IMG/VR virus record: IMGVR_UViG_3300017917_001996
Span: 1-64,000 of that record
Direction: 5' to 3' (one strand)
Length of the DNA stretch: 64,000 nt
In this document: piece after piece, positions 1 through 64,000 of the stretch
Position numbering within the stretch: the first letter of the stretch is position 1
Layout of the letters: every line of letters begins with the position of its first letter
The notes under the pieces: generated by a model
What the model saw: the letters and a program-made list of their open reading frames with translations, nothing else
Databases searched by the model: none
What the model was told of the DNA's origin: nothing
Position numbers and translations under genes: made by a program

Positions 1-1
1 T

Positions 2-451
2 GAATACTGCCAAGACAACCTGAACGCTAAGGATCAGATTGAACGCATTGTGAACATTTCTACTATGTTCCGTGAATTCAACTTTGACATGCTGAAGGCT
101 CTTGTTGAAGAAATGAATCGTTACAACGAAACTCCTCAGCAAGCACTTGCTATGCTTAACGCCAAGCCTGAGTTTGATGGTGAGACTAAGTACGAAGTCA
201 AGATCGTCCATGAAGGCCAAGAGATTGACTACAATAGCGAATATCGTGGTAACCCTCTGAGCCCCGACGGTGTCGAGATTGGATTTGATCCGGCTCCTGA
301 TGACGACGAAGCCGATTACATTCACAAGGTCTTCACTGCAAGCACTCTTGTAACTGTTAAGAACGGTCAGTTTGTGTTTGAGGACAAAGGCACTCGTATT
401 ATGCTAACTCGCATCGTTGAGAAGAAGCCCAATTACTGGGATGCCTTTTAA
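2..451 (+). CDS. Partial CDS (5' truncated), possibly the C-terminal part of a phage AAA-family ATPase
   Basis: Frame is open from base 2 (EYCQDNLN...FNFDMLKALVEEMNRY); no Walker motif in the window, so the family call is tentative. Confidence 0.45.
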   Translation, partial: EYCQDNLNAKDQIERIVNISTMFREFNFDMLKALVEEMNRYNETPQQALAMLNAKPEFDGETKYEVKIVHEGQEIDYNSEYRGNPLSPDGVEIGFDPAPDDDEADYIHKVFTASTLVTVKNGQFVFEDKGTRIMLTRIVEKKPNYWDAF

Positions 452-474
452 AAAAGCCCCGAAAGGGGCTTTTT
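450..474. terminator. Bidirectional intrinsic terminator
   Basis: AAAAAAGCCCC-GAAA-GGGGCTTTTT between convergent genes. Confidence 0.9.
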
Positions 475-1228
475 ATTTGAGTACAATATCAAAGATCCAA
501 GCCTCAAAGACTTCAGACCTTGCATAGTCGTAGGGTATCCAGAAGTAACCATTTTCGCCCCAGTCAGGACCAAAACTGTTCTTGGCTAACAGTTGTTTCT
601 TGTCTTGATTGTAGCCAACAAGAAAGACAGCGTGTTCACCATAGAAATCCTCAAATCTATTTTTAGGCATCTCTACAACAGGATTAGTTTTGTCAATTCC
701 AAAGAATTGAGTGTATACACTCATACCGATTACTACTGGTCGATTATTGTTTATGGCTGCAATGATCTCGGGTATACCATATAAACGTCGATAATTTTCA
801 AGTGTGCGTTTCTTAGCATCGGCATAGGCTTCCGGACTAGGACGCACATCAAATTTTTTAATGTCGTAGGGCCAAAGATCTTCTGAGCAGATACCATAAT
901 CAACTATACCTTCAATGGCAGCGCGAATGGTAGTGCCCGCATCTAGTTCTACTAGGTCTTCCTTAAAACGGCCGTTGTAGTAAACAAACAGCGAACTCAA
1001 CTCGGTGAAGTTTTTAGGATAATTACGCCTTAGCATCATTTCATATGCGCCAGCTAGAGCTTGTCCAACACAACTACCTAAAGTTGTTTGATCTTCAACT
1101 CGTGTATCCCATTCCCTCAGGTCCACTACATTTCTAGTAGGAATACGAGCAACCTGGTAAACCCAATCTCTATGATCAGGTCTACTAGGTCTGCATGAAT
1201 GCCTGTTACGGCTGATTAGATTATCCAC
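473..1228 (-). CDS. Papain-like (C1A) cysteine peptidase
   Basis: DQTTLGSCVGQA (oxyanion Q, catalytic C), GEHAV (H), KNSFGPDWGENGYFW (N). Confidence 0.9.
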   Translation of the reverse strand: MDNLISRNRHSCRPSRPDHRDWVYQVARIPTRNVVDLREWDTRVEDQTTLGSCVGQALAGAYEMMLRRNYPKNFTELSSLFVYYNGRFKEDLVELDAGTTIRAAIEGIVDYGICSEDLWPYDIKKFDVRPSPEAYADAKKRTLENYRRLYGIPEIIAAINNNRPVVIGMSVYTQFFGIDKTNPVVEMPKNRFEDFYGEHAVFLVGYNQDKKQLLAKNSFGPDWGENGYFWIPYDYARSEVFEAWIFDIVLK

Positions 1229-1845
1229 CAGCCGGTGCTCCTAAAAACTACGCCAACACTTTGATTGGGTACACTAATGATGTAAGTAGCTTTGCCATCA
1301 ATTAGCTGACCAGCTTGAGGTTGTATAGTAATCTTACCAGAACCTTGGCCGTATTCATCTTTGATTGTGTACACACGACCATTGATGCCTGCAGGCAAGG
1401 TAATAGTTACTGCATTGGCACTAAAAACACCGATATATTCATCATTTAATGCGGCTGTATAACTTGTTGTGGTACCGTAAACATTAATTAAATCAGCACC
1501 ATAACTACTAATGGTAATATTACCGGTAGTTCCTGTTATAGTAATACCTGGGCCAGCTGCCAGACTGGTAACACCAGTGTTATAGATTTCGAATTTAGCA
1601 TTGGGTCCAGACGTAACTACATTGGTCAATGCAATCCCATTACCAGCAGTAGGAGTAACACTGGTAACAACCTGTGCGCCATTGGAAGTTAAATTACCAG
1701 TAACAGTAATCGAATTGAAGGTTACATTGGCATTAGGGTGCAGGTTTTGTGCAACAGATATAACACCATCAATAACATCAATATTGCCGCCTATCTGTAC
1801 AACACCATATTCCAGGGTTGATGCGGCTGAACTTAAATATGACAT
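1216..1845 (-). CDS. Beta-rich structural/fibre-like protein
   Basis: GVTSLAAGPGITIT repeats; C-terminal domain (DEYIGV...VTITLP...LIDG...WWII) is paralogous to the C-terminus of 2193-2804. Confidence 0.6.
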   Translation of the reverse strand: MSYLSSAASTLEYGVVQIGGNIDVIDGVISVAQNLHPNANVTFNSITVTGNLTSNGAQVVTSVTPTAGNGIALTNVVTSGPNAKFEIYNTGVTSLAAGPGITITGTTGNITISSYGADLINVYGTTTSYTAALNDEYIGVFSANAVTITLPAGINGRVYTIKDEYGQGSGKITIQPQAGQLIDGKATYIISVPNQSVGVVFRSTGWWII

Positions 1846-1848
1846 TTA

Positions 1849-2181
1849 TTATGCTCCTGCTGAACCGCAGTAACCGGCTGCGCTTTGGGAACCTGTGTAT
1901 CCCCAACCTTCTTTGTTTTCCATTTCTCTTTGTGCTTGTTTCATACCAGCACGAAATCCTCTGGCAAAGTCATCTTTGGCTGTATCGTATCTGCCAAAGT
2001 CATAGTAATAATCATATAAGTCTGTGTCGTCATAGTCATAGTAATCATAGTCAGGATAATCCCAATACCAATAATGATATGGATGATACCAATAATGTCT
2101 ATTCCAATAATGTCCTGGACGTTGTGGTCCGTGAGGTGCTTGTGGTGCTGCTTGTGGTCTGCGTGGTGGTCTTCTATTCAT
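1849..2181 (-). CDS. Tyr/His/Trp/Asp-rich low-complexity protein
   Basis: RBS AAGGAG upstream; HYWNRHYWYHPYHYWYWDYPDYDYYDY; fills the gap in the operon. Confidence 0.7.
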   Translation of the reverse strand: MNRRPPRRPQAAPQAPHGPQRPGHYWNRHYWYHPYHYWYWDYPDYDYYDYDDTDLYDYYYDFGRYDTAKDDFARGFRAGMKQAQREMENKEGWGYTGSQSAAGYCGSAGA

Positions 2182-2192
2182 GATTTACTCCT

Positions 2193-2804
2193 TTAAATTA
2201 TATGCCATTCGCCGCCGCGACATAACATACTAACTGATTCGTAAGGTACTTCCATAACATAAGAAGTACTACCATCGATAAGGCCACTATTTGCAACCAC
2301 AAGCGTAACCTTACGGTTACCAATTGGCGGGCCCATTTCTATTTTTACAATAATTTGCTGACAATCTTCGCAATCTCCGGGAAGTGTGATAGTAACCGGT
2401 CCAGTACTATTAACACCAATGTAATAATCATCCATCGTAGCACTGTAGTCTTGTGATACCACTCTTGCCGAGCACTTGCAACTACAGTTTCCAGTCGCAC
2501 CAGTAGCTCCGATAGGGCCAGGTTCTCCTTGAGCGCCCGTTGCTCCAGTAGCACCAATCGGTCCTTGAGGTCCTGTAGCTCCGATGCATTCCGGCGGGCA
2601 AGGCGGGGGGTTGGGTCCTGTTGCACCATTTACTCCTTGTTGTAATACTGTTGATGATAATCCCGCAGGAATAAATTGACCGGACACTGTTTGTCTGATC
2701 AACTCAAGATGGTTATGAGTGAGATCATTTCGATTCTTATTAATCTGTGCGATTATTTCGTTGAGCTCAATTAATCTTTGTTCATTGGGATTCATTTTTT
2801 CCAT
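2193..2804 (-). CDS. Short collagen-like protein with Cys motifs and a C-terminal beta domain
   Basis: GATGPQGPIGATGATG repeats flanked by CPPEC and CSCKC. Confidence 0.8.
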   Translation of the reverse strand: MEKMNPNEQRLIELNEIIAQINKNRNDLTHNHLELIRQTVSGQFIPAGLSSTVLQQGVNGATGPNPPPCPPECIGATGPQGPIGATGATGAQGEPGPIGATGATGNCSCKCSARVVSQDYSATMDDYYIGVNSTGPVTITLPGDCEDCQQIIVKIEMGPPIGNRKVTLVVANSGLIDGSTSYVMEVPYESVSMLCRGGEWHII

Positions 2805-3162
2805 CCTTAGAAAAGAATTGGAATAATTTTCCGCTGATAGTTGATTTTTCTTCTTTAACCGGTTCGGGCTCGGTTACTTCAATGTTGGGCTCTTGTTTAA
2901 TTTCTTCTATAGCCTGCTCGGCAGACTCTTTTATTGTGTCTTGCTCGTTGTCACAATCAACAACGGTGTTTTCTACTTTTTCTATATTAATATTAATATC
3001 TGTGTCGCTATCTGAGGTTTTGACTCCAGCAAACAGCGTCTGTTTAAAATCATCAAGGTTAAAAGGCTTTCCGCCTATGCTTGGTAACTCGCCAGTGAGT
3101 CTATACCTCGAAATTACATGACTTAAAGCTATTAATTCGTACTCGCGGGGATCCATTGCCAT
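2782..3162 (-). CDS. Hypothetical acidic protein
   Basis: RBS GAGG; N-terminus (DPREYELIALSHVI) resembles the N-terminus of 2193-2804 (NPNEQRLIELNEII). Confidence 0.6.
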   Translation of the reverse strand: MAMDPREYELIALSHVISRYRLTGELPSIGGKPFNLDDFKQTLFAGVKTSDSDTDININIEKVENTVVDCDNEQDTIKESAEQAIEEIKQEPNIEVTEPEPVKEEKSTISGKLFQFFSKDGKNESQ

Positions 3163-3176
3163 ACCTCAACATCCTT

Positions 3177-3210
3177 TTAAAATGGCGAACCCTTGTGAGG
3201 TTCGCCAGTT
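3177..3210 (-). terminator. Intrinsic terminator after the 3230-3853 gene
   Basis: TGGCGAACC/GGTTCGCCA stem followed by a T-run on the minus strand. Confidence 0.75.
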
Positions 3211-3229
3211 TTACTACTCAACGTTGAAA

Positions 3230-3853
3230 TTAACGAACGTTGTTGCTGGTGCTGGTTTGACCAACGCCGGCCATTGTGCCAAAGTTAACCATACCTTGGC
3301 GAGTCTCTTGTAGTTGACTCTGGAAGGCATTTAATTGGCTAGTTAGAGCAGCCCACTGACTGTTGTCAGCGTGACGGTGCCAGTGACGTCCATCATCAAG
3401 AGCAGCAACTAGTTCAGTGTTGCGCTCAATTAGACGACGACCATAGTCATCTTCACGTAGGCGATTAATTAGAGCAACAGTTTTCTCGTTTCCCGAATCG
3501 ATCTTGTCACTTAGATAAGTTGTCTGCTTGGCTAGTTCAACTTGTGTCTTTAGTGCATTGATTTCTGCATCCTTGCTTGCACCCAAGAATCCAGCAACTA
3601 CTTGTTGCTGTTGTGCTACGATCTGAGCACGGATATCGGCTAGGTCACGACCAGTGTCAAAGAAACGACTGTCGATGCCGCGGGCTGTATCGCTTACTCT
3701 TTGATTGATATCAAAACGTGCGTCTTTGATAGCGCCTTGTGTGTTATAGTCGCCTTTTAGACCTTCTTTAACGATTTCGTTAGTGTGCTCCGATGCTTCA
3801 CGACGGATGTCGCTGTGTTGACCGGCTAACATCATTGTATCTACTTCTGCCAT
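3230..3853 (-). CDS. Long helical/coiled-coil protein of unknown function
   Basis: Strong RBS AAGGAG, its own terminator, heptad-like helical composition. Confidence 0.75.
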   Translation of the reverse strand: MAEVDTMMLAGQHSDIRREASEHTNEIVKEGLKGDYNTQGAIKDARFDINQRVSDTARGIDSRFFDTGRDLADIRAQIVAQQQQVVAGFLGASKDAEINALKTQVELAKQTTYLSDKIDSGNEKTVALINRLREDDYGRRLIERNTELVAALDDGRHWHRHADNSQWAALTSQLNAFQSQLQETRQGMVNFGTMAGVGQTSTSNNVR

Positions 3854-3958
3854 TTTATTCTCCTTTATAAGTTATAACGGCTTGTACAGGAATACTTCCT
3901 GCAATGTACCCTGAATGTTTGATCAGGTGTTATAATTACTTAGGTAAAAATTGTGGTC

Positions 3959-3986
3959 AAAAAAATAGGCCTTGGTCTAAGGCCTA
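3959..3986 (-). terminator. Terminator of the luxR-family gene, overlapping a candidate operator
   Basis: TAGGCCTT-GGTCT-AAGGCCTA followed by a T-run on the minus strand. Confidence 0.65.
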
Positions 3987-4006
3987 CTTCAGTGTATGTG
4001 CTATAA

Positions 4007-4699
4007 TTACTTCTTGGCAAACACAGCCAGTTGTGTTCTGTTCTTAACACCGTATTTCTTAAAAATGTGACCAAGATGAAGTTTAACTGTACTTTCACTA
4101 ATGTTCAGTGAACGTGCAATAACTTTGTTACTGGATCCTCGTTCAAGTACAATATTGAGAATTTGATTCTGACGAGGTGTAAGTTTAATTTCTTTCAAAG
4201 AACCCAATTCGGGTTTAGATTTTGAACCTGGTAATTGATCGATAATGTGTTTAGGCCAGTACGGAATGCCTGCCCATTGAGCAAGTACACCTTTTTCGCA
4301 TTCATCCCAACCATAGTCTCGAGAGTTTGGAATTATACCAATGATTCCACTTTTTTGTAGATCTTTTATTAGGGCAACATCAGCGCCACTGAAAATAGAA
4401 ACAGAAACGGAAATTTCATAGTCTAATTCAATTAGCTTGGAAAGAGTTCTTACCATGTTAACTACCTCAATGGCTGTTGTGTTATCTAGTTCGGCTTGAT
4501 GTATTGAAATGCTTTTAACTTTTTTAGACTTTAAATGTTCTGTTAAAGAATCCCAATTTGAGCAAAAGATAATTTCTTTTACATCGGATTTTTTATACAG
4601 CTCATCTAAATCATCTCTTATCGGTTCGATAAACCGATCAAATGTCTCATCGGTGAATGCTTTACTAAAAAATAAATGTACAGTTTTTTCAGTTGTCAT
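4007..4699 (-). CDS. LuxR/NarL-family (GerE HTH) transcription regulator with a degenerate receiver-like N-terminus
   Basis: LTPRQNQIL...SNKVIARSLNISESTVKLHLGHIFKKYGVKNRTQL; start moved to ATG 4699, which has a GGAGAG RBS. Confidence 0.9.
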   Translation of the reverse strand: MTTEKTVHLFFSKAFTDETFDRFIEPIRDDLDELYKKSDVKEIIFCSNWDSLTEHLKSKKVKSISIHQAELDNTTAIEVVNMVRTLSKLIELDYEISVSVSIFSGADVALIKDLQKSGIIGIIPNSRDYGWDECEKGVLAQWAGIPYWPKHIIDQLPGSKSKPELGSLKEIKLTPRQNQILNIVLERGSSNKVIARSLNISESTVKLHLGHIFKKYGVKNRTQLAVFAKK

Positions 4700-4770
4700 T
4701 TGTTCTCTCCACGGTGTATACAAATACTTACGTTTGTCTACACATCTGTTTAACATACCATGGTACGCCT

Positions 4771-4787
4771 TAGACATGAGTCTAGGT
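4771..4787. promoter_or_regulatory. Palindromic candidate operator TAGAC-N4-GTCTA(GGT), with further copies at 5125-5141 and 3966-3979
   Basis: Three copies flank the luxR gene, all intergenic or at gene ends. Confidence 0.5.
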
Positions 4788-4878
4788 CTTCCTTCTATTA
4801 CTACGACTATTATAAATAAAAGACCCGATTGATATCAAATTAAACAGTAGTACTTTTAACACTGGACTTACATCTCTT

Positions 4879-5127
4879 ATGAGCAATCTCACCAATTATT
4901 TTAACAACATTTGCTATAAACCTCTTTACAACATAGGCGACCGCGTCTACGGCCGCTGGAACAAAATTCCTTTCGTTGGTACAGTAGGTAACGATACCTT
5001 GATTAACGAACAAGAGGGTCCTCGCATCAGCATACATCTTGACTTGCCTATACGTGTCAATGATTACAATCATACAATAATATTTGTCAAGCATCGAGAC
5101 ATTAAACGTCTTGTTGAATTTAACTAG
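4879..5127 (+). CDS. Small hypothetical protein (SH3/KOW-like)
   Basis: YNIGDRVYGRWNKIPFVGTV pattern. Confidence 0.55.
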   Translation: MSNLTNYFNNICYKPLYNIGDRVYGRWNKIPFVGTVGNDTLINEQEGPRISIHLDLPIRVNDYNHTIIFVKHRDIKRLVEFN

Positions 5128-5171
5128 ACTTTAGTCTAGGTTTTTGCCGTGTAGAAGTTTTAAATATCTGC

Positions 5172-6077
5172 ATGTGCATTATCATTGGCAAATATTTTGA
5201 CGACCTAGGCTGGGTTGCAGTTAAAAATCGAGACCGCAATTACATTCCTGAAATTTCTTTTCGTAAAAAAACTGCCAGCGGAGTTGAAGTCTTATACTTC
5301 TGGGATGATATAACACAGTATTGCGAAGGTTTTAATTCAGCCGGGGTAGGTATTCTCAGTGCTAGCTTGATGGTCTTAGACGACGAAAAAGAGATAGAGA
5401 AGCGCACTCGCACACCGAGTCGCGATGGTGCTAGAATAAAGAAAGCCTTGATGCTGCCTAATGTCAAGGCAGCGGCCATGCAATTGATCAATGATAAACT
5501 AACAGGAAATACCTTGGTGTTCAACAAGGATCATATGTTTCTAATCGAAGCTGCTCAAAATAACGGAAGGTATCGTTACAAGGTACGCGAGATTCCCCGA
5601 GACCAAACGGTAGTTAGGACCAATCACGGAATCTGGTTACCTTGGGCTGGCTATCAACGCGGTGTAGATCAAGCCGAGACTCTAAGTAGGATCAGTTCAG
5701 AAAGTAGAAAACTGATTGCCGATCAGGTAACCGAGCAATCACAGGACCCAGAAGATATCTTGGATGGACTAACCTTAGACTATACCAGCAACGGTCAATT
5801 AAATGCACTACGCACTACAACTGAAAAAAAGAAAATGCGTACCACAAGTCAAATCATGATCATACCCAAAGAGAGAACCATGTATGTACGCCCGGTGCAG
5901 AGCAATATGATTTTTAATTTTTGGGAATTGAACAAGCCCAATCAGCAGACCTGGATCGAAATTCTAAGCAATCGAGTTTTATACATGAACCTTAAGGACA
6001 TTGACCCTGGTAACGATCCACCATTTGATCACAGCCTAAGTCACGACTTGGACGAGCAAGAAGTCCAAATTACTTGA
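5172..6077 (+). CDS. N-terminal nucleophile (Ntn) hydrolase-like protein
   Basis: MC start, KNRD motif and RTNH resemble NRDE/C45-type Ntn hydrolases. Confidence 0.6.
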   Translation: MCIIIGKYFDDLGWVAVKNRDRNYIPEISFRKKTASGVEVLYFWDDITQYCEGFNSAGVGILSASLMVLDDEKEIEKRTRTPSRDGARIKKALMLPNVKAAAMQLINDKLTGNTLVFNKDHMFLIEAAQNNGRYRYKVREIPRDQTVVRTNHGIWLPWAGYQRGVDQAETLSRISSESRKLIADQVTEQSQDPEDILDGLTLDYTSNGQLNALRTTTEKKKMRTTSQIMIIPKERTMYVRPVQSNMIFNFWELNKPNQQTWIEILSNRVLYMNLKDIDPGNDPPFDHSLSHDLDEQEVQIT

Positions 6078-6102
6078 TTTAACCGTTCTGTGCGTATATA
6101 AT
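6074..6102 (+). promoter_or_regulatory. Sigma70-like promoter
   Basis: TTGATT-N17-TATAAT with TG upstream. Confidence 0.65.
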
Positions 6103-6152
6103 TAGTGGAACAATACCACTAAGTATTACAAAGTGCTTTACACAGAGGTTTT

Positions 6153-6509
6153 ATGGGTTCAGGAAATTATTGCTTCACTTGTTTAAATTGCGGTCGACAA
6201 AATCCAGTTAAGAGCAGTGGCATTATATCTAAGTATTGTAATAACAAATGCCAGGCAGAACACCGCAGTCGTTCTCTTGTAAAAGAATGGAAAGACAACG
6301 AAACTACAACCGCTTGGCGTCAAGTTCCCGAATATGTCAAAAAATACTTGATATCTAGTCGAGGCCATAAATGTGAAATCTGTGGCGGCACTGAGTGGCA
6401 AGGAGAAGAGATTCCGTTAGTTGTAGATCATTGGGATCGTAACACTCATAATAACGAAGAGTCAAATTTAGCAATTATATGTCCTAACTGTAGGTCACAA
6501 CGTAAGTAA
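6153..6509 (+). CDS. HNH endonuclease with Zn-finger
   Basis: CxxC pairs; VDHWDRNTHNNEESNLAIICPNC. Confidence 0.8.
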   Translation: MGSGNYCFTCLNCGRQNPVKSSGIISKYCNNKCQAEHRSRSLVKEWKDNETTTAWRQVPEYVKKYLISSRGHKCEICGGTEWQGEEIPLVVDHWDRNTHNNEESNLAIICPNCRSQRK

Positions 6510-6537
6510 TTCATTTAACACACAAGGAGAAACACAA

Positions 6538-7083
6538 ATGAAAACAATCGGCGATAAAATTACAAGTTTTGCAGTTACTGGCGTCAAGCCTGGCGCACTT
6601 TCTCCAGAGGGTGCGTTCGAAACTATTACTGACAAAAGCTTCGAAGGAAAATGGAAAGTTATTGTCTACTATCCTAAGGACTTCACTTTCGTATGTCCTA
6701 CTGAGATTGTTGCTTATGACAAGCTCAATGGTGACTTTGCTGACCGTGATGCAGTTCTATTGATCGGCAGCACAGACAATGAGTTCTGCAAGCTGGCATG
6801 GCGTAACGCACACGAAGATCTAAAGAAGACAAATTCTTGGAGCTTCGCTGATGTTGCTCGGGACGAAAACAGCCTAGCCGACCAACTTGGTATCTTCTAC
6901 GGCCCTGCTGGTGCTGCACTTCGCGCTACATTCATTGTTGACCCTGATAACGTTATTCAGCACGTTACAGTAAACAACTTAGACGTTGGTCGTAACCCAG
7001 ACGAAACATTGCGTGTTCTAGACGCACTGCAAACTGGCGAACTATGCCCATGCAGCCGTCCTGTCGGTGGTGAGACACTGTAA
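6538..7083 (+). CDS. ahpC: Peroxiredoxin AhpC
   Basis: YYPKDFTFVCPTE, GRNPDE, GELCPC. Confidence 0.95.
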   Translation: MKTIGDKITSFAVTGVKPGALSPEGAFETITDKSFEGKWKVIVYYPKDFTFVCPTEIVAYDKLNGDFADRDAVLLIGSTDNEFCKLAWRNAHEDLKKTNSWSFADVARDENSLADQLGIFYGPAGAALRATFIVDPDNVIQHVTVNNLDVGRNPDETLRVLDALQTGELCPCSRPVGGETL

Positions 7084-7430
7084 TGCACTATCACGCACAC
7101 ATCTACTGGCAAAATGAAGCCCAGAGGTTTGAAGCGTTACACCTAAGACAGCCCCTTCAAGAATTGGGCTGTCAATTGGGTAGCATACACGACGAACCGA
7201 TTGGTCCTCATCCGTCGCCTATGTATCAAGTAAACTACAACAGCAACATTGCTGACGAAGTTGAAGAATTGTTATATAAGGCTAAGTTGCATATCTTATT
7301 ACACGAAGATACCGGTAATGATGTGCGTAACCATACTGAAGGCGTAAGATGGATTGGAAGGCCTCTAACACTGAATATCGATTGGTTAAGGAATTATGCT
7401 AAAGGAGTAAAAAATGACACATTGGGTTGA
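7083..7430 (+). CDS. DOPA 4,5-dioxygenase family protein
   Basis: YHAHIY, IGPHP, LLHEDTG..NHT..WIGRPL.L motifs. Confidence 0.8.
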   Translation: MHYHAHIYWQNEAQRFEALHLRQPLQELGCQLGSIHDEPIGPHPSPMYQVNYNSNIADEVEELLYKAKLHILLHEDTGNDVRNHTEGVRWIGRPLTLNIDWLRNYAKGVKNDTLG

Positions 7431-7932
7431 TGCATTAAAAGAAAACAGCATACCTGATTATGCCAAGGATACCAAGCTAAACATGGACGCTGTAATCAAG
7501 CGTAGCTCGCTGCCTGCAGAAGAAGCAGAAGCCGTTGCACTAGCAGCCGCATTTGCCACAGGTAACAGCAAACTATGGACTTGGATGGAAAGTCAGATTG
7601 CTAACAAGACAGAGACACAGGCTGCACTAACAGCAGCAGCACTAATGGCACAAAACAACGTATGGTATCCTTACGTTGAAATGGCCGACGATGAGCAGCT
7701 CAAAGGTTTGCCTGCACAGTTGCGTATGAATGCCATTGCCACACACGGCGGCACAACCAAAGAGCGCTTTGAGGCATACAGTTTAGCCGCTAGCATTGTT
7801 GGTAAATGCCATTTCTGTGTAAAGGCACACTACGAAGGCCTAAAGAAAATGGGCTATACAGTTGAGCAATTACGTGACATTGGACGTATTTCCGCAGTGA
7901 TTACTAGTGTATCAAAAGTGGTAGCAAACTAA
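7414..7932 (+). CDS. ahpD: Alkyl hydroperoxide reductase AhpD
   Basis: PDYAKDTKLN, MAQNNVWY, LRMN, CHFCVKAH. Confidence 0.93.
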   Translation: MTHWVDALKENSIPDYAKDTKLNMDAVIKRSSLPAEEAEAVALAAAFATGNSKLWTWMESQIANKTETQAALTAAALMAQNNVWYPYVEMADDEQLKGLPAQLRMNAIATHGGTTKERFEAYSLAASIVGKCHFCVKAHYEGLKKMGYTVEQLRDIGRISAVITSVSKVVAN

Positions 7933-8348
7933 TGATTGAATGTATTGTATTAGGTGATTCTATTGCTGTAGGTACACACCTTCAACGCCATGAGTGTGTG
8001 TCCTATAGCAAAGGCGGTATTAATACTTGGCAATGGAACAAGATGTATAGCGACAAAGACCTAACTGCCGGTACAGTTATTATTAGTCTTGGCACCAACG
8101 ACCACAAAGGTGTAAAAACCGAAAAAGAGTTGTTAGCTATGCGATCTCGGGTCAAAGCAGCCCGAGTGTTTTGGATTATGCCTCCTTGTAATGATAAGTT
8201 TTGTAAGCAGGACGTCAATGACATTGTCAAGATGATTGCCGAAGCAAACGGAGATATAATTATCGGAACCAATCGTGTGCAAGCAGATGCTATTCACCCA
8301 AGTTGGGCCGGGTATAGAGAATTAGCAACACAAACAAAAGCACCGTAA
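7932..8348 (+). CDS. SGNH/GDSL hydrolase
   Basis: GDSIAVG, SLGTND, DAIHPSWAGY. Confidence 0.85.
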   Translation: MIECIVLGDSIAVGTHLQRHECVSYSKGGINTWQWNKMYSDKDLTAGTVIISLGTNDHKGVKTEKELLAMRSRVKAARVFWIMPPCNDKFCKQDVNDIVKMIAEANGDIIIGTNRVQADAIHPSWAGYRELATQTKAP

Positions 8349-8359
8349 GGTGCTTTTTT
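8336..8359 (+). terminator. Intrinsic terminator
   Basis: AAAAGCACC-GTAA-GGTGCTTTTTT. Confidence 0.9.
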
Positions 8360-8455
8360 ATTGGGTTTTTAAGTTATAGTAGCAGTTTGTTTTTTAGCCC
8401 GAAATGTTAAATAAGTTTATACTGTACTAAAGTATAGGTTGCAGGAGGAAAATAC

Positions 8456-8929
8456 GTGAAGAAAATAGTTACGATTTTGCTTTTTGTGCCCGTGCTAGCG
8501 CAAGCTGAACTAGTTCAACAATTCAAAAATCCTGCTTTTAGCGGCATTGGTTGGTCAAGCCATGCACTAACGGTAGACAGTATCGAAAAAAGTCGTAGAG
8601 ACACTATAGAAGCAGACAAAAAAGCCGCTATTGCCAAAGCCGAAGCAGATTTATTAAATACGCCGTTAAATAGGTTCATGAGCCTATTCCAGAGTCAAGT
8701 TTATGCACAACTTGCTACTCAATTAAGTAATAACTTATTCCAAAACAAATGTGCAGCCGCAGATGGCGGTAGTATTCCTGGTTGTGTAAATCCAACTACA
8801 GGAACATTTAATTTGGATGGAAATACCGTCACTTGGACAAAAGCCAATGACAAAGTTACATTAACTGTAGTTGATGCTAAAGGGTCAGTGACTACAGTCG
8901 TGGTACCAATTGCAAGTTTTGGATTCTAA
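8456..8929 (+). CDS. csgF: Curli assembly protein CsgF
   Basis: Signal peptide then AELVQQFKNPAFSG (CsgF N-terminal motif); adjacent to csgG. Confidence 0.8.
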   Translation: MKKIVTILLFVPVLAQAELVQQFKNPAFSGIGWSSHALTVDSIEKSRRDTIEADKKAAIAKAEADLLNTPLNRFMSLFQSQVYAQLATQLSNNLFQNKCAAADGGSIPGCVNPTTGTFNLDGNTVTWTKANDKVTLTVVDAKGSVTTVVVPIASFGF

Positions 8930-8937
8930 GGAGTACT

Positions 8938-9807
8938 ATGAAAGCATTTAAATTAAGTATTGTATCCTTAGCCATGCTAGCATTGGTAGGGTGTTCTACA
9001 GTGCGTCCATTGGGCAGCACAGATATCAGTAAAGAAGCCAAAGTATCAGAAACTATTAACAAAACGTTTTCTGTAGTTCCTACGCCAGCTGGGCCTCCAG
9101 TTGTAGTAGCGGTCTATGGTTTTACTGATAAAACTGGACAACGTAAGCCTAGTAATACATTAAGTTTGTTTAGCACTGCGGTAACACAAGGCGCAGAAAG
9201 TTATTTGATTAAGAGCCTACAAGAAGTGGGCAACGGATCTTGGTTTACTGTTGTTGAGCGTGTAGGCTTAGATAACCTACTCAAAGAGCGTCAAATGATC
9301 AAACAAACTCGCGAGATCTATGACGGAGACAAGGCCAAAATATTGCCTCCGCTAACATTAGCTGGTGTTATACTAGAAGGTGCTATTGTTGATTATAACA
9401 GCAATACATTAACTGGCGGCACTGGTGCTCGTTGGTTAGGCATTGGTCCTTATACACAGTATACTCAAGATTTAGTTGTTATTAGTCTAAGATTAATTAG
9501 TGTACAGTCTGGTGAAGTACTAACTACTGTTACAGTTGAGAAAAACCTACTAAGCACCTCTGATGGTGTCACTGCATTGAAATTCTTCAATCAATCGACT
9601 CGTGCGTTTGAGTTTGACAGCAGTCAAACATATAACGAACCTGCTAACTATGCACTTCGATCAGCAGTTGAAACAGCAATTGTAGAATTGATACGCAAAG
9701 GTGAGCGTCAAGGGCTTTGGAAGTTCAAGGAGAAACCAAATGAGCTGGTACAAAAGAACACCCAAGTTGAAGGAGCCGCCCAAGCATCTCCCGCATCACA
9801 GAAATAG
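8938..9807 (+). CDS. csgG: Curli secretion channel CsgG (lipoprotein)
   Basis: Lipobox LVGC; VAVYGFTDKTGQRKP, FSTAVTQG, WFTVVERVGLDNLLKERQMI, GGTGARWLGIG. Confidence 0.95.
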   Translation: MKAFKLSIVSLAMLALVGCSTVRPLGSTDISKEAKVSETINKTFSVVPTPAGPPVVVAVYGFTDKTGQRKPSNTLSLFSTAVTQGAESYLIKSLQEVGNGSWFTVVERVGLDNLLKERQMIKQTREIYDGDKAKILPPLTLAGVILEGAIVDYNSNTLTGGTGARWLGIGPYTQYTQDLVVISLRLISVQSGEVLTTVTVEKNLLSTSDGVTALKFFNQSTRAFEFDSSQTYNEPANYALRSAVETAIVELIRKGERQGLWKFKEKPNELVQKNTQVEGAAQASPASQK

Positions 9808-9898
9808 TCCAATAGCAGAAAAAATTAAAGAGGAAACACAAAATAAAGTAAGAGCATCAAGTAATAGCTCGGGCCCTAAAAAGAAACCTAAGGGGTAA
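9740..9898 (+). CDS. Small basic protein overlapping the csgG 3' end
   Basis: AAGGAG RBS before ATG 9740; fills the gap to 9904. Confidence 0.5.
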   Translation: MSWYKRTPKLKEPPKHLPHHRNSPIAEKIKEETQNKVRASSNSSGPKKKPKG

Positions 9899-9903
9899 AG
9901 AAA

Positions 9904-10716
9904 ATGAAAAAGACAATTTTAGCATTAATGTTAGGAGCAGTATTTCCAGCATTTGCACAAACTGCGGTGCAGTCACCTGCTAACCCTACCATTCCAACTA
10001 TGGTAACAGTAAGTCCAAATGCAACCGCAGCCTTGGCAAATACTACAACTAACCGTATTTTTATCGACCAAAGCGGCGATAATCCTAATGTCAATATGAC
10101 GCAAGACGGTAGCGGTAACAAGGCAGGCAGTGCTGCCCGCCCAATTTATCTACGTGGTATCAACCAAACAGTTGTTACACGTCAAATTGGCGTAACCAAT
10201 GAAATTAATTTAGAAGTAGTTAACCCAACAGTAGCCGATACTACACCAAATGTAGTAACTGGTGCTACTGTTACTATTCAACAAATCGGCGACAGTAACA
10301 AAGTTGACGCAGCCTGCGGTTATGGCACATTAAGCAATGGTACCACAAGCATTGCTGGGGGAACCGGTTGTAAAGCCTTGGATGTTAACTGGAAATTTAC
10401 CGGCGATAGCAATGAAATTCAATTCCGTGGAAACGGAACAGATATCAAGAGTGCAATCGATGTTCAAGGTGATACCAATAAGTTCTACATTGATGTAATG
10501 GGTGACAAGCACACACAAACCATCAAGGTAGTTGGCGACACTAACACCTTCCATATTAACCAAGCAAGCACTGGTTCTAGTGGTAGTAGCATTTGGGTCG
10601 ATCTTGCTGGCAACAGCAACAACTTGAATATTAGCCAAATTGGTACAGTTGATAATGTGCTAAACATTAAGAGTGTATCTAACAGCGGTACGTTTAATAT
10701 TACACAGAAAAACTAA
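9904..10716 (+). CDS. Curlin-repeat (CsgA/CsgB-like) secreted protein
   Basis: Signal peptide; repeated xIxQxGxxN units (IDQSGDN, TQDGSGN, RQIGVTN, QQIGDSN, SQIGTVDN). Confidence 0.8.
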   Translation: MKKTILALMLGAVFPAFAQTAVQSPANPTIPTMVTVSPNATAALANTTTNRIFIDQSGDNPNVNMTQDGSGNKAGSAARPIYLRGINQTVVTRQIGVTNEINLEVVNPTVADTTPNVVTGATVTIQQIGDSNKVDAACGYGTLSNGTTSIAGGTGCKALDVNWKFTGDSNEIQFRGNGTDIKSAIDVQGDTNKFYIDVMGDKHTQTIKVVGDTNTFHINQASTGSSGSSIWVDLAGNSNNLNISQIGTVDNVLNIKSVSNSGTFNITQKN

Positions 10717-10727
10717 GAGGGTATACC

Positions 10728-11831
10728 ATGAGGTTACCCCTCTTAGTCGCTGGACTATTCCTTTCAATATCGGCGTGGGCTGGAATAGGCTCTGTTACCG
10801 ATTTAACTGGTGCCGCTCAAATTAAGCGCGGTAAGGAAACTATTACGGTTTCAAAGGGCACCGCTATTGAAATGAATGACAAAGTTGAGACTAAAAACGG
10901 TAAATTAACTATCGTTTTTAAAGACGAAACAAATGTCAAGGTCAGCGAACATAGCAGTTTAGTGATTGACGATTTTGTCTACGATCCTAAAAGCGGCAAA
11001 GGTTCTTTAGCAATGAAAGCAGCCGGCGGTGCTGTGCGTTATACATCTGGCGCACTGGCCAAAGACCCTAAGCAAGTTAAAATAAACACACCTACTGCGG
11101 CTATTGCTGTGCGCGGCACAGATTTTGTTATGGCCGTTAACGAAGTAGGATCTAGCGTCATAGTACTGATGCCCACTTGCGATTGGGAAACTAGTTCGGT
11201 CAAGGGTGTTACCTGCGGTAGCAGTGGACGCATTGATGTTGAAAGTGGAACAAAAACTATTACATTAGATAAGGCATACGAAGCCACGGTAGTTGAAACA
11301 CTCGGAGCTCCACCGAGTCCTCCAATGATTGTTAGTATGAGTCAAGGTAATATAGGAACAAACTTATTAGTCAGCGAACCAAAAACTGCCAGTGGACGAT
11401 CAGTGGTTGCTGCTGCTAGGGCTGCAATGGATAAAACTGACGATAGTAAAAAAGATGATGCAGCCAAAGAAGAACAAAAGGTTGCTAGTAAAAGCACTGA
11501 TGAATCCAACAAACGATCTGCAGGCAGTGAAGACACATCTACAGTTAAAGTTGTTGTTGATACCACAAAGTTAGGTATAGATGTTGGCGATAGTACCAAA
11601 GAAAACCCATATGTACATAAGATATGGAAGGACAAAAGTGAGACGCAACAAATCGGCTGGCAATACGAAAGTTTGAGTCAGAACGGGAACAATTATACAA
11701 ACATTACTCTGCCTTTAGACACTAAGGTTTTGGTTATTGTAACGCAAGACAGAATTACAGATGCTTATAACTTTAACACGCAGAGCACTAAATCCTACGG
11801 ACAAATTGTTATTAATCAAACATACAGATGA
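10728..11831 (+). CDS. FecR-domain periplasmic protein
   Basis: Signal peptide; IEMNDKVET, VKINTPTAAIAVRGTDF. Confidence 0.85.
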   Translation: MRLPLLVAGLFLSISAWAGIGSVTDLTGAAQIKRGKETITVSKGTAIEMNDKVETKNGKLTIVFKDETNVKVSEHSSLVIDDFVYDPKSGKGSLAMKAAGGAVRYTSGALAKDPKQVKINTPTAAIAVRGTDFVMAVNEVGSSVIVLMPTCDWETSSVKGVTCGSSGRIDVESGTKTITLDKAYEATVVETLGAPPSPPMIVSMSQGNIGTNLLVSEPKTASGRSVVAAARAAMDKTDDSKKDDAAKEEQKVASKSTDESNKRSAGSEDTSTVKVVVDTTKLGIDVGDSTKENPYVHKIWKDKSETQQIGWQYESLSQNGNNYTNITLPLDTKVLVIVTQDRITDAYNFNTQSTKSYGQIVINQTYR

Positions 11832-13384
11832 TAAAAATATTATTTTCATTGTTATTATTGTTTAGCGGTATCGCCCATTCACAGAACATAGGGTTCGAAT
11901 CCGGTAATCTTTCAAACTGGACCACTTCGGGAACAGATGCAACAGTTAGCACCGGACTAAACAATGCCTCCTACGGTGGTGGTCTAACATGGACCATTAA
12001 GCCATATGGAACATACATGGCTCAGCTATATCCTAGCGGCAGCGTACAGTTCGACGGCGCTACCAGTAGCCTAGGTCTTACTAGCGCAGACAATACTGCC
12101 ATTAGAAATTTCATGACTGCCAACGCAGGTGGCGGCAGCCCTACTCCAACAAATGCAACCTGGATCAAAAGAACTGTAACGTTACAGGCAGGAACTACCT
12201 ACAGTTTTGCTTGGAACTATCTGTCTACAGATTATACACCATTTAACGACGGTTCAATGATCACCTTGGTACACACCACAGATGCCACCAAGATACCAAC
12301 ATTAAACAATGAGCAGAAAAGATATGCCTTACTAGGATTTACTAACCCTGGCACAGGAAACTATTCCACAGGCAGCTATGGTAGCACCGGTTGGCAGTTA
12401 GCAGTGTTTACTGTGCCAGTAACCGGCGACTACGTACTTGGATTTGCTACTTTTAACCTAGGCGATACTGCTCTAAGCCCTATGTTGTTCATTGATGAAC
12501 TACAAGGTGTTACAGAATTAAACGGACAGACTTTTGCTCCTATCGCTCCTAACGCAGGTAGTAGCGCACCAGTCACCGGAGGTGGCAGTAGCGAACCTAC
12601 GTACACATCTGACATAACTCCAGCACAAACATTGATTCTCAACAATGCAAGAACTAGACAAAATGCTATCACTTCAGGTAACAGAATTGACTTGTACAGC
12701 GATGGTTCTGGCAACAGCGTTACTATAGAGCAAGTAGGAAGTTATAACAGAATAAAAGGCCTTGGTACTGCACAAAATGCACACGTAGCAGGCTTTGGTA
12801 CCGCTGTAGACATCAAACAAGGCGAAGTTGGTGCTACCAGGAATCTAATAGAATTGTATGTACAAGGTAATGGCAACAACGTAACTTTAAGTCAAGCCCG
12901 AAATACTTCAACAGGTCTGGTCGATGGTGCAGAAAGTGGAGGGCATTATATGGGGTTGTCTCTAACTGGTGACATCAACTCAATAACCATTCGCCAGGGT
13001 AACGACGGTGGCAGTAACAGCGGTCACTTTACCTTACAAACTATCACAGGCAATTTTAACAACAGCACATTAAATCAAAGTAACAACGGCGAAAAACAAG
13101 CATTTATTAGTATAGACGGTAGCAGTAACAACAGCACCGTAATACAAAGTGGTACTGGTAATCATTATTTAGATTTAACCCTGACAGGAAACGGTAATAG
13201 TGCCAGTGTTACACAAAAAGATTCGGGTAGCCATAAGGCCACAATCAACTTATCTAATGTAGGTGGGCCAAGTTCGGCAACCGTAGTACAACAAGGTAGC
13301 ACCAATCAAGTCTACAATATTAGTCAACAATGTGCTACACTATCAGGGTGTTCTGTTAGTGTTACTCAAGGAACCGGGCCATGA
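11828..13384 (+). CDS. Secreted protein with an N-terminal beta-sandwich-like domain and C-terminal curlin repeats
   Basis: Signal peptide; GFESGNLSNW; many QxGxxN/H repeats in the C-terminal half. Confidence 0.8.
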   Translation: MIKILFSLLLLFSGIAHSQNIGFESGNLSNWTTSGTDATVSTGLNNASYGGGLTWTIKPYGTYMAQLYPSGSVQFDGATSSLGLTSADNTAIRNFMTANAGGGSPTPTNATWIKRTVTLQAGTTYSFAWNYLSTDYTPFNDGSMITLVHTTDATKIPTLNNEQKRYALLGFTNPGTGNYSTGSYGSTGWQLAVFTVPVTGDYVLGFATFNLGDTALSPMLFIDELQGVTELNGQTFAPIAPNAGSSAPVTGGGSSEPTYTSDITPAQTLILNNARTRQNAITSGNRIDLYSDGSGNSVTIEQVGSYNRIKGLGTAQNAHVAGFGTAVDIKQGEVGATRNLIELYVQGNGNNVTLSQARNTSTGLVDGAESGGHYMGLSLTGDINSITIRQGNDGGSNSGHFTLQTITGNFNNSTLNQSNNGEKQAFISIDGSSNNSTVIQSGTGNHYLDLTLTGNGNSASVTQKDSGSHKATINLSNVGGPSSATVVQQGSTNQVYNISQQCATLSGCSVSVTQGTGP

Positions 13385-13605
13385 TTGACTGGTCATTGTC
13401 TGCAGATTTGCAAACAAAATACAATGACATTCTAGAACGAAATAGAAAACTCCAACTTGAGTTGGGCATAGTTCCTAGAACATTAGAACAACGTGCTCAA
13501 GATTACGAAAAGAAAAAACTAGAACGAGAACAGGCTGCACAGGAGTTAGCTAGATTAAAAGCACTAACTGCCAATAGAAGACCACCGCCACGCTGGAAAG
13601 TGTAA
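13381..13605 (+). CDS. Hypothetical coiled-coil protein
   Basis: ORF overlaps the upstream stop (ATGA). Confidence 0.55.
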   Translation: MIDWSLSADLQTKYNDILERNRKLQLELGIVPRTLEQRAQDYEKKKLEREQAAQELARLKALTANRRPPPRWKV

Positions 13606-13627
13606 ATACTATTTTAAGGAGAACACC

Positions 13628-13918
13628 ATGCGCCAATTACTTTTAGGTGTTCTACTATTACCCGCTATCGCATTTGCTGAGCCTGTAACCGTAGAAAAAC
13701 CTGTAGTCTGCGAAAAAACAAAAATTCTAATAGAAGTGTTATCTGGTAGTGATTATAAAGAAGTACCGGTCTGGACAGGTCGCGACGACACCAGCAGGTA
13801 CAGCATCTTTGCCAATGAAAAGACCGGGTCCTGGACCATTATACAATTTAATGCAAATATTGCTTGCGTTTTAGGATCAGGTGAAGGACACAACTTCGTA
13901 AAGAAAACCAGAGTTTAA
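13628..13918 (+). CDS. Small secreted protein with two Cys
   Basis: AAGGAG RBS, signal peptide. Confidence 0.7.
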   Translation: MRQLLLGVLLLPAIAFAEPVTVEKPVVCEKTKILIEVLSGSDYKEVPVWTGRDDTSRYSIFANEKTGSWTIIQFNANIACVLGSGEGHNFVKKTRV

Positions 13919-13946
13919 GCAGTTTTTCATAGCTAAATATTAGACT

Positions 13947-16007
13947 ATGAAAAAAATCTTGCTAAATCCGTGGACAGCATTAGTTACCCTAATTGTTGTT
14001 GCACTAATTCGTTTCTTTGATCCTGCATTTGTTGAATCGGTAAGACTACGTTATTTTGACCAGCTCGTTGTAGGACAACCTGCTACGGAAATTCCTGTAG
14101 ACGTCGTTAACATTGACGAAGCCACCTTAGACAAATACGGACAGTTTCCTTTTCCTCGGGACATATACGCAAAAATAATACAGGATTTATACAAACGCAA
14201 TGCTGGCTTGGTTGTGTTTAACGTAATGATGCCTGAAGCAGATCGTTTTAAACAAGATCCTGTACTGGCACAAACACTAAATCAATATCCAGTTGTTTTA
14301 CCTAAGTTAGCACATACCAAGCAAAAGAATAAAGACCTAGGTAGTGCAGTACAATTATTAGGACAAGATCCCAGTGGGCGCATAGTAGAGTACCCTGGGC
14401 TAATCAACAACGTTCCTGCACTCGAAGAGATTGCTGCCGGAGTCGGTATCGTAAACACATTCCCAGAAATCGACGGCGTTCTACGTCGTATGCCATTAGT
14501 TGTTATGACCGGTAACGGTAATGTACATCCTGCTATCGCCCTTGAAGCATTGCGAGTGGCAGCAGGTGATGATAAGGTGCAGGTTAAGATCGGGGATGTT
14601 GGTGTCGAAGCTTTACGTGTTCCAAAATTTGGACGCCTTGACACAGATAACCTAAGTCGCATCTGGATTGATTGGAGTAAAAAGCCTGCTGAATACAGTC
14701 TAATGAATTTACCTGCAAGTTTTGATAACAAGATTGTTATTGTTGGACTAAGCGCACAAGGACTAGTAAATCCGATTGCTACTGCTCGCGGCGAAGTTTG
14801 GCCTCATAACATGCAAGCCAGCGTTATGGGTACACTGTTAACCAACACCAACATACAAAGACCAGGTTATGCCGACAACTTAGAACTAGCGTCAATTGTA
14901 ATTGCTGGTATTATTTTAATCTTTTTAATGAGGTGGACTTATGTTGGTATCGCTGCCACTGTGGTTACGATTGGTGGTGTTATTGCTGGTAGCATGTATG
15001 CTTACAGTAATTACTTATTCTTATTCGATAGCACTGCCTTTGCAGTTGGCGTGGGCCTGGTCGCTCTGCACGCCTACATGGTAAAGTTTGTTAGTGAGTT
15101 CTTACAGAAGCAACAGATTAGAAAACAATTCCAAAGCTATCTAAGTCCTGACTTGGTTGCTAAACTAATCAAAGATCCTAGCCTATTAAAACTAGGCGGC
15201 GAAGAAAAAGAATTAAGTATCATGTTCACAGACGTTCGTGGCTTTACCAGCATCAGCGAACACTACGGTAAAGACGTACAGGGTCTAACAAGCATCATGA
15301 ACAGATACATGACTGCTATGACTCGTACCATTTTAGAAACAGGCGGTACACTAGACAAGTATATCGGTGATGCACAGATGGCTTTCTGGAACGCACCATT
15401 GGATGAAACAAAGCACTGTAAAGATGCTGTTGAAGCAGCATTACAAATGTTAGGAAGTTTAGATGGATTTAATAAGAGCATTAGTGATGAAGGTGTTCCT
15501 CCCTTTGGGATGGGCATTGGTATTAATACCGGCGTTGTTGTTGTTGGGAATATGGGCAGCGAGCAACGTTTTGATTATACTTGCCTCGGCGATGCTGTCA
15601 ATCTCGCTTCGAGGCTTGAAGGCCAAAGCAAGAACTATGGCGTACTCATTGTCTTGGGACCGATCACAGCAGAAAGACTAGGCGACGAATACTTTACCCT
15701 CGAACTCGACTGTATTGCTGTTAAGGGTAAGAAAGATGGTGTAAACATTTTTACAGTATTCTACAACCCAGATAACGAAGTTGAAATGGTTAAATGGAAG
15801 ACTGCCAGAGAATTACACGACTTAATGTTAGCGCACTATCGCCGTCAAGAATGGGATAAAGCCGTTGCTCTGTGCAATGAGTTAAAAGGTGAATTCAATG
15901 GTGGCATGGACCACTATTACGAGCTATGGCTAGAAAGAATCGAGGGGATGCAAAATGCAGGTTTACCGGCTGATTGGGATGGAATTTTTAGGGCGCAATC
16001 GAAGTAA
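13947..16007 (+). CDS. CHASE2-domain class III adenylate cyclase
   Basis: CHASE2 (VNIDEATLDKYGQFPFPR, DGVLRRMPL), 3 TM helices, FTDVRGFT, DKYIGDA, DYTCLGDAVNLASRLEG; the K and D/T residues fit ATP specificity. Confidence 0.93.
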   Translation: MKKILLNPWTALVTLIVVALIRFFDPAFVESVRLRYFDQLVVGQPATEIPVDVVNIDEATLDKYGQFPFPRDIYAKIIQDLYKRNAGLVVFNVMMPEADRFKQDPVLAQTLNQYPVVLPKLAHTKQKNKDLGSAVQLLGQDPSGRIVEYPGLINNVPALEEIAAGVGIVNTFPEIDGVLRRMPLVVMTGNGNVHPAIALEALRVAAGDDKVQVKIGDVGVEALRVPKFGRLDTDNLSRIWIDWSKKPAEYSLMNLPASFDNKIVIVGLSAQGLVNPIATARGEVWPHNMQASVMGTLLTNTNIQRPGYADNLELASIVIAGIILIFLMRWTYVGIAATVVTIGGVIAGSMYAYSNYLFLFDSTAFAVGVGLVALHAYMVKFVSEFLQKQQIRKQFQSYLSPDLVAKLIKDPSLLKLGGEEKELSIMFTDVRGFTSISEHYGKDVQGLTSIMNRYMTAMTRTILETGGTLDKYIGDAQMAFWNAPLDETKHCKDAVEAALQMLGSLDGFNKSISDEGVPPFGMGIGINTGVVVVGNMGSEQRFDYTCLGDAVNLASRLEGQSKNYGVLIVLGPITAERLGDEYFTLELDCIAVKGKKDGVNIFTVFYNPDNEVEMVKWKTARELHDLMLAHYRRQEWDKAVALCNELKGEFNGGMDHYYELWLERIEGMQNAGLPADWDGIFRAQSK

Positions 16008-16033
16008 TTTCTGCGCTACTACTAAATAAGAGT

Positions 16034-16585
16034 ATGAAACATACTCACCACATTATACCGAGACATATGGGCGGATCTGACGACCCATCGAATTTAGTAG
16101 AATTAACCATCGAAGAACATGCAGAAGCACATCGTTTGCTCTATGAACAACATGGCCATTGGCAAGATAAAGTTGCTTGGCGCGGATTGTTAGGGCTAAT
16201 AGGACACGAAGATATTATGCGAGAAATGTATGATGCCAGAAAAGGCAAAGGCAATGTTATGTATAGAAAACCTTGTTTTTACAAAATGACAGATGAAGAA
16301 AAAGAACGCTGGAAAGACAATTTAAGCAAAGCCAAAAAAGGCAAAAAGAAACCGGATGGGTTTAAAGAAAAATTAAGTAAAAGAAATTCCGGAGAAGGTA
16401 ATCCTATGTACGGAAAAGAGCCCTGGAACAAAGGAAAACAAATTGGTCCACAATCTGCCGAATCAAGACGAAAAAAAGGAAAACCCCTGATTTACAAAGG
16501 CATTGAGTACAATAGTATCAACGAAGCAGAAAAATTAACAGGCATTAGTGCTTATAAAATAACCAAAGACTGCAAATTTATTTAA
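16034..16585 (+). mobile_element. HNH homing endonuclease with NUMOD3-like repeats
   Basis: HHIIPRHMGGSDDPSNLVELTIEEHAEAH; GEGNPMYGK; CTAAATA promoter at 16022. Confidence 0.85.
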
Positions 16586-16857
16586 TGAAATACTTATTAC
16601 TAATTCCAACTATTCTCCTAGTAGGGTGCGCTTCGTCAAGTAAAATTGAAATACTTGAACACGAAAACAGGATCCTTAAAGAACAACTAGAGCAGCAGCA
16701 ACAAAAACGCATCTACCATTACATAGAAAAAATTGAAAAGATTCCAGAAAAACCATTCAAGGTTTGCCCGGAACAACCCAAGGACGATGATTATCCTTGT
16801 ATTAAAATGGGCCCGACTAAAACATTGGGCGTACAAGGTTTGCTTATTTTACGTTAA
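16585..16857 (+). CDS. Small lipoprotein
   Basis: Lipobox LVGC. Confidence 0.6.
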   Translation: MKYLLLIPTILLVGCASSSKIEILEHENRILKEQLEQQQQKRIYHYIEKIEKIPEKPFKVCPEQPKDDDYPCIKMGPTKTLGVQGLLILR

Positions 16858-16978
16858 TCTGGTAAAGTTAGATTTGATTTCTGCTAGTACTGGAACTTAT
16901 AATAGTTGTAAGTTCTTGTAGTACCATGGAAGGGGCTAATAAATAATTTATATCCTTTTCGAATTTTAGGATTTATCA

Positions 16979-17356
16979 ATGGTTGAAACCTTAATTTTAT
17001 TTTTTGTTTTACAGGTCAAGCACTATGTGGCTGATTTTGTAATTCAAACATACGCTCAGACAGTTCGTAAAGGAATTTATAGAGATCCTGTAGGCATAAG
17101 CCACAGTGCAGATCATGTTATAGGCAGCTTGGTTGCACTGTTGATTGCCAGCTTCTTTGTGCCAATGTCTATGCCATTTATAATTCTACTGTGTTTTATA
17201 GAAGGCATCTTACACTACCACATTGATTGGACCAAAGTACATTTTGGTTGTAAGGATATAACAAAACCTTTGTTCTGGAACCAATTTGGTATTGACCAAC
17301 TGGCGCACCAGTTTACTTATTTAGGTATGGTTCTGTTACTATTGACGTATCGTTAA
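16979..17356 (+). CDS. DUF3307-like membrane protein
   Basis: KHYVADF, HYHIDWTK, GIDQLAH. Confidence 0.75.
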   Translation: MVETLILFFVLQVKHYVADFVIQTYAQTVRKGIYRDPVGISHSADHVIGSLVALLIASFFVPMSMPFIILLCFIEGILHYHIDWTKVHFGCKDITKPLFWNQFGIDQLAHQFTYLGMVLLLLTYR

Positions 17357-17754
17357 TCGTCGCCGGAAGCGTCTTTAATTTCCTGAGCTGTAGCTTTACG
17401 TTTACCAATTGGTTGCTCTGCTTTTGCCGCTTCGGCTTTCTTAGCTTCTTCTTCACGTCGCTTCTTATAAGGATCAACGTTAATATCAGCTTCAGCAATC
17501 ATGCGTTCCTTTTCAATTGTTTTGCCACGCAATTGCAAAACAACTTCGACCTTTTGATTCAGCCTGATAAGATCATTGTCAAGCATACGAATACGATCAA
17601 TAAGAGCGATAAGAGTTCCATTGGCTTGTCCTATAACAGGTTTGATTTCGGTAGTGACCCAAGTCCAGACATAGTAGATAAAGCCCCCCATTCCTGCGGC
17701 AGCTATAATAGGGAAACCATATTTTGCTATTAGATCTGGTAAGTTACTTTCCAT
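17353..17754 (-). CDS. Single-TM coiled-coil protein (YvrJ-like GFPI motif)
   Basis: KYGFPIIAA TM, then LIDRIRMLDNDLIRL; paralogous to 18298-18579. Confidence 0.7.
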   Translation of the reverse strand: MESNLPDLIAKYGFPIIAAAGMGGFIYYVWTWVTTEIKPVIGQANGTLIALIDRIRMLDNDLIRLNQKVEVVLQLRGKTIEKERMIAEADINVDPYKKRREEEAKKAEAAKAEQPIGKRKATAQEIKDASGDD

Positions 17755-18259
17755 TTAAATTCCTCTTACATTTTTCAAAATGATATCTTGTCATATTTGC
17801 GCCTTTGCCTGTAACCCCGCAATGCGGGCAACTTCTATTAGGCTGTCTTGCTTGAGCATCTTTTAGTTTTTGTTTCCACTCAGAAGAAAACGGTTCTCTA
17901 ACCTTTCCTTTGTGAGCTTCGGATATTTTTCTTTTATGTTCTTCACTTTTGCTTTTACCAGCAAGGGCAGCAGCATTTTTATTTCCCTTTAACCAAGGTT
18001 TAGATTTTCCTTTATGAGCTTCGGATATTTTTCTTTTATGCTCTTCGCTTTTCGGTTGGGTTAGAATATCTTTTATTATTTCTGCACCAGTTATCATTTT
18101 TGCCAGGCCCATCCAAGCTCTTTTATCTTCAATTCGACCAAATTGTTCATACAACAGTCGATGAGCCTCTGCGTGTTCCTCAACAGTTAGTTCTATTAGA
18201 TTAGATGGGTCGTCGGTACCGCCCATATGCCTTGGTATGATGTGATGAGTATGTTTCAT
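17744..18259 (-). mobile_element. HNH homing endonuclease with NUMOD3 repeats
   Basis: HHIIPRHMGGTDDPSNL; KSEEHKRKISEAHKGK twice; probable ATG at 18259. Confidence 0.85.
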
Positions 18260-18297
18260 AGTAAATTTATTTATCTTATTTACTATGTTTGGCACCA

Positions 18298-18579
18298 TCA
18301 GTCTCTCCTTTGATCTGATTGCTCTGCTCGACTGATACGATAGTAATCCGGTTGCAATCCTAGTGCATGACTAATCTTAACATCAACCCGTTGTAGGTCG
18401 TTGGTCATAGTGTCTACACGAGCATCTAGGCCTTTGATGATTCCTGCCATGCCGTTAACGCTAGAAGTAACGCCAGCTAAAATAAACTTTAGTGTCAAAA
18501 ACACAAAGTACCCTGCCGCTAGTGCGGCTGCAATTGGGAAGCCTACATCGGCTACGAGTTTTAAGAAGTCCATAAACAT
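18298..18579 (-). CDS. Single-TM coiled-coil protein (YvrJ-like GFPI motif)
   Basis: DVGFPIAAA TM, then LDARVDTMTNDLQRV. Confidence 0.7.
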   Translation of the reverse strand: MFMDFLKLVADVGFPIAAALAAGYFVFLTLKFILAGVTSSVNGMAGIIKGLDARVDTMTNDLQRVDVKISHALGLQPDYYRISRAEQSDQRRD

Positions 18580-18612
18580 ATTTATTTCGGACAGTAATAA
18601 ATTAGTATTACA

Positions 18613-18641
18613 TTGCTCTAGATTAAGAGTTATGCTATAAT
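18613..18641 (+). promoter_or_regulatory. Sigma70-like promoter with extended -10
   Basis: TTGCTC-N17-TATAAT, TGC before the -10. Confidence 0.65.
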
Positions 18642-18666
18642 ATGGTTTTCAACCACGGAGTTTCTG

Positions 18667-19062
18667 ATGAGTATGCACCTGCACCACCCTAGTCTTAGCC
18701 TCAATGGTAAAAAGAAGGGCAAGGTTAAATTCCGTAATGCAGACGAAGCAAGAAAGGCACGCGAATTGGATAAAGAATGGAAAGAGCTACAAGCTAAATG
18801 GGGTGTAGAAGCAGAAGACCGCAAGCGTCGACGTGCTATGTCTGCTGAGCCACTTGACTATAAACTGAGCACTCCTGCAGGTCGTACAACCACTAATCAT
18901 ATTCCTAGCAAAGATACAGGTATCGGTGTTGCTGCCGCGGCACCGACTAAAGTTTACACAGGTACAAAAATGTTGGGCATTGGCACTATGCACAAGTCAA
19001 ACAGCGTTCCTATTTTTAGCGACGAAGAAGCGGTAGCAATATCAACTATGCGCCGCAACTAA
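18667..19062 (+). CDS. Basic phage hypothetical protein
   Basis: GGAG RBS, own promoter and terminator; GTMHKSNSVP motif. Confidence 0.75.
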   Translation: MSMHLHHPSLSLNGKKKGKVKFRNADEARKARELDKEWKELQAKWGVEAEDRKRRRAMSAEPLDYKLSTPAGRTTTNHIPSKDTGIGVAAAAPTKVYTGTKMLGIGTMHKSNSVPIFSDEEAVAISTMRRN

Positions 19063-19066
19063 ACTG

Positions 19067-19090
19067 ACCCGCTTCGGCGGGTTTCTTTTT
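19067..19090 (+). terminator. Intrinsic terminator (UUCG loop)
   Basis: ACCCGC-TTCG-GCGGGT-TTCTTTTT. Confidence 0.9.
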
Positions 19091-19093
19091 CCC

Positions 19094-19101
19094 TATAAAT
19101 A
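19094..19101 (+). promoter_or_regulatory. T4-like late promoter TATAAATA (also 4811, 27915, 57853, 61319; CTAAATA variants at 13933, 16022, 31984, 53351, 59799, 61181)
   Basis: Exact T4 late consensus upstream of the structural operon; recurs before gene starts. Confidence 0.75.
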
Positions 19102-19124
19102 TACTATTATGGGGAAATTCTATA

Positions 19125-21119
19125 ATGGCTGCACCAATATGGACTACTAATAGCAGTCTTGGTATCGTAAAACACCTAAGCCCTTGCAATAAATCATTAG
19201 ACGCTACAGGAGCAAATAGTTACAGTTTAGTATCTGGACAATTGCCTCCGGGACTAAGCGTGGCCTCAAACGGATTAATTTCAGGCACCCCGCGATTAGA
19301 TGACATTATTGCCAATACACAAGGTACAACTTTTACATTTACAGTAAGGGCCATTAACAACAGCGGATTCTCTAATAGAACATTTACCTTAGATGTTGTT
19401 GTCAACGATCTTTATGTACCCGAAAACTTTACAATGCCACGTTGTCGCATTGGATCAAATTTTTTGCAGTATCAGATACCCCGAGGTGATACAAGTATAT
19501 CAGCTAATAGAATTTGGAGAGTAAGCGAAGGAAATTTACCTCCGGGTACTACACTTAATCCAATTGGTACTCTTGAAATGTTACCCGGATATAACATATA
19601 TCCTTTTAAACGAGAACAATTCATTAAATCAACTGTTGATGCTAATGGTATTCCTAGTTTAAGTCAAGCGTCGTGGGATACCTGGATGGCAGAATTCTTG
19701 TCTACAGTTAAAGAAAAAGATTACCAATTTCGCTTAACATTATCAGACAATGTTAATCCTGCTACATTATCTATTACATGTAGAGTACTGATAGTGCCGC
19801 CACCAGTTTCGTCTGAATGGTTTCAAACTAATGCCGCATATTTAAACTTACCAATTGGGCAAGAATACATCTTCTTTGCTATCTCTGATATGGATTATAT
19901 CTATTGGAATACTGATAGTAACCTAGGAAGTGTATATAACGGATCATTAAGTGAATTAGGAATTAGTGCTACTTGCAATACCGACAAGGAATTACTCTAC
20001 AGCATTAAACCGTCGGTTACCAGTAAGCTACCACAGCAATTAACTTTATTAGATAATGGACTAATCACTGGGCGTGTTAGCTTTAGATGTTATCAAGACG
20101 ACCCAGTGAGTGTTCCACCTAATGATAATTATACATTTACTATACGTGCGTCAACAGCGGATAGATTTACCTATACAGAAAAAACATTTAATCTTCATGT
20201 TATAAGGTACCACGACAAACCTTATAACAATATTTGGTCAAGATCATTTCCTACGCCAAACCAACGCACCAGGTTCGACACATTGATCAAAGACCCAACG
20301 TTCTTTCCTGATAAGTTTTTATACAGAGCTGCCGACAAGTATTTTGGCAAAGCTAGACATCTTAGATTTTTATTAGCTGCCGGTGTTCCTCCTGCAACCA
20401 CTGAAGAGTACTATTCTCTAATTGTAAACAACCACTACAATAAAGTTGTTCTATTCGGTGACGTTAAAACAGCAATTTCATACGATGAAAACTTTAACGT
20501 CAAATACGAAGTGGTATATGTGCCACTAATAGATTTTTCTCAAATTACTAACCTTAAAACAAATAGTGTTATATCTCAGCCCAACATTATCGACCTTAGA
20601 AATTATGTAAGAAATTTTTATTACAAAGATGAGCAGATATATTACGAGTTTGAACCCAACGGTATCGAAAATATGCGTCGGGCTATCGGTTACAGTGGGT
20701 ATTCCGACACAGGTATATTACCGAGTTGGATGACTAGTATTCAACCTATACCAAACCTAATCGGACAGTTTAACAGTCCACCAGGCTTTGTGGCGTGTGT
20801 GGTGTTAGCGTACACTATACCAGGTTCTAGTGCTGCTATCGCTTACAGGCTTAAACAAGCAGGTATGAATTTTAACGAATTCAAATTTGAATTTGACAGA
20901 TACGAGCTGGATGACAACATGTCACGCAGTTACGATCTAACTACTAGTAGTTTTTTATCTCCTGGCACTGAAACCATTTTTGACAACGGAACAACTATAT
21001 TCGAAACAGGAGCTACTCGATTCAACCAAAACCTAGACTACAGTACTGAAATTAGCGATCGCGATCCAGATTTTGGCACTAAATATCTAAAGTTCCCAAA
21101 AACCGGAGTATTCGTTTAA
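19125..21119 (+). CDS. Virion structural protein with putative Ig (He_PIG) domains
   Basis: YSLVSGQLPPGLSVASNGLISGTP...FTFTVRA repeats. Confidence 0.75.
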   Translation: MAAPIWTTNSSLGIVKHLSPCNKSLDATGANSYSLVSGQLPPGLSVASNGLISGTPRLDDIIANTQGTTFTFTVRAINNSGFSNRTFTLDVVVNDLYVPENFTMPRCRIGSNFLQYQIPRGDTSISANRIWRVSEGNLPPGTTLNPIGTLEMLPGYNIYPFKREQFIKSTVDANGIPSLSQASWDTWMAEFLSTVKEKDYQFRLTLSDNVNPATLSITCRVLIVPPPVSSEWFQTNAAYLNLPIGQEYIFFAISDMDYIYWNTDSNLGSVYNGSLSELGISATCNTDKELLYSIKPSVTSKLPQQLTLLDNGLITGRVSFRCYQDDPVSVPPNDNYTFTIRASTADRFTYTEKTFNLHVIRYHDKPYNNIWSRSFPTPNQRTRFDTLIKDPTFFPDKFLYRAADKYFGKARHLRFLLAAGVPPATTEEYYSLIVNNHYNKVVLFGDVKTAISYDENFNVKYEVVYVPLIDFSQITNLKTNSVISQPNIIDLRNYVRNFYYKDEQIYYEFEPNGIENMRRAIGYSGYSDTGILPSWMTSIQPIPNLIGQFNSPPGFVACVVLAYTIPGSSAAIAYRLKQAGMNFNEFKFEFDRYELDDNMSRSYDLTTSSFLSPGTETIFDNGTTIFETGATRFNQNLDYSTEISDRDPDFGTKYLKFPKTGVFV

Positions 21120-21120
21120 C

Positions 21121-23316
21121 ATGGCCAGTAGCATTGACAGTTCAAGAATTGACGCGACCTTTCCTCGCGCTGGCCAAAATAATGATAGTCAAGGATTCAG
21201 AGATAACTTTGCTAACATTAAGGCGGCGATCAGCACCACTAATAATGAAATAACTGAACTACAAGAAAAAGCAGTTCTAAAAAGTCCCCTAACTGGCAGT
21301 ACCGGTGTTGACAACAACATGAACTGGCAAGACATAACTCGCCTACAGTTAAAAGCCTTTAGTGAAACGTATGTAGATGTCGGAGTAGTGTCAGACTATT
21401 ATGAAGTAAATTATGTCGATGGCACACTACAGCGTTTAAAACTTACACAGGATTTATTGCTTGATTTTTCGAACTTTCCTCCGGTTGGACAGTTTGGACG
21501 TTTAAAAATTTGGTTTGCCGTAGACAATAAGAACTACAGAGTTATACTCCCAGAATCGGTAATTTACGGAACAAACAATTTACAGATTGTTAACCAAAGA
21601 ATCATTTTCCCTGAAGTTGGCGATTTTTTACTTGAAATAGGATCAGTGGACCATGGCATGACGTTCTGGTTCATTGATTTTGCCAACCTCGGAGGATCAG
21701 GCGGTGGAAGGCTAGGAGCAACTGGTGCCACCGGTCCTATAGGTCCAACTGGTCCACAGGGTCCAACTGGTCAATTTGGCGGCTTAACACTAGCTTATCG
21801 TTACAGAAACATAACTGCTAATGCATGGCCCGGTGATGGTTACATTGCATTTAACGAAGAAAACATTTCTACTGCTACAGAAATGTATGTTAGTGACAAA
21901 GACATTGATGCAAACATTGTTGAGATGTTTTTAAGAACTATCGACGACAGCACAAATCCAATTAAAGGTCACTTTAAGATTACTCGTAAACTAGACGAAA
22001 GCGCCTATGCTGTCTTTACCATAAATGCAATTAACCAAGAGAACTCAAATTACTTTGCTATATCGTGTAGCTATGTAGATGGATACTCTACCATTGACAA
22101 TACCGACGAAGTATTTGTTACTTTTGCTAGAACAGGCGACGTAGGCCCTATAGGGTCAACTGGTGCTACTGGTCCACAAGGTATCCCGGGAACAGCAGTT
22201 TATCGTGGTGCCACCGGAGCAACAGGTCCTCTTGGTGCTACCGGATTGACTGGGCCTGTTGGACCTGTTGGTGCCACTGGCGTACAAGGTATTCCAGGGC
22301 CAATGGGTTTTGAAGGATATACAGGTAGTCGAGGCTTTACAGGTAGCCAAGGTGAAACAGGTTACGTTGGCAGTCAAGGACTAGATGGTGCTGCCGCAGC
22401 AGTTGGATATGTTGGCAGCGAAGGCGCTACAGGACCGTACGGATACACTGGTAGCCAGGGTATCCCCGGAGTTGCTGCATGGCGTGGCGCAACTGGTGCT
22501 ACAGGTATACGCGGTTCAACTGGTCCAATTGGTGCCACTGGCCCACAAGGTGCACCTGGCGGCTATACTGGTAGTCAAGGCGACTTTGGTTATACTGGTA
22601 GCATTGGCACAGGATATACCGGTAGCGTAGGCGAAAGTTCCTTTACATGGGGACCAACACCGCCCGAGGATCCAGCAATAGGTGACCGCTGGTACGATAG
22701 TATTACCGGAGCAGAAGTAGTCTGGACCAGCGACGGGAATACACAACAATGGGTTGAAATTTCAGCATCAGGCTTCTTGGGCAGACCGGGTTATACTGGT
22801 AGTCGTGGTGTATTAGGATTTACAGGTAGTCAAGGCAATACAGGTTTTACTGGCCCAATTGGTTATACTGGTAGCCAAGGCATTCCGGGTCAATATGCTG
22901 CTTTAGGCTATACAGGTAGCCAAGGTAGTTTCCCTAATAGGGTAGTTGTTACCGGTATAACACCTTTATTACCCGCTGACACCAATGATACAATTAACAT
23001 CACCGGTTTCAAAGGCTATATGTTATATAAAGTCACTGTAATTGGTGCACCTGCATGGGTGCAGATCTATAACAACGATTCTAATAGAATTGCCGATGCA
23101 CAAAGGCCAAATTGGACAGCACCTCAACCAAATATAGGCTTAATAACCGAGGTAACAACAACACAAGCAAACCAAACAGTGTCGTTTACACCTGCGCTAT
23201 TTGGTTACAACGATGAAACTCCAGTTACCACTAATATTCCATTGCGTGTAACAAACAGAGGTTCGTCGCCTGCAACTATTACAGTTGCACTAACTTTAGT
23301 TAAAGCAGAAGCATAA
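21121..23316 (+). CDS. Collagen-like tail fibre protein
   Basis: NDSQGFRDNF N-terminus; long GATG/GYTGSQG Gly-X-Y repeats. Confidence 0.8.
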   Translation: MASSIDSSRIDATFPRAGQNNDSQGFRDNFANIKAAISTTNNEITELQEKAVLKSPLTGSTGVDNNMNWQDITRLQLKAFSETYVDVGVVSDYYEVNYVDGTLQRLKLTQDLLLDFSNFPPVGQFGRLKIWFAVDNKNYRVILPESVIYGTNNLQIVNQRIIFPEVGDFLLEIGSVDHGMTFWFIDFANLGGSGGGRLGATGATGPIGPTGPQGPTGQFGGLTLAYRYRNITANAWPGDGYIAFNEENISTATEMYVSDKDIDANIVEMFLRTIDDSTNPIKGHFKITRKLDESAYAVFTINAINQENSNYFAISCSYVDGYSTIDNTDEVFVTFARTGDVGPIGSTGATGPQGIPGTAVYRGATGATGPLGATGLTGPVGPVGATGVQGIPGPMGFEGYTGSRGFTGSQGETGYVGSQGLDGAAAAVGYVGSEGATGPYGYTGSQGIPGVAAWRGATGATGIRGSTGPIGATGPQGAPGGYTGSQGDFGYTGSIGTGYTGSVGESSFTWGPTPPEDPAIGDRWYDSITGAEVVWTSDGNTQQWVEISASGFLGRPGYTGSRGVLGFTGSQGNTGFTGPIGYTGSQGIPGQYAALGYTGSQGSFPNRVVVTGITPLLPADTNDTINITGFKGYMLYKVTVIGAPAWVQIYNNDSNRIADAQRPNWTAPQPNIGLITEVTTTQANQTVSFTPALFGYNDETPVTTNIPLRVTNRGSSPATITVALTLVKAEA

Positions 23317-23328
23317 CCAGGATAACAT

Positions 23329-24435
23329 ATGTCTGTTAATTTTCCAGTAAACCCTCTAATGAATCAAGTCTATACAAACCTTGATAGGTCTTGGACGTGG
23401 AACGGACGGTTCTGGCAAGCTACTAGCACAACAGTTGGATACTCTGGTAGTCAAGGCAATATAGGTTACACAGGCAGCGAGGGTATCCAAGGCAATATAG
23501 GTTATACGGGCAGCGAGGGTATCCAAGGCAATATAGGTTATACGGGCAGTCAAGGTGTAGGTTACACTGGCAGTCGCGGTCCTATAGGATATACAGGTAG
23601 TGCAGTAGATACCAGCGGGTTTATTAAATATGATCCCGACGGCGACGGAATATGTGTATCCTACAGCGATCAGAACCCAACGATTAACGGCATATCATGT
23701 AACGGTGGTTGGATTTTTGGTGCCGATGGCAACTTTAATTCTGGTATGCTCGAAGCCAAGATTATTAATGCTAGAAATGGAAGTATTAACAGTTCTGGTG
23801 GTTATTACGTTGGAACTATAAATCCTTTAGAGGATCCCAATGCAGGAACCTACACTAGTAAACAAGTAATCTCTGCAGATGGATTGATAATGCCATCCGC
23901 TGGCAATGCTGCTACCAATGGAATTAAGTTTCCTAACGATCCTGGCACCGGAACCGGTGACACTGCTTGGATAAGATATTATGCTTTTTCCGGAGAGAAC
24001 ACTAATTTAGAAATTGGTATTTCTGACGACGGTGACGATAGCATTAATTTTGTTACCCCACGTGGTGTAGGAATTAACAGACAAAACCCGTCCGAAGCAT
24101 TGCATGTTACAGGAAATATCTTAGCTACTGGAACTATTAATTCTTCTAGCGATGCTAGACTAAAAACCAATGTAAGAACTATCGACAATCCCTTAAAGAT
24201 AGTTACTAATCTAAGAGGTGTGTTGTACACTACTTTGGACAATAGAGATGGTACCGGTGTTATTGCACAAGAAGTTGAGCAGGTTATGCCATGTCTTGTA
24301 AGCACCGATCGAGACGGAATGAAAAATGTCAGTTACGGAAACTTTGCTGGCATATTGATTGAAAGCATAAAAGAGCTTACTAGCCAAATCGAAGAGCTAC
24401 GGGCCGAAGTAAATCGACTAAAAGGTAATAGTTGA
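23329..24435 (+). CDS. Tail fibre with C-terminal intramolecular chaperone (peptidase S74)
   Basis: SSDARLKTNV...GVIAQEVE...coiled-coil end; GYTGS repeats. Confidence 0.85.
   Translation: MSVNFPVNPLMNQVYTNLDRSWTWNGRFWQATSTTVGYSGSQGNIGYTGSEGIQGNIGYTGSEGIQGNIGYTGSQGVGYTGSRGPIGYTGSAVDTSGFIKYDPDGDGICVSYSDQNPTINGISCNGGWIFGADGNFNSGMLEAKIINARNGSINSSGGYYVGTINPLEDPNAGTYTSKQVISADGLIMPSAGNAATNGIKFPNDPGTGTGDTAWIRYYAFSGENTNLEIGISDDGDDSINFVTPRGVGINRQNPSEALHVTGNILATGTINSSSDARLKTNVRTIDNPLKIVTNLRGVLYTTLDNRDGTGVIAQEVEQVMPCLVSTDRDGMKNVSYGNFAGILIESIKELTSQIEELRAEVNRLKGNS
23452..23549 (+). repeat. 36-bp in-frame tandem repeat, about 2.7 copies (QGNIGYTGSEGI)
   Basis: CAAGGCAATATAGGTTAYACRGGCAGCGAGGGTATC at 23452, 23488 and 23524. 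Confidence 0.9.
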
Positions 24436-24460
24436 CTTTGCCGTTTTGATCCTCTATAAT
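24432..24460 (+). promoter_or_regulatory. Sigma70-like promoter
   Basis: TTGACT-N17-TATAAT. Confidence 0.8.
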
Positions 24461-24479
24461 CCTTGATAAGGAGTTATAC

Positions 24480-24914
24480 ATGCAGATCGATCTAAACAAA
24501 TATCAAGAATTCGTAAAAGTAGTTACTAGCAAGCCAAGTAACGATTTAACCACATTTATGAGCCGCTTAGACGAGCTCGATGGCAATTTTGATTCTGAAA
24601 AGAACGAACACGGACCAGACATTAATGTACCATTGCTATTAACAGCAGCACTAGGATTAGCAGCCGAAACTGGTGAGTTCTGCGAAATCCCAAAGAAGAT
24701 GTTTTTTCAAGGGAAACCTTTGAACAGTGAAAACGTCTTTCATATGAAACGTGAACTCGGTGATGTTATGTGGTACTGGATTAACGCATGTCGTGCATTA
24801 GATCTAGATCCTAACGACGTCATTGCCGAAAATGTTAAAAAACTAGAAGCACGTTACCCAGGCGGTAGCTTTGATCCATATTACAGCGAAAATCGAAAAG
24901 AAGGTGACTTATGA
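24480..24914 (+). CDS. MazG-like nucleotide pyrophosphohydrolase
   Basis: GLAAETGEFCEIPKK...ELGDVMWY...NVKKLEARYP. Confidence 0.9.
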   Translation: MQIDLNKYQEFVKVVTSKPSNDLTTFMSRLDELDGNFDSEKNEHGPDINVPLLLTAALGLAAETGEFCEIPKKMFFQGKPLNSENVFHMKRELGDVMWYWINACRALDLDPNDVIAENVKKLEARYPGGSFDPYYSENRKEGDL

Positions 24915-25060
24915 AATTACCATTTATAGGACTAATGGGTGTAGACAGCAACAATGTACTCTACACACCCAGCGGTGAAAGACTGTTTAGAGTACCCGAG
25001 TGGGCTGCTTGGCGTATTCAACACATCCAACACTGGATTGCACAAAAAACCTGGAGGTGA
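24911..25060 (+). CDS. 49-aa hypothetical protein (absent from the ORF track)
   Basis: ATGA overlap with the upstream gene; MKLPFIGLMG...QKTWR; ends 1 nt before the next ATG. Confidence 0.6.
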   Translation: MKLPFIGLMGVDSNNVLYTPSGERLFRVPEWAAWRIQHIQHWIAQKTWR

Positions 25061-25061
25061 T

Positions 25062-25301
25062 ATGCATCCGTTAACACAAGATTTATCTGGACTATCGATG
25101 GAAGAGTTGCAAAACAAATACAACGATCTCTCTAAGAAATATGCACAGGCTTGGCGCATGGGCACTCATAGTGTTCTAGGACAAATGCAAATGGTTATGG
25201 AAGATTATAAACAAGAACTTGCCCGTAGACATCAAGCATTGCTTGACGAAGCTAGCAGTAAAAGTAATAATTTCAAGAATCTAATCGATATTAAAAAATG
25301 A
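25062..25301 (+). CDS. Hypothetical helical protein
   Basis: GGAGG RBS before ATG 25062. Confidence 0.65.
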   Translation: MHPLTQDLSGLSMEELQNKYNDLSKKYAQAWRMGTHSVLGQMQMVMEDYKQELARRHQALLDEASSKSNNFKNLIDIKK

Positions 25302-25819
25302 AGTATGACCAATTAGGTAGGCCATTTGTTAACGAAGACGAACTTTGTGATATGCTATATCACAATGCAGACCTACCTTTGGATAACTTCCTAGTTGTTG
25401 ATCCGGAACAGTATAATCAAAGCGTTAAGACACTATTTGCTGACTTACCAAGTCTACAAAAATATCAAGAACTTGATGTCGATATCGAAGAATTCGACAA
25501 CCTAAACCAAGACCATTGGTCAATGCCAGAAGAATATAAAAACTTTGATATTGCACAATGGATACTTGATCAATGTAAAACTGAGCACGAGCTACAGCGA
25601 GTTGGTCAAGAGTTATTGCTATTCCAAGAGAAAAATCTATTTTCTCTGCTACAGTACCTTAAATATCTAGTAGACACCATGCGCCAGCACAATATAGTAT
25701 GGGGTGTAGGCCGTGGTAGTAGTGTAGCCAGTTATGTACTATATTTGATTGGTGTGCACCACATTGATTCGATTTATTACGATTTACCCATAGAAGAATT
25801 TTTAAAGGAAACAAAATGA
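25298..25819 (+). CDS. Stand-alone fragment of a DNA polymerase III alpha (DnaE)-like protein
   Basis: YLVDTMRQHNIVWGVGRGSSVASYVLYLIGVHHID...FL matches the DnaE GRGS segment. Confidence 0.8.
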   Translation: MKYDQLGRPFVNEDELCDMLYHNADLPLDNFLVVDPEQYNQSVKTLFADLPSLQKYQELDVDIEEFDNLNQDHWSMPEEYKNFDIAQWILDQCKTEHELQRVGQELLLFQEKNLFSLLQYLKYLVDTMRQHNIVWGVGRGSSVASYVLYLIGVHHIDSIYYDLPIEEFLKETK

Positions 25820-26133
25820 GTAAAGCATATAGAACTGCACGTGGTGTAGTTATTGATATGGACCAACTTCGTCTGAACAACGAAGAATCTATTGCAGTCG
25901 GGAACATGAAAGTCAATGCTCGAGGCGACGAGCTTGGCCCAGGCGGTGAAGTAATTCGCACACGCAACGAAGTTATGAATGATTACTATAACTTAAATAC
26001 TCCCGTAGCAACTTCTGCTCCACGTATCGTTGCCGACGAAACTGAATTAGAACCAAAGCCAGCGCCTGCGCCCGAACCTGGAGCATTGCGTGGTAGCCTA
26101 GCAGATTTAGTTTCTAAAACCGAAAAGAAATAA
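25816..26133 (+). CDS. Phage hypothetical protein
   Basis: AVGNMKVNARGDELGPGG motif; translationally coupled ORF. Confidence 0.65.
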   Translation: MSKAYRTARGVVIDMDQLRLNNEESIAVGNMKVNARGDELGPGGEVIRTRNEVMNDYYNLNTPVATSAPRIVADETELEPKPAPAPEPGALRGSLADLVSKTEKK

Positions 26134-26136
26134 TAT

Positions 26137-26511
26137 ATGTCAGTACCTGTAAGACACAAAGTTTCAACCCTACGCCCCTTAACTGACACTGTTCTTGTGT
26201 CAGATATGAACTTCAAAGAGCGCTTTACTAGCAGTGGTATTGTACTACTAGGTGACGATGGTAAAACATCGGGTATCAGACCACGTTGGGGACGAGTATT
26301 TGCTATCGGGCCAGAACAAAAAGATGTTCGAGTCGGCGACTGGGTTTTTATAGCACACGGACGTTGGACACGTGGGTTAGAAATCGAAACCGATGAAGGA
26401 CAATTTACTATTCGAAAAGTAGATCCAAACGACATTATGTTAATTTCAGACGAACAGCCAGCCGATGACACAATAAGCACTGCCATCCAAGCCGAGCAAA
26501 AAACCCTTTGA
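26137..26511 (+). CDS. groES: GroES-like co-chaperonin
   Basis: LRPLTDTVLV...TSSGIVL...VFAIGP...VRVGDWV. Confidence 0.8.
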   Translation: MSVPVRHKVSTLRPLTDTVLVSDMNFKERFTSSGIVLLGDDGKTSGIRPRWGRVFAIGPEQKDVRVGDWVFIAHGRWTRGLEIETDEGQFTIRKVDPNDIMLISDEQPADDTISTAIQAEQKTL

Positions 26512-26567
26512 TCTTTATCTACAATTTGTGTTATCATACAGCATAACACTTTCAAGGACACACTCAC

Positions 26568-27503
26568 ATGCTAATGAATCAACTTTGGGTTGAGAAGTAT
26601 CGACCAAGCACTGTTGACGGTTATGTGTTTACAGACGAACACGTACAAGAACAAGTTGAACACTGGATTAAAACAGGAACCGTTCCACATCTATTGCTGC
26701 ACGGACCTGCGGGCACAGGCAAGACCACACTAGCCAAGATTCTAATTAACAACCTAGGTGTTGATGAATCTGATGTTATGTTTGCTAACGGTAGTAAGGA
26801 AGGTCGTCGCATTGAATGGGTTGACCGGCTAATTGGCTTTTGTCAAACTATGCCGTTTGGTCCATTTAAGATTGTCTTAATTGATGAAGCAGACTATTTG
26901 AACAAAGAATCTGTGCAGCCAGCTATGCGTAACTTGATGGAAGAATACGCAGACAATGTTAGGTTTATCTTAACTTGTAACTATGTTAACAAGATCATTC
27001 CACCGCTGAAAAGTCGCTGTCACGAAATCCACATTTCTAAAACAAATCAAACAGAATTCACTGCACGAGCTGCTACAGTACTAGTCGAAGAAGGCATTGA
27101 ATTTGATTTGGACACCCTTGACAGTTATGTTAAAGCAACTTATCCAGATTTGCGTAAGTGCTTGAACTTGCTACAAACAAACAGCGTATCTGGCAAGCTA
27201 AACCAGCCAAGAGAAACTGGTGGTGTTGCTGGCGACTTTAAACTAGATGCCGTTAACTTGTTTAAGTCGGGTCGCTTCCGTCAAGCTCGCGAACTAATTT
27301 GCAATCAAGTTGATCCTGGAGAAATGGACGAAGTATATCGTTGGATGTACGACAATCTAGACTTATGGAGTTCAACGCAAGAAGGCCAAGACGAAGCAAT
27401 CATTATCATACGCCGCGGACTAGTTAATCATTCAATCTGTGCTGATGCAGAAATTAATCTCAGCGCCACAATAACAGAACTCATTTCACTCAATAAGGAA
27501 TAA
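26568..27503 (+). CDS. Clamp loader AAA+ subunit (RFC / T4 gp44-like)
   Basis: WVEKYRP, GPAGTGKT, LIDEAD, FILTCNY, SRC. Confidence 0.92.
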   Translation: MLMNQLWVEKYRPSTVDGYVFTDEHVQEQVEHWIKTGTVPHLLLHGPAGTGKTTLAKILINNLGVDESDVMFANGSKEGRRIEWVDRLIGFCQTMPFGPFKIVLIDEADYLNKESVQPAMRNLMEEYADNVRFILTCNYVNKIIPPLKSRCHEIHISKTNQTEFTARAATVLVEEGIEFDLDTLDSYVKATYPDLRKCLNLLQTNSVSGKLNQPRETGGVAGDFKLDAVNLFKSGRFRQARELICNQVDPGEMDEVYRWMYDNLDLWSSTQEGQDEAIIIIRRGLVNHSICADAEINLSATITELISLNKE

Positions 27504-27505
27504 AA

Positions 27506-27919
27506 ATGTCATCAAAAAGTATCTATCTGGTTGCTACCTACTACATGAAACCCCGCAGTCGGGTAAACACACAACTTAAAGGTTGGATGAATGATCAAGA
27601 AAATATTGCCTATGACGAAAAAGTCGACATTACCCGAAATCTTAAAAAGTCAGATCTGAGCACAGCCAAGGTTATTTTAGACCTTAAAAAGAAATCTGTT
27701 GTGCGTAATGGATGGAACAACGATTTAGACTTTGATAAGATCTTTGAATACTTCCACAACGGGTATCCTCAATATACTAATTCTGTCATGGGCGAATTAG
27801 ATCCTGAGTACCTAAAGAAATTTGAAAAGCCGGCTACGGCTAATTCTGAGTTATCTATTTCTGCGCCCGACTCTGAAGTAGTCGAAATAGACACTAGCAC
27901 AGAAGCCAAGGTTCTATAA
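27506..27919 (+). CDS. Hypothetical protein
   Basis: Tightly packed ORF. Confidence 0.65.
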   Translation: MSSKSIYLVATYYMKPRSRVNTQLKGWMNDQENIAYDEKVDITRNLKKSDLSTAKVILDLKKKSVVRNGWNNDLDFDKIFEYFHNGYPQYTNSVMGELDPEYLKKFEKPATANSELSISAPDSEVVEIDTSTEAKVL

Positions 27920-27926
27920 ATACTGC

Positions 27927-28172
27927 ATGAATCCACTATTTCTTAAGAAACTTGCAGCCAAGAAAAAGCGTGAGCGAGACCCAAACGCTCCGCCTCCTCC
28001 TACACTACTAGGACAGGTTAAAGAGCTTCGTTTAACTCGCGAAGAAACTCAACGTATTAATCTTGAGTTGCAAGTTCTTAGGCAAAGGATTGAGCAGTTA
28101 GAATCAAAAAATAGAAGACTCGAGATGTATATGGATACCGTTCGAGGTTGGGTCAACAAACTGCGAAAATAA
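27927..28172 (+). CDS. Hypothetical coiled-coil protein
   Basis: TATAAATA just upstream; heptad pattern. Confidence 0.6.
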   Translation: MNPLFLKKLAAKKKRERDPNAPPPPTLLGQVKELRLTREETQRINLELQVLRQRIEQLESKNRRLEMYMDTVRGWVNKLRK

Positions 28173-28175
28173 TTA

Positions 28176-28766
28176 ATGAAAAGCAAAATAATACTTACCG
28201 ATTGTGACGGTGTTATATTAGACTGGGAATATGCGTTCGACATCTGGATGCGACAGCACGGTTTCCGTAAAACCGAAGATGGGCACTTAAAATATAATAT
28301 CGGCCGTCGTTACGGTATCGATGCAGAACAAGGCAAAAAGCTAATTAAAATCTTTAACGAGTCTGCATCAATTGGATTCTTGCCAGCGTTGCGTGATGCA
28401 ATGTATTACGTTAAACGTTTACACGAAGAACACGGTTACGTATTTCATGCAATTACCAGCCTTAGCGAAGACGAAAACGCACAAGAACTGCGCCGCATGA
28501 ATGTCAGAAAACTGTTTGGCAACACAGCCTTTGAAAAGTTTATTATTCTAGACACAGGCGCAGATAAAGATCGGGCACTAAGCTACTACAAGGACACTGG
28601 CTACTATTGGGTCGAGGATAAGATCGATAATGCTTGTGTAGGCCATGAACTAGGCCTGCGTAGTCTGCTCATGGAACACGGTCACAATATGGACTACGAG
28701 CATCCAGAAATTCCCCGTGTAAAAAACTGGGCAGAAATATACAAAATAATTACAGAAAATAACTAA
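28176..28766 (+). CDS. HAD-family 5'(3')-deoxyribonucleotidase-like phosphatase
   Basis: LTDCDGVILDW, ITS, WVEDK. Confidence 0.85.
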   Translation: MKSKIILTDCDGVILDWEYAFDIWMRQHGFRKTEDGHLKYNIGRRYGIDAEQGKKLIKIFNESASIGFLPALRDAMYYVKRLHEEHGYVFHAITSLSEDENAQELRRMNVRKLFGNTAFEKFIILDTGADKDRALSYYKDTGYYWVEDKIDNACVGHELGLRSLLMEHGHNMDYEHPEIPRVKNWAEIYKIITENN

Positions 28767-28773
28767 AAACTGG

Positions 28774-28802
28774 TTGACAACCACCTAAAATGGTTGTATA
28801 AT
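28774..28802 (+). promoter_or_regulatory. Perfect-consensus sigma70 promoter
   Basis: TTGACA-N17-TATAAT. Confidence 0.9.
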
Positions 28803-28857
28803 TAGTACTGTTTATTAACCCAATCCCGCATTGTGTCGGGTAACGAAAGGAAGCAAA

Positions 28858-29913
28858 ATGGCAAAACGCCTCACACGTAAACTTACGGATGTAATTGCTG
28901 AAGTCATCACTCAGCTCAAAGCTCATTACGGTATCACGGATGAACAAATCAAGGCTTGGCAGAATCGTGTCAAAGCCGAAGGTTACGATTTTCCTGACAG
29001 TACTCAAGTTGACATCGACGATCTTTGGATCGACTACGAAGTACAGCGTGATGTAATTCACAAACACATTATCAATATTGCCAAGAAGTGGGATCCTCGA
29101 ATCTGTTCCCCTGGTTCAGCATGTCGTACTCCTGGCGGCAAACAAATCTTTCTCTATGATGCACAGCATAGAACTATTTCGGCTGGCATTCTTGGGTACA
29201 AGTCTATTCCTTGTGCAGTAGTCGAAACAACCGATCCTAATTTTGCAAGTTACGCATTTGAAATGCTTAACGACACAGGCGTTAAACGTCTAACCCCTGG
29301 TGACCTGCATCGTAATGCTCTAGTGCGTTTTAAAAACGGTAGCAAAGATAAAAAGGTTATTTCTGCTCGCACAATGCAAGACCAATTTGACAAGTTGGGT
29401 ATCGACTTGCAGGACAAAGGCAGTCGTAACAGCGACAACCTGCGTGGTGACAATGATTACTTCTTCAGTCACTTCAAGTATGCACAAAAGGGCATCGAAG
29501 TCGACGAAAGCGGAAAGATCTTGTACAACATTCTTGATGCTATCAAGTCAGCATTTCCTCTGCAAGAAGAAATCGATCAAGGTGTTTATATTGGCTTGTA
29601 CGAGTTGCACCGCATCTCTAAGACCAGTCCTAACATTAAATTGCCTGCGGACTGGATGAAGACTTTGCTAGACAGCGTTAAGCCTACATTTAAAAGTTCA
29701 GCGCTGGTACATGCCAAAGCTAAGATCCAATGGGAACATGTTAATCCGGGTGCTACCTGGAGTGCTCCTAGTGCAATGGCTAACTTCTTGCGTGAACTAC
29801 ATATTCGCAACAGCGGTAAACTTAACTTGCCTTATCACGGCGAAGGTAGTAAGATGGGAATTGAGTCTGGCAATATTGCTCCGGGTTTGTTCCCTGATGG
29901 GAGACAATCATGA
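28858..29913 (+). CDS. ParB/Srx-fold domain protein
   Basis: IDIDDLWIDYEVQR...LYDAQHRT...F..LN pattern of ParB-like (DGQHR) domains. Confidence 0.65.
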   Translation: MAKRLTRKLTDVIAEVITQLKAHYGITDEQIKAWQNRVKAEGYDFPDSTQVDIDDLWIDYEVQRDVIHKHIINIAKKWDPRICSPGSACRTPGGKQIFLYDAQHRTISAGILGYKSIPCAVVETTDPNFASYAFEMLNDTGVKRLTPGDLHRNALVRFKNGSKDKKVISARTMQDQFDKLGIDLQDKGSRNSDNLRGDNDYFFSHFKYAQKGIEVDESGKILYNILDAIKSAFPLQEEIDQGVYIGLYELHRISKTSPNIKLPADWMKTLLDSVKPTFKSSALVHAKAKIQWEHVNPGATWSAPSAMANFLRELHIRNSGKLNLPYHGEGSKMGIESGNIAPGLFPDGRQS

Positions 29914-30467
29914 ATAACTACTCAATTATTTCGATAACACCTTATCCTTGTTACAAAATCGAATTAAAAGATTTGAATAACCCAATTGATGTTAGTGCCA
30001 TATGCGCTAAACTAGGTGTAGAGGATTATGTCTACGAAGTCAAATTCGAGGATTGTATCCTAAAGTACGGACTCAGTTTTGGAACAAGTAAATCCATGTC
30101 ATGGACTCCCGGGGAGCGGATTTATCGACAATGTGGACATTTACCTGGTTGGAATAAACCTTTGCTAGGTCCAAGCGGTAGCGACATGCTAGAAATTACT
30201 CGTATGTACTTTAAAAAATCTGGTAAGCTAGTAGATCGTAATGGCGTAACTGTTACGATCCACGATCTAACAAATGTAAAAAGTCCAAGTATAGTTGAGC
30301 CATATCTTCATGTTAAACAATTAGAAAGTAAGTTAATTAACGACTACAAAAACAAATACGGTCAGACACCAATCGGAAATATCAAAGACGAATCCTACGT
30401 AGGTCGTATTAGATATACGCCAGATGAAGTTTTTAATTCATTATTTGAATTCGATGGAAACTCTTAA
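29910..30467 (+). CDS. Possible GIY-YIG-like nuclease
   Basis: YVYEV...LKYGLS...RIYRQ...LESKLI...PIGN. Confidence 0.45.
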   Translation: MNNYSIISITPYPCYKIELKDLNNPIDVSAICAKLGVEDYVYEVKFEDCILKYGLSFGTSKSMSWTPGERIYRQCGHLPGWNKPLLGPSGSDMLEITRMYFKKSGKLVDRNGVTVTIHDLTNVKSPSIVEPYLHVKQLESKLINDYKNKYGQTPIGNIKDESYVGRIRYTPDEVFNSLFEFDGNS

Positions 30468-31023
30468 AGAATCACTTGAACAGTTTGTAGCGCCTGTCTA
30501 CGGTAAAACCAAACGTACCAAGGACACTTACAAAACTGTAGCCAGCCATTGCAGTTTGCATATTACTCGTTTAGTCGACGAGTATCATGCGGTGCAAAAC
30601 GATCAACAGCTATTACGAGAAATTCGTGACGACATTGATTACTACCTGCGTCGTTATCACGAATACTGCATTAAGCAACGTGACGGAATGGGTGCTCATT
30701 ATTGGGAAATCGGTGCAGACGAGGACACTGATTTTGAACACCTAATTCCTGCGGCACGTATTCGTGATCTTCTACTTGCAAACACTATTACAGTAGAGCA
30801 AGCCCTTAATGCTCCTACAGTAAAGCTCAGTAGAACAAAACATGCCATGTTAAAAGAAGCAGGTTGGGCTAGCCATACTCCCGACATGTGGTTCCCATTC
30901 AAGCGTTACACACAGGTATTCACAGCACAATACCAAACACACGACGGAACTGCTATAGATCCAGACACCTGGACTCTAGAGCAACACTACGAGTATTTTA
31001 AACACTTGAAGATCGAAGCATGA
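30454..31023 (+). CDS. Hypothetical protein with a possible His-Me/HNH-like EHxIP motif
   Basis: DFEHLIP. Confidence 0.5.
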   Translation: METLKESLEQFVAPVYGKTKRTKDTYKTVASHCSLHITRLVDEYHAVQNDQQLLREIRDDIDYYLRRYHEYCIKQRDGMGAHYWEIGADEDTDFEHLIPAARIRDLLLANTITVEQALNAPTVKLSRTKHAMLKEAGWASHTPDMWFPFKRYTQVFTAQYQTHDGTAIDPDTWTLEQHYEYFKHLKIEA

Positions 31024-31024
31024 T

Positions 31025-31052
31025 GAATAGGGCCGCAAGGCCCTATTCTTTT
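31025..31052. terminator. Intrinsic terminator between convergent units
   Basis: GAATAGGGCC-GCAA-GGCCCTATTC-TTTT. Confidence 0.9.
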
Positions 31053-31061
31053 CTTCAAAAT

Positions 31062-31808
31062 TTATTCGTCGCCGTATAGTTTTAATACCTCCGCTACTAC
31101 TGGATTACGTTGTACATCTTTTCTAGCAAAGTTGACAACGGATATAGTTGAACTACCAGATCTCTCTAGACGTTCAATGAAATCTCTTAGACCATTTTCA
31201 TCATTATTGAATTTGCGGTCCATTTGATTTAAGTCCCCTGTGACTACCATCTTACTCCTATCGCCTAAACGGGTCAGCAACATTTTTAACTGATTTTTTG
31301 TAGCGTTCTGCATCTCATCGGCAATTATATACGCATTTTTAAATGTTCGCCCCCGCATGAATGCTAGTGGAGATATCTCTAGCACTTTTTCGTCTAACAT
31401 TCGTGCGATTTCTCGAGTATTATAGTACTCACCAATAACATCAAAAATGGGCCGGGTCCACGGTTCCATCTTTGTGTTCAGGTCTCCGGGTAGGAAACCG
31501 TGCTCCTCCTCCTCGACTCCTACTGCGGGTCGAGTAATAATAATCTTGTTAATCTTTCCTTCCTTATATGCTTTGATTGCGGCCATGACCGCTAGCATTG
31601 TTTTACCTGTGCCTGCTGGGCCTGTGGCAAAAACTATTGATTTTTTAGGGTTTACTAGTAAATCGATATATTCTTCCTGTTTTAATGTCTTTGGTAATAA
31701 TGTCACGGGCTTTTTTTGCTGTACAAATTGATTGATTCCGATAACATTATCTGCTTGCTCGAAATTTTGAGCGCGGCGGCTCGCTTGAGTTTTGCGTTTT
31801 GCTGACAA
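31062..31808 (-). CDS. phoH: PhoH-family ATPase
   Basis: GPAGTGKT, HGFLPGD, FMRGRTF, DEMQN, GDLNQ; TTG start at 31808 with an AGGAG RBS. Confidence 0.95.
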   Translation of the reverse strand: MSAKRKTQASRRAQNFEQADNVIGINQFVQQKKPVTLLPKTLKQEEYIDLLVNPKKSIVFATGPAGTGKTMLAVMAAIKAYKEGKINKIIITRPAVGVEEEEHGFLPGDLNTKMEPWTRPIFDVIGEYYNTREIARMLDEKVLEISPLAFMRGRTFKNAYIIADEMQNATKNQLKMLLTRLGDRSKMVVTGDLNQMDRKFNNDENGLRDFIERLERSGSSTISVVNFARKDVQRNPVVAEVLKLYGDE

Positions 31809-31998
31809 ATGATTTCTCCTAAAATTTATTAACATGATTTGAGCTTTGTCTGTATGCCTTGGCATACAATCGTATTTACAGGCCTGTTACCACGGTTTTT
31901 ACTAGCAGATTAATTTTTTTAAATTATGCTAAGTATAATTCTGTCCTCAAATCTACCATAGTAAAGCTAAATATCAAAAACAGCTAAATATTATTACT

Positions 31999-32580
31999 AT
32001 GACTACTCACGTTAAAGATATCATTGACAACACCAAGAACATTTACATGAGTGAAAGCTCCTTAGAGAGCCTTATGGATTTTGAGCGTGTGTTAGATGAA
32101 TTAGACACCTATGTTTTCCAGAACTGGGAGAAAGGCGAACTAGTTGAGGGTCCATTATACGACAAGTATTTTGTTACCTGTACATTTATGTGGCCACACA
32201 AACTAATGCCAGACCCACGTGGCGGAGAAAGATTATTAGACTACAAATGCGAAGTTAGCTATCGTAGAGAAACTCTAGAATACCCTGTGGAAGTTAAAAG
32301 TCCTGACGATTTTAGACCCGGAACCAAGGTTCCTAAGCTAGCACAAAAACCAGTCTGGCTAGTAACTATTACCATGCCCAAGCAACTGATGCATGACATC
32401 CATCAAGGTAGCTTGGACCTCGAAGCAGAAACTGTAAATATCGAAGACATCGAACAAGCCTACGAAGTTGGTTTAGATGATGACGTTTACAAAGACGAAG
32501 AACAACAAATGCAGTCAGCTGGAGCAATGCCAGGTGCAATGCCTCCACCAGTCCAACAGCCAGGAGCACCAATTGTCTAA
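31999..32580 (+). CDS. Phage hypothetical protein
   Basis: CTAAATA upstream; long ORF. Confidence 0.7.
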   Translation: MTTHVKDIIDNTKNIYMSESSLESLMDFERVLDELDTYVFQNWEKGELVEGPLYDKYFVTCTFMWPHKLMPDPRGGERLLDYKCEVSYRRETLEYPVEVKSPDDFRPGTKVPKLAQKPVWLVTITMPKQLMHDIHQGSLDLEAETVNIEDIEQAYEVGLDDDVYKDEEQQMQSAGAMPGAMPPPVQQPGAPIV

Positions 32581-33124
32581 ACTACATGAAGGTCTCGAAA
32601 GACACGACTTAAAAAGATTAGTTTCTACTCGTGTAACTATCGACGAATACAAAAGCAAAATCGGTTCCGACGAAGAAATTGTAGTTATCAGTTTCCAAGT
32701 TGACTCTAAAGAGCCTGCGCTAGATTTAGTCAGCTTTGTAGAAAAAAGTTACGAATGGGTAGTTGACGCAGACACCAGTTCAGGAGAAATCTCCGACGGA
32801 TCTTATATCGTGTTTGTGGAAACTGAACGGACTCCAGAGGTCGCTGAAAACATCTTGCGGTTGTTTGAAGACTTAGAAAACTTAACAGATATAAAACATG
32901 ACGAGTGGCAAATAGAATACTATAAACCGCAAAAACATGTTAATCTAGATTTAGAGTCATTGCAGGCTGCTATTCCTACTAGCCCCGAAGAATACAGAAT
33001 GTTGTACAAAAATAAAAAAGACGACATTGATAAACTTAAGGCAGCAGCCGGTGTCGAAGTTAACACCAAGGCACCCAAAAACGATTTTACTGAAAGTTTA
33101 CGAGTAATGGCTGGTATTCGTTAA
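32573..33124 (+). CDS. Phage hypothetical protein
   Basis: TTG start with AGGAG RBS. Confidence 0.65.
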   Translation: MSKLHEGLERHDLKRLVSTRVTIDEYKSKIGSDEEIVVISFQVDSKEPALDLVSFVEKSYEWVVDADTSSGEISDGSYIVFVETERTPEVAENILRLFEDLENLTDIKHDEWQIEYYKPQKHVNLDLESLQAAIPTSPEEYRMLYKNKKDDIDKLKAAAGVEVNTKAPKNDFTESLRVMAGIR

Positions 33125-33164
33125 TTCGATCGATTACTCAGGCTAATTTTATCAAGGATCAAAA

Positions 33165-33791
33165 ATGAGCGATTTTATTCTTACCGAAGAACAACTAAAA
33201 GAACTGATACCCGGTAACCCCTACGTCAGTTACTGGTACAGTGCACTATCAAGATGTCTTCCAGACTACGATATCAACACTCCGCAACGAGTAGCAGCTT
33301 TTATAGCGCAGTGTGCTCATGAATCCGGTGGATTCAAATTCCTTAAAGAAAACTTAAATTATCGTGCAGAAAGTTTAGTGCGGGTTTGGCCTAAGTACTT
33401 TCCTAATTTGGACGTTGCACGACAATATGCACAGAAGCAAGAAAAGATCGCCAACCGAGCGTATGCCAACCGTATGGGCAACGGAGACGAATCCAGTGGC
33501 GACGGTTGGAGGTTCTGCGGCCGAGGATTAATTCAATTAACTGGACGAAACAACTATCAAGCATTTGCTGATAGTATTGAAACAGACATCAATGACATTC
33601 CTGAATACTTACAAACATTTGAAGGTGCCGTGCAAAGTGCCTGCTGGTTCTGGGAATCCAACAACCTAAACAAATGGGCTGACCTAGGCGACATTTTAAC
33701 GTTAACTAAAAAAATTAACGGAGGCACATTAGGTCTCGACGATCGTGTTAAACATTACAACCATGCACTGCATGTTCTAGGAGCACACTAA
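33165..33791 (+). CDS. Glycoside hydrolase family 19 endolysin
   Basis: AFIAQCAHESGG, GDGWRFCGRGLIQLTGRNNY, INGGTLGLDDR. Confidence 0.92.
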   Translation: MSDFILTEEQLKELIPGNPYVSYWYSALSRCLPDYDINTPQRVAAFIAQCAHESGGFKFLKENLNYRAESLVRVWPKYFPNLDVARQYAQKQEKIANRAYANRMGNGDESSGDGWRFCGRGLIQLTGRNNYQAFADSIETDINDIPEYLQTFEGAVQSACWFWESNNLNKWADLGDILTLTKKINGGTLGLDDRVKHYNHALHVLGAH

Positions 33792-34336
33792 TGTGGCAAA
33801 TTTCATGGATGCTTAGTCTACTACCCGATTGGTTCTGGACATTAGTATTGATTGCTGGTATCCTTGGAATTATAGTCGCATGGGTTTTGAAATTTATTCC
33901 GTGGGTGTCTAGATACAAACTACCTATTCAAGTTTTTAGTGTTTTATTCTTACTAGTCGGTGTTTACTTTCAAGGCGTAATAGCCAATGAAGAAAAATAT
34001 AAAGCTGAACATGCAAGATTAGAAAAAGAAATTGCTGAGAAGAACGAAAACTCTAAACGTCTTAACGATGAATTAACTAAAGTGCAAGCTGAAAGAGATG
34101 CTGCTATAGCTAACAAAGGTAAGACCGTAATTAAAACAATTGATCGTTACGTCAAGGGGGATCCAGTAGAAATAGTCAAAGAAATTACCAAAGAGAAAAA
34201 CCTCAGTGACGAGGAACGTAAAAAATTAGAGTCACAAATCGAAGAATTACAAAAAGCTGAAAAAGAATGTCGTGTTCCTAGATTATTAATCGATCAACTT
34301 AACTCAATTACAACTAACCCAGGAGTTAAACAATGA
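33791..34336 (+). CDS. Putative i-spanin (Rz-like)
   Basis: N-terminal TM helices plus coiled coil, directly after the lysin. Confidence 0.6.
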   Translation: MWQISWMLSLLPDWFWTLVLIAGILGIIVAWVLKFIPWVSRYKLPIQVFSVLFLLVGVYFQGVIANEEKYKAEHARLEKEIAEKNENSKRLNDELTKVQAERDAAIANKGKTVIKTIDRYVKGDPVEIVKEITKEKNLSDEERKKLESQIEELQKAEKECRVPRLLIDQLNSITTNPGVKQ

Positions 34337-34623
34337 AGGCATTTAACTTGATTCTTGTTATACCCTTTTTTGTTTCTGGATGCAGTCTAGCACCAAAGTT
34401 AACTTCAGCTAAACCAGATTTCCCTGCACCTTACACCGACGAAGCTACAAAAAGCATGCCGCAGTGTAGTGAGCTAAAATCTATTCCGCCCGATGTAAAC
34501 AATTTATCATCGGTGTTTAAAATAATTGCCGAAAATTATACCAGTTACTGGCAATGCTCAAACAAAGTTGACGGATGGAACAACTGGTACAATGTTCAAA
34601 AACGTAATTACGAAAGTAAATAA
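34333..34623 (+). CDS. Putative o-spanin (Rz1-like lipoprotein)
   Basis: Lipobox VSGC, Pro-rich, Cys pair. Confidence 0.65.
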   Translation: MKAFNLILVIPFFVSGCSLAPKLTSAKPDFPAPYTDEATKSMPQCSELKSIPPDVNNLSSVFKIIAENYTSYWQCSNKVDGWNNWYNVQKRNYESK

Positions 34624-34638
34624 TCAAAAGGAAACATC

Positions 34639-35514
34639 ATGAAACTAGCACTATCAATCGTCGGTTTAGCAGTTTTTCTAACAGGTTGTGCTGCGAGTAA
34701 GGAGTACGTGCTGTATGCGGAAACCCAAAAGGCAATCGCACAAGCAAATGCACAAGCTCATGCTATGACAGAATCTGCCAGATATGCTGCACTAGCCGAA
34801 ATAGCAAAGAATGGAGACGCTACTGCCAGAGTAGCCGCAGCAATGAGTTTAAGCCTAGGTAGTGGCGGAGGCCAACAGGGCAATCGTCAACCAGCAATGC
34901 CAAACGTTAATCCTCCTAAGTCATTCGGCGATACAGCCTTACAGTGGACCAGTGTGTTGCTACCAAGCCTGACACAATTTTACGGTATTAACGCCAACCG
35001 TCAAATTGCTATTACACAAAGTAATAACCAAGCTGCTGTGGCAACAAGTACAAATAACACATTTGCTACAATGAGCAACAACATGGCCAAGAGCAATACT
35101 GATATTGCCAATGCAGGATTTACCGCAGCAACAGCTATTTCTAATAGTGGCTTGACTGCTACAACCAGCGTTGCTAACAGCGGACTTACTGCTACACAAA
35201 ATGTTGCTACAGCCGGAATCACTGGCGTGGTTACATCCGGAGCAAACGGATTAACTGCTACACAAAATGTTGCTACAGCCGGAATCACTGGCGTGGTTAC
35301 ATCCGGAGCAAACGGATTAACTGCTCTAACTGCTGTAAATGCAAGTTCTAATACTGCTATTACCAATGTTAGCAATGCTGCTAACACTAGTATCCAAACA
35401 TTAGCTAACCAGATTCCTAATCTACAACCTAATGTAACAAATACTACAACAACCACAAATAATAATTTAACCTGCCCAGTAGGTCAGACACTAGTTGCTG
35501 GTAGTTGCCAATAA
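34639..35514 (+). CDS. Lipoprotein with 11-residue Ala/Thr/Gly repeats
   Basis: Lipobox LTGC; GLTATQNVATA-type hendecads. Confidence 0.75.
   Translation: MKLALSIVGLAVFLTGCAASKEYVLYAETQKAIAQANAQAHAMTESARYAALAEIAKNGDATARVAAAMSLSLGSGGGQQGNRQPAMPNVNPPKSFGDTALQWTSVLLPSLTQFYGINANRQIAITQSNNQAAVATSTNNTFATMSNNMAKSNTDIANAGFTAATAISNSGLTATTSVANSGLTATQNVATAGITGVVTSGANGLTATQNVATAGITGVVTSGANGLTALTAVNASSNTAITNVSNAANTSIQTLANQIPNLQPNVTNTTTTTNNNLTCPVGQTLVAGSCQ
35188..35325 (+). repeat. Perfect 66-bp tandem duplication (22 aa)
   Basis: 35188-35253 is identical to 35254-35319. Confidence 0.9.
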
Positions 35515-35530
35515 TTTTAAAGGAAAGTAA

Positions 35531-36052
35531 ATGACGCAAGAAGTTAAGCCTCTTTCAAGAAGCGAGCGCGAAGCAAAGATCAAGGACAAGGCAGGGTTTG
35601 TAATTGTTATCCTTGCTGCCATTTTAGCAATCAACACTATGATCGGTGGCCAGAATAGCAGTAAGATTATGAACAATACCATTGCAGCAAACAATCAATG
35701 GGCTTGGTATCAAGCCAAAAATGTACGCCAAGTTTTATACGAAACTGCTGCTGTAGAAAGCAAAATTCCATCAAACAAAGAAAAGTTTGAATCGGAAGCA
35801 AAACGCATGGAAGCAGACAAAAAAGAAATCATGGAAAAAGCCAAGGCTCTAGAAGCCGAACGCGAAGTAGCTCGTAAGAAAAGCCCATGGTTTACTTGGG
35901 GCGGTAGTATACTACAGATTGCCATTGTTCTGCTAACTGCTAGCATTCTTGCTGTCAGTATGCCTATGTTCTGGGTTAGTCTCGTAGTAGGAGCTTTTGG
36001 CAGTCTTTTTGTAAGCCAAGCATTATGGCTTTGGTTACCTTTTGCACTATAA
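35531..36052 (+). CDS. DUF4337-like membrane protein
   Basis: NNQWAWYQAKNVRQ, LQIAIVL. Confidence 0.75.
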   Translation: MTQEVKPLSRSEREAKIKDKAGFVIVILAAILAINTMIGGQNSSKIMNNTIAANNQWAWYQAKNVRQVLYETAAVESKIPSNKEKFESEAKRMEADKKEIMEKAKALEAEREVARKKSPWFTWGGSILQIAIVLLTASILAVSMPMFWVSLVVGAFGSLFVSQALWLWLPFAL

Positions 36053-36061
36053 GGATCAATC

Positions 36062-36589
36062 ATGACAGCTAAAGAATACGATAAGATGAGCGACAGTGAA
36101 AAGAAAAAAGAAGACTGGATGAACAGCAAGTGGCGCCCGATGATGGGTTGGACTTACATGATAACCTGTTTGGCCGACTTTGTTCTGTTTCCAATTTTGT
36201 GGTCCGTACTACAGGCACTTAGCAAAGGACAAGTTAATGTCCAGTGGCAACCTATTACACTACAAGGTGCAGGGTTGTTCCACATTGCTATGGGTGCTGT
36301 GTTAGGTATTGCAGCATATGGTCGCACACAAGAAAAAATGAACGGTGCAAACAACGGTGGATTACAACTACCATCAAATGTCGGGACCACCTACACCCCG
36401 CCGGCTCCTGTAAATAATCAACCATCGGGCGGATTTGGTGCTCCATCGTCGATGACTGTGACACAAACGTTTGGAAACCCTGCGCCTGCAACTGGTGGGT
36501 TTGGTTCATCGGCAGGAGGCTTCGGTCAGGTAACAACAGGATTCGGTGGCAAACCGGCTCCTATTCAACCGCCAGATCCAGTTCTTTAA
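36062..36589 (+). CDS. 3TM holin-like protein
   Basis: WRPMMGWTY...LGIAAYGRTQEK resembles GTA-type 3TM holins. Confidence 0.7.
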   Translation: MTAKEYDKMSDSEKKKEDWMNSKWRPMMGWTYMITCLADFVLFPILWSVLQALSKGQVNVQWQPITLQGAGLFHIAMGAVLGIAAYGRTQEKMNGANNGGLQLPSNVGTTYTPPAPVNNQPSGGFGAPSSMTVTQTFGNPAPATGGFGSSAGGFGQVTTGFGGKPAPIQPPDPVL

Positions 36590-36598
36590 GGAGATAAC

Positions 36599-36835
36599 AT
36601 GAAAAATTTATTTTGGACATTATGTGTTGTTGCAGGATTCGCTTTTCCAGCTTATAATGCACATGCCAGCGACGATACTGCTGGTAAGGGAGAGATGAAA
36701 GAAGTCTGTCATCCAAAAAAAGATAAAGCAGGCAAAGAAGTAATTGGCAAAGACGGAAAACCAGTTCAGGAATGCAAAAAAATCAAAGTTCGAAAGAAAC
36801 TAGAAGGAACAGAAATTCCTCCTGCCAAGAAATAA
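36599..36835 (+). CDS. Small secreted basic protein
   Basis: Signal peptide, AAGGAG RBS, two Cys. Confidence 0.7.
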   Translation: MKNLFWTLCVVAGFAFPAYNAHASDDTAGKGEMKEVCHPKKDKAGKEVIGKDGKPVQECKKIKVRKKLEGTEIPPAKK

Positions 36836-36839
36836 TCTC

Positions 36840-36884
36840 TTGACAATCCACAAAAGGTATAGTATTATTAGTGCTATACCTTTT
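36840..36884 (+). promoter_or_regulatory. Sigma70-like promoter overlapped by an inverted repeat
   Basis: TTGACA-N17-TATTAT; AAAAGGTATAG/CTATACCTTTT stem. Confidence 0.7.
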
Positions 36885-36903
36885 CTCTTTTGTAAATACA
36901 ATA

Positions 36904-37737
36904 ATGAAAGACTATTTTAATACCTTAGGAGTCAACGCTAACGCCAGCGACGACGAGATTAAAAAAGCATACAAACGATTAGCCATGAAACACCACCCAG
37001 ACCGTGGAGGTGATCAAGCTAAGTTTCAGGAAATCCAAGAAGCATACGATGTGCTGAGCACACCACAACGTCGTGCACAATGGGAACAAGAACGCCAATT
37101 TGGTCAAGGCGGACCCGGTGGGTTCCAATTTAACTTTGGTTTTGGTCCTCAAGGGTTTGAAGATATATTTCAACATTTCCAGGGCGGGCATCCTTTTAGT
37201 TTTAGACAACCTGCAAAAAACAGAGACCTGCGTGTTAGGTTGGAAATTGATCTTCAAGCAACACTAGAAAAACAAAGCCAACAAATTAACATCAGACAAA
37301 ACAATGGTGTTAACAAAACAGTTGACATAGAGATTCCACGTGGTGTAATGACAGGTATGCAAATGCGTTGTCAAGGGATCGGTGATCACTCAAATACTAA
37401 TTTACCGCCGGGTGATCTTTATGTTGAATTTTTTGTTCGACCGCACCCTGATTTCCAAGTCAACGGAATACATTTGACTAGGTCATTAAAAATAAACTGT
37501 CTAGATGCAATTCTAGGTACAACAGAAAACATCAACGGACTTGACGGTAAAGTTTTTGAAATCAATATTCCGCCCGGTACACAGCCAAATACTAAATTCA
37601 GACTTGCTTCGCAAGGCCTATGGGATGTCAATCAACCAATCAGAGGAGATTTATTTGTAGAAATAATATTACAAGTACCAACTGCACTAACTGCAGAACA
37701 ACTTAATAAATTGCAACAACTTGTTAATAGGAATTAA
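36904..37737 (+). CDS. DnaJ/CbpA-like co-chaperone without a Zn finger
   Basis: J-domain with HPD, G/F region, C-terminal domain. Confidence 0.92.
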   Translation: MKDYFNTLGVNANASDDEIKKAYKRLAMKHHPDRGGDQAKFQEIQEAYDVLSTPQRRAQWEQERQFGQGGPGGFQFNFGFGPQGFEDIFQHFQGGHPFSFRQPAKNRDLRVRLEIDLQATLEKQSQQINIRQNNGVNKTVDIEIPRGVMTGMQMRCQGIGDHSNTNLPPGDLYVEFFVRPHPDFQVNGIHLTRSLKINCLDAILGTTENINGLDGKVFEINIPPGTQPNTKFRLASQGLWDVNQPIRGDLFVEIILQVPTALTAEQLNKLQQLVNRN

Positions 37738-37739
37738 AA

Positions 37740-40061
37740 ATGTCTCTTATGCAACCAAATAACGAAATCGAAGAAATCATCCTCAAGGCAGGCGAAGCTG
37801 CTAGAAGATATGGCCATGAATATGTAACTCTAGAACACCTGAGCTGGGCCATTTTTCAATATTCACCATTTAACGAAATTTTAAAGAAGCTAAAATTCGA
37901 TGTCGACGGTTTGGTTAACGATATTGAAGAATACTTGGTGAACCAAGATACAATTGGTGCCAATGATCAAAATGCTCCTCGCAAAACACAAACACTAGAG
38001 CGTGTGTTTAATCGAGCCCTTACGCAAGTACTTTTTCACGGACACAATCGTATTAAGATTGTAGACTTGCTATTGAGCATCAGTTTAGAAACCAACAGCT
38101 ATGCTTCATATTTCATGATCAAATACGGCCTCGACCGTAACACCATTATTAGTCTTTATAAGAAATTCAACACCGAAGCAGATTCTAAGGCACTAAATTC
38201 CAATGGATCCAGTTCTGCCGACGACATCCTTGATGAGTTTTGCACTAATTTAAATGCTCTAGCCGAGAAAGGTGATATTGATCCAATTATCGGAAGAGAA
38301 ATAGAACTCGACGATATGACCCAAATCCTAGCTAAACGTAACAAAGCTAACGTATTGCTAGTTGGCGACCCTGGTGTTGGTAAAACAATGCTAGCAGAAG
38401 GATTAGCCAAGAATATTGTTGAAGGCAACGTTCCAGACTACCTAAAAGGATTTACTGTTTATAACTTAGATATTGGCACATTGTTGGCTGGTAGTAAATA
38501 TCGAGGCGAGTTCGAAGAAAAGTTCCAACAAGTTATCAAAGCTCTTGTTACTAAAACAAAAACAATTTTGTTTATTGACGAAGCGCACCAAATGCGTGGC
38601 GCCGGTTCTAATAGTTCCAGTAGTGTTGACTTTAGCAACATGATTAAGCCTGCACTAACTAAAGGTCGTATTAAAGTTATCGCTAGTACAACCTGGGAAG
38701 AATATACACAGAGCTTTGAAAAGGATCGAGCACTAATGCGCCGATTCCAACGTCTAGTTGTTGATGAACCTAGTCCTGCAGAAGCTAAATTAATTCTTAT
38801 GGGAATTAAGAAGCAATTCGAAAAGTTCCATGGTGCTTACATCACCGACGAAGCTATTGAAGCTGCTGTAGACTACAGTGTTAAGTATCAAACAGATAAG
38901 AAGTTGCCCGACAAGGCCATTGATCTTATTGACTCTGCGTGTGCTAAACAAAAGATTTTCTACAATAAAGATCCTGAATCGGGTTCTGAATTTATCTTGT
39001 CCAAGAGTCATATTATTGAAATTCTAAGCAAGGCAACAAAGATTCCAGTGGACCAAATTGGCGCAAGTTCTGAATCCAATAACTTAGTTAACTTAGAAGA
39101 AACTATTCAGCAAAACTTGTACGGTCAAGAATCTGCAATCAAGACAGTACTAGAGAAGATTTATGTCAGCAAGGCAGGCATGAAGCCTCTAAACAAGCCT
39201 ATTGGTAGTTTCTTGTTCTTGGGTCCAACTGGTACAGGTAAGACTGAACTAGCCAAGCTGATTGCAGAAAATTTAAACATGAAGCTACTGCGCTATGATA
39301 TGAGTGAGTACCAAGAGAAGCACAGTCTTGCTAAACTTATTGGTGCGCCTCCAGGCTATGTTGGCTATGATGACGGTAACCTAGGTGGTGGTTTGTTAAT
39401 CAGCGCAATCGAACAAAATCCTAACGCAATCATTTTGTTTGACGAAGTTGAAAAGGCACACCCAGATGTTAGTAACCTCTTGCTACAGTTTATGGACGAG
39501 GGTTTTATTACATCTAGCAATGGCAAAAAAGCCGATGCACGTAATACTATCTTAGTTATGACCAGTAACCTAGGTGCTGCCGACAGCGAACGTAACACAA
39601 TTGGTTTTGGTGAAAGTCTACAGAGGACGGGCGAAGACGATAAGGCAGTTAAAGATTTCTTTAAACCAGAATTCCGAAATCGTATTGACGCAATTTGTAA
39701 GTTCAATTACCTAGATCAAATGAGTATGCGTAAGATTGTGGCTAAGTTCATTAACGAACTCAACGAATTGTTGTCCGATCGTCGTATTAAGATTAGACTC
39801 ACAGAAGCTGCTGTAGATCATTTAATTAATAAAGGCTTCGACAAAAAGATGGGCGCACGACCGCTGGGCCGTACAATTAACGATTTAATTAAAGTGCCAA
39901 TTAGTAAGAAAATCTTATTCGAGAATATGATGAATGGAAGTATTATTACTGTTGATTATGCCAACGAATCGTTGACATTTAATATTGAGACCAGTAATAT
40001 GTTCATTACATTAGAAGGAACTTCAACAGTTGACAAAGACGGCTACATTCGATTGGAATAA
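37740..40061 (+). CDS. clpA: ClpA-like AAA+ chaperone
   Basis: Clp N-domain, GDPGVGKT, GPTGTGKTE, LIGAPPGYVG; no ClpB middle domain. Confidence 0.92.
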   Translation: MSLMQPNNEIEEIILKAGEAARRYGHEYVTLEHLSWAIFQYSPFNEILKKLKFDVDGLVNDIEEYLVNQDTIGANDQNAPRKTQTLERVFNRALTQVLFHGHNRIKIVDLLLSISLETNSYASYFMIKYGLDRNTIISLYKKFNTEADSKALNSNGSSSADDILDEFCTNLNALAEKGDIDPIIGREIELDDMTQILAKRNKANVLLVGDPGVGKTMLAEGLAKNIVEGNVPDYLKGFTVYNLDIGTLLAGSKYRGEFEEKFQQVIKALVTKTKTILFIDEAHQMRGAGSNSSSSVDFSNMIKPALTKGRIKVIASTTWEEYTQSFEKDRALMRRFQRLVVDEPSPAEAKLILMGIKKQFEKFHGAYITDEAIEAAVDYSVKYQTDKKLPDKAIDLIDSACAKQKIFYNKDPESGSEFILSKSHIIEILSKATKIPVDQIGASSESNNLVNLEETIQQNLYGQESAIKTVLEKIYVSKAGMKPLNKPIGSFLFLGPTGTGKTELAKLIAENLNMKLLRYDMSEYQEKHSLAKLIGAPPGYVGYDDGNLGGGLLISAIEQNPNAIILFDEVEKAHPDVSNLLLQFMDEGFITSSNGKKADARNTILVMTSNLGAADSERNTIGFGESLQRTGEDDKAVKDFFKPEFRNRIDAICKFNYLDQMSMRKIVAKFINELNELLSDRRIKIRLTEAAVDHLINKGFDKKMGARPLGRTINDLIKVPISKKILFENMMNGSIITVDYANESLTFNIETSNMFITLEGTSTVDKDGYIRLE

Positions 40062-40761
40062 GTTAAATCCTAAAATTAAATTTTCTTTTACTAAAAAGAA
40101 ATTCTTTAACGAGTGTTATTTTAGGCTTAACTATAATCTGCCTGGTGCTAGATTAATGACCTATTACCAGGCAGATCACGACATCTCTTTATTTGACAAG
40201 AGGGTAGAAAACCACAATAAAAATTTGTATAAGGGGCGACGACAATCTTATATAAGATTTCGTTATGCTGACATTAGACAGCTAGTACCCTTTGCTAACG
40301 TTTATCATGGTGATTACAAAACTTGTCAAGTCAGATTTAGAATTGAATCTGACATACTAAGCATCTACTCTGATTCAGAAGAGTTCTTATACAATCTAGC
40401 CAGCAAAGATTTAGCAAACTGGACTACAGATATAATATCATTTAGTTCGCCCGAAAATCAAGCATCGTTGTCGCTGCTAGATCAAGGTTTTGTAATTGTT
40501 AGCAAACCACAGACACACCCATACAAGGTCAAACTAAAGGAAACTTTTGGATTAAATGCTGAAAGAAAATTCCTGGCAACCTATTTACAAGGCCTAGGCA
40601 CAGATGTTAAAGTAACGAAATATATATTGGAGCACTTATCCCGTGAACATAAATATTTTCCTGCTGGTTATATCTATGTTAACGATGTAAGACTAGTAGA
40701 TATGTTACGTTTAGTATCACCTAATCTTGTTGGGTCAGTCCAACAGCTAGTTACTCAATAA
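40030..40761 (+). CDS. Hypothetical protein
   Basis: Long ORF in the operon. Confidence 0.65.
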   Translation: MTKTATFDWNKLNPKIKFSFTKKKFFNECYFRLNYNLPGARLMTYYQADHDISLFDKRVENHNKNLYKGRRQSYIRFRYADIRQLVPFANVYHGDYKTCQVRFRIESDILSIYSDSEEFLYNLASKDLANWTTDIISFSSPENQASLSLLDQGFVIVSKPQTHPYKVKLKETFGLNAERKFLATYLQGLGTDVKVTKYILEHLSREHKYFPAGYIYVNDVRLVDMLRLVSPNLVGSVQQLVTQ

Positions 40762-40783
40762 TTTTATTCAAAAAGAAAGCAAC

Positions 40784-41659
40784 ATGGAAAATCAAAATAA
40801 ACCCACAACAGATCTCGAATTGCCCGGTCAGACTGCAACTGAAGTTGTTTCAAAGATTACAGATTTTATGAAACAGCGTCAAACAAATACTCAGCAGAGT
40901 CAAAAACAAGGAACACCATACGATTTTAGTAAGCTGCACTTACACATCGGTATTCCATGTTATGGTGGTATGATGAGTGAACCCACTGTTACCAGTTTGT
41001 TAAAATTTGTTCTCATGGCCCAGCGTGTTGGACTTAATTGGAGTCTAGACACTATGGTTAACGAAAGTCTTATTACCCGTGGACGTAACAACCTAATGGC
41101 CAAGATGATGACTAATACTGCTGCTACACATTTTATGTTTATTGACGCAGACATTCGTTTCGAAGCAGAAAGTATTTTCCAAATGCTGGTTTACGAAAAA
41201 GACGTCATTGGTGGTTTATACCCAAAGAAAAGCATACCTACTAATTATGTTATTAATTTGCTGCCACAGACACAGATTCAAGGAGATGTGTTTACCGTAG
41301 ATACCATGGGTACAGGCTTCTTAATTTTTAAACGCAATGTTTACGAACGTCTAATTGCTGCACACCCAGAAACCAAATACGTCGACGATGTTGGCTTGGG
41401 CAAACAATATGAACCTCATATGTATGCAATTTTCGACACAGAAATTGATCACAAAGGTCACTATCTTAGCGAAGATTGGTTGTTCTGCCGCCGATGGCAA
41501 GCAATTGGTGGTACTATTTGGGCACATAGCAAAGTGTTGCTCAATCACGTCGGACATTACGAATATAAAGGTAACTTGGATCTTATGCCAGAGTTTACCA
41601 AGAAAGTACCGCAAGCGGTGCCGCAAACTGCACAGCCCGCCGAAGCTACACCAGCTTAA
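40784..41659 (+). CDS. GT-A fold glycosyltransferase-like protein
   Basis: IGIPCYGG, ESLITRGRN, FIDAD, SEDWLFCRRW. Confidence 0.75.
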   Translation: MENQNKPTTDLELPGQTATEVVSKITDFMKQRQTNTQQSQKQGTPYDFSKLHLHIGIPCYGGMMSEPTVTSLLKFVLMAQRVGLNWSLDTMVNESLITRGRNNLMAKMMTNTAATHFMFIDADIRFEAESIFQMLVYEKDVIGGLYPKKSIPTNYVINLLPQTQIQGDVFTVDTMGTGFLIFKRNVYERLIAAHPETKYVDDVGLGKQYEPHMYAIFDTEIDHKGHYLSEDWLFCRRWQAIGGTIWAHSKVLLNHVGHYEYKGNLDLMPEFTKKVPQAVPQTAQPAEATPA

Positions 41660-41675
41660 CAGTGATTTACTCAAT

Positions 41676-41703
41676 AAAAAGACTGCTCAGGCAGTCTTTT
41701 TTT
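41676..41703 (+). terminator. Intrinsic terminator
   Basis: AAAAAGACTGC-TCAG-GCAGTCTTTTTTT. Confidence 0.88.
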
Positions 41704-41709
41704 ACGAAC

Positions 41710-41738
41710 TTGTATTTGCCAAAAACAATAAATATAAT
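41710..41738 (+). promoter_or_regulatory. Sigma70-like promoter with a nested TAAATA late motif
   Basis: TTGTAT-N17-TATAAT; ATAAATA overlaps the spacer and -10. Confidence 0.6.
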
Positions 41739-41741
41739 ACT

Positions 41742-43667
41742 ATGTTTCTTAACGACTTATACGAAAACGTTGAAACCATGGACACTTTAGTGGTGTACCC
41801 TGGTAGATTCCAACCCTGGCACAGAGGACACCACGAAGTTTACAATTATTTGGTTAAAAACTTTGGACGTGATAGGGTATTCATTGCAACCAGCAACAAA
41901 GTAGAACCTCCTCGCAGTCCATTTAGTTTTGCAGAAAAAGTGCAGTTTATGCACTTTACTGGCATACCCAATGATGTAATTGTTGAGGCTAGGGATCCTT
42001 ATAAAGCAGTAGAACTAACTAGCAAATACAATCCTAAAACTACAAGATTAATTTTTGCTGTTAGCCAAAAGGACATGGACGAAGATCCACGGTTTACGTT
42101 TGGTTACAAAAAAGATGGTTCTCCAACTTACCTCCAAGATATGCCCAAGAATGCATATCAAATGCAGAGCCTAGAGTCACATGCATATATAATGGTTGTG
42201 CCCACATTTCCGTTTAAGATATTAGGGAAAGATGTTGAAGGCGCAACAGACATTCGTAGAATGTTTTCAGAAGGCGACGAGCAAACACAACAACAAATCA
42301 TTATAGATTTATTTGGTAGATACAGTCCCGATATCCATGCTTTAATGAAGAACAAGATTACATTAAATGAATCGATGCAATCCGACAAGTCGCAGGATAT
42401 GTTGATGCGAATTAAAAAGCAAATCGACCAGAATCGTGCAGCAACTGCTGCCCAACGTCAAGCAGAGTTAGCCCAATGGGAACAAGATTTTAAGCAAAAC
42501 ATGGCGTCTAGGTACAGAACAGTAAGGCAGCCCGAGTTAACACAAACTCCAACACAAATTGCTGCACCTATAGAAAAACATTCTGTATTACAGACTAGAA
42601 TGGCTAACCTTAATAAGGCTATCGAAAAAACAAATATCCTCAATGCACTAATCTCCAAGGCAGAGCAAAGAGGTTTAATGACCCCAGGATTACGTGCAGA
42701 CACAGATATTTCTTTGTACGTTAGTAATGCTGCTCAAGACAACTATGTAGGACTAAACCAAAAGTTAGATAAGTCAATTGAATTAGTTAAACAAGCGTGG
42801 AATGCTAAAAAATTAGCCTACTCTAAGCCAAAGAGCAACATGCGCGAACAGGAATTAGATGAAGGCCTTGGTGATTACTTTAATAAATTAAAATCATTTG
42901 TGCTAAAAGTCTTAGGCAAAAAAGTTAGTAAGACACCACAGGATGCAGCCGCATTCCAACGAATGATGAGCAAAATTACTGCTCCAGTTGATACTGCACA
43001 ATACGGAAGACTTTGGCAGGAATATAAATCTAATTCACAATATAATGTTCCTATTCCGAGGCCCGAAGATCTTGATAATCCTCAAGTAATGTATCTATGG
43101 TCTAACAGTATAGTCCAGTTTGTCATGAACAAGTTTCCGGACACACCAGTAGACGTACTTAAACAAACAGTAATCGGATTGTCTATGTTTGCAGTTAATG
43201 AATATAGAGCAAAATACCGTAACAACGACATCAGCGAGGAAAACGATTCCTATAGACCACCGGGCGCTAGTCGATCACAAACTGCGGCAGTAATGAACAA
43301 AATGCACCCTGCTGAAAAATTTGTTTGGAAACGACCAAACCAAATTGGAGGTAGTTTTAGCGAGCAAGAGCTATTGGCAAAAGGATTTAAAAAATCACAA
43401 TATAATAGCTGGGGCGGTACACCCACAATGTGGCGGAACCTACTAGGTGTAAAAGAAACCGTACTAAATCAACCTACACCTACACTTAGAGATTTAATTA
43501 AAAAATACCCTAATGTGCCCTTAGAAAAACTGCGCCACGAACTTCAAATAGGTGTGCGTGTAGAATATGAGCATACTAAAAATGCTCGGACTGCCACAGA
43601 AATAGCACTAGATCATTTAAATGAAAGGCCAGACTACTATACAGTCTTAGCCAAAGTAGGCCTATAA
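41742..43667 (+). CDS. Multidomain protein: HIGH-motif cytidyltransferase-like domain, further modules, and a C-terminal DUF5661-like domain
   Basis: PGRFQPWHRGH; GVRVEYEH...IALDHLNERPDYY; start moved to 41742 (after the terminator and promoter). Confidence 0.75.
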   Translation: MFLNDLYENVETMDTLVVYPGRFQPWHRGHHEVYNYLVKNFGRDRVFIATSNKVEPPRSPFSFAEKVQFMHFTGIPNDVIVEARDPYKAVELTSKYNPKTTRLIFAVSQKDMDEDPRFTFGYKKDGSPTYLQDMPKNAYQMQSLESHAYIMVVPTFPFKILGKDVEGATDIRRMFSEGDEQTQQQIIIDLFGRYSPDIHALMKNKITLNESMQSDKSQDMLMRIKKQIDQNRAATAAQRQAELAQWEQDFKQNMASRYRTVRQPELTQTPTQIAAPIEKHSVLQTRMANLNKAIEKTNILNALISKAEQRGLMTPGLRADTDISLYVSNAAQDNYVGLNQKLDKSIELVKQAWNAKKLAYSKPKSNMREQELDEGLGDYFNKLKSFVLKVLGKKVSKTPQDAAAFQRMMSKITAPVDTAQYGRLWQEYKSNSQYNVPIPRPEDLDNPQVMYLWSNSIVQFVMNKFPDTPVDVLKQTVIGLSMFAVNEYRAKYRNNDISEENDSYRPPGASRSQTAAVMNKMHPAEKFVWKRPNQIGGSFSEQELLAKGFKKSQYNSWGGTPTMWRNLLGVKETVLNQPTPTLRDLIKKYPNVPLEKLRHELQIGVRVEYEHTKNARTATEIALDHLNERPDYYTVLAKVGL

Positions 43668-43705
43668 TTTAAAATTAATAAATACTAATTATATCGGATT
43701 ACACC

Positions 43706-44110
43706 ATGAAACCAACAGATTTTATCCCAGAAAAGCACCATATTGGCCAAGCTGCTATGGATATGCATGTCGATCATGAAATACAAATGGCTAGAGAAAA
43801 CTGCTACAATGCAGCTACTAACGCCATTGAATTACATCGTATGCTTAAAAAGGTAAGCGAACAAGAGGGACTAGACGCATGGGCTAGTGAAAAACTCAGT
43901 CTAGCCAACGATTATCTGCGTACAGTAAAAGAGTGGCTAGAGTATGAAATCATGAGTAAGATGGAGACGCAAATGGCCGAAGAAACTTTTGATGCACAAG
44001 TTGTCGAATTTGCTTCAGCCGGTGCAGGTGCAGTTGGAGGTGTTGCCACAGCGCCAGGCACCGCCGGAGAACTGTTTGGTGGTAAAAAGAAAAAGGCAAA
44101 AACAAAATGA
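43706..44110 (+). CDS. Probable internal virion protein
   Basis: TAAATA upstream; MKPTDFIPE leader. Confidence 0.6.
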   Translation: MKPTDFIPEKHHIGQAAMDMHVDHEIQMARENCYNAATNAIELHRMLKKVSEQEGLDAWASEKLSLANDYLRTVKEWLEYEIMSKMETQMAEETFDAQVVEFASAGAGAVGGVATAPGTAGELFGGKKKKAKTK

Positions 44111-44544
44111 AATCTACTAGCTTTTTATACGAAGGCGCACGCCTAGTTGCACAACAAAATTTCGGAAATCGTGCTGTTAAAATCTACCGCGATGTAGAAT
44201 GGAACGAGTTTATTGTTAAATTTTTTCTAAACGGTGAACATCAAATTGAAGCCGATTATCATACTAACGAAAAAGATGATGCGCTTTCAACCGCACAAGG
44301 TTGGTTAAGAAAAGGTTCTGATGTTAGCGGTCCGGCTACTGAATCAGAGTTAGAAGAAGTTGTAATTCCTCCAACACCCGGGGGTACTGCTGCTGCACCT
44401 ACAGCCAATGCTGCACCAACATCGCAGGGTGCAGTACAATCTAAACCAATAACACCACAAGGAGTTGATGCACTGGCACAGATTATAAAGAGTGCTGGTT
44501 TAAATCCTAGTCAGTTAAACACTGTTCTTTCCAAAGCAAAATAA
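44107..44544 (+). CDS. Probable internal virion protein
   Basis: MKSTSFLYEG leader. Confidence 0.6.
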   Translation: MKSTSFLYEGARLVAQQNFGNRAVKIYRDVEWNEFIVKFFLNGEHQIEADYHTNEKDDALSTAQGWLRKGSDVSGPATESELEEVVIPPTPGGTAAAPTANAAPTSQGAVQSKPITPQGVDALAQIIKSAGLNPSQLNTVLSKAK

Positions 44545-44555
44545 TAAGGCTTACT

Positions 44556-47500
44556 ATGTTTGTATTTGATTTATTTAATAAAAAAGTTTCTGAAGCCGAG
44601 CGACGTCCTGAGCCTGAACAAGAAATCATTGATGCCACACGTCGTGCCAGACAACAACAAGAACGCGAACCAGCTGGCAGTGAAAAGATTGACGCAATGT
44701 TGGCGCAACAACATGCACAGCGCCAGGAATACGAAAGAACTGGTAATTTCTGGCTAAAGACCAAAGTTGAACAACGTCATATCCAAGGTCCTTTTGTAGG
44801 CAAGGCTGCTGCTAATACTGCGGCTTTGGAATTATTAAAACAGGCGCCAGAGCTAAAAGGAAACCTATTAATTACTGCCTACGGCCCAGGAGAACAGCAA
44901 AATGAAAATATCGACGAAGGCAGTTTAGTTGCCTTTGAAAAAGATCCTTTTGAGCGTTGGAAAAAAACTGTAGCTATGGTCAATCCTAACATAGGAAAAA
45001 ATTTGACTTTCGTTTCTAAAGAGAATGGAAGAAAAGTTGTTGCTATGGATCGTTTTTCAAGAATTGTCTACGGCGAATTTAATACTCAAACCATGAAGGG
45101 TCAAGTCTTTGATGTTACCGACGGCGACCTAGCCGAGGAAAAAGTTCGCTTAGATCCTAGCTGCTGGAAGAACAAAAAGATCGGCAATCCCAAGACCAAG
45201 ATGAAGGGCGGTGTTAGGGTTAATAATTGTGTGCCTGCAGAAAGTGTAACAGAAGGTTTTGACAATTATCTAGATAACGCTATATACGATCTAGGTATGA
45301 GCAAACCAGGTATGGATCAAGAAACTTTCCTTGACGATCTTTATTCCTACTTAGATGCTGAATATGGTAAAAATGTAGCAGATCGAGTATTCTATCGCGA
45401 AGACGAAAATGAATATGCTGAGTGGTACGACAAATATCAAAGTCTAGATGAAGGTGTAGCGGAAGGATTGGGCAAAGACCTAAAGCGTTTGGCTACAGGA
45501 AAAGATGTAAAAAGTCGTTCTGGACAGGAGATTGCTAAAGCACAGCAAGCCAGTATGACAGGTGATAACAAAACCGCACACAAGCACTTCAAGCGTTATG
45601 ACAAGTTAGACAAGTTGGCAAATAAAGAGCAAGGTGTGGCTGAAGGCTATCCTAAACATCAAGACCTAAGTGCTATACCTACAGAAAAATTGATGGCATT
45701 TCTTGAAAAACATGCAGGTGGAGGTGTCCCAACATTTGGTCAAGGGGCACAAGTTCGCCGTGTTTATGCAGAACTAAAGCGTAGACAGCAAGGTGTGGCG
45801 GAAGGTGGCTATCAAGATGATAGTAAAGAGAGTGAAGAAAATTTAAGATACGCCCGCACTCGCAATCCTGTTGCCGATGTGATTCGCAAGAAATTAAATC
45901 CTAATCAGAAACCAGAAAAAGAGCAAGGTGTGGCGGAAGGCTTGAGCAAGCGTGACCAACAGGATGTGGCTGCTATCCGTGCTGCTATTGCGAGATTAGA
46001 GGCACAACTAAATCACCCTAATGCTGATCGTGATGCTATCCTGCAAAGTATTGCCCACGAGAAGAAGCGTCTAGCATTGTACGGACAGGATGTGGTGGAA
46101 GGCTCTGATCCCTTTACAGATGGATACAATGCTTGGCAGCAGTACCTAAATGGTAAAACAAATCGTCGCCCTACAAATCCTTACCCAGCCGGACATGGTA
46201 TGGGTCAATGGGAAGCAGGAGCGGCCAAGGCTGCCGAAGGACACGACTTTGGCCAAGATGATAGTAGGTATGATGTGGCTGAAGACCAAATCAACGAATC
46301 TCCTACTATTGATTTCATCAGAGGGTTGATCTCTGAATTCAATAAACAAATGAGCGGTAGCCCATACTATCCAATGGATTATAAAAATCCCGGCATGAGA
46401 ATGTGGACTCGCGGTGATGGATCTAAATATAAAGATCCTGGATATATTTTTATTGACCGTGATTTGAAGCCAGAAGATATACCCAAGTGGCAAAAAGCAG
46501 GTGCAGTGGAAAAGTTTTGGAAGTTCTTAGAGTCCAAAGGTGCTCGTAAGATAGGTGATGTTTCTGGCGAGTTTGGCTCAGACCCACACAGTCCTGCTAT
46601 AGTATTGAACAAGTTGATTTTTGTATTCAACGGTCGTAGCATTGCCTGGGGGTCAACCAGCAGACTAAAGAACTCCAATGTGTGGCGTCAGAAACAGCAA
46701 GGTGTGGCGGAAGCAGGCGTGAAACAATTGCCTACTCAAGGTGCAGATTATAGCAAATACGATACTGACCATTTGAAAATGATGTTGCGACCAGGTATCT
46801 TACATCGCAATGAAGCAAGATTCAAATCACTAATTCGTAAAGAATTACAGAAGCGTGAACAGCAAAGTCAACAAGGTGTGGCGGAAGTCTCGGAACAAAA
46901 ATATGTCGTTACTATTGACGCCATCGACCATGGCGTATTAGGAGCAATAACGGTTACTGCTAGTAGCCCAGAAGAAGCAAAAAGAAAAGTTGTTGCTGGT
47001 GTTAAGTCATCAATGTTAAAGCGCGGATATGAATTGATGGTACGCAGTGTGAGTGTAAAACCAGTGGAAGATGTAGCGGAAGAAGACAAAAGTCAAGTAG
47101 AAAAACTAAGAATGCAAGATTATTTAGATCGTGCTGATCGTTTACACGACGAAATAATGACCCTACAACGCTCCGGAAATCTTGAGGCACTAAAGCATTT
47201 AAAACAACAATATTATGAACTAGAAGCACAAGCAAGAAAGGGATTAGTTCCAGAAGAATCTGTTACTGAAGCAGGTACCCCAGCAGATCAACCACGTATT
47301 CGTAAGTATTCTAAGATACGTGCAGATGGATCCAAAGCCGAACGATACGAAGTACTTGACTACCAAGGTCGTCGAGTTGCCGGTCAAGGATCAGAAGGCT
47401 TTGACGATCTCAAAAATGCCAAAGAGTTCTTCAGAAGAAACTACAGTCGTTTAATTAACCCAATCGACGAGGAAGTCTTAAAGACTAAAGAAAAGAAAAA

Positions 47501-47615
47501 AGAACGAGATGATCCTGCACATCCTGGTAAGAAGATGTTAGAGTCTAAGAAGCGTTATTGGTGTTCAACCGAGAAACGTTGGAAAGAGATGGAAGAAAAC
47601 AAGGAGAGCAACTGA
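44556..47615 (+). CDS. Modular polyprotein with QGVAE(G) linkers (probable processed internal head protein)
   Basis: Nine xxVxE-type linkers (mostly QGVAE) separate unrelated 45-143 aa modules. Confidence 0.8.
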   Translation: MFVFDLFNKKVSEAERRPEPEQEIIDATRRARQQQEREPAGSEKIDAMLAQQHAQRQEYERTGNFWLKTKVEQRHIQGPFVGKAAANTAALELLKQAPELKGNLLITAYGPGEQQNENIDEGSLVAFEKDPFERWKKTVAMVNPNIGKNLTFVSKENGRKVVAMDRFSRIVYGEFNTQTMKGQVFDVTDGDLAEEKVRLDPSCWKNKKIGNPKTKMKGGVRVNNCVPAESVTEGFDNYLDNAIYDLGMSKPGMDQETFLDDLYSYLDAEYGKNVADRVFYREDENEYAEWYDKYQSLDEGVAEGLGKDLKRLATGKDVKSRSGQEIAKAQQASMTGDNKTAHKHFKRYDKLDKLANKEQGVAEGYPKHQDLSAIPTEKLMAFLEKHAGGGVPTFGQGAQVRRVYAELKRRQQGVAEGGYQDDSKESEENLRYARTRNPVADVIRKKLNPNQKPEKEQGVAEGLSKRDQQDVAAIRAAIARLEAQLNHPNADRDAILQSIAHEKKRLALYGQDVVEGSDPFTDGYNAWQQYLNGKTNRRPTNPYPAGHGMGQWEAGAAKAAEGHDFGQDDSRYDVAEDQINESPTIDFIRGLISEFNKQMSGSPYYPMDYKNPGMRMWTRGDGSKYKDPGYIFIDRDLKPEDIPKWQKAGAVEKFWKFLESKGARKIGDVSGEFGSDPHSPAIVLNKLIFVFNGRSIAWGSTSRLKNSNVWRQKQQGVAEAGVKQLPTQGADYSKYDTDHLKMMLRPGILHRNEARFKSLIRKELQKREQQSQQGVAEVSEQKYVVTIDAIDHGVLGAITVTASSPEEAKRKVVAGVKSSMLKRGYELMVRSVSVKPVEDVAEEDKSQVEKLRMQDYLDRADRLHDEIMTLQRSGNLEALKHLKQQYYELEAQARKGLVPEESVTEAGTPADQPRIRKYSKIRADGSKAERYEVLDYQGRRVAGQGSEGFDDLKNAKEFFRRNYSRLINPIDEEVLKTKEKKKERDDPAHPGKKMLESKKRYWCSTEKRWKEMEENKESN
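45450..47083 (+). repeat. Dispersed in-frame 16-17 bp repeat CAAGGTGTGGCGGAAG
   Basis: Exact at 45789, 45924, 46698 and 46872; variants at 45450, 45630, 46086, 46269 and 47067. Confidence 0.9.
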
Positions 47616-48049
47616 TGGAAGAATTACAAAAGGCAGCAAAGATTGCCTTTGCCAGCGAATTTAGTTTTTATTTAAAGGCACATCAGTTTCACTGGAATGT
47701 TGAAGGCATCAACTTCAAACAACTGCACGACTTGTTTGGCGGCATCTACGAAGAAGTATATGATAGCATTGACGACTTTGCTGAAAAGATTCGTAGCCTT
47801 GGTACCTACATGCCGGGCAGCTACACTCGTTTTAGTATGCTAAGTAAAATAGAAGACGAAACTAATATCCTTGACAGTCAAGGTATGTTAGCTGAGTTAG
47901 CCGGCGACAACGAAAAAATGATCAAAATTTTTAAAATGGTTTTTGACCTGAGCGAAGCTGCTGGCGAACACGGTTTTAGCGATTTCGTTGCTGGCCGCAT
48001 GGATGCACATCGCAAACATGGTTGGATGTTAAAAGCTAGTTTAAAATGA
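47615..48049 (+). CDS. dps: Dps / ferritin-like DNA protection protein
   Basis: KAHQFHWNVEG..F..LH...DDFAEKIR...KHGWML; TGATG coupling at 47615. Confidence 0.92.
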   Translation: MEELQKAAKIAFASEFSFYLKAHQFHWNVEGINFKQLHDLFGGIYEEVYDSIDDFAEKIRSLGTYMPGSYTRFSMLSKIEDETNILDSQGMLAELAGDNEKMIKIFKMVFDLSEAAGEHGFSDFVAGRMDAHRKHGWMLKASLK

Positions 48050-48441
48050 GAGCTAAAGAGTTTTTATACGAAGGTCGCGAGCATTACCCGCAGGTTCATG
48101 CTGCAATTAGGGACTTACTTCCTATCGCAATGGAGGAACTAGGCCTTAAAGATCTTCCTAAGATTAAAATTGAAAAATCTTTAAACTTTAGCGGGCAACC
48201 TAGCTTTGGTGCTTACACAGGCGCAGATATTCAACTAGGTATTAACGGACGTCATCCAGTAGATGTATGCCGCACTCTTGCACATGAACTAGTCCACTAC
48301 AAACAAAAACTCGATGATAAACTAAACGCAGAATCCGGTACAACTGGTAGCCCAGAAGAAAACGAAGCCAACAGCGTTGCCGGTGTTATCATGCGTAAAT
48401 TTAGCAAACAATTTCCACGTTACATAAACAATGAGAGTTAA
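48046..48441 (+). CDS. Zn metallopeptidase-like protein (HExxH)
   Basis: RTLAHELVHYKQ...ENEAN. Confidence 0.75.
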   Translation: MRAKEFLYEGREHYPQVHAAIRDLLPIAMEELGLKDLPKIKIEKSLNFSGQPSFGAYTGADIQLGINGRHPVDVCRTLAHELVHYKQKLDDKLNAESGTTGSPEENEANSVAGVIMRKFSKQFPRYINNES

Positions 48442-49126
48442 AGATTTTAAAAATGAAATCGCCTACCATAGCCAGCTTAACTCTAAAGCCTGGGCAGGTA
48501 CTCAGCTACGCCCAGAAGTTAGATACAAACTTCTACAAGCTGCAAAATTGTTTATAAGTTATCTTGATATCAAAGGTTTTCGTGTTTTGGATGTAGTGTT
48601 AGCTGGAAGTATGGCTAATTACAATTATACTGACTATTCCGATTTTGATGTTCACGTTGTTACTAGATACGCAGACTTACAGTGCGACGACTTAGCCGAA
48701 GCATTCTATCGTGCTAAGAAACAGTTATGGAACGAACAACACGATATAGTTATACGTGGGCACGAAGTAGAACTGTATGTAGAAGATGTTGAGCAACCTC
48801 CGGTTAGTGCAGGTGTTTACAGTATTCTAGATGACAAGTGGTTAACAGAACCCAAATACAATCCACCAGAAATTAACCGTCCTGCAATTAAGCTAAAGGT
48901 ACAGGACTTAATTAAACAAATCAACGACACATTATCAACTGCCGACGATCCCGCAGACATTCGTCGCATTGCTGATAAAATCGGCGACATGAGAAAATCT
49001 GGATTAGCCCGCGGCGGCGAATTCAGTGTAGAAAACTTAGCATTCAAGGTTCTAAGGAACCAAGGATATATCGATCGTTTGTACAAAGAGTTCAATCGTC
49101 AACAAGACATTGACCTTAGTATCTAA
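48431..49126 (+). CDS. Pol-beta-like nucleotidyltransferase
   Basis: LAGSMANYNYTDYSDFDVHVV (GS...DxD), VELYVE. Confidence 0.8.
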   Translation: MRVKDFKNEIAYHSQLNSKAWAGTQLRPEVRYKLLQAAKLFISYLDIKGFRVLDVVLAGSMANYNYTDYSDFDVHVVTRYADLQCDDLAEAFYRAKKQLWNEQHDIVIRGHEVELYVEDVEQPPVSAGVYSILDDKWLTEPKYNPPEINRPAIKLKVQDLIKQINDTLSTADDPADIRRIADKIGDMRKSGLARGGEFSVENLAFKVLRNQGYIDRLYKEFNRQQDIDLSI

Positions 49127-49135
49127 GAGGCTTAC

Positions 49136-49312
49136 ATGGAAAAATACATGGACGATTATGAGTCGTATAAACGATATACCGCTAATGCAAAGTGTAAATG
49201 CGGTTGCTTTGCACATTGTAACCATAGCTGCATGACCGATGATTGCGATTGCACTGACTGTATGTGTTTAGAGTGCGAAGATAAATATCTTTTTACTCGT
49301 AGTTCAAATTGA
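49136..49312 (+). CDS. 58-aa Cys-rich metallothionein-like peptide (absent from the ORF track)
   Basis: GAGG RBS; CKCGCFAHCNHSCMTDDCDCTDCMCLEC. Confidence 0.7.
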   Translation: MEKYMDDYESYKRYTANAKCKCGCFAHCNHSCMTDDCDCTDCMCLECEDKYLFTRSSN

Positions 49313-49313
49313 A

Positions 49314-49952
49314 GTGAACGATTTAGTCCTTACTACAAACACACTCGATTCTGAAGGTTATTGGACCAAACCAATTGATAAGATAACCTTTATGCCTATT
49401 CCTGCCGATGTAGCTTTGTTTGATCAAAACGGTTATGATCTAACTGACCTTGAACAACACTATGCCAATGCCAATCTTACTCCGGCCGATTTTCATAGAT
49501 ATCGTCGATCTTTAAAAAAGAGTTGGTTTACACAAGCAGAAAAGAATTGCTATGATGTTTTAAACCATAGTCTGATATTTGAGCGCAAAGGATATGCAGG
49601 TGCAGCTCGAGAGCAATTATTAAAATGGGCCAAGACAAACCCAATGGTCCACAAACTATTAGCCTTACGACCAAAATGGGGTTTAGACTTTAGTATCGAT
49701 TGGGTTGATCCAGACGGAAATGCTTTCGAAATATTTCATTGGGAATACGACGGTTTTGACTACGATGAAATACAAGTTAGAAAATTACAGGTGCAGGCCA
49801 AAATTGCAACCACTGACTGGCACCATGCAGGGCAGCAAATGTTGCAGCACAAAGATCAATGGCACCATTTAGAATTTTTCGAACAGAGTGCTTGGAAGTG
49901 TAAATACTTTGGAATACCGAACGAGCGATTCAAAATGGTCGCTTGGGAATGA
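49314..49952 (+). CDS. Phage hypothetical protein
   Basis: Long ORF; FDQNGYDL, PKWGLDFSID. Confidence 0.7.
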   Translation: MNDLVLTTNTLDSEGYWTKPIDKITFMPIPADVALFDQNGYDLTDLEQHYANANLTPADFHRYRRSLKKSWFTQAEKNCYDVLNHSLIFERKGYAGAAREQLLKWAKTNPMVHKLLALRPKWGLDFSIDWVDPDGNAFEIFHWEYDGFDYDEIQVRKLQVQAKIATTDWHHAGQQMLQHKDQWHHLEFFEQSAWKCKYFGIPNERFKMVAWE

Positions 49953-50055
49953 ACCCCACCTTAGGGCCGTTTGTCGCTACGGAAAAAGGCGTCAAAACAG
50001 GCGGCTGCTGCCTGGGGTCCAGTATTACGCCAGATACTGCTCAAAGTGAGCATTT
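49953..50055 (+). ncRNA. Candidate structured non-coding RNA
   Basis: GC-rich intergenic stretch with four potential hairpins and a possible GGCGT/ACGCC pseudoknot; strand assumed. Confidence 0.45.
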
Positions 50056-50072
50056 CCTCTCAACCTAAACTG

Positions 50073-50101
50073 TTGCATTATTATTGCACAGTGTCTATAA
50101 T
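50073..50101 (+). promoter_or_regulatory. Sigma70-like promoter for the replication operon
   Basis: TTGCAT-N17-TATAAT. Confidence 0.7.
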
Positions 50102-50125
50102 ACATACTTTCTATTAGGAGATCAC

Positions 50126-50386
50126 ATGAGCTCACGCACATTCAACGGCGATGCAAAAATCAAACTTACACAACTTATCAACGAAGGCATGCAGGTCATG
50201 AACGAAATTGATACTCTTAGCGAAGGACTTAACGATACAGTTAAAGCAGTAGCCGAAGAACTAGAAATTAAACCAGGTATTCTGAAGAAAGCAATTAAAA
50301 TTGCACACAAAGCTAAACTCGGCGAAACTAACCGAGACCACGAAGACCTTAACACTATTCTGGAAACTGTAGGTAAGACCCTTTGA
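50126..50386 (+). CDS. dsDNA-binding protein (T4 DsbA/GapR-like)
   Basis: AGGAG RBS; LNDTVKAVAEELEIKPGILKKAIKIAHK. Confidence 0.65.
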   Translation: MSSRTFNGDAKIKLTQLINEGMQVMNEIDTLSEGLNDTVKAVAEELEIKPGILKKAIKIAHKAKLGETNRDHEDLNTILETVGKTL

Positions 50387-50673
50387 CTAATTTAATTAAA
50401 AATACATTTTCTTGGATTAAGGATGACTGGGCATCTCACCGTTTACGTTTTATTGTTGAGTTGCTTGCCTGGGGCATTAGTATCGGCTGTAGTATCACTA
50501 TGGCTCTCACGGTTCCTAATCCACCCCTACTTGCGCTTTATCCTATCTGGATCGCTGGGTGTGCTATGTATGCTTGGGCTGCTTGGACTAGGAAGTCTTT
50601 TGGCATGCTGGCTAACTACATCTTGCTCACCACCATCGACAGTATTGGGCTAATAAGGATGTTAATTAATTGA
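50383..50673 (+). CDS. Small multi-TM membrane protein
   Basis: Three hydrophobic segments. Confidence 0.65.
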   Translation: MTNLIKNTFSWIKDDWASHRLRFIVELLAWGISIGCSITMALTVPNPPLLALYPIWIAGCAMYAWAAWTRKSFGMLANYILLTTIDSIGLIRMLIN

Positions 50674-53327
50674 GTTACGTTGACGCATTATTTTCCAAAG
50701 ACGAAGACCGCATCTACGTAGTCGAACGTGTAGATGGAAAGAGACTCTACAAGGAGTTTCCGGCCAATTATATTTTTTATTACGATGATCCTCGCGGTAA
50801 ATTCCGTACTATTTACGACACACCAGTTAGTAGATTCAGTACTCGCAGTGGCAAGGAATTTTTTAAAGAACTAAAAATGCACCCAAAAAACAAAGTTTGG
50901 GAAAGTGACGTTAAGCCATTGGTGCGATGCCTAGAAGAAAACTATCTAGGCAAAGATGCCCCAAAGCTAAACGTAGCATTTTTCGATATTGAGGTCGACT
51001 TTGATCCTGTACGTGGATTTAGTCGACCTGAAGATCCTTTTAACCCTGTCACTGCTATCAGTATCTACCTCGATTGGTTAGATAAACTAATTACCTTGGT
51101 GATTGCACCTAAGAGTTATAGTCGAGAATCTGCACAGGAGATTGTTAATAAATTCGACGACTGTTATTTGTTTGATACAGAACAAGATATGATTAACACA
51201 TTCTTGGAACTGATCGACGATGCAGATATCTTAAGCGGTTGGAACTCAGAAGGTTTCGATATTCCGTATATGGTTATGCGGACCACACAGATTCTAAGTA
51301 AAGACGACACACGTCGTTATTGTTTGTGGAATCAATTTCCTAAGAAGCGCACATTCGAACGATTCGGTGCAGAGAACATTACATTCGACCTAATCGGTCG
51401 TGTGCACATGGACTATATGCAACTGTATCGCAAGTACACTTATGAAGAACGTCACAGCTATAGTCTAGACGCCATTGGCGAATATGAACTAGACGAACGC
51501 AAGACGCAGTATGAAGGTACACTAGATCAGCTATACAACAAAGACTTTCCTAAGTTTATTGAATATAACAGACAGGATACTTTGCTGTTAGCCAAGCTAG
51601 ATAAGAAGTTAAGATTCATTGACCTAGCCAACGAACTGGCACATGATAACACTGTGCTGTTGCCCACTGTTATGGGTGCTGTGGCTGTTACCGAGCAGGC
51701 AATTATCAATGAAGCGCATCAAAGAGGTTTAGTTGTTCAAAATAGGAGTAGTTCAGATGACCAAGACACGCAAGCGGCAGGTGCCTACGTTGCTTATCCC
51801 AAAAGAGGCATGCACGAATACATCGGAGCAATTGACATCAACTCGCTCTATCCCTCGGCTATTCGTGCCCTTAACATGGCACCAGAAACAATCGTCGGAC
51901 AACTCAGACCAACGCTCACTGACCACTACATAAATGAAAAGATGGCCAATGGCTCCAGCTTTGCTGATGCCTGGGAAAACATGTTTGGCAGTTTAGAATA
52001 TACTGCTGTTATGAACATGGAGCCAGGCACCGAATTAACTGTAGACTGGGAAGGCGGTGGGTCAGATACAATGAGTGCCAAAGACATTTGGCATTTAATC
52101 TTTGAAGGGAACCAACCTTGGATTCTTAGTGCCAATGGTACTATTTTTAAATATGATGCTAAAGGTGTAGTACCAGGATTATTGGAGCGTTGGTATGCAG
52201 AACGTAAAGAACTTCAGGCTAAAAAGAAAGATGCTACAACTGCTGAAGAAAAGGCCTTTTGGGACAAGCGACAGTTGGTTAAGAAAATTAACCTTAATTC
52301 ACTGTATGGCGCTATTCTTAATCCTGGATGTCGTTTTTTTGATAAGCGTATTGGTCAAAGTACAACCTTAACAGGTCGTGTTATTGCACGTCATATGGAT
52401 GCATTTGTTAATGAATGCATTACAGGCGTTTATGATCACGTTGGTGAAGCTGTTATCTATGGCGACACTGACTCTGTTTATTTCAGTGCATGGCCTGCTG
52501 TTAAAGATGATGTCGAAGCTGGGCGTATGCCTTGGAACAAAGACATTTGCGTACAACTTTACGATCAGATTGCTGAACAGGTAAACGATAGCTTTCCTGC
52601 GTTTATGGAACGTGCATTTCGTTGTCCAAGACCAATGGGCAGTCTTATCAAAGGTGGTCGTGAATTGGTTGCAGAGAAAGGCCTGTTCATTAAGAAAAAG
52701 CGTTATGCTGTATTGATTTACGATCTAGAAGGTAATCGTCTAGACAAAGATGGCAAGCCAGGCAAGGTCAAGGCTATGGGTCTAGATCTTAAAAGGAGTG
52801 ATACACCTAAGGTTGTGCAAGACTTCTTAAGTGACTTGCTCTTAAAGGTACTCACTGGTTCGCCCAAAGAAGTTGTCTATGAGCAGGTTAAAGAATTTAA
52901 GATCTTATTCCAAGATCGACCTGCTTGGGAGAAAGGCACACCTAAGCGTGTTAACAATTTGACTAAGTTTAGTGAAGCCGAAGCGAGGCAAGGTCGTGCT
53001 AACATGCCAGGTCATGTTCGAGCAGCTATCAATTGGAATACATTGAAGCGTATGCACAGTGACAACTATAGCATGGCTATTGTAGACGGTATGAAAACGG
53101 TTGTGTGTAAACTCAAGCCTAATCCACTAGGCTTTACCAGCGTGGGTTATCCTACAGACGAAACACACATACCAGACTGGTTCAAGGAATTGCCATTCGA
53201 CGACGGCTTAATGGAAACAACTATTGTAGACCAGAAAGTCGAAAACCTATTAGGTGTGCTAGACTGGAATATCAGCGAGCACACTGAAACTAAAAACACA
53301 TTCAATGACTTGTTTAGCTTTGATTAA
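50670..53327 (+). CDS. Family B DNA polymerase (T4 gp43-like)
   Basis: Exonuclease FDIEV and WNSEGFD; polymerase DINSLYPS, KINLNSLYG, YGDTDS, KKRY. Confidence 0.97.
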   Translation: MSYVDALFSKDEDRIYVVERVDGKRLYKEFPANYIFYYDDPRGKFRTIYDTPVSRFSTRSGKEFFKELKMHPKNKVWESDVKPLVRCLEENYLGKDAPKLNVAFFDIEVDFDPVRGFSRPEDPFNPVTAISIYLDWLDKLITLVIAPKSYSRESAQEIVNKFDDCYLFDTEQDMINTFLELIDDADILSGWNSEGFDIPYMVMRTTQILSKDDTRRYCLWNQFPKKRTFERFGAENITFDLIGRVHMDYMQLYRKYTYEERHSYSLDAIGEYELDERKTQYEGTLDQLYNKDFPKFIEYNRQDTLLLAKLDKKLRFIDLANELAHDNTVLLPTVMGAVAVTEQAIINEAHQRGLVVQNRSSSDDQDTQAAGAYVAYPKRGMHEYIGAIDINSLYPSAIRALNMAPETIVGQLRPTLTDHYINEKMANGSSFADAWENMFGSLEYTAVMNMEPGTELTVDWEGGGSDTMSAKDIWHLIFEGNQPWILSANGTIFKYDAKGVVPGLLERWYAERKELQAKKKDATTAEEKAFWDKRQLVKKINLNSLYGAILNPGCRFFDKRIGQSTTLTGRVIARHMDAFVNECITGVYDHVGEAVIYGDTDSVYFSAWPAVKDDVEAGRMPWNKDICVQLYDQIAEQVNDSFPAFMERAFRCPRPMGSLIKGGRELVAEKGLFIKKKRYAVLIYDLEGNRLDKDGKPGKVKAMGLDLKRSDTPKVVQDFLSDLLLKVLTGSPKEVVYEQVKEFKILFQDRPAWEKGTPKRVNNLTKFSEAEARQGRANMPGHVRAAINWNTLKRMHSDNYSMAIVDGMKTVVCKLKPNPLGFTSVGYPTDETHIPDWFKELPFDDGLMETTIVDQKVENLLGVLDWNISEHTETKNTFNDLFSFD

Positions 53328-53341
53328 TTTTACCATTGGCA

Positions 53342-53370
53342 TTGAAAAATCTAAATAATTCAAGTATTAT
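53342..53370 (+). promoter_or_regulatory. Sigma70-like promoter with nested CTAAATA
   Basis: TTGAAA-N17-TATTAT; CTAAATA at 53351. Confidence 0.6.
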
Positions 53371-53393
53371 ATCAACAACTATAAAGGAAACCT

Positions 53394-54128
53394 ATGAAAG
53401 ACCATCTTATGGACATCGTTCAACACACCCATGCACTAGGTGTGATTGATCTTATTAAAATCTCTGGAACTGCACAAGAAACTTCTATTAACGCAGTGGC
53501 TGAAGACCGTACTGTAGTGCTAGACGCTACCTTCCACGGTCCTGTTGCTGAGTTTATTGGTACATTTGGTATGCCCAACCTAGGCAAGCTAAACACCATT
53601 TTGAATATTCCCGAGTACAAGGAAGATGCAGTATTTACTATTACCCGCCAAAAGGACGACGCCGGTGATATGGTTCCTGCAGGTATCCATTTTGAAAACA
53701 AGGTCGGCGACTTTAAGAACGACTACCGTTTCATGGCAGCTAAGATTGTCAACGACAAAGTTAAGAACGTAAAGTTCAAAGGCGTTAAGTGGGGTGTAGA
53801 GTTTGAACCTACTGCGTTGGGTATTCAGCGTTTTGCTTTCCAAAGTCAAGCCAACAGTGAAGAAAGTACTTTTATTGCCAAGACTGAAGGGTCGGATCTA
53901 AAGTTCTTCTTTGGTGATACTAGCAGTCATGCAGGTAACTTTGTGTTTGCCAGCAACATCAGTGGTTCGGTTACCAAAGGTTGGTTGTGGCCAGTTGCAG
54001 TAGTTAAGAGCATTCTTAGCCTGCCTGGAGACAAGGTCATGCGTTTTAGTGACGAAGGTGCTGCACAGATTACTGTCGACAGTGGTATTGCAGTTTATAA
54101 CTATACATTACCTGCACAGCAGAAATGA
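53394..54128 (+). CDS. Probable DNA sliding clamp (gp45/PCNA-like)
   Basis: 244-aa beta-rich protein directly after the polymerase, ending YNYTLPA; a clamp loader is present in the window. Confidence 0.6.
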   Translation: MKDHLMDIVQHTHALGVIDLIKISGTAQETSINAVAEDRTVVLDATFHGPVAEFIGTFGMPNLGKLNTILNIPEYKEDAVFTITRQKDDAGDMVPAGIHFENKVGDFKNDYRFMAAKIVNDKVKNVKFKGVKWGVEFEPTALGIQRFAFQSQANSEESTFIAKTEGSDLKFFFGDTSSHAGNFVFASNISGSVTKGWLWPVAVVKSILSLPGDKVMRFSDEGAAQITVDSGIAVYNYTLPAQQK

Positions 54129-54466
54129 TTAAACATATAGTAGCAGGACCCGGTGTTAGTGTAACCGGGTCCTTTAGTACTCCATATATTAGTCCAGGCT
54201 CGCAGAGCGCTGGTATGATAAGGTACAATACTAGCTCACAGAACACAGAAGTCTACGACGGTAACAGTTGGCTCACAATGAGTTCTAATCCTAGCATTTC
54301 CTTAAGCAACGACACCATGGAAGTTTTAGACTGGGCAAGAAAAAAGATGCAGGAAGAAAAGCAGCTCGAAGACTTAATGAACCAGCACCCTGGGCTTCGA
54401 GACCTACACGAAAAGTTTGAACTAATGCGGGCATTATGCCAGACAGACAAAGAGAATGCAAGATAA
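54125..54466 (+). CDS. Hypothetical protein
   Basis: Translationally coupled ORF. Confidence 0.65.
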   Translation: MIKHIVAGPGVSVTGSFSTPYISPGSQSAGMIRYNTSSQNTEVYDGNSWLTMSSNPSISLSNDTMEVLDWARKKMQEEKQLEDLMNQHPGLRDLHEKFELMRALCQTDKENAR

Positions 54467-56015
54467 TTTAACTAGCAAACAAAACGATTACGCTGTATTT
54501 CTTCCGGCTATCAGCGGATTCTATGCTACCTTTATAGGCAAGCAACGCAACGAACAGTATGTAGATCCTGCACGATTTCCGCAGGGTCTGACAGATATGG
54601 AACAACTCAATTGGTTGAACAGTTCCAAAGGTTTGTTTACATATCGTTGGAGTCTATATTCAGGTGGTCATGCTAACTTGGATCTCGCTAAACAAGATTG
54701 GAGCGAGGATATGGTGCGTAACCGTGAGCCAGGTACATTTATCCTAGGCGACTCTGGTGGATTCCAGATTGCCAAAGGTCTGTGGGAAGGTGACTGGAAA
54801 GCTAACAGTGGTTGCCCTCGGGCGCAAAAGAAGCGAGAGCTTATTCTAAACTGGTTAGACAATGTTGCTGACTACGGAATGATCCTTGATATTCCTACCT
54901 GGGTTATTCACGATAAGAAAGCCAGTAAGGCTTGCCAAATTACTACACTGCAAGAAGCTGTAGATGCCACTAAGTTTAACAACGAGTACTTTATGAAACA
55001 CCGTAAGGGTGTAAAGAATGGTGGTGCTCGTTTCTTAAATGTGTTGCAAGGTGACAATCATACCAGTGCTGAAGAATGGTATCAGACCATGAAGCACTAT
55101 TGCGATCCTAACCTGTATCCAGACACACATTTTGATGGTTGGGCCATGGGCGGTCAGAACATGTGTGATGTACACTTGGTTCTCAAGCGTCTAGTGGCCT
55201 TGCGCTATGACAACTTGTTACAAGAAGGAAAACATGATTGGATGCACTTCTTAGGCACAAGTAAACTAGAGTGGGCAGTTCTATTAACTGTTATTCAACG
55301 AGCTGTAAGAAAATATGTCAACCCGAATTTTACTATTAGTTTTGATTGTGCAAGCCCTTTCTTGGCCACAGCTAATGGCCAAGTCTACCACCACATCGAC
55401 TTACCACATCAAGAAAAGTGGTGCTATAGAATGAGTCCTAGCGTTGACGATAAAAAATACGCCACTGACACACGAAAGTATAGTGACGTAATTGTTAACG
55501 ACGGCTATGTTAAGCACTTTGATGAAAGTCCTATTAGTCAACTGCTCAAGGTCAAAGATATTTGTATCTACAAGCCCGGAGATCTAAATAAGATTGGTAA
55601 AGAAGGTAAGACTTCCTGGGATAGTTTCAGTTATGCACTGTTAATGGGTCATAATGTTTGGACACACATCGAAGCTGTGCAACGTGCTAACAGAGAGTTT
55701 GACGCAGGTACGTGGCCTTACATGATGCAACACGATGGCAGCGATCACGAATTCTTTGCTGACATTGTAGATCGTATTTTTGCTGCGCCAACTCGTGAAG
55801 CTGCCATGGAGATCATTGATAGTCCTAAGTATGCGCGACACAATGGTTATTGGAATCAAATCATTGGCACACGAGGATTTAAAGGTAAGAACACAGTTAA
55901 TGCCAATACTATGTTTAATAACTTGTTTGAAATCTCAGATGGCAACGACGAGGACAGCGTTGACTTTAGCGAAGATGTTTTAGATAACCTAGAGCAAGAA
56001 CAAAAGGAACAATAA
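54456..56015 (+). CDS. TGT-fold 7-deazaguanine DNA transglycosylase (DpdA-like)
   Basis: LGDSGGFQ, MILDIP, VLQG, MHFLG, SFDCAS; clustered with QueD-like and folE genes. Confidence 0.8.
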   Translation: MQDNLTSKQNDYAVFLPAISGFYATFIGKQRNEQYVDPARFPQGLTDMEQLNWLNSSKGLFTYRWSLYSGGHANLDLAKQDWSEDMVRNREPGTFILGDSGGFQIAKGLWEGDWKANSGCPRAQKKRELILNWLDNVADYGMILDIPTWVIHDKKASKACQITTLQEAVDATKFNNEYFMKHRKGVKNGGARFLNVLQGDNHTSAEEWYQTMKHYCDPNLYPDTHFDGWAMGGQNMCDVHLVLKRLVALRYDNLLQEGKHDWMHFLGTSKLEWAVLLTVIQRAVRKYVNPNFTISFDCASPFLATANGQVYHHIDLPHQEKWCYRMSPSVDDKKYATDTRKYSDVIVNDGYVKHFDESPISQLLKVKDICIYKPGDLNKIGKEGKTSWDSFSYALLMGHNVWTHIEAVQRANREFDAGTWPYMMQHDGSDHEFFADIVDRIFAAPTREAAMEIIDSPKYARHNGYWNQIIGTRGFKGKNTVNANTMFNNLFEISDGNDEDSVDFSEDVLDNLEQEQKEQ

Positions 56016-56521
56016 TGGATAGAGATCCAATTAACGGTGAAAAGTTTTTCACTGGCATAGAAGTTGAACATACTCCAGCATACGGAAAGCAAACTCTGTT
56101 TGTTGTTGGTGTTCAACCAGTGGAACAAATTGCAAAGAATTTGCAAGGGTGCGAACACATCTATTTTGGTGCCAACATGAGTTTTCCTAAATTAGGTGTC
56201 AACGACGGTGGTGCATGGAGAGAGTGGGAACAGATGATTATTCCTTTCCTTAAAAAAGATTATCTGTGCACCCTAGATGTCGATATTACTTGTGTCGAAG
56301 GCCTAGTCGAAGGCGGCTTGCCCGAATATTATAATTTTATTCCGATGATTTCGGCTAAGTTACCTTACATTGGTCTACTAGGTTATAACGCTACTCTAAA
56401 ACTAGACGACAAAGGTTTCCAGGCATCCAATCCGGGTGTTTGGTGCCATAGCATTCATAGTCTGCAGGACCGACAAGTATTTACCCCGTGGAATTGTTAC
56501 GAAGAAGATAAAGGTGTATGA
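56015..56521 (+). CDS. Hypothetical protein of the modification cluster
   Basis: TAATG-coupled to the DpdA-like gene; GIEVEHTP, HIYFGANMSF. Confidence 0.65.
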   Translation: MDRDPINGEKFFTGIEVEHTPAYGKQTLFVVGVQPVEQIAKNLQGCEHIYFGANMSFPKLGVNDGGAWREWEQMIIPFLKKDYLCTLDVDITCVEGLVEGGLPEYYNFIPMISAKLPYIGLLGYNATLKLDDKGFQASNPGVWCHSIHSLQDRQVFTPWNCYEEDKGV

Positions 56522-57099
56522 TGTCTATCAAAGTTAAAAAAATCAAAACCAAACTTATCGGCCAGACTTTGCCGTTTTCCGACAACTCGAAAAATGCAAG
56601 ATACTGCGAAAGGTTTCTTATTAACGAAGGTTGGAGTATCGACCAAAATGCTAAAGGTCCAGATGTAAAAAAAGATAACCTTGTGCTCGAATTTAAGTTA
56701 AAAGATATCGAAAGTGAATCTGCGTTTACAATTGGTAAAATTACTTTTGACGCTCTTAAAAATATAAGTTACAATAAATCACACATAAAAGAAAAACTTC
56801 AACAACTTTGTATTATCGAGCACAAGGATAAGGTCGTGTTAAATGCCAACGTCTACGACTTGTCTGATTCATTTATACAAGGTTTACTCGAAGAGGCATT
56901 TGACGAAGCAAGAGAACTTATCGTTGACGGTTACGCATCAAACTATATTCCTGGAAATAGATTCGGGTATTTTGAAAGGACTGACAAGCATCCAAACATT
57001 TATGCATTCCGAATTAGAAAAAATATTATGAACACTACAATCAAGGCAATGTCTAGATCTTCTGACAACTTTAACAAACATTTCGAAATAGTAGATTAA
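56518..57099 (+). CDS. PD-(D/E)xK restriction-endonuclease-like protein
   Basis: E...GPDV...LEFKLK catalytic pattern. Confidence 0.55.
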   Translation: MMSIKVKKIKTKLIGQTLPFSDNSKNARYCERFLINEGWSIDQNAKGPDVKKDNLVLEFKLKDIESESAFTIGKITFDALKNISYNKSHIKEKLQQLCIIEHKDKVVLNANVYDLSDSFIQGLLEEAFDEARELIVDGYASNYIPGNRFGYFERTDKHPNIYAFRIRKNIMNTTIKAMSRSSDNFNKHFEIVD

Positions 57100-57100
57100 A

Positions 57101-57553
57101 ATGGACCAACATCAACAGGCTCAACAAGAAAAAAGACAGCGTATTAAAAACGCTGCACATAGAATGATTTTTGTTACCTTTCAGAAAGAAGGTATTCACA
57201 TGTACCCAGCGGCAGCTACTGACCCTGCACTAAAGACAGGCGACCAGTATGATGTTAGCTTTCTAGGAACTCCACATCGTCACATCTTTCATTTTAATGT
57301 GGCGATTGAAGTATTTCACAATGACAGAGATTTGGAATTTATACAGGTTAAACGCTGGCTAGAGAACCTCTATGCCGGTGGTACACTTGAACTGAATTAC
57401 AAGAGTTGTGAAATGATTAGCGACGACCTCTATGAAGTTATTGCTACTCGATATCCCGATCGTAATATCGAAATTACTGTGTCCGAAGATAATGAAAACG
57501 GCGCTACGATTTATTACAACACAACTGAACCTTATCAAAAACTCGCTATTTAA
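57101..57553 (+). CDS. QueD/PTPS-like T-fold enzyme
   Basis: EGIH, PHRHIFHF, SCEMIS, VSED. Confidence 0.75.
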   Translation: MDQHQQAQQEKRQRIKNAAHRMIFVTFQKEGIHMYPAAATDPALKTGDQYDVSFLGTPHRHIFHFNVAIEVFHNDRDLEFIQVKRWLENLYAGGTLELNYKSCEMISDDLYEVIATRYPDRNIEITVSEDNENGATIYYNTTEPYQKLAI

Positions 57554-57568
57554 AAGGAATTAAACAAA

Positions 57569-57805
57569 ATGGCAAAAGATTTTAAAAAGTATTTCGTTAT
57601 GAAACCCGAAGTTACTCGTATCTTTGACGAGTTGGATCGCTATCGCCAATTCTGCATAGAATTTGGCTATGTGTTTAACGAGGCTCATTTAGGTAATGAT
57701 CATAGTCCGTATAACGATTTCCAAAGATACCAACAAGGTAGGAATCCCCGTGACAATTGGGGTTGGGCTATCAAACAAGGGCGCCGTAACTACGTTGAGA
57801 ATTAA
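57569..57805 (+). CDS. Hypothetical protein
   Basis: AAGGA RBS. Confidence 0.65.
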   Translation: MAKDFKKYFVMKPEVTRIFDELDRYRQFCIEFGYVFNEAHLGNDHSPYNDFQRYQQGRNPRDNWGWAIKQGRRNYVEN

Positions 57806-57833
57806 TAATGCGTAAGTTTTGTCATTAGAACCT

Positions 57834-57881
57834 TATAAAATCCTTCTTGTAATATAAATACATTATGCGGAGGATTTTATA
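57834..57881 (+). promoter_or_regulatory. RBS-sequestering hairpin with a late promoter TATAAATA at its loop
   Basis: TATAAAATCCT/AGGATTTTATA stem covers GGAGG and the A of ATG; TATAAATA at 57853-57860. Confidence 0.8.
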
Positions 57882-58615
57882 TGGGTAAACGAACACATGG
57901 AAAAAATACTGAAATAGTTCTTGCAGAAATAAAAAAAATACACGGCGAAAAATTTCTTTACGACAAATTTCAGTATGTAAATTGCAAAACTAAAGTTAGT
58001 GTTGGTTGCAAAGTTCACGGTTATTTCGAAAAATACCCTAACGATTTGAAAAGAATCAATGGAGGTTGCCCTCGTTGCAACAATAGTTTTTTTAAAACAG
58101 ATAATGAATTTAAAGTTGAACTACTGAATAAATTTCCGAATTATATGTATGATGGAACATATAAAAATGCTAAAACAAAATTATTTTTTACATGTTTGGA
58201 ACATCAACATAGTTTTAGTTCAACACCAAATTCTATATTACTCGGACATACAGGATGCATAGATTGTTATGCAAACAAACAAATACAAACTAGAGTACTC
58301 AAAGGACAAATGACCGACCCATTATTAAAATCAGACTATGAAAATTATAGACGTGCTGTATGGAAATTTTCAAATAGGTCATTCAAAAAATATATGACTG
58401 GACAAAAAAGAGATAGACAAAATCACTTAGACCATATACTATCGATAGTAGATGGGTATAATAATAAAGTTCCTGCAGAGATTGTTGGAAGCATTCATAA
58501 CCTAAGAATTATAAGTGGTACATCCAATAGAAATAAGAGTTATAAAAGCTATATATCGGTAGAAGAATTGCTTGAAAGGTTTAATAATGAGAAAATTATT
58601 GTACATGGGGCTTGA
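57881..58615 (+). mobile_element. Zn-finger/HNH homing endonuclease
   Basis: CKVHG...CPRC, CLEH...CIDC, HLDHILS...NLRII...NRNK. Confidence 0.8.
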
Positions 58616-59798
58616 AAAATATAAGTCCCGTTACACGTATCAATTGCAAGAATGGAATCGTGCAGTGTTCGAACGTAGGGGCATCAACTACGTTATCGTC
58701 CCAGGTGAAACACTGAGTAACGATCAAGCCATTGTTACAGGACAAGTATTAGATGCACATGGCCGCACATACTTTGGTATGAGTCAGCTAATGAACCTGG
58801 TACGTATGATGAAGGCAGGAGAAGTTACCAATGAAGATGTTATCTACTTTGAAGACATGTTTCAACCCGGTATCGAAAGTCTACCTTACATATTTGATCA
58901 AATCCCTAGTAATCTACGGCCCCGTGTGTATGTTCGCTGTCTTGCTCAGTCCATTGATCCTGACGATTTTGTACATGTATGGGGTATGGCGAAGTGGATG
59001 GGACTCTACGAACAAATGGTTAATGAATTCGTGGACGGAGTTCTCGCCTCGAACGAAGAAATGGTTGCTCATATGCGTATTGCTGGATGGCGTGCTCCTA
59101 TCTACAATATTTCTGGCCTAGCATTTGGTAAGGACGAAGTTATCGGTAGGGTCGGTGGACTAGACCGCATCCAGGACTTTAGGACTCGTAGTTATCGTGT
59201 AGGCTTTGCTGCTCGCTGGGATCAAGAAAAGCAACCCGACTTTTACATGGACTTAATTGAAGCATATAATTCTCACAAGGCCCAACTCAAGCAAACACAC
59301 GAAATTACATTACCTGATGTAGAATTTGCTGTGTATAGCGGCGGTAAACTAAAGAGCAACAACGATAGTTACATGCAACGTACACGTTCTATGCAAGAGC
59401 AAGGTTTGCTTACTGTATACGAGGACTTAGAAAAAAATGACTACTATAATCTGCTTAATGATACTCGCGTGTTGTTCAATTGTGCTTTACAAGACTGGGT
59501 TAGCAACACGGTATCCGAGGCTGATGCTCTTGGGTGCAATGTACTATATCCTGCTTATCGTAGCTTCCCCGAGACTTTCAGCAACGACCCAGAGCGACTA
59601 TACGTACCCTGGAGCATACCAGATGCGTTGGACAAGTTGCTGAAACTGCTTAAAGAGCCACATAAGAACCAAGGTAAAATTAGTGATTGGACCAATGGCA
59701 CTGTTGATCGTATTTGCGATATTATGGATGGTAAAGGCGAGCAATGGCTACGTATGAGTACAGATTACCGTAAACATACAAACGAATCCAAATTTTAA
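58587..59798 (+). CDS. GT-B glycosyltransferase, possibly DNA-modifying
   Basis: FAARWDQEKQP, QDWVSNTVSEA, YRSFPE. Confidence 0.75.
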   Translation: MRKLLYMGLEKYKSRYTYQLQEWNRAVFERRGINYVIVPGETLSNDQAIVTGQVLDAHGRTYFGMSQLMNLVRMMKAGEVTNEDVIYFEDMFQPGIESLPYIFDQIPSNLRPRVYVRCLAQSIDPDDFVHVWGMAKWMGLYEQMVNEFVDGVLASNEEMVAHMRIAGWRAPIYNISGLAFGKDEVIGRVGGLDRIQDFRTRSYRVGFAARWDQEKQPDFYMDLIEAYNSHKAQLKQTHEITLPDVEFAVYSGGKLKSNNDSYMQRTRSMQEQGLLTVYEDLEKNDYYNLLNDTRVLFNCALQDWVSNTVSEADALGCNVLYPAYRSFPETFSNDPERLYVPWSIPDALDKLLKLLKEPHKNQGKISDWTNGTVDRICDIMDGKGEQWLRMSTDYRKHTNESKF

Positions 59799-59824
59799 CT
59801 AAATATAGTATATAGGTGATTAAA

Positions 59825-60130
59825 ATGAAAAGACTTGGATCAATTTTAGGTTTAGCAGTTTTAATAGCAGTACTACCTGCTTGTGCTCAACATCACCATC
59901 ATCAGCATCCTGCATATCGTCACTATAATCATAGCCATAGTCACAATAGTTGGATTGCACCTTTTATACTCGGTGCAGGTGCCACTTATATACTAACTCG
60001 CCCAGCACAACCTGCTGTTCAACCACAAATTGTTATACAGCCAGGGCAGCATATCATTTGTCAACCCGTTCAGGTATACAATTCGTACCGAGGTATGTAC
60101 GAAATCCGACAACAATGTTGGGCACAATAA
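59825..60130 (+). CDS. His-rich small exported protein
   Basis: Signal peptide, HHHHQH, hydrophobic WIAPFILG segment. Confidence 0.6.
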   Translation: MKRLGSILGLAVLIAVLPACAQHHHHQHPAYRHYNHSHSHNSWIAPFILGAGATYILTRPAQPAVQPQIVIQPGQHIICQPVQVYNSYRGMYEIRQQCWAQ

Positions 60131-60134
60131 TTAG

Positions 60135-60158
60135 AGCAACCGCAAGGTTGCTTTTTTT
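60135..60158 (+). terminator. Intrinsic terminator
   Basis: AGCAACC-GCAA-GGTTGCT-TTTTTT. Confidence 0.88.
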
Positions 60159-60182
60159 ATTCTGTCAAGCTAAAATATTTCC

Positions 60183-61163
60183 ATGAACAAACGAGTTATT
60201 ATTACCGGAGCCATGGGCTTCATTGGTAGCCATACCGCCAAAATATTTAAGGAAGCCGGTTATCACGTTATCGGTGTTGACCACGCCCAGACCATACCAC
60301 AAGCGTCAATATATATAGATCAACTGTTTACTGATGACTTTGTCAAAATTACTGCCGCGGCTGCGACAGTCAACGACGTTGATGCAATTATTCATTGCGC
60401 CGGTACAAGCCTAGTAGGCCCAAGTATTAAACATCCTCACTTATATTTTTGGAACAACGGCTGTAAAACAAACGATCTGCTCGAAGGCTTACAAAAAAAC
60501 AATTGGCATGGTAAGTTTATCTTTAGTAGCAGTGCTGCCGTCTATGGCGTACCCGAAGGTAACAGGCCATTATTTGAAACAGATCACTTAGCGCCTATTA
60601 GTCCGTACGGAAAAAGTAAATGGATCTGTGAAGAAATAATTCACGATCATTGCCATGCACACAAATTCAAAGGCATTGCTTTACGTTACTTTAATGCCAG
60701 CGGTTGCGACCCAGATGGAACATTAGGCCATGTCATTGACGATACCCACATGATTCCTAGAGTATTAAGTGCATATCGACGCGGCGAAACATTTACCCTT
60801 TATGGCAATGACTACAGCACCCGAGATGGCACTTGTGTTCGAGATTATCTACACGTTGTTGATATTGCAAGAGCACATTTAGAAGCAGTATGTCTAGCTG
60901 ATTCTATGCTCAAAGGCGAATTCCGTGCTTACAATTTAGGTACTGGCCAAGGGCATAGTAATAAAGAAATTATCTGGTCTTGTAATTGGGCTGTTAGAGA
61001 TAAGATTAATTTCGTTATCGGTCCTAGACGCATCGGCGATCCAGATTATCTAGTTGCCAACAGCGATTGTTTTCAACAAGATACAAGTTGGCGTCCGGAT
61101 AATAGCAGTATTGAAAATATTGTAACCACAGCCTGGGCTTGGGAACGTAAACATGGGTCTTAA
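60183..61163 (+). CDS. galE: UDP-glucose 4-epimerase
   Basis: TGAMGFIGSH, FSSSAAVYG, YGKSK, LRYFN, DGTCVRDYLHV. Confidence 0.9.
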   Translation: MNKRVIITGAMGFIGSHTAKIFKEAGYHVIGVDHAQTIPQASIYIDQLFTDDFVKITAAAATVNDVDAIIHCAGTSLVGPSIKHPHLYFWNNGCKTNDLLEGLQKNNWHGKFIFSSSAAVYGVPEGNRPLFETDHLAPISPYGKSKWICEEIIHDHCHAHKFKGIALRYFNASGCDPDGTLGHVIDDTHMIPRVLSAYRRGETFTLYGNDYSTRDGTCVRDYLHVVDIARAHLEAVCLADSMLKGEFRAYNLGTGQGHSNKEIIWSCNWAVRDKINFVIGPRRIGDPDYLVANSDCFQQDTSWRPDNSSIENIVTTAWAWERKHGS

Positions 61164-61167
61164 TACC

Positions 61168-61196
61168 TTGACTACGCAATCTAAATACTGTACAAT
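61168..61196 (+). promoter_or_regulatory. Sigma70-like promoter with nested CTAAATA
   Basis: TTGACT-N17-TACAAT. Confidence 0.7.
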
Positions 61197-61239
61197 TAAT
61201 ATAACGACATCCTCGTCGTAAACTCGGAGAAAAACTATA

Positions 61240-61323
61240 ATGACTGAAAAAAATCTAGCACAAGTCCTTCGCGAACGCATGAAGGCCAACGGCAAACGAT
61301 TCTGGGCCGGTGATAATGTATAA
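61240..61323 (+). pseudogene. N-terminal remnant of a displaced phage-type folE
   Basis: GGAG RBS; MTEKNLAQVLRERMKANGKRFWAGDNV*, truncated where TATAAATA begins. Confidence 0.6.
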
Positions 61324-61389
61324 ATACCATTGCTACACAAAGGTAGCAAACTTTTTAAAATTAACATCCGTGTAAGGAAGGATACAAAT

Positions 61390-62073
61390 ATGTCGTATAA
61401 CAAAACAAAAACCGACCCAGTATTGGGTAAAGCAGTACATGAGCATTTGGTAAAATGTGGTGTAGAAACTCCTACAGTTCCTAACGACATTGATCGTAAA
61501 GACAAGATTGAGCAGATCGAAAGTCACTTTACAGAAATCATGAAGATAATGGGCCTGGATCTCAACGACGACAGTTTAATCGAAACACCCAAGCGTGTGG
61601 CAAAAATGTATGTCAATGAAATCTTTTGGGGGTTGGACTACGAAGCATTTCCAAAATGCACAGCAGTAGAAAACAAAATGAAGTACGATGAAATGGTCAT
61701 TGAACGCAACGTCAATGTTCAGAGTAACTGTGAACATCACTTTGTTGTAATTGATGGACTAGCAACTGTGGCCTATATTCCTAATCAAAAGGTTTTAGGT
61801 CTTAGCAAAATCAATCGTGTAGTGGAATACTTCTCTAAGCGTCCGCAGATTCAAGAACGATTAACTGAACAGATCTATCACGCACTACAATACATTCTTG
61901 GCACAGACAATATCGCTGTAGTTGTCGATGCTCAACACTATTGTGTGAAAAGTCGAGGTGTTGAAGATGTCGGATCAAGTACAGTCACCAGCAAGTTAGG
62001 TGGTGTATTTAAATCCGATCCTGCTGTGCGTAACGAGTTTATGAACATTGTTAATGCTTGTAAAACAAAATAA
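61390..62073 (+). CDS. folE: GTP cyclohydrolase I
   Basis: ETPKRVAKMY, SNCEHH, GLSKINR, RPQIQERLT, HYCVKSRG. Confidence 0.95.
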   Translation: MSYNKTKTDPVLGKAVHEHLVKCGVETPTVPNDIDRKDKIEQIESHFTEIMKIMGLDLNDDSLIETPKRVAKMYVNEIFWGLDYEAFPKCTAVENKMKYDEMVIERNVNVQSNCEHHFVVIDGLATVAYIPNQKVLGLSKINRVVEYFSKRPQIQERLTEQIYHALQYILGTDNIAVVVDAQHYCVKSRGVEDVGSSTVTSKLGGVFKSDPAVRNEFMNIVNACKTK

Positions 62074-62074
62074 G

Positions 62075-62680
62075 TTATCTACCTAAAAACTTATAATCGT
62101 ATCTCTTTTTAAGTAGATACGGTGTAGTGTTAAAATGTCGTGATGCGGCTCCTATAGTAGGAAAGGTTATGCCTTCGACTACTATAGGGCGAACATTAGG
62201 ATTGTTATTATTTTGACTCATCCTTTTTCGCTGTGCTGGATCTTTCATTGGATTGTTTTCTACCATGCGTTTACGAACTTGTTCAATAATTTCTGGTGTA
62301 GAAAAAATGTTATCTTTCCCTCTTTTGTAAGATCCTCGGGCTTTACGAGTAGCAGACATCTTAACATACGATTCCGGAGTGCAGTATATTTGTGGGGTTG
62401 GACACTTGGAAGTATCATACTTGGCATTAAACAATTTATAGGCATACATCATTCTGTATCGGTTTGCACCCTTAACCATTTCAATTAACAGTCTATGACA
62501 TACTCTGTGTTCTTTGTAGGTAAGCACCACAAGATTACTCGGATCATCTGTGCCGCCAAATGACCGTGGAATGATGTGATGCGTTTGAAATCCATCATTT
62601 CGTTCTTTAAGGTGATTACGCTGAATAGAACGATTGATTATTCTATAATAAACCTTGGTGTATTTGTTATCTAAAAACAT
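62075..62680 (-). mobile_element. HNH homing endonuclease
   Basis: HHIIPRSFGGTDDPSNLVVLTYKEHRVCH; C-terminal DNA-binding-like repeats. Confidence 0.85.
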
Positions 62681-62741
62681 TGACTCTTCCTATATGATAT
62701 GTTAAACTTAAATATATTTATCAAAATGGATGTTGTGACAA

Positions 62742-62855
62742 ATGAATAAACTTACACAAACCACTGTACTGCACGGCGCATTCCGTACTGATCCAAGCGT
62801 TAAAAAAGAGTTTATGGACAATATTAAGCTACAGCAAGACTGGGCTCCACGTTAA
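62742..62855 (+). pseudogene. C-terminal remnant of a displaced folE
   Basis: LTQTTVLHGAFRTDPSVKKEFMDNI aligns with the FolE C-terminus STVTSKLGGVFKSDPAVRNEFMNIV. Confidence 0.8.
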
Positions 62856-62871
62856 TTAGAAAGGACTTAAC

Positions 62872-63549
62872 ATGACCGCTATTGTTTATCGAGGTGCTGC
62901 TGCTATTAACCAAGCCATGGGCCGTGTCTATGGACACATGGCTGCGGCTATTTTTACCAGCATGGTTATTAGTTATCTAGTAGGAACTTCCGCTGCATTG
63001 ATGGAATTTTTCTTTACTGGATTTACCAAGTGGGTTGTAATCTTTGCACCCTTGGCATTTATATTTTTAGTTCCTATTTTGCTCAATGCAGGACTTCCTA
63101 AAATCGGTAAGGTGCTGACCTTGCACGCCTTTGCTGGCCTTATGGGCTTGAGCTTTGCCACTATCTTTGCAGTCTACACCATGGGCAGTATTGTTAGTGC
63201 ATTTATGAGTGGTGCCGTGTTGTTTGGGGTTATGAGCTTGTATGGTTACTTTACCAAGCAGAGCCTAGACAGCCTTGGCAAGTATTTGCTAGTAGGCCTA
63301 ATTGCAATTATCATTGCCAGCATTATCAATATCTTTGTTGGCAGCACTGTAGCACAAATGGTAATCAGCGCCATTGCTATTCTTATCTTCCTGGGCCTTA
63401 CTGCCTACGATACACAACAAATTAGAGAAATGGTAATGACTGACTCCGACGACAGTGTTGAGATTTCTGGTGCGCTAACTTTGTATCTGGATTTCATTAA
63501 CTTGTTCCTGAGTCTGCTGCAACTATTCGGAAATAAAAAGGATGATTAA
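62872..63549 (+). CDS. Bax inhibitor-1/YccA family membrane protein
   Basis: 7 TM helices; TAYDTQQI, GALTLYLDFINLFLSLL. Confidence 0.92.
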   Translation: MTAIVYRGAAAINQAMGRVYGHMAAAIFTSMVISYLVGTSAALMEFFFTGFTKWVVIFAPLAFIFLVPILLNAGLPKIGKVLTLHAFAGLMGLSFATIFAVYTMGSIVSAFMSGAVLFGVMSLYGYFTKQSLDSLGKYLLVGLIAIIIASIINIFVGSTVAQMVISAIAILIFLGLTAYDTQQIREMVMTDSDDSVEISGALTLYLDFINLFLSLLQLFGNKKDD

Positions 63550-63551
63550 AA

Positions 63552-63764
63552 ATGACTAAAAATAAACCAGCGATTAACAAGATCAGCGACAAGCTAACCA
63601 AAGTTGGCGATTCATTTACAGTAACCATGTATGACAATGGTTTTATGTTTGAGATCGGCGGACGTAACGAAAACGACGACTGGTCAAATGCCCGTTTGAT
63701 TTGCTCTAACCTAGACGATCTTGTTACACTAATAATGGAAGCTATCGAAGCTGAAAGAGATTAA
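63552..63764 (+). CDS. Hypothetical protein
   Basis: Tightly packed ORF. Confidence 0.65.
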   Translation: MTKNKPAINKISDKLTKVGDSFTVTMYDNGFMFEIGGRNENDDWSNARLICSNLDDLVTLIMEAIEAERD

Positions 63765-63766
63765 CT

Positions 63767-64000
63767 ATGGCACTTTGGACTATATGCCCATCTGAAACAT
63801 ATCGAGCTGTAACCGAAATACAGCTATGGAAAAAATTTGATTACGAGTTAATCAGAGAAGAAACATACGATTGGGCTGAGTTTGAAGTTAATTCAGATAC
63901 CGAACCCATGGTTAACTTAAAAAACGATTACGGTTATAAAGTTAACCATGATCCAAACTATAGTTGGAGTTTAACACAATTAGTGCAAACAAGACCCGAA
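63767..64000 (+). CDS. Partial hypothetical protein (3' truncated)
   Basis: ATG at 63767, open to the window end. Confidence 0.55.
   Translation, partial: MALWTICPSETYRAVTEIQLWKKFDYELIREETYDWAEFEVNSDTEPMVNLKNDYGYKVNHDPNYSWSLTQLVQTRPE

What the first reader, a model, noticed from the sequence alone, without database searches (positions are those of the whole stretch)
49953..50055. Compact multi-stem intergenic RNA with a possible pseudoknot before the replication operon
Seen: a GC-rich island of about 100 nt with stems CCGT/ACGG (49967/49979), CAGGCGG/CTGCCTG (49998/50008), CAGTAT/ATACTG (50020/50034) and TGCTCA/TGAGCA (50038/50047). Long-range pairings ACCCCA/TGGGGT and GGCGT (49988) with loop ACGCC (50027) are also possible. 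It is not a simple terminator or a tRNA. Inference: an sRNA, ribozyme or replication-associated RNA.
Basis: partly seen in the sequence, partly recalled or inferred. Interest (0 to 1): 0.6.

Follow-up and report, generated by a model that had tools for sequence, protein, structure and literature searches.

The report
Pseudoknotted jumbo-phage RNA complementary to 23S rRNA
The GC-rich island is this phage's single copy of an undescribed, strongly conserved, pseudoknotted RNA found in over 200 related giant-phage contigs, and its exposed loops are exact complements of a universally conserved stretch of the host's large ribosomal RNA, so it may be a natural antisense RNA aimed at the ribosome.

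Summary
Window 49953-50052 (+) is a real structured element, one copy in a 250-kb T4-like jumbo-phage record. It lies between the stop codon of a 212-aa ORF and the promoter of a dsbA-like / 96-aa / PolB operon.

Relatives occur in over 200 IMG/VR contigs, usually one per genome (two in one complete genome). Rfam 15 and ARAGORN find nothing.

Covariation supports:
- hairpin P1;
- hairpin P2;
- hairpin P3;
- a pseudoknot between the P2 loop and the 3' tail.

The nearly invariant P1 loop, CCUUAGGACCG, is the exact reverse complement of 23S rRNA 1920-1930; flanking bases extend the match to 15 nt in some members. The P3 loop exists in four versions. Three match one or the other strand of helix 70 over 8-9 nt; the fourth matches 7 of 8.

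Best explanation (about 0.4): a phage RNA that base-pairs with host 23S rRNA domain IV. Expression, pairing and effect are all untested. Rivals are a cis 3'-end or insulator element, a protein- or ligand-binding RNA, and a ribozyme.

That it is a new structured RNA family: about 0.95.

The parts
49953..50052 (+). The whole element, from the first base after the upstream stop codon to the end of the conserved tail GUGAGCA
   Evidence: Covariance model R1 hits 49946-50059 (+) at 29.8 bits, E 5e-6; it is the only hit in the 250-kb record
49959..49969 (+). P1-loop block CCUUAGGGCCG. The family consensus is CCUUAGGACCG; the window has A to G at the seventh base of the block, which would pair as a G-U wobble with U1923
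   Evidence: Block 89-100% conserved per position in 99 elements. Consensus is the exact reverse complement of E. coli 23S 1920-1930
49967..49982 (+).
   Evidence: Read from the sequence. Relatives have a hairpin of variable length and sequence at this place
49988..49993 (+). J1/2 segment GGCGUC. In subtype relatives (L091, L104) the wider segment AAUGGCGU is a sense copy of 23S 1969-76; the window itself shares only GGCGU with 23S 1972-76
   Evidence: Present unchanged in all 8 members of the window's subtype, so there is no covariation to test it. Sense matches AATGGCGT and GAATGGCGT listed
49998..50014 (+). P2 hairpin: stem CAGGC / GCCUG, 7-nt loop GGCUGCU (50003-50009)
   Evidence: Four pairs anchored on the loop are 98-100% paired; pairs 2-4 covary, e.g. 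CG 76 / GC 46
50020..50039 (+). P3 hairpin: stem CAGUAU / AUACUG, loop UACGCCAG (50026-33), loop type c
   Evidence: P3 outer stem 81-83% paired and inner stem 99% paired, all pairs with double changes. UUACGCCA is the reverse complement of 23S 1971-78
50045..50051 (+). 3' tail AGU-G-AGC, pseudoknot partner of the P2 loop: U50009-A50045, C50008-G50046, G50007.U50047, G50048 bulged, U50006-A50049, C50005-G50050, G50004-C50051
   Evidence: Loop and tail change together in relatives, e.g. GGGUGCU with AGUGACC, GACUGCU with AGUGAGU, GCCCCCA with UGGGGG, GCCUACA with UGUAGG. Formal count: 88% paired, 3 pairs with double changes
50038..50059 (+). Alternative local hairpin UGCUCA-AAG-UGAGCA followed by UUUCCUCU. 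It looks like a terminator and competes with the pseudoknot and with the last P3 pairs. Found only in the window's subtype
   Evidence: Flagged by the terminator scan. TTTT follows the tail in 34 of 99 relatives
50073..50101 (+). Sigma-70-like promoter of the next operon: TTGCAT, 17 nt, TATAAT (context, not part of the RNA)
   Evidence: Read by eye. The same layout (TTGC.., about 17 nt, TATAAT) is seen in relatives. The consensus scan did not list it because the first hexamer matches only 3 of 6
50126..53327 (+). Downstream operon (context): DsbA-like dsDNA-binding protein (50126-50386), 96-aa hydrophobic protein (50383-50673), family B DNA polymerase (50670-53327)
   Evidence: Pfam and PHROG hits. 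tblastn to phage records annotated 'DsbA double-stranded DNA binding' and 'DNA binding protein'
49314..49952 (+). Upstream 212-aa ORF, whose stop codon abuts the element (context)
   Evidence: ORF list. No family hit. The upstream gene differs between relatives: 49 clusters among 95

Best explanation
The island is the window's copy of an undescribed family of pseudoknotted RNA elements, about 80-120 nt long. A clade of uncultivated T4-like jumbo phages usually carries it once per genome. It is transcribed on the gene strand as the 3' untranslated or intercistronic part of whatever gene lies upstream, usually just ahead of the dsbA-like/PolB operon. The fold has three hairpins. P1 presents a nearly invariant 11-nt single-stranded block, CCUUAGGACCG. 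P2 has a 7-nt loop that pairs with the 3' tail (AGU-G-AGC) to close a pseudoknot. P3 has an apical loop that comes in four alternative versions. The P1 block is the exact complement of 23S rRNA 1920-1930, that is the 3' strand of helix 69 and the junction after it. The P3 loop versions are complementary to one or the other strand of the neighbouring helix 70 (1929-37, or 1964-78). I therefore propose that the pseudoknot scaffold presents two antisense loops that base-pair with host 23S rRNA domain IV. The likely target is nascent or unassembled 23S, or free 50S subunits, where this bridge B2a/B3 region is exposed. The effect would be to interfere with, or sense, 50S maturation or subunit joining. 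SHOWN: existence, near single copy, conservation, helices and pseudoknot by covariation, absence from Rfam, and the complementarity with its statistics. INFERRED: that the + strand is the RNA, that it pairs with 23S in the cell, and any effect on ribosomes.
For: Family and structure:
- Model R1 finds exactly one hit in each of 99 non-redundant loci (948 kb) and one in the window's own 250-kb record. It finds one hit in four other large records and two in a complete 352-kb genome.
- P2, P3 and the pseudoknot covary: covariation score 0.727 against 0.206 and 0.557 against 0.193, 0 of 500 shuffles; slid controls 0.04-0.17.
- P1 has fully compensated variants such as ACUCG/CGAGU and CUUCAC/GUGAAG.

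Strand:
- G-U exceeds A-C in helices, 66:20 and 67:33.
- The element is co-oriented with its flanking genes: 86 of 95 upstream, 84 of 93 downstream.
- There is no conserved promoter of its own.

rRNA link:
- The longest exact antisense match to E. coli rRNA is 11-15 nt in 92 of 99 elements, and in 73 of the 99 elements the longest match lies in 23S 1917-1933.
- The sense orientation and shuffled sequences give 8-10 nt.
- P3 loop type a matches 1929-37 over 9 nt. Type d matches 1968-76 over 9 nt. Type c matches 1971-78 over 8 nt. Type b matches 1964-71 in 7 of 8 positions (and by inspection).
- 1933-35 pairs with 1974-76 and 1938-41 with 1968-71 in the rRNA fold, so all P3 versions aim at helix 70.
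- Common P1-block variants are transitions that keep a wobble: A to G opposite U1923 or U1926, C to U opposite G1929.
- The 18-mer target is exact in E. coli and in all 36 genomes with a hit among 81 sampled in one phylum.
- No complementary target exists elsewhere in the phage record.
- Synthetic antisense PNA against helix 69 inhibits E. coli growth (PMC7038079).
Against:
- The P2 loop is also a 9-11-nt complement of the 16S 530 loop, but that match is not kept in variants, whereas the pseudoknot is. A long rRNA match can therefore arise here without being the selected property.
- Some P1-block variants would break the pairing: CCCUAGG (C opposite A1928), GGAACG (A opposite G1922), GGUCC (U opposite U1923).
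- In long forms part of the block is inside the P1 stem.
- The P1 and P3a targets overlap at G1929-G1930.
- In the window's subtype the P3 loop can pair in cis with J1/2.
- In mature 50S the target is largely base-paired.
- The hosts are unknown.
- One RNA gene would have to act against tens of thousands of ribosomes.
- The second copy in G001 lacks the P1 block, and L022/L023 lack it too.
Confidence: 0.4

Rival explanations
1. A cis-acting 3'-end or insulator element of the upstream transcript. It would be a structured terminator, attenuator, processing site or exonuclease block that separates the variable upstream genes from the next promoter. The rRNA complementarity would be incidental or an ancestral relic.
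For: It always lies between a stop codon (7-16 nt before the P1 block) and the next promoter or gene start. TTTT follows the tail in 34 of 99. The window has a terminator-like hairpin at 50038-52 that competes with the pseudoknot, which would suit a switch. There is no promoter of its own.
Against: It usually occurs once per 250-350-kb genome although these genomes have hundreds of gene ends. Two thirds of members lack a U-run. A terminator does not need an invariant 11-nt loop or alternative loops that all match one rRNA helix. The chance of the joint 23S matches is of the order of 1e-8 by my own estimate.
Confidence: 0.25
2. A protein- or ligand-binding RNA, such as an RNP scaffold, a decoy or a riboswitch-like sensor. 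The conserved P1 loop would be a recognition site for a phage or host factor rather than for rRNA.
For: Pseudoknotted three-helix architecture with one nearly invariant single-stranded block. Tight synteny with a DsbA-like nucleic-acid-binding protein gene.
Against: The downstream and upstream genes are heterogeneous: 45 and 49 clusters. In a quarter of loci a promoter lies between the element and the dsbA-like gene. The discrete switching of the P3 loop between sequences that all complement helix 70 is not expected for a protein or ligand site. No partner could be tested here.
Confidence: 0.17
3. A new class of self-cleaving ribozyme that processes the polycistronic transcript, or a trans-cleaving one that uses the loops as guide arms against 23S.
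For: Compact pseudoknotted fold in an intercistronic position. Pistol and other small ribozymes have a similar layout of a hairpin loop paired with a 3' strand (my own knowledge). The antisense loops could act as substrate-binding arms.
Against: No match to any Rfam ribozyme, even at E of 10 or less. No hammerhead core. The pseudoknot and junction sequences vary freely, which leaves few invariant candidate catalytic nucleotides outside the P1 loop.
Confidence: 0.08
4. A DNA-level element, such as a replication origin or single-strand initiation signal next to the polymerase operon, or an rRNA mimic made from the minus strand.
For: Near single copy and next to PolB in most loci. Folding energies of P1 and P3 alone do not distinguish the strands. 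On the minus strand the loops would be sense copies of 23S segments.
Against: G-U pairs outnumber A-C by 2-3 to 1 on the + strand, and the invariant G.U in the pseudoknot becomes A-U in variants. All flanking genes are on the + strand and there is no room or conservation for a minus-strand promoter. Relatives have the PolB operon without the element, and the intact copy can sit elsewhere.
Confidence: 0.05

Closest known systems
Plasmid and phage antisense RNAs that act through kissing hairpin loops (ColE1 RNA I, R1 CopA; my own knowledge)
   Same: Short structured RNA that presents the antisense sequence in hairpin loops. The loops contain YUNR-like turns: CUUA in P1 and UUCG in P3 type a.
   Different: The presumed target is ribosomal RNA, not an mRNA or a primer. 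There are two loops on a pseudoknot scaffold. The element is not encoded opposite its target.
Archaeal and eukaryotic guide RNAs (C/D box, H/ACA) for rRNA modification, some of which target the helix 69 region (PMC7075261 and PMC4644070, titles and abstracts listed)
   Same: 10-15-nt complementarity to universally conserved rRNA, with two guide segments per RNA.
   Different: No C, D or ACA boxes (0 of 99 elements). No pseudouridylation pocket. Bacteria lack the partner proteins.
TURBS termination-reinitiation signals of caliciviruses and influenza B (PMC3035654, abstract listed)
   Same: An mRNA element at a stop codon between two genes.
   Different: From my own knowledge, TURBS lies upstream of the stop/start overlap and pairs with 18S rRNA. 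Here the element follows the stop codon and matches 23S. The next gene often has its own promoter.
Synthetic antisense PNA oligomers against 23S helix 69, the peptidyl transferase centre or the sarcin loop (PMC7038079)
   Same: Strand invasion of a conserved functional 23S region. This shows that such pairing can inhibit translation and growth.
   Different: Those are man-made, unstructured oligomers. No natural counterpart turned up in the searches made here.
Small pseudoknotted ribozymes and riboswitches, such as pistol or preQ1-III (my own knowledge)
   Same: A hairpin loop pairs with a downstream strand to form a pseudoknot, and a further hairpin lies inside the pseudoknot.
   Different: No Rfam match. 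The conserved nucleotides sit in an exposed loop rather than in junctions.
Promoter-early stem-loop (PeSL) cassettes of T4-type phages (my own knowledge)
   Same: A structured intergenic element directly upstream of an early-type promoter, in a variable region of a T4-like genome.
   Different: PeSLs are repeated many times per genome and are simple stem-loops. This element usually occurs once per genome and has three covarying helices and a pseudoknot.

Membership tests
The new family itself (P1 / P2 with pseudoknot / P3 element of jumbo phages) | Match to the covariance model built from relatives | tested here: met
   29.8 bits, E 5e-6 in the own genome; full-length match to model positions 1-88. 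It is one of the lowest scores of the 99, so the window is a divergent member.
The new family itself | P1-loop block CCUUAGGACCG | tested here: met
   Window has CCUUAGGGCCG at 49959-69, 10 of 11 positions. The same A to G change occurs in other lineages: L115, L121, L125, L157.
The new family itself | P2 hairpin with a 7-nt loop complementary to the 3' tail (pseudoknot) | tested here: met
   Canonical loop GGCUGCU (50003-09) and canonical tail AGUGAGC (50045-51). Covariation shown in relatives.
Any Rfam 15 family | Score at or above the family's gathering threshold | tested here: not met
   No hit in the window. None at E of 10 or less around the element. None at E of 1 or less in 12 related loci. 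In L088 only chance hits of 12 bits against thresholds of 46 and 76.
tRNA / tmRNA | Cloverleaf or tmRNA recognised by ARAGORN; 3' CCA | tested here: not met
   No gene in the 64-kb window. CCA near the 3' end in 1 of 99 elements.
Intrinsic (Rho-independent) terminator | GC-rich hairpin directly followed by a U-tract | tested here: inconclusive
   The window has a 6-bp hairpin at 50038-52 followed by UUUCCUCU. Only 34 of 99 relatives have TTTT after the tail, and the local hairpin is limited to the subtype.
C/D box or H/ACA guide RNA | C box RUGAUGA with D box CUGA; or an ACA box 3' of a hairpin with a pocket | tested here: not met
   C box in 0 of 99. C and D together in 0 of 99. ACA near the 3' end in 2 of 99.
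Hammerhead and other known self-cleaving ribozymes | Conserved catalytic core; Rfam model match | tested here: not met
   CUGANGA...GAAA in 0 of 99. No Rfam match. Cleavage itself cannot be tested with these tools.
Trans-acting antisense RNA | Complementarity to the target located in accessible loops | tested here: met
   11-15-nt exact complement of 23S 1917-1933 in the P1 loop. 8-9-nt complement of helix 70 strands in the P3 loop.
Trans-acting antisense RNA | Expression of the RNA and pairing with the target in the cell | not testable with these tools
Repeated intergenic cassettes (PeSL- or REP-like) | Many copies per genome | tested here: not met
   One copy in 250 kb. One or two copies in five other records of 199-355 kb.
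Protein-coding gene | Conserved open reading frame | tested here: not met
   Element length varies from about 77 to 117 nt, with all three residues modulo 3 (44, 31, 24). Changes are compensatory in helices.

The most novel reading that the evidence does not exclude
A phage-encoded natural antisense RNA directed against the host ribosome. A pseudoknot scaffold would present two loops that invade 23S rRNA at the helix 69 / helix 70 junction (bridge B2a/B3 region). This would give giant phages an RNA-based way to block or reprogramme 50S maturation or subunit joining. The discrete alternative P3 loops would be different solutions for opening the same rRNA helix.
Probability: 0.3. Interest if true: 0.92.

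Novelty: categorically new. Interest (0 to 1): 0.8.

Why it matters
If only the structural part holds, this is a new and abundant RNA family. It has over 200 instances and clear covariation including a pseudoknot, it comes from uncultivated giant phages, and it is absent from Rfam. If the rRNA link holds, it would be the first natural RNA of a bacterial virus known to me that targets ribosomal RNA by base-pairing. That would be a new mode of host takeover or sensing. It would also be a natural counterpart of the synthetic antisense oligomers now being developed against helix 69. The idea can be tested directly with a 100-nt transcript and purified ribosomal subunits.

Tried and rejected
- Rfam at gathering and E-value thresholds, on the window and on 13 related loci: nothing.
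- ARAGORN: nothing.
- BLAST of the region against named phages, near and distant modes: nothing.
- Model R1 on Sinorhizobium phage Phosso and Agrobacterium phage Atu_ph07, the closest named PolB relatives at 51% and 46%: no element.
- Model R1 on five further partial relatives: no hit, but these are only 7-36% complete.
- Repeated-element idea: rejected, one or two copies per genome.
- Own-promoter idea: no conserved motif from -60 to -14.
- A target for the P1 loop inside the phage record: none.
- P2 loop as an antisense of the 16S 530 loop (9-11 nt): rejected as the selected property, because loop variants lose it while keeping the pseudoknot with the tail.
- ACCCCA/TGGGGT long-range helix and the window's minimum-energy fold: not conserved in the nearest relatives.
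- Strand assignment from folding energies of P1 and P3: uninformative.
- Whole-molecule duplex folding against rRNA: gave meaningless long duplexes.
- 8-mer match counting: too noisy.
- Automated parsing of P2 loop and tail: noisy, though still above shuffles (3.92 against 3.12, maximum 3.70 of 500).
- The catalogue of over 10,000 unnamed candidate viral RNAs built from IMG/VR (PMC10690425) may already contain this motif. Its supplements are not held, so this could not be checked.
No alternative genetic code was used.

Full report
**Context.**
- The window is the first 64 kb of a 250-kb IMG/VR virus record, estimated 71% complete.
- Downstream of the finding lie three genes: an 86-aa gene (50126-50386), a 96-aa hydrophobic ORF, and an 885-aa family B DNA polymerase.
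- The best named relatives of the polymerase are Sinorhizobium phage Phosso (51%) and Agrobacterium phage Atu_ph07 (46%), followed by Rak2-like jumbo phages.
- The 86-aa protein matches PHROG 'transcriptional regulator' families. In other jumbo phages its relatives are annotated 'DsbA double-stranded DNA binding' or 'DNA binding protein'.
- The finding fills the gap between the stop codon of a 212-aa ORF (49950-52) and a sigma-70-like promoter. I read the promoter by eye: TTGCAT at 50073-78, 17 nt, TATAAT at 50096-101.

**The observation.**
- GC rises to 0.55 in the island, against about 0.40 around it.
- The single-sequence fold is only mildly unusual on the + strand (z -2.37) and not at all on the - strand (z -0.48).
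- There is no tRNA.
- There is no Rfam match at gathering scores or at E of 10 or less.

**Relatives.**
- A PolB-based search of IMG/VR returned 80 loci at 75-90% identity.
- About half of those with enough upstream sequence carry a clearly homologous element ahead of the dsbA-like gene.
About 120 of the sequences are distinct true elements.
- A covariance model, R1, was built from 30 short members. It finds exactly one hit in each of 99 non-redundant loci, 948 kb in all.
- R1 finds one hit in the window's whole 250-kb record. It finds one hit in four other records of 199-355 kb and two in a complete 352-kb genome.
- So this is a gene-like element that usually occurs once per genome, not a generic repeat or terminator.
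- R1 finds nothing in Phosso or Atu_ph07.
- Two matches lie in bacterial MAGs labelled Lishizhenia and Haliscomenobacter. They are probably mis-binned phage contigs.

**Structure.**
- P2 is a 4-bp stem around a 7-nt loop. Anchored on the loop, pairs 2-4 are 98-100% paired and switch freely: CG 76 / GC 46; GC 70 / CG 51; GC 74 / AU 24 / CG 13 / GU 8.
- On the model-based alignment of 99 sequences, 85% of cells are paired against 55% in shuffles. The covariation score is 0.727 against 0.206 (0 of 500 shuffles), and slid controls give 0.04-0.10. P2 is 98% paired, the P3 outer stem 83% and the P3 inner stem 99%.
- P1 shifts in register between members, so the model aligns it poorly (63%). A direct search finds a stem of 5.2 bp on average, against 4.5 with shuffled partners (maximum 4.76 in 200 shuffles). 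There are fully compensated versions such as ACUCG/CGAGU, CUUCAC/GUGAAG and UCAUCCU/AGGAUGG.
- When the second scan freed the P2 loop and the tail, the two were seen to change together:

| P2 loop | 3' tail |
|---|---|
| GGCUGCU | AGU-G-AGC |
| GGGUGCU | AGUGACC |
| GACUGCU | AGUGAGU |
| GGCUACU | AGUAGC or AGUGGC |
| GACUACU | AGUAGU |
| GGCCACU | AGUGUGGC |
| GCCUACA | UGUAGG |
| GCCCCCA | UGGGGG |
| GUUCCCC | GGGGAC |

- On a 46-sequence alignment with the pseudoknot written in, that helix is 88% paired and has three pairs with double changes. The whole structure beats all 500 shuffles.
- The element is therefore P1, then P2, then P3, then a tail, with the P2 loop pairing to the tail.
- In the window this gives:
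  - P1 block 49959-69;
  - P1a 49967-82;
  - P2 49998-50014;
  - P3 50020-39;
  - tail 50045-51.

**Strand and expression.**
- Folding energies of P1 and P3 alone do not separate the strands.
- In the consensus helices, G-U outnumbers A-C by 66:20 and 67:33. The constant G.U of the pseudoknot becomes A-U in variants.
- The element is co-oriented with its neighbours: 86 of 95 upstream ORFs and 84 of 93 downstream ORFs.
- In 72 of 98 loci the dsbA-like gene lies downstream on the same strand, at distances from 48 nt to about 4.8 kb. PolB is also seen in 70 of them.
- No conserved promoter lies upstream of the element. The stop codon of the upstream gene sits 7-16 nt before the P1 block. TTTT follows the tail in 34 of 99.
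- The upstream and downstream genes are otherwise heterogeneous.
- The RNA is thus most likely made as the 3' end or intercistronic part of an mRNA.

**The rRNA link.**
- I fetched an E. coli rrn operon and compared it with the conserved single-stranded blocks.
- CCUUAGGACCG is the exact reverse complement of 23S 1920-1930.
- P3 loop type a (GAUUCGCUACC) complements 1929-37 over 9 nt.
- Type d (ACGCCAUUC) complements 1968-76 over 9 nt.
- Type c, the window's own (UUACGCCA), complements 1971-78 over 8 nt.
- Type b (AGUCGUGC) pairs with 1964-71 in 7 of 8 positions, by inspection.
- The longest exact antisense match to rRNA is 11-15 nt in 92 of 99 elements, and in 73 of the 99 the longest match lies in 23S 1917-1933. 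The sense orientation and shuffled elements give 8-10 nt.
- In the rRNA fold, 1933-35 pairs with 1974-76 and 1938-41 with 1968-71. All four P3 versions therefore aim at one helix, H70, from either side, next to the P1 target at the foot of H69.
- The 18-mer target is exact in E. coli and in every one of the 36 genomes with a hit among 81 sampled in one phylum.
- My rough estimate for the joint occurrence of an 11-mer and two independent 9-mers within 60 nt, all antisense, is of the order of 1e-8.
- There is a caution. The P2 loop plus its closing pair also complements the 16S 530 loop over 9-11 nt, but loop variants drop that match while keeping the pseudoknot. That match is best treated as coincidence.
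- Some P1-block variants keep a wobble with 23S (A to G opposite U1923 or U1926; C to U opposite G1929). Others would break a pair.

**The window's own copy.**
- It is a divergent member, scoring 29.8 bits. Its P1 block has the A to G change, which splits the exact 23S match, so its longest exact antisense match is the 10-nt match of P2 to 16S.
- It has the type c P3 loop and an extra segment between P1 and P2.
- In subtype relatives that extra segment (AAUGGCGUC) is a sense-like copy of 23S 1969-76. In the window it reads AAGGCGUC. In both, its GGCGU pairs with the P3 loop.
- It is invariant in the 8 members of the subtype, so it can be neither confirmed nor rejected by covariation.

**Interpretation.**
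- That this is a new, conserved, pseudoknotted RNA family I hold at about 0.95.
- That its conserved loops act by pairing with host 23S rRNA I hold at about 0.4. The form of the 23S could be nascent or unassembled rRNA, or free 50S. The expected effects are on 50S maturation or subunit joining.
- Synthetic antisense PNA against helix 69 does inhibit E. coli (PMC7038079).
- Searches of the paper library found no natural precedent.
- The element is dispensable for the PolB operon as such. Relatives have the operon without it. In one complete genome the intact copy is elsewhere, while a copy without the P1 block sits upstream of the dsbA-like gene. This argues against an obligatory cis-regulator of replication genes.
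- Rivals are a cis 3'-end or insulator element (0.25), a protein- or ligand-binding RNA (0.17), a ribozyme (0.08), and a DNA-level or minus-strand element (0.05).

**Limits.**
- There are no expression data, no host and no biochemistry.
- E. coli rRNA stands in for the unknown host.
- The motif may already be an unnamed entry in the catalogue of PMC10690425, which I could not check.

Noticed in passing
window 50003-50011 (P2 loop with its closing pair): CGGCUGCUG is a 9-nt reverse complement of the 16S rRNA 530 loop (519-527). Stem bases extend this to 10-11 nt in many relatives. Loop variants lose the match while keeping the pseudoknot, so it looks coincidental.
   Followed up: yes
L208 1090-1201 (-) and L209 4105-4206 (-): The element occurs in contigs of two MAGs labelled uncultured Lishizhenia sp. 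and Haliscomenobacter sp. (Bacteroidota). These are either mis-binned phage contigs or a hint at the host group.
   Followed up: partly
G001 (352-kb complete relative): L210 1039-1124 and L211 972-1072: This genome has two copies. The copy about 500 nt upstream of the dsbA-like gene lacks the P1 block (39 bits). The intact copy (73 bits) lies about 190 kb away.
   Followed up: partly
Relatives, just 3' of the element (e.g. L083, L088, L092, L163, L174, L175, L201): A recurrent ATAAATAC motif lies 8-15 nt before the next ATG, often with no Shine-Dalgarno sequence. It resembles the T4 late promoter TATAAATA. Other loci have TTGC.., 17 nt, TATAAT instead.
   Followed up: no
L215 (about 4148 on the minus strand) and L022/L023 578-666: These are reduced versions of the element. 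L215 appears to lack P2, and its P3 runs straight into a U-run. L022 and L023 lack the P1 block.
   Followed up: no
window 44556-47615 (+): A 1019-aa ORF with no Pfam or PHROG match. The 131-aa ORF (48046-48441) and the 212-aa ORF (49314-49952) also have no family hit. The 231-aa ORF (48431-49126) matches only phrog_36119, of unknown function.
   Followed up: no
Long forms of the element in relatives (e.g. L005, L024, L086): The P1a hairpin carries a recurrent GUUAC. This is the complement of GUAAC in the helix 69 loop of 23S, so P1 plus P1a may derive from, or pair with, all of 23S 1906-1933. Because hairpins are near-palindromic, sense and antisense cannot be told apart here.
   Followed up: partly
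Type b P3 hairpins in relatives (e.g. L024, L028, L035): A conserved 3' bulge, CCGGAAU, complements 23S 1938-42 (AUUCC), while the loop complements 1964-69. Together they would bracket the base of helix 71.
   Followed up: no

What the first reader, a model, noticed from the sequence alone, without database searches (positions are those of the whole stretch)
53290..57099. A shared C-terminal FNxLFx[FI] peptide links the polymerase, the DpdA-like enzyme and two nucleases (candidate clamp-binding motif)
Seen: the polymerase ends NTFNDLFSFD. The DpdA-like protein has TMFNNLFEIS before an acidic tail. The restriction-like protein ends DNFNKHFEIVD, and the distant GIY-YIG-like protein (29910-30467) ends EVFNSLFEFDGNS. 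Known: T4 and RB69 polymerases bind the gp45 clamp through a hydrophobic C-terminal peptide. Inference: base exchange and the nucleases ride the sliding clamp (53394-54128), coupling DNA modification and self/non-self cutting to replication.
Basis: partly seen in the sequence, partly recalled or inferred. Interest (0 to 1): 0.7.

Follow-up and report, generated by a model that had tools for sequence, protein, structure and literature searches.

The report
Shared clamp-docking tail on polymerase and DpdA-like enzyme
In this jumbo phage the DNA polymerase, a DNA base-swapping enzyme of the tRNA-guanine transglycosylase (TGT) fold and two small nucleases end in the same short peptide, which most likely docks them onto the phage's own ring-shaped sliding clamp, so that DNA modification would be tied to replication.

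Summary
FN.[LH]F.[FI] occurs four times in all ORFs of the 250-kb genome, each at the C-terminus of a named protein, against 0.007 expected there.

ORF 53394-54128 has no sequence-family hit, but its model (pLDDT 96) matches only PCNA-type sliding clamps. A gp44/RFC-like clamp loader lies at 26568-27503. The polymerase is T4/RB69-type, and its tail resembles the T4 gp43 and gp55 clamp-binding tails.

The 519-aa protein has a TGT fold (Foldseek E 2.6e-8) and a disordered tail carrying the motif. The motif is kept in about 60 orthologues and relocated to the extreme C-terminus in six.

Across six lineages the polymerase tail and the enzyme's motif change together. These include the cultured Pseudomonas phage PA5oct and Vibrio phage 2.275.O. 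Only 2 of 720 pairings reach the observed match.

A complex model places the motif in the canonical PIP pocket (ipSAE 0.63; best control 0.02; mark reached by 58 of 80 solved complexes and 2 of 110 mismatched pairs).

The nucleases are strain-specific accessory genes: a MutH-like PD-ExK protein and a possibly GIY-YIG protein. Their roles, including "self/non-self cutting", are untested. Binding is predicted, not measured.

Verdict: a new variant of the known clamp tool-belt principle, applied to 7-deazaguanine-type DNA modification.

The parts
50670..53327 (+). Family B replicative DNA polymerase of the T4/RB69 type, 885 aa
   Evidence: Pfam DNA_pol_B 3.4e-35 and DNA_pol_B_exo1 1.2e-21. phrog_262 1.9e-193. 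The best PDB sequence hits are RB69 gp43 chains, E about 3e-63.
53301..53321 (+). Polymerase C-terminal motif FNDLFSF (residues 878-884, followed by D and the stop)
   Evidence: Conserved as TF[DN]xLF[ST][FW][DE]$ in about 80 relatives. Resembles the T4 gp43 tail ..SLDFLFG$.
53394..54128 (+). PCNA-like sliding clamp, 244 aa (phrog_12062, 'unknown function')
   Evidence: AF2 pLDDT 96, pTM 0.91. Foldseek against PDB gave at least 500 hits at E <= 0.001; all 50 listed are PCNA or sliding-clamp chains, E 1.5e-10 to 6e-9, TM 0.54-0.72. No Pfam, NCBIfam or PDB sequence hit.
54456..56015 (+). TGT-fold, DpdA-like candidate DNA transglycosylase, 519 aa, with a disordered tail from residue 475
   Evidence: AF2 pLDDT 87, tail 475-519 mostly below 50. 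All top Foldseek PDB hits are tRNA-guanine transglycosylases, E 2.6e-8. Atlas features point to viral TGT/DpdA clusters. D99 (DSGGFQ) and D297 (FDC) are invariant in 39 orthologues.
55914..55934 (+). DpdA-like motif FNNLFEI (residues 487-493), followed by an acidic tail to residue 519
   Evidence: Conserved in orthologues. Modelled contacts: residues 479-495 with clamp 38-42, 124-131, 198-200, 221-223 and 238-244.
56518..57099 (+). ORF193, a PD-(D/E)xK nuclease candidate (MutH/MvaI-BcnI-like); single-gene strain-specific insertion
   Evidence: D49, E58 and K60 are invariant in 7 homologues. Atlas structure TM 0.62-0.67 to MutH-family clusters. A homologue gives Pfam MutH E 0.0023, below the cut-off. 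Absent from G001 and G002; its flanking genes are adjacent in G002.
57070..57090 (+). ORF193 C-terminal motif FNKHFEI (residues 185-191)
   Evidence: Conserved as [FY]xx[LH]F (NF[NK][KR][LH]F in the five closest homologues; YRNLF and YTTLF in the two distant ones) at the C-terminus of 7 homologues of 33-66% identity.
29910..30467 (+). ORF185, an orphan protein, possibly GIY-YIG/Eco29kI-like; part of a strain-specific three-gene island, 28831-31023
   Evidence: No sequence homologue found. Atlas leads to GIY-YIG/Eco29kI: feature score 0.93, structure TM 0.46-0.49. The island is absent from G001 and G002.
30432..30452 (+). ORF185 C-terminal motif FNSLFEF (residues 175-181)
   Evidence: It lies outside the part of the protein that aligns structurally (residues 1-163).
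26568..27503 (+). Clamp-loader large subunit (RFC/gp44-like AAA+), 311 aa
   Evidence: Pfam AAA 1.5e-16, DNA_pol3_delta2 2.9e-10, Gp44_lid 9.5e-4 (below that family's cut-off).
61330..62073 (+). GTP cyclohydrolase I (FolE), the first step of 7-deazaguanine synthesis
   Evidence: Pfam GTP_cyclohydroI 1.1e-62.

Best explanation
The shared peptide (consensus [FY]-[ND]-x-[LF]-F-x-[FWIV], at or near the C-terminus and flanked by acidic residues) is most likely the docking motif for the phage's own PCNA-like sliding clamp (53394-54128).

Proposed mechanism:
- The RFC/gp44-like loader (26568-27503) puts the trimeric ring on primed DNA.
- The T4-type polymerase holds on through its C-terminal tail, which sits in the hydrophobic pocket under the interdomain connector loop.
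- The remaining pockets, or clamps left behind on finished DNA, recruit the TGT-fold DpdA-like enzyme through the same motif in its 45-residue disordered tail.
- That enzyme would then exchange guanine for a 7-deazaguanine derivative on freshly replicated duplex, while tethered to and sliding along the DNA.
- Strain-specific nucleases (ORF193 and ORF185 here, an HNH enzyme in a relative) have picked up the same motif and are probably recruited to clamp-marked DNA as well, for purposes unknown.

Shown by computation: the motif, its rarity, its conservation and its co-variation; the clamp and TGT folds; the loader; the gene context. Inferred: actual binding, the enzyme's DNA base-exchange activity, co-replicative timing, and any role of the nucleases.
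For: 1. Rarity and position: four of four genome-wide matches are C-terminal, against 0.007 expected.

2. The receptor exists. 53394-54128 folds as a PCNA-type clamp (pLDDT 96; Foldseek E about 1e-10 to PCNAs). It lies directly after the polymerase gene, and a clamp loader is present.

3. The polymerase is RB69/T4-like. T4 gp43 ends SLDFLFG$ and gp55 ends SLDFLYEAND$. These are the documented, interchangeable, hydrophobic and acidic gp45-binding tails (PMC2988020; PMC6212786).

4. Conservation:
- polymerase tail TF[DN]xLF[ST][FW][DE]$ in about 80 loci;
- DpdA-like M[FY]NxLF plus acidic tail in most of the roughly 65 orthologues, with one or two substitutions in some;
- in six orthologues that lost the internal motif, a new [IL]LNP[DE]LF[EG][EV]$-type motif appears at the extreme C-terminus;
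- the ORF193 family keeps [FY]xx[LH]F at its C-terminus.

5. Co-variation within genomes (polymerase tail / DpdA-like motif):
- L129: SYNALFG$ / SYNALFGE;
- L125: FSKFFKW / FNKFFKV;
- PA5oct: HFDSLFGW$ / SFNSLFDV;
- Vibrio phage 2.275.O: NNTDLFDW$ / NNNDLFGW$.
Mean within-genome identity is 5.0 of 8 positions against 2.8 across genomes. Only 2 of 720 pairings reach the observed sum.

6. Complex model: clamp trimer plus three peptides, with the DpdA-like peptide scored. ipSAE 0.63 (runs 0.58-0.63); best of 3 controls 0.02. The mark was reached by 58 of 80 solved complexes and 2 of 110 mismatched pairs. The runs agree in at least 91% of contacts and the partner's pLDDT is at least 50. F487, L490 and F491 contact clamp 38-42, 124-131 (connector loop), 221-223 and 238-244 (C-terminus).

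7. The motif sits in a disordered tail (pLDDT below 50 at 475-506).

8. In two near-complete relatives, only the polymerase and the DpdA-like protein carry a convincing motif; a few short, basic-context regex matches were set aside.

9. Precedent: T4 alpha-glucosyltransferase binds gp45 (PMC13216743, citing Sommer 2004).
Against: - No binding was measured. The complex tool warns that pairs resembling solved PCNA-peptide complexes can pass from memory, that peptides under 30 residues were outside its calibration, and that my own alignment was used.
- Only the DpdA-like peptide was scored. The polymerase and ORF193 peptides were present in the model but not evaluated, and ORF185 was not modelled.
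- The predicted clamp contact residues are not more conserved than the rest of the protein (mean entropy 2.62 against 2.36).
- The motif does not fit the canonical PIP box (Qxx[ILM]xxFF) or the bacterial QL[SD]LF consensus.
- No Pfam, NCBIfam or PDB sequence model recognises either the clamp or the TGT-like enzyme. Both assignments rest on predicted structure and gene context.
- DNA transglycosylase activity, and the modified base itself, are unverified for this phage.
Confidence: 0.75

Rival explanations
1. The motif is a docking peptide for a different shared partner, such as the host beta clamp, the phage single-strand-binding protein or the clamp loader, rather than for the phage PCNA-like clamp.
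For: The core xxLF resembles the bacterial beta-clamp motif QL(S/D)LF (PMC9690074). The relocated variant LNPDLF[EG]E$ and the Phosso tail ..EGLF$, in a phage with a DnaE-like polymerase, look even more beta-clamp-like. Conservation and co-variation show that there is a common receptor, but not which one.
Against: The polymerase is T4/RB69-type, and such tails are documented to bind the phage's own clamp (PMC2988020). The clamp gene is always next to the polymerase gene and close to the TGT-like gene: in the window, L125, L129, PA5oct and Vibrio phage 2.275.O. The motif variants change in the lineages where the clamp has diverged to 29-34% identity. In the complex model, replacing the clamp with an unrelated protein dropped the score to 0.02.
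Confidence: 0.12
2. The resemblance has no common function. The polymerase tail is a clamp tail, while the others are structural C-terminal elements or chance matches.
For: The pattern was defined post hoc. ORF185 has no homologue, so its motif cannot be tested for conservation. The ORF193 motif lies at the edge of the region that aligns with MutH-like folds. Looser matches elsewhere appear to belong to folded domains: a MazG-like protein and an RNaseH/FEN-like exonuclease.
Against: 0.007 matches expected against 4 observed. The DpdA-like motif lies in a disordered tail. It is conserved, it is relocated when lost, and it co-varies with the polymerase tail across six lineages.
Confidence: 0.06
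3. The motif on the accessory nucleases serves selfish mobility, not host or self discrimination. They are free-standing homing endonucleases that use the clamp to reach replicating genomes of co-infecting relatives.
For: ORF193 is a single-gene insertion between genes that are adjacent in G002, and ORF185 lies in a three-gene island absent from relatives. An HNH endonuclease in L038 ends TTFNSIFNFQ$. GIY-YIG and HNH are the classes of T4 Seg and Mob homing endonucleases (T4 annotation; PMC2988022).
Against: No target sites, no evidence of mobility and no cleavage data. PD-(D/E)xK MutH-like enzymes are not typical phage homing endonucleases. This rival concerns only the role of the nucleases and is compatible with clamp binding.
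Confidence: 0.3

Closest known systems
T4/RB69 gp45 clamp 'tool-belt': the shared hydrophobic and acidic C-terminal tails of gp43, gp55 and gp33, and the LDFLF loop of T4 ligase
   Same: A T4-type family B polymerase with a C-terminal hydrophobic tail. The same short motif is reused on non-polymerase proteins and is followed by acidic residues (T4 gp43 SLDFLFG$, gp55 SLDFLYEAND$; PMC2988020, PMC6212786). The clamp is a trimer-type two-domain protein with an RFC-like loader.
   Different: The clamp has no detectable sequence similarity to gp45 or PCNA families, and its best structural matches are cellular PCNAs. The clients here are a TGT-fold DNA-modifying enzyme and nucleases, not transcription factors. 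No gp33- or gp55-like carrier of the motif was found in three genomes.
T4 alpha-glucosyltransferase binding to gp45 (Sommer et al. 2004; re-tested in PMC13216743)
   Same: A phage DNA-hypermodification enzyme that binds the phage sliding clamp. This led to the proposal that modification is concomitant with replication.
   Different: Different enzyme class and chemistry: glucosylation of hmC against base exchange of G. I found no report of a polymerase-like tail motif on alpha-GT, and its C-terminus (..FKEQFDIITK$) does not resemble gp43's. In T4 the clamp interaction turned out not to be the main determinant of modification level (PMC13216743).
DpdA family DNA guanine transglycosylases (bDpdA, DpdA1-4) of 7-deazaguanine DNA modification
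   Same: A TGT fold. The motifs DSGGFQ and FDC are conserved in the orthologue alignment; from my own knowledge of TGT enzymes they match the catalytic-Asp motifs. The neighbourhood holds FolE here, QueE in PA5oct and QueF/QueC/amidotransferase/FolE in Vibrio phage 2.275.O. PA5oct DNA resists G-containing restriction sites (PMC12191111).
   Different: Not recognised by Pfam TGT/DpdA or by NCBIfam. tblastn finds it only in PA5oct-like, Vibrio 2.275.O and Phosso phages, where it is annotated as hypothetical. It is larger (519 aa) and has a clamp-motif tail. No clamp link has been reported for any DpdA: two papers mention both terms, only in passing.
Eukaryotic DNMT1-PCNA, and MutL/MutS-clamp coupling (my own knowledge)
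   Same: DNA-modifying or strand-discriminating enzymes are recruited to newly replicated DNA by a short clamp-binding motif.
   Different: Unrelated enzymes, and the canonical PIP or beta motifs rather than this one. The comparison is analogy only.

Membership tests
Sliding clamp (DNA-clamp fold, PCNA/gp45 type) | Two tandem DNA-clamp domains in a monomer of about 230-260 aa | tested here: met
   AF2 pLDDT 96, with the strand and helix pattern repeated twice. Foldseek against PDB: at least 500 hits at E <= 0.001; all 50 listed are PCNA or clamp chains, E 1.5e-10 to 6e-9, TM 0.54-0.72.
Sliding clamp (DNA-clamp fold, PCNA/gp45 type) | Sequence membership in a curated clamp family (Pfam DNA_PPF, gp45-slide_C or PCNA) | tested here: not met
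   No Pfam or NCBIfam hit. PF02916 was not found anywhere in the genome. A profile search against PDB found nothing relevant. This is the clamp fold in a new sequence family (phrog_12062, 'unknown function').
Sliding clamp (DNA-clamp fold, PCNA/gp45 type) | A cognate AAA+ clamp loader and adjacency to the replicative polymerase gene | tested here: met
   An RFC/gp44-like ORF lies at 26568-27503. The clamp gene starts 67 bp after the polymerase stop. The same order is found in L125, L129, L133, PA5oct and Vibrio phage 2.275.O.
Sliding clamp (DNA-clamp fold, PCNA/gp45 type) | Closed trimeric ring that encircles DNA and confers processivity | not testable with these tools
   Three copies were modelled, but ring geometry was not reported. 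This needs a solved structure or a processivity assay.
Clamp-binding short linear motif (T4 gp43-type tail / PIP-like) | A short hydrophobic motif at a terminus or in a disordered segment, shared with the replicative polymerase tail | tested here: met
   The DpdA-like tail is disordered. The ORF185 motif lies outside the aligned fold.
Clamp-binding short linear motif (T4 gp43-type tail / PIP-like) | Conserved in orthologues and co-evolving with the receptor or with other clients | tested here: met
   Permutation: 2 of 720 pairings. Not testable for ORF185, which has no homologue.
Clamp-binding short linear motif (T4 gp43-type tail / PIP-like) | Fits the canonical consensus (PIP Qxx[ILM]xxFF, or bacterial QL[SD]LF) | tested here: not met
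   FNxLFx[FI] has no Q and different spacing (consensus sequences from PMC9690074). It is closest to the T4 tail SLDFLFG.
Clamp-binding short linear motif (T4 gp43-type tail / PIP-like) | Physically binds the hydrophobic pocket under the interdomain connector loop | tested here: inconclusive
   Model only. ipSAE 0.63; best of 3 controls 0.02. The mark was reached by 58 of 80 solved complexes and 2 of 110 mismatched pairs. Run agreement is at least 91% and partner pLDDT at least 50. Contacts are with clamp 38-42, 124-131, 221-223 and 238-244. The tool states that this supports binding but does not show it.
DpdA / TGT-superfamily DNA transglycosylase | TGT TIM-barrel fold | tested here: met
   AF2 pLDDT 87. 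All top Foldseek PDB hits are tRNA-guanine transglycosylases, E 2.6e-8, target-normalised TM about 0.5. Atlas points to viral TGT/DpdA clusters.
DpdA / TGT-superfamily DNA transglycosylase | Matches the curated family HMMs (Pfam PF01702 TGT, PF23859 DpdA) | tested here: not met
   No hit at E <= 0.01 in Pfam or E <= 1 in NCBIfam. A profile search against PDB sequences found none.
DpdA / TGT-superfamily DNA transglycosylase | Encoded with 7-deazaguanine precursor genes | tested here: met
   FolE at 61330-62073. QueE lies near the PA5oct homologue, and QueF, QueC, an amidotransferase and FolE lie near the Vibrio phage homologue. FolE or GCHY-1 is present in L125 and L129.
DpdA / TGT-superfamily DNA transglycosylase | Exchanges guanine in DNA for a 7-deazaguanine base | not testable with these tools
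   Needs LC-MS of virion DNA and an enzyme assay. Indirect support: PA5oct DNA resists G-containing restriction sites (PMC12191111).
PD-(D/E)xK nuclease, MutH/MvaI-BcnI-like (ORF193) | A catalytic D...(D/E)xK triad on a restriction-endonuclease-like fold | tested here: inconclusive
   D49, E58 and K60 are invariant in 7 homologues. Atlas structure TM 0.62-0.67 to MutH-family clusters. A homologue scores Pfam MutH E 0.0023, below the cut-off. No hit for ORF193 itself.
GIY-YIG nuclease (ORF185) | The GIY-YIG fold with its catalytic Tyr, Arg and Glu | tested here: inconclusive
   Only Atlas leads: feature score 0.93 to GIY-YIG/Eco29kI clusters, structure TM 0.46-0.49. No HMM hit and no homologues.

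The most novel reading that the evidence does not exclude
A previously unclassified, clamp-tethered subfamily of DpdA-like DNA transglycosylases works as part of the replisome in a broad clade of jumbo phages, including PA5oct-like Pseudomonas phages and Vibrio phage 2.275.O. By riding a divergent PCNA-like clamp, the enzyme would scan nascent duplex processively. This would explain how a 'post-replicative' base-exchange enzyme could reach high or complete guanine replacement, and why such enzymes might fail when expressed alone in E. coli. The same clamp would be a hub onto which mobile nucleases repeatedly graft the motif.
Probability: 0.4. Interest if true: 0.8.

Novelty: new variant of a known kind. 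Interest (0 to 1): 0.68.

Why it matters
Phage 7-deazaguanine DNA modification is held to be post-replicative, carried out by DpdA transglycosylases. Modification levels range from below 0.1% to 100% of G, with no known mechanistic reason, and the efficient subfamilies could not be reconstituted in E. coli (PMC10516641).

A conserved polymerase-type clamp-docking tail on a TGT-fold enzyme gives a concrete, testable hypothesis. Tethering to the sliding clamp would supply processivity and would place the enzyme on new DNA before host nucleases see it.

The work also:
- assigns a function to a very abundant 'unknown' phage protein family, phrog_12062, with more than 7800 database relatives, annotated as a 'structural protein' in PA5oct;
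- names a candidate for the transglycosylase that the study reporting G-modified DNA in PA5oct (PMC12191111) does not name;
- shows that short docking motifs can be used to read out a phage clamp's client list from sequence alone.

Because PA5oct and Vibrio phage 2.275.O are cultured, the tests are feasible now.

Tried and rejected
- Sequence-family searches for the clamp, the TGT-like enzyme, ORF193 and ORF185 gave nothing above threshold: Pfam, PHROGs and NCBIfam, and PDB by sequence and by profile. The assignments therefore had to come from predicted structure.
- The 99 C-terminal residues of the polymerase searched against PDB gave only noise.
- megablast of the locus against GenBank phages found no match.
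- A search for further motif carriers with looser patterns in the 250-kb genome and two near-complete relatives found only membrane-protein or basic-context matches, which I rejected. It also found a MazG-like protein and an RNaseH/FEN-like exonuclease whose matches appear to be part of folded domains; these are not counted.
- Radical-SAM proteins in L030 and L064 end in W[RK][NE]LF[PK]W in a basic context; I judged these doubtful.
- I tested whether the clamp's contact residues are unusually conserved. They are not.
- I considered recent duplication of a DNA segment as the source of the shared peptide. Codon comparison rejects it.
- I considered DpdA3 membership. tblastn at E <= 1 does not reach Cellulophaga or Campylobacter phages, so the subfamily is left unassigned.

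Full report
**Origin and setting.** The window is the first 64 kb of a 250,289-bp IMG/VR virus record, estimated 71% complete. Its relatives are uncultured jumbo phages of 320-350 kb.

**1. The observation**

I scanned all 1195 ORFs of at least 40 aa in the whole genome for the strict pattern FN.[LH]F.[FI]. It occurs four times only. These are the four named proteins, and each match lies within 26 residues of the C-terminus.

In 300 per-protein shuffles of a 250-gene set, the pattern occurred 0.07 times per proteome and 0.007 times near a C-terminus. The pattern was defined after the fact, so I gave more weight to tests that do not depend on it.

The four motif-coding stretches use different codons and have unrelated flanks. 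The similarity is therefore at the peptide level, not a copied piece of DNA.

**2. What the parts are**

*Polymerase (50670-53327).* It is a family B enzyme (Pfam; phrog_262). Its closest solved relatives are RB69 and T4 gp43, at E about 3e-63.

*ORF 53394-54128.* It has no Pfam, NCBIfam or PDB sequence match, even with a 120-sequence profile. It belongs to phrog_12062, 'unknown function'.
- An AlphaFold2 model built on that alignment is very confident: pLDDT 96, pTM 0.91.
- Foldseek against the PDB returns at least 500 hits. All 50 listed are PCNA or sliding-clamp chains, at E about 1e-10 and TM 0.54-0.72.
- A clamp-loader large subunit (AAA plus DNA_pol3_delta2, with a sub-threshold Gp44_lid match) lies at 26568-27503.
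By sequence it is a new family.

*The 519-aa protein (54456-56015).* It too is invisible to HMM libraries.
- Its model (pLDDT 87) matches only tRNA-guanine transglycosylases in the PDB, at E 2.6e-8.
- Atlas features point to viral TGT/DpdA clusters.
- The motifs DSGGFQ (D99) and FDC (D297) are invariant in 39 orthologues. From my own knowledge of TGT enzymes, these correspond to the catalytic aspartates.
- Residues 475-519, which carry the motif, are mostly modelled as disordered.
- FolE lies nearby, at 61330-62073.

*ORF193.* It has an invariant D49...E58-x-K60 triad. Its structural neighbours are MutH/MvaI-BcnI-like, at TM 0.62-0.67, and a homologue gives a sub-threshold MutH hit.

*ORF185.* It has no homologue, and only weak GIY-YIG/Eco29kI leads.

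**3. Conservation**

I examined 80 related viral loci.
- The polymerase ends TF[DN]xLF[ST][FW][DE]$ almost without exception.
- The DpdA-like orthologues mostly keep M[FY]NxLF at the same place, followed by a variable acidic tail.
- Six orthologues have lost that site (..NKHLEIEG..). These have instead a basic linker and a new [IL]LNP[DE]LF[EG][EV]$-type motif at the extreme C-terminus. This relocation argues for selection on having such a peptide.
- The seven ORF193 homologues, at 33-66% identity, all end in [FY]xx[LH]F.

In two near-complete relatives (338 and 321 kb), only the polymerase and the DpdA-like enzyme carry a convincing motif. ORF193 is a single-gene insertion. ORF185 lies in a three-gene island that these relatives lack. 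An HNH endonuclease in another relative ends TTFNSIFNFQ$.

The conserved pair is therefore polymerase plus DpdA-like enzyme. The nucleases are accessory genes that acquired the motif.

**4. Co-variation**

I followed distant clamp homologues (29-37% identity) and tblastn hits of the TGT-like protein in cultured phages. The gene order polymerase, clamp, TGT-like gene recurs in L125, L129, PA5oct and Vibrio phage 2.275.O. The two motifs change together:

| Lineage | Polymerase tail | DpdA-like motif |
|---|---|---|
| Window | TFNDLFSF | MFNNLFEI |
| Close relatives | TFDSLFSW | MFNSLFDQ |
| L129 | SYNALFG$ | SYNALFGE |
| L125 | VFSKFFKW | NFNKFFKV |
| Pseudomonas phage PA5oct | HFDSLFGW$ | SFNSLFDV |
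| Vibrio phage 2.275.O | NNTDLFDW$ | NNNDLFGW$ |

Within-genome identity averages 5.0 of 8 positions, against 2.8 between genomes. Only 2 of the 720 possible pairings reach the observed total. Two peptides on unrelated proteins that track each other are best explained by a shared receptor.

T4's own tails, read from NC_000866, are gp43 ..SLDFLFG$ and gp55 ..SLDFLYEAND$. The L129 polymerase tail aligns with gp43's residue for residue. The T4 tails are the documented, interchangeable, hydrophobic and acidic gp45-binding epitopes (PMC2988020; PMC6212786).

**5. Complex model**

The model held three copies of the clamp plus the polymerase, ORF193 and DpdA-like peptides, with the DpdA-like peptide as the scored partner.
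- ipSAE was 0.63 (runs 0.58-0.63), and the best of three controls was 0.02.
- The mark was reached by 58 of 80 solved complexes and 2 of 110 mismatched pairs.
- The runs agree in at least 91% of contacts, and the partner's pLDDT is at least 50.
- F487, L490 and F491 sit against clamp residues 38-42, 124-131 (interdomain connector), 221-223 and the C-terminal 238-244. From my own knowledge of PCNA, this is the canonical PIP-box site.
- The tool cautions that this supports binding but does not show it, that likeness to solved complexes can be recalled from memory, and that such short peptides were outside its calibration.
- The contact residues are not more conserved than average.

**6. Mechanism and comparison with what is known**

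The most likely reading is a T4-style clamp tool-belt. The loader places the ring on DNA. The polymerase holds on by its tail. The DpdA-like transglycosylase uses the same motif on a flexible tail to work on clamp-marked, newly made duplex.

The principle is known:
- T4 gp43, gp33, gp55 and ligase all bind gp45.
- T4 alpha-glucosyltransferase binds gp45 (PMC13216743).
- DNMT1 binds PCNA (my own knowledge).

What I found no report of is the link to a TGT-fold base-exchange enzyme. Only two papers mention both DpdA and 'sliding clamp', each in passing.

The link bears on an open point. DpdA-type modification is considered post-replicative. Its efficiency ranges from below 0.1% to 100% of G, and the efficient subfamilies could not be reconstituted in E. 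coli (PMC10516641).

PA5oct DNA resists G-containing restriction sites, and the phage encodes QueE and QueD, but that study names no transglycosylase (PMC12191111). EST35_0316, the homologue found here, is the obvious candidate. EST35_0314, annotated 'structural protein', is the clamp.

**7. What is not supported**

- Nothing tests 'self/non-self cutting'.
- The nucleases could equally be homing endonucleases or host-DNA nucleases.
- Binding, enzymatic activity and the nature of the modified base remain to be measured.

**Verdict**

The clamp-motif interpretation is well supported for the polymerase and the DpdA-like enzyme. It is plausible for ORF193, and untestable by conservation for ORF185. 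This is a new variant of a known kind of system.

Noticed in passing
window 28831-31023: A three-gene island absent from both near-complete relatives, whose flanking genes are adjacent in G001. It holds ORF360 (a weak ParB/Srx-like signal: NCBIfam SerK E 0.035, and a DAQHR stretch), ORF185 (the motif carrier) and ORF199. It may be a strain-specific nuclease or defence module.
   Followed up: partly
L017, L022, L036, L038, L050, L051 (DpdA-like orthologues, coordinates): Six orthologues have replaced the internal FNxLF with ..NKH[LF]E[IL]EG.., which resembles the ORF193 tail FNKHFEIVD. They have gained a basic linker and a new [IL]LNP[DE]LF[EG][EV]$-type motif at the extreme C-terminus.
   Followed up: partly
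L135 7921-8667 (PA5oct EST35_0314): The PA5oct homologue of the clamp (phrog_12062, E 4.5e-40) is annotated 'structural protein', with ESI-MS/MS detection in virions. Either the clamp is packaged or it is a contaminant of the particle preparation.
   Followed up: no
L041, L059, L063; L135 2614-7840: In several relatives and in PA5oct the polymerase gene is split or interrupted by an intein or Hef-like homing endonuclease insertion near residue 600. The window's gene is uninterrupted.
   Followed up: no
L131 2978-4475: A distant relative has two tandem clamp paralogues, and its polymerase tail (..NTDIFYDNDD$) has no clear motif.
   Followed up: no
G000 67269-67673 and 69491-70483 (L138 1269-1673, 3491-4483): A MazG-like NTP pyrophosphohydrolase keeps WS[NK]I[FY] near its C-terminus in three genomes. 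An RNaseH/FEN-like exonuclease ends NFAEIFSASYKA (orthologues AIGDILSASYPK and NYVDFLSKAYPE). Both may be degenerate clamp motifs or simply parts of folded domains.
   Followed up: partly
window 62075-62680 (-) and 57881-58615 (+): An HNH endonuclease sits just after FolE, and there is a 244-aa protein with a treble-clef-like zinc-finger signal. Both are strain-specific, being absent from G001 and G002, and neither carries the motif.
   Followed up: partly
L137 8989-10638 (Sinorhizobium phage Phosso): The TGT-like homologue of this 469-kb phage ends ..KIVEGLF$. The phage encodes a DnaE-like polymerase rather than a family B one, so the enzyme may be tuned to a different, beta-type clamp.
   Followed up: no
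L030 13627-14784; L064 8525-9787: Radical-SAM proteins (possibly QueE-like) in relatives end in W[RK][NE]LF[PK]W or FESIFNY in a basic context. It is unclear whether these are clamp motifs.
   Followed up: no
window 21121-24435: Two large proteins have long collagen-like GYTGS/GATGP repeat runs. They are probably tail fibres.
   Followed up: no
window 30424-30467: The listed start of ORF199 overlaps the motif-coding end of ORF185 by 44 nt. An in-frame ATG at 30454 would reduce the overlap to 14 nt.
   Followed up: no

What the first reader, a model, noticed from the sequence alone, without database searches (positions are those of the whole stretch)
54456..62073. 7-deazaguanine DNA-modification cluster with a glycosyltransferase and galE: possible sugar-hypermodified base
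Seen: right after the polymerase and clamp lie a DpdA/TGT-like gene, a coupled unknown protein (56015), a QueD-like gene, a GT-B glycosyltransferase, galE and folE. queE and queC are not visible in this window. Known: FolE and QueD start 7-deazaguanine synthesis, and DpdA proteins insert these bases into phage DNA. Inference: GalE could supply UDP-galactose or a related sugar that the glycosyltransferase attaches to the inserted base, giving a glycosylated deazaguanine. The 56015 protein is a candidate missing enzyme.
Basis: partly seen in the sequence, partly recalled or inferred. Interest (0 to 1): 0.75.

Follow-up and report, generated by a model that had tools for sequence, protein, structure and literature searches.

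The report
Deazaguanine DNA-modification cluster with conserved glycosyltransferase
This jumbo-phage locus is a real 7-deazaguanine DNA-modification cluster of the decarboxylase (DpdL) type, and its glycosyltransferase sits beside the same genes in seven distant phage lineages, so the final DNA base may be a new sugar-bearing deazaguanine.

Summary
The window is the first 64 kb of a 250-kb viral record that shares gene order with Pseudomonas phage PA5oct.

- **DpdA-like gene (54456-56015).** It matches no library family. It has a confident TGT fold, the catalytic Asp pattern, and profile-level homology to the ACP17/BUDD DpdA family.
- **"QueD-like" gene (57101-57553).** It is DpdL, the predicted 7-carboxy-7-deazaguanine (CDG) decarboxylase, with the exact LxxxHRHxF motif.
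- **Other pathway genes.** The true QueD, a MazG and QueE lie just outside the window, at 66.5-68.5 kb. QueC, QueF and any hydroxymethylase were not found in the 250 kb held.
- **Glycosyltransferase (58587-59798).** It is GT4-like and a conserved core member of the cluster. It is present in 51 of 51 close relatives. It also lies next to DpdL or DpdA in PA5oct, ACP17, Phosso, BUCT-ZZ01, BUDD/X1 and BCSR5. It is absent from phiST, whose DNA carries plain 7-deazaguanine.
- **GalE.** It is genuine but accessory: 11 of 33 relatives have it, and the genome has other glycan modules it could serve.
- **56015 protein.** It has an unknown fold and is optional (12 of 66 relatives).

The predicted base is a 7-deazaguanine derivative. 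Sugar attachment is plausible (about 45%) but unproven, and no acceptor site is evident. I found no published description of the glycosyltransferase link.

The parts
50670..53327 (+). B-family DNA polymerase; a conserved upstream neighbour of the cluster
   Evidence: PF00136 at 122 bits and PF03104 at 78 bits. The same gene order is seen in PA5oct, Phosso, L011 and L012.
53394..54128 (+).
   Evidence: No Pfam match. Homologues hold the same position in PA5oct (annotated as a structural protein), Vibrio phage 2.275.O and relatives. Present in 66 of 66 relatives.
54456..56015 (+). Large, divergent DpdA-like DNA guanine transglycosylase (TGT fold). It is the predicted inserter of the deazaguanine base.
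   Evidence: No Pfam, NCBIfam or PHROG match. The AF2 model has pLDDT 89. Foldseek against PDB gives 181 matches at E<=1e-3, and the 50 listed are all tRNA-guanine transglycosylase at probability 1.0. hhalign against the ACP17/BUDD/BUCT-ZZ01 DpdA family gives 97.8%, E 9.5e-13. D99, H264 and D297 are invariant and D145 nearly invariant across 53 diverse homologues. The family has 940 clusters at 50% identity. Present in 66 of 66 relatives.
56015..56521 (+). 168-aa protein of unknown fold; an optional companion of the cluster
   Evidence: No family match. AF2 pLDDT 76, with no PDB match at E<0.1. The only AFDB match is an unnamed homologue. The ACP17 homologue lies directly upstream of that phage's DpdA, and the PA5oct copy is 28 kb away. 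Present in 12 of 66 relatives.
56518..57099 (+). 193-aa ORF; a lineage-specific insertion of unknown function
   Evidence: No family match. Found in 2 of 66 relatives.
57101..57553 (+). DpdL: a QueD paralogue and the predicted 7-carboxy-7-deazaguanine decarboxylase
   Evidence: 54% identical to ACP17 ASD50405 and 34% to the phiST DpdL. The motif LGTPHRHIF equals LxxxHRHxF as defined in PMC10516641. phrog_17812 at 1.8e-33.
57569..57805 (+). 78-aa conserved small protein lying between DpdL and the glycosyltransferase
   Evidence: Present in 50 of 51 relatives at the same position. No recognisable features.
57881..58615 (+). Homing-endonuclease-like insertion
   Evidence: phrog_681 and phrog_559 endonuclease matches. 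Present in only 3 of 80 related loci.
58587..59798 (+). GT4-like (GT-B) glycosyltransferase; a conserved core member of the DpdL-type cluster
   Evidence: PF13524 at 20.8 bits, below cut-off. The 63%-identical BUCT-ZZ01 homologue and the BUDD homologue pass the Pfam Glycos_transf_1 cut-offs. A profile search hits GT4 structures, best 7ec7 at E 2e-4. Homologous to ACP17 ASD50404 (4e-12) and PA5oct gp317 (6e-10). Present in 51 of 51 relatives. Adjacent to DpdL or DpdA in six reference phages. The ATG at 58587 is the likely start.
60183..61163 (+). UDP-glucose 4-epimerase (GalE); an accessory gene
   Evidence: TIGR01179 at 286.8 bits against a cut-off of 262.3. PF01370 at 3e-44. Orthologues sit next to the glycosyltransferase in 11 of 33 relatives.
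61330..62073 (+). GTP cyclohydrolase I (FolE); the first step of deazaguanine synthesis
   Evidence: NF006824 at 331 bits and PF01227 at 211 bits. Present in 40 of 40 relatives.

Best explanation
The locus is the front half of a DpdL-type 7-deazaguanine DNA-modification system of a jumbo phage.

Shown:
- FolE (in the window) plus QueD and QueE (just outside it) are the enzymes that make 7-carboxy-7-deazaguanine (CDG) from GTP.
- No QueC was found, so preQ0 is not expected.

Inferred by homology:
- DpdL removes the carboxyl group to give 7-deazaguanine, as proposed for Cellulophaga phage phiST, whose DNA carries dDG in place of all dG.
- The 519-aa TGT-fold protein swaps guanine in phage DNA for the deazaguanine base. 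It would do this by the two-aspartate double-displacement mechanism of TGT and DpdA.
- MazG may clean up or deplete dGTP.

Inferred from conserved gene neighbourhood only:
- The GT4-like glycosyltransferase works in the same pathway. The most likely role is adding a hexose or HexNAc from a UDP-sugar to the deazaguanine, on the base or on DNA. The final base would then be a further-modified, sugar-bearing derivative and not plain dDG.
- GalE, where present, would widen or secure the UDP-sugar supply.

The biological role is protection of phage DNA from restriction. The related phage PA5oct has restriction-resistant, G-modified DNA.
For: - Gene identities: (FolE, GalE, QueD, QueE, MazG).
- DpdL: with the motif definition in PMC10516641.
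- TGT fold and homology to phage DpdA.
- This DpdA-like family lies beside deazaguanine genes of different pathway variants. In PA5oct it is with QueE. In Vibrio phage 2.275.O it is with QueF, QueC and FolE.
- Absences in the 250 kb: QueC, QueF, ThyA-type hydroxymethylase.
- Glycosyltransferase linkage within the clade: 51 of 51 relatives.
- Glycosyltransferase linkage across lineages. It abuts DpdL in PA5oct, ACP17, Phosso and BUCT-ZZ01. It abuts DpdA in BUDD. It lies 2.7 kb from DpdL in BCSR5. These genomes are 156-469 kb.
- In Phosso the glycosyltransferase stays with DpdL, FolE and QueE although the DpdA-like gene is 173 kb away.
- The EX7E-type motif of GT4 enzymes is kept, as DX7E in this clade.
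- phiST, the only DpdL phage with proven plain dDG, has no such glycosyltransferase.
- Other lineages add sugar- or activation-type accessory genes to the same cluster: a second GT4, a truncated epimerase, a weak PIG-L-like deacetylase match and a PAPS-reductase-like protein.
- PA5oct DNA resists G-site restriction enzymes and is targeted by nucleases that sense modified G (PMC12191111).
- dpdA plus dpdL of ACP17 alone gave no dDG in E. coli, and the authors say other enzymes may be needed (PMC10516641).
Against: - 7-deazaguanine has no hydroxyl group, so there is no obvious O-glycosylation site. Any attachment would be unprecedented for DNA: an ester on CDG, a C-glycoside at C7 or C8, or an N-glycoside at N2.
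- DpdL's decarboxylase activity has never been shown in vitro.
- The DpdA-like protein lacks the conserved CxCxxC...H zinc site of TGT and bacterial DpdA. It matches no curated TGT model.
- Six DpdL-bearing phage lineages have no such glycosyltransferase.
- GalE is missing from most relatives, and the genome has other glycosyltransferase modules that could use it.
- The DpdA-glycosyltransferase complex prediction gave no answer.
- No chemical data exist for this phage.
Confidence: 0.45

Rival explanations
1. The phage makes plain 2'-deoxy-7-deazaguanosine (dDG), as phiST does. The glycosyltransferase and GalE act on something other than DNA, such as virion proteins, host envelope glycans, or the modification enzymes themselves. 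They are merely co-located with early genes.
For: - The FolE, QueD, QueE, DpdL and MazG gene set matches phiST, where dDG replaces all dG (PMC10516641).
- 7-deazaguanine lacks a sugar acceptor hydroxyl.
- The genome has two further glycan modules, at 191.6-195.6 kb and 226.7-231 kb.
- GalE is present in only 11 of 33 relatives.
Against: - The glycosyltransferase sits immediately beside DpdL or DpdA in seven lineages with otherwise different gene orders, and in 51 of 51 relatives.
- phiST itself lacks it.
- ACP17 dpdA plus dpdL were not sufficient for dDG in E. coli.
Confidence: 0.3
2. The glycosyltransferase acts before insertion, on a soluble precursor. One form is a pteridine glycosyltransferase working with FolE and a PTPS-like enzyme to make a pterin glycoside. 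Another is glycosylation of the free deazapurine base or nucleotide, as a carrier or a storage or activation step.
For: - Pteridine glycosyltransferases are GT4-like enzymes that act after FolE and PTPS (PMC5683033, PMC4133829).
- The tightest linkage of the glycosyltransferase is to DpdL, a PTPS/QueD paralogue, and not to DpdA. Phosso shows this.
- BUCT-ZZ01 infects Synechococcus elongatus PCC 7942, and papers on the BGluT tetrahydrobiopterin glycosyltransferase also mention Synechococcus (the link between the two was not read out here).
- PA5oct and BUCT-ZZ01 carry phosphoribosyltransferases in the cluster, which hints at chemistry on the free base.
Against: - No sepiapterin-reductase-type step was identified.
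- QueE and a TGT-fold enzyme point to deazaguanine in DNA.
- No phosphoribosyltransferase was found in this genome.
- No specific similarity to pteridine glycosyltransferases was shown.
Confidence: 0.12
3. The deazaguanine is incorporated during replication, as a modified dNTP. Base to nucleotide would go through a phosphoribosyltransferase and kinases, with MazG removing dGTP. The TGT-fold protein would then have a different role.
For: - MazG is in the cluster.
- Phosphoribosyltransferases are present in the PA5oct and BUCT-ZZ01 clusters.
- The cluster sits next to the DNA polymerase.
Against: - No phosphoribosyltransferase was found in the 250 kb held for this phage.
- A TGT-fold enzyme with the catalytic Asp pattern is universally present (66 of 66 relatives).
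- Published work now favours post-replicative insertion for all known cases (PMC10516641).
Confidence: 0.08

Closest known systems
Cellulophaga phage phiST dDG system (FolE, QueD, QueE, DpdL, DpdA3, MazG; Cui et al. 2023, PMC10516641)
   Same: It has the same biosynthetic gene set without QueC. Its DpdL is homologous and carries the LxxxHRHxF motif. It has a MazG, and its cluster also lies beside the replicative polymerase.
   Different: The phiST inserter is a 259-aa DpdA3 with no detectable pairwise similarity to the 519-aa protein. phiST has no GT4 glycosyltransferase, no GalE and no 168-aa protein.
Pseudomonas phage PA5oct (Wroclawvirus) gp316-gp322 cluster
   Same: The order is the same: polymerase, conserved 244-aa protein, large DpdA-like protein (35% identical), GT4 glycosyltransferase, DpdL (59%), then QueE. 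Its DNA is experimentally restriction-resistant at G-containing sites.
   Different: PA5oct adds a phosphoribosyltransferase and a truncated epimerase. Its DpdL motif reads HFH, not HRH. Its copy of the 168-aa protein is 28 kb away. The chemistry of its modified G is unpublished in the papers held.
Acidovorax phage ACP17 cluster (FolE, 168-aa homologue, DpdA, GT, DpdL, QueE)
   Same: It has the same four-gene core, including the 168-aa protein directly upstream of DpdA. Its DpdA family is homologous at profile level.
   Different: Its DpdA belongs to a different subfamily (424 aa, about 20% identity). It has no GalE. Its dpdA plus dpdL gave no dDG in E. coli.
Bacterial DpdA and tRNA-guanine transglycosylase (TGT)
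   Same: They share the TIM-barrel TGT fold and three conserved aspartates in the same order (PMC10164549).
   Different: The 519-aa protein has no conserved zinc-binding cysteines, a long helical C-terminal extension, and no DpdB partner. It is not recognised by PF01702.
Glycosyltransferases that decorate modified bases in nucleic acids (T4 alpha/beta-glucosyltransferases on 5hmC; QTMAN on queuosine in tRNA)
   Same: The logic is the same: a GT-B enzyme is encoded with, or acts after, a base-modification pathway. QTMAN is a GT4-type enzyme that acts on a 7-deazaguanine derivative. A language-model search ranked a bacterial QTMAN cluster 54th among look-alikes.
   Different: Those enzymes glycosylate a hydroxyl group, on hydroxymethyl or cyclopentenediol. 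No such hydroxyl is predicted here. There is no match to QTMAN_N (PF12038), and T4 glucosyltransferases did not appear in the PDB profile search.

Membership tests
DpdA / TGT superfamily (DNA or tRNA guanine transglycosylases) | (beta/alpha)8 TIM-barrel TGT fold | tested here: met
   AF2 model with pLDDT 89. Foldseek against PDB gives 181 matches at E<=1e-3. The 50 listed are all TGT at probability 1.0, with TM about 0.5 by target.
DpdA / TGT superfamily (DNA or tRNA guanine transglycosylases) | Three invariant active-site aspartates: general acid/base, base recognition and nucleophile. These are Asp95, Asp130 and Asp256 in S. Montevideo DpdA (PMC10164549). | tested here: inconclusive
   D99 (GDSGGFQ) and D297 (SFDC) are invariant and D145 (LDIP) nearly invariant in 53 diverse homologues, in the right order. 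The same motifs align with the ACP17/BUDD DpdA family. Residue-by-residue superposition on a solved TGT or DpdA was not available, so the equivalence rests on motif likeness.
DpdA / TGT superfamily (DNA or tRNA guanine transglycosylases) | Structural zinc site CxCxxC...H, conserved in TGT and bacterial DpdA (PMC10164549) | tested here: not met
   No cysteine is invariant or nearly invariant in the 53-sequence family alignment.
DpdA / TGT superfamily (DNA or tRNA guanine transglycosylases) | Match to curated models (Pfam PF01702 TGT, NCBIfam) | tested here: not met
   No match in Pfam or NCBIfam. No PF01702 match in the whole genome at E<=1. The profile against PDB sequences finds no TGT.
DpdA / TGT superfamily (DNA or tRNA guanine transglycosylases) | Homology to a phage protein already treated as DpdA, and co-location with deazaguanine synthesis genes | tested here: met
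   hhalign gives 97.8%, E 9.5e-13 against the ACP17/BUDD/BUCT-ZZ01 family. BUDD's member is annotated as queuine tRNA-ribosyltransferase. The family lies next to QueE, DpdL, FolE, QueF or QueC in PA5oct, Vibrio phage 2.275.O and 66 of 66 relatives.
DpdA / TGT superfamily (DNA or tRNA guanine transglycosylases) | Guanine-for-deazaguanine exchange activity on DNA | not testable with these tools
   Needs the purified protein and a [14C]guanine exchange assay or LC-MS.
DpdL (predicted CDG decarboxylase, QueD paralogue) | Signature LxxxHRHxF replacing QueD's CxxxHGH (PMC10516641) | tested here: met
   LGTPHRHIF at residues 55-63.
DpdL (predicted CDG decarboxylase, QueD paralogue) | Sequence homology to the named DpdL of phiST and ACP17 | tested here: met
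   tblastn gives 54% identity, 1e-36 to ACP17 and 34%, 1e-7 to phiST. phmmer gives 5.7e-40 and 2.7e-12.
DpdL (predicted CDG decarboxylase, QueD paralogue) | Genome encodes FolE, QueD, QueE and a DpdA but not QueC | tested here: met
   The record is about 71% complete, so the absence of QueC is not absolute.
DpdL (predicted CDG decarboxylase, QueD paralogue) | Decarboxylation of CDG | not testable with these tools
   Never demonstrated for any DpdL.
GT4-like (GT-B, Glycos_transf_1) glycosyltransferases | Match to Pfam Glycos_transf_1 or Glyco_trans_1_4 above cut-off | tested here: inconclusive
   The window protein has only PF13524 at 20.8 bits, below the cut-off of 25. Its 63%-identical BUCT-ZZ01 homologue (28.3 and 26.5 bits) and the BUDD homologue (45.7 bits) pass. 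The family profile hits GT4 structures at E 2e-4.
GT4-like (GT-B, Glycos_transf_1) glycosyltransferases | C-terminal EX7E motif | tested here: met
   EX7E is kept in ACP17, PA5oct and BUDD. It reads DX7E (D...E316) in the window protein and BUCT-ZZ01. That this motif marks GT4 enzymes is from general knowledge.
GT4-like (GT-B, Glycos_transf_1) glycosyltransferases | Two-Rossmann-domain GT-B fold | not tested
The Atlas model of a near-identical cluster aligns with GT4 models at TM 0.69-0.74.
GalE (UDP-glucose 4-epimerase) | Equivalog model TIGR01179 above its trusted cut-off | tested here: met
   286.8 bits against a cut-off of 262.3, full length.

The most novel reading that the evidence does not exclude
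A widespread group of large phages converts guanine in its DNA into a glycosylated 7-deazaguanine. The group spans uncultured jumbo phages (thousands of metagenomic homologues) and phages of Pseudomonas, Acidovorax, Xanthomonas, Burkholderia, Sinorhizobium and Synechococcus. The enzymes would be a previously unnamed large DpdA subfamily, DpdL and a dedicated GT4 glycosyltransferase. Removing the carboxyl group may free the electron-rich pyrrole carbon for a C-glycosidic bond, or the sugar may be esterified to the carboxyl group. Either would be the first sugar-modified purine analogue in any DNA.
Probability: 0.35. Interest if true: 0.9.

Novelty: new variant of a known kind. Interest (0 to 1): 0.72.

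Why it matters
All known sugar-bearing DNA bases are pyrimidines: glucosyl- or arabinosyl-5hmC, base J and 5hmU derivatives. All eight known DNA deazaguanines are sugar-free.

A glycosyltransferase that travels with DpdL and DpdA across seven phage lineages points to an undescribed purine hypermodification. It also offers an explanation for why dpdA plus dpdL alone failed to give dDG in E. coli.

The question is directly testable, because PA5oct, ACP17, BUCT-ZZ01, BUDD and Phosso are cultured. PA5oct is a therapy-candidate phage whose modified G is still chemically undefined.

The inserter family is very large: 940 clusters at 50% identity and more than 7,600 close homologues. No curated model recognises it, so deazaguanine-modified phages are probably under-counted in metagenomes.

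Tried and rejected
- **Family libraries.** Pfam, NCBIfam and PHROGs gave nothing for the 519-aa, 168-aa and 193-aa proteins.
- **PDB sequence searches for the 519-aa protein.** phmmer and a 56-sequence profile found no TGT. Only the fold search did.
- **Nucleotide search.** Megablast of the locus against phage genomes found no match.
- **Pairwise BLAST.** Against the phiST DpdA3 there was no similarity. Against the ACP17 DpdA only the DSGG[F/L]Q region matched, at E 0.022.
- **The 168-aa protein.** The Atlas search gave only sub-threshold MATH-domain look-alikes, which I rejected. Fold searches gave no known fold. It is not related to Phosso's 'glycosylase'.
- **Split-gene idea.** I tested whether the 168-aa and 193-aa ORFs are halves of the ACP17/PA5oct 345-aa gene. 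They are not. That gene is the glycosyltransferase.
- **QTMAN lead.** There is no PF12038 match in the genome, so I keep it as an analogy only.
- **Complex prediction.** The DpdA-glycosyltransferase job returned 'no answer' and is not used as evidence.
- **Bakedbeans gp176.** I tested it as a DpdA3-DpdL fusion and found no support.
- **BCSR5 446-aa neighbour.** As a DpdA candidate it reached only 15% probability.
- **Glycosyltransferase in cellular genomes.** A profile scan of genome contigs was not possible. The single-protein scan found only near-identical contigs binned into MAGs.
- **Literature.** The supplements of PMC10516641 and the 2024 MMBR review are not held.

Full report
**Context.** The window is bases 1-64000 of a single 250,289-bp viral record, linear, with a CheckV completeness estimate of 71%. 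No phage genome in the collection is close at nucleotide level. Gene order around the finding matches the jumbo Pseudomonas phage PA5oct: B-family polymerase, a conserved 244-aa protein, a large hypothetical protein, then deazaguanine genes.

**Checking the observation.**
- GalE (60183-61163) passes the equivalog model TIGR01179, at 286.8 bits against a cut-off of 262.3.
- FolE (61330-62073) passes NF006824 at 331 bits.
- The polymerase is confirmed. The 'clamp' has no family match.
- The 519-aa, 168-aa, 193-aa and 150-aa proteins have no Pfam or NCBIfam match.
- Just past the window's end lie QueD (66519-67016), a cupin, MazG (67269-67673) and QueE (67660-68517).
- QueC, QueF, Pfam TGT, phosphoribosyltransferase, ThyA-type hydroxymethylase and DegT are not found anywhere in the 250 kb.

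**The 'DpdA/TGT-like' gene.**
- The protein carries GDSGGFQ and SFDC motifs.
- It belongs to a very large, unannotated family. More than 7,600 close homologues exist, all labelled 'hypothetical'. There are 940 clusters at 50% identity.
- Across 53 diverse members, D99, S100, G102, P147, N195, H264 and D297 are invariant and D145 is nearly so. No cysteine is conserved.
- Sequence and profile searches of the PDB find no TGT.
- An AlphaFold model is confident, with pLDDT 89.1 and pTM 0.88.
- Foldseek returns 181 PDB matches at E<=1e-3. The 50 listed are all tRNA-guanine transglycosylase at probability 1.0.
- A profile-profile comparison with the ACP17, BUDD and BUCT-ZZ01 proteins gives 97.8% probability and E 9.5e-13 over the catalytic core. 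BUDD's member is annotated as queuine tRNA-ribosyltransferase.
- The family profile also hits the ACP17 protein in a genome scan.
- Homologues sit beside QueE and DpdL in PA5oct, and beside QueF, QueC and FolE in Vibrio phage 2.275.O.

I conclude it is a TGT-fold, DpdA-like transglycosylase of a large subfamily. The papers I could read do not name this subfamily. It lacks the zinc site that is conserved in TGT and bacterial DpdA (PMC10164549).

**The 'QueD-like' gene is DpdL.** The 150-aa protein is 54% identical to ACP17 ASD50405 and 34% to the phiST protein. Cui et al. named these proteins DpdL, the proposed CDG decarboxylase. It carries their signature exactly: LGTPHRHIF matches LxxxHRHxF. 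That paper shows that phiST (FolE, QueD, QueE, DpdL, DpdA3, MazG, no QueC) replaces all dG with 2'-deoxy-7-deazaguanosine. The gene set here is the same apart from the type of DpdA.

**The glycosyltransferase.**
- On its own the protein only grazes Pfam, with PF13524 at 20.8 bits.
- Its 63%-identical homologue in Synechococcus phage BUCT-ZZ01 and a homologue in Xanthomonas phage BUDD pass the Glycos_transf_1 cut-offs.
- The family profile hits GT4 structures.
- The EX7E-type motif is kept.

The key result is its genomic context.
- It is homologous to ACP17 ASD50404 (E 4e-12) and PA5oct gp317 (E 6e-10). Both lie exactly between DpdA and DpdL.
- A profile scan of 13 reference phage genomes found it in PA5oct, ACP17, Phosso, BUCT-ZZ01, BUDD and BCSR5. 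In each it lies within 0-2.7 kb of DpdL or DpdA.
- In Phosso it stays with DpdL, FolE and QueE, while the DpdA-like gene is 173 kb away.
- It is absent from phiST, RHph_I1_18, Ahp1, Bakedbeans, D479, MA9V-3 and Vibrio phage 2.275.O.
- Counts among 80 IMG/VR relatives, wherever enough flank exists:

| Gene | Present in |
|---|---|
| Glycosyltransferase | 51 of 51 |
| DpdA-like | 66 of 66 |
| FolE | 40 of 40 |
| QueD | 32 of 33 |

- Five relatives carry a divergent glycosyltransferase at the same position.

As a rough estimate, a gene falling within 3 kb of a given gene in a 150-470 kb genome has a chance of a few percent per lineage. Recurrence in seven lineages with otherwise different neighbours argues for a shared function.

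**GalE and the 56015 protein.**
- True GalE orthologues lie beside the glycosyltransferase in only 11 of 33 relatives with enough flank. Eight more have a weaker SDR match 7-8.5 kb away, and 14 have none.
- The genome also holds a 1352-aa GT1+GT2+methyltransferase protein at 191.6-195.6 kb. A module of 2OG oxygenase, methyltransferase, DUF5672, GT9 and GT1 lies at 226.7-231 kb. GalE therefore has other possible clients.
- The 168-aa protein is present in 12 of 66 relatives. It has a homologue directly upstream of the ACP17 DpdA and a distant copy in PA5oct.
- Its model (pLDDT 76) matches no known fold.
- GalE and the 168-aa protein tend to occur in the same relatives. That may only reflect shared ancestry.

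**Mechanism.**
- Shown: the enzymes for making CDG from GTP are present, and QueC was not found.
- Inferred by homology: DpdL gives 7-deazaguanine. The TGT-fold enzyme exchanges it for guanine in DNA by the Asp-nucleophile mechanism established for TGT and DpdA.
- Inferred from context only: the GT4 enzyme acts in the same pathway.
- I favour sugar transfer to the deazaguanine, so that the final base is heavier than dDG. The acceptor atom cannot be named. The options are a glycosyl ester on the CDG carboxyl, a C-glycoside at C7 or C8 of the pyrrole ring, or an N-glycoside at N2. All are without precedent in DNA.
- Accessory genes in sister clusters suggest lineage-specific elaboration of a sugar-containing product. 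They are:
  - a second GT4 and an XGPRT in BUCT-ZZ01;
  - a phosphoribosyltransferase and a truncated epimerase in PA5oct;
  - a PAPS-reductase-like protein in BUDD;
  - a weak PIG-L deacetylase match in BCSR5;
  - a DegT aminotransferase and an acetyltransferase in close relatives.
- PA5oct DNA resists G-site restriction enzymes and is attacked by nucleases that sense modified G. Its base has not been identified.
- Cui et al. could not obtain dDG from ACP17 dpdA plus dpdL and suggested that other enzymes are needed. The glycosyltransferase and the 168-aa protein lie directly beside those two genes.

**Rivals.**
- Plain dDG, with the glycosyltransferase and GalE serving protein or envelope glycans.
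- A glycosyltransferase acting on a soluble precursor, including a pteridine-glycosyltransferase-like role. Those enzymes are GT4-like and follow FolE and PTPS.
- Pre-replicative incorporation through nucleotides.

The complex prediction for DpdA with the glycosyltransferase gave no answer and is not used.

**Novelty.** The deazaguanine pathway, DpdL and the DpdA concept are known. I found no paper that describes the large PA5oct-type DpdA subfamily or the conserved glycosyltransferase in DpdL clusters. The only paper held that mentions DpdL is Cui et al.. I rate it a new variant of a known kind. The chance that it hides a chemically new DNA base is real but unproven.

Noticed in passing
window 56518-57099 and 57881-58615; also 62075-62680 (-): A 193-aa ORF and a 244-aa endonuclease-like ORF (PHROG endonuclease matches) interrupt the cluster. 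Most relatives lack them (2 of 66, and 3 of 80 loci). A further HNH endonuclease lies just after FolE. They look like homing-endonuclease cargo.
   Followed up: partly
window 59816-60130: A 104-aa histidine-rich protein with a signal-peptide or lipobox-like N-terminus lies between the glycosyltransferase and GalE. None of the 80 related loci has a homologue.
   Followed up: no
window 62872-63549: A Bax1-I (BI-1/YccA) family membrane protein (PF01027, 167 bits) is conserved at the same place in relatives L011 and L012.
   Followed up: no
G000 191593-195651 and 226725-230950 (L103, L102): The genome holds two further glycan modules. One is a 1352-aa GT1+GT2+FkbM-methyltransferase protein. The other is a run of 2OG-Fe(II) oxygenase, methyltransferase, DUF5672, GT9 and GT1 genes.
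   Followed up: partly
G000 74626-77063 (L003 12626-15063): A MoxR-type AAA ATPase sits next to a DUF2201 metallopeptidase/VWA protein. ThyX lies at 78948-79616.
   Followed up: no
L004 12425-13389 (PA5oct gp320, gp321): The PA5oct deazaguanine cluster contains a truncated NAD-epimerase-like protein (N-terminal half only) and a phosphoribosyltransferase. BUCT-ZZ01 has an XGPRT and a second GT4 in its cluster (L009 4093-4554 and 6010-7353).
   Followed up: partly
L104 6816-8891 and L007 7989-9638 (Sinorhizobium phage Phosso): In Phosso, DpdL and the glycosyltransferase follow the polymerase and clamp and precede FolE and QueE. The DpdA-like gene lies 173 kb away, so the glycosyltransferase tracks DpdL and not DpdA.
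   Followed up: yes
L098 9212-10363 (Vibrio phage Bakedbeans gp176); L101 9395-10276 (Chryseobacterium phage MA9V-3): In both phages the DpdL domain is the C-terminal part of a longer ORF (383 and 293 aa). The N-terminal part of the Bakedbeans ORF is not detectably DpdA3; the MA9V-3 ORF was not compared.
   Followed up: partly
L011 and L012, about 16-21.5 kb (relatives): Close relatives carry an epimerase or dehydratase, a second radical-SAM protein, a DegT-type aminotransferase and a hexapeptide acetyltransferase downstream of the cluster. This looks like an amino-sugar pathway that the window phage lacks.
   Followed up: no
L105-L108: The only 'cellular genome' matches to the glycosyltransferase are 63-73% identical copies on contigs binned into Haliscomenobacter, Chitinophagales, Phycisphaerae and Syntrophomonadaceae MAGs. 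These are probably mis-binned phage contigs, or a hint about the host.
   Followed up: no
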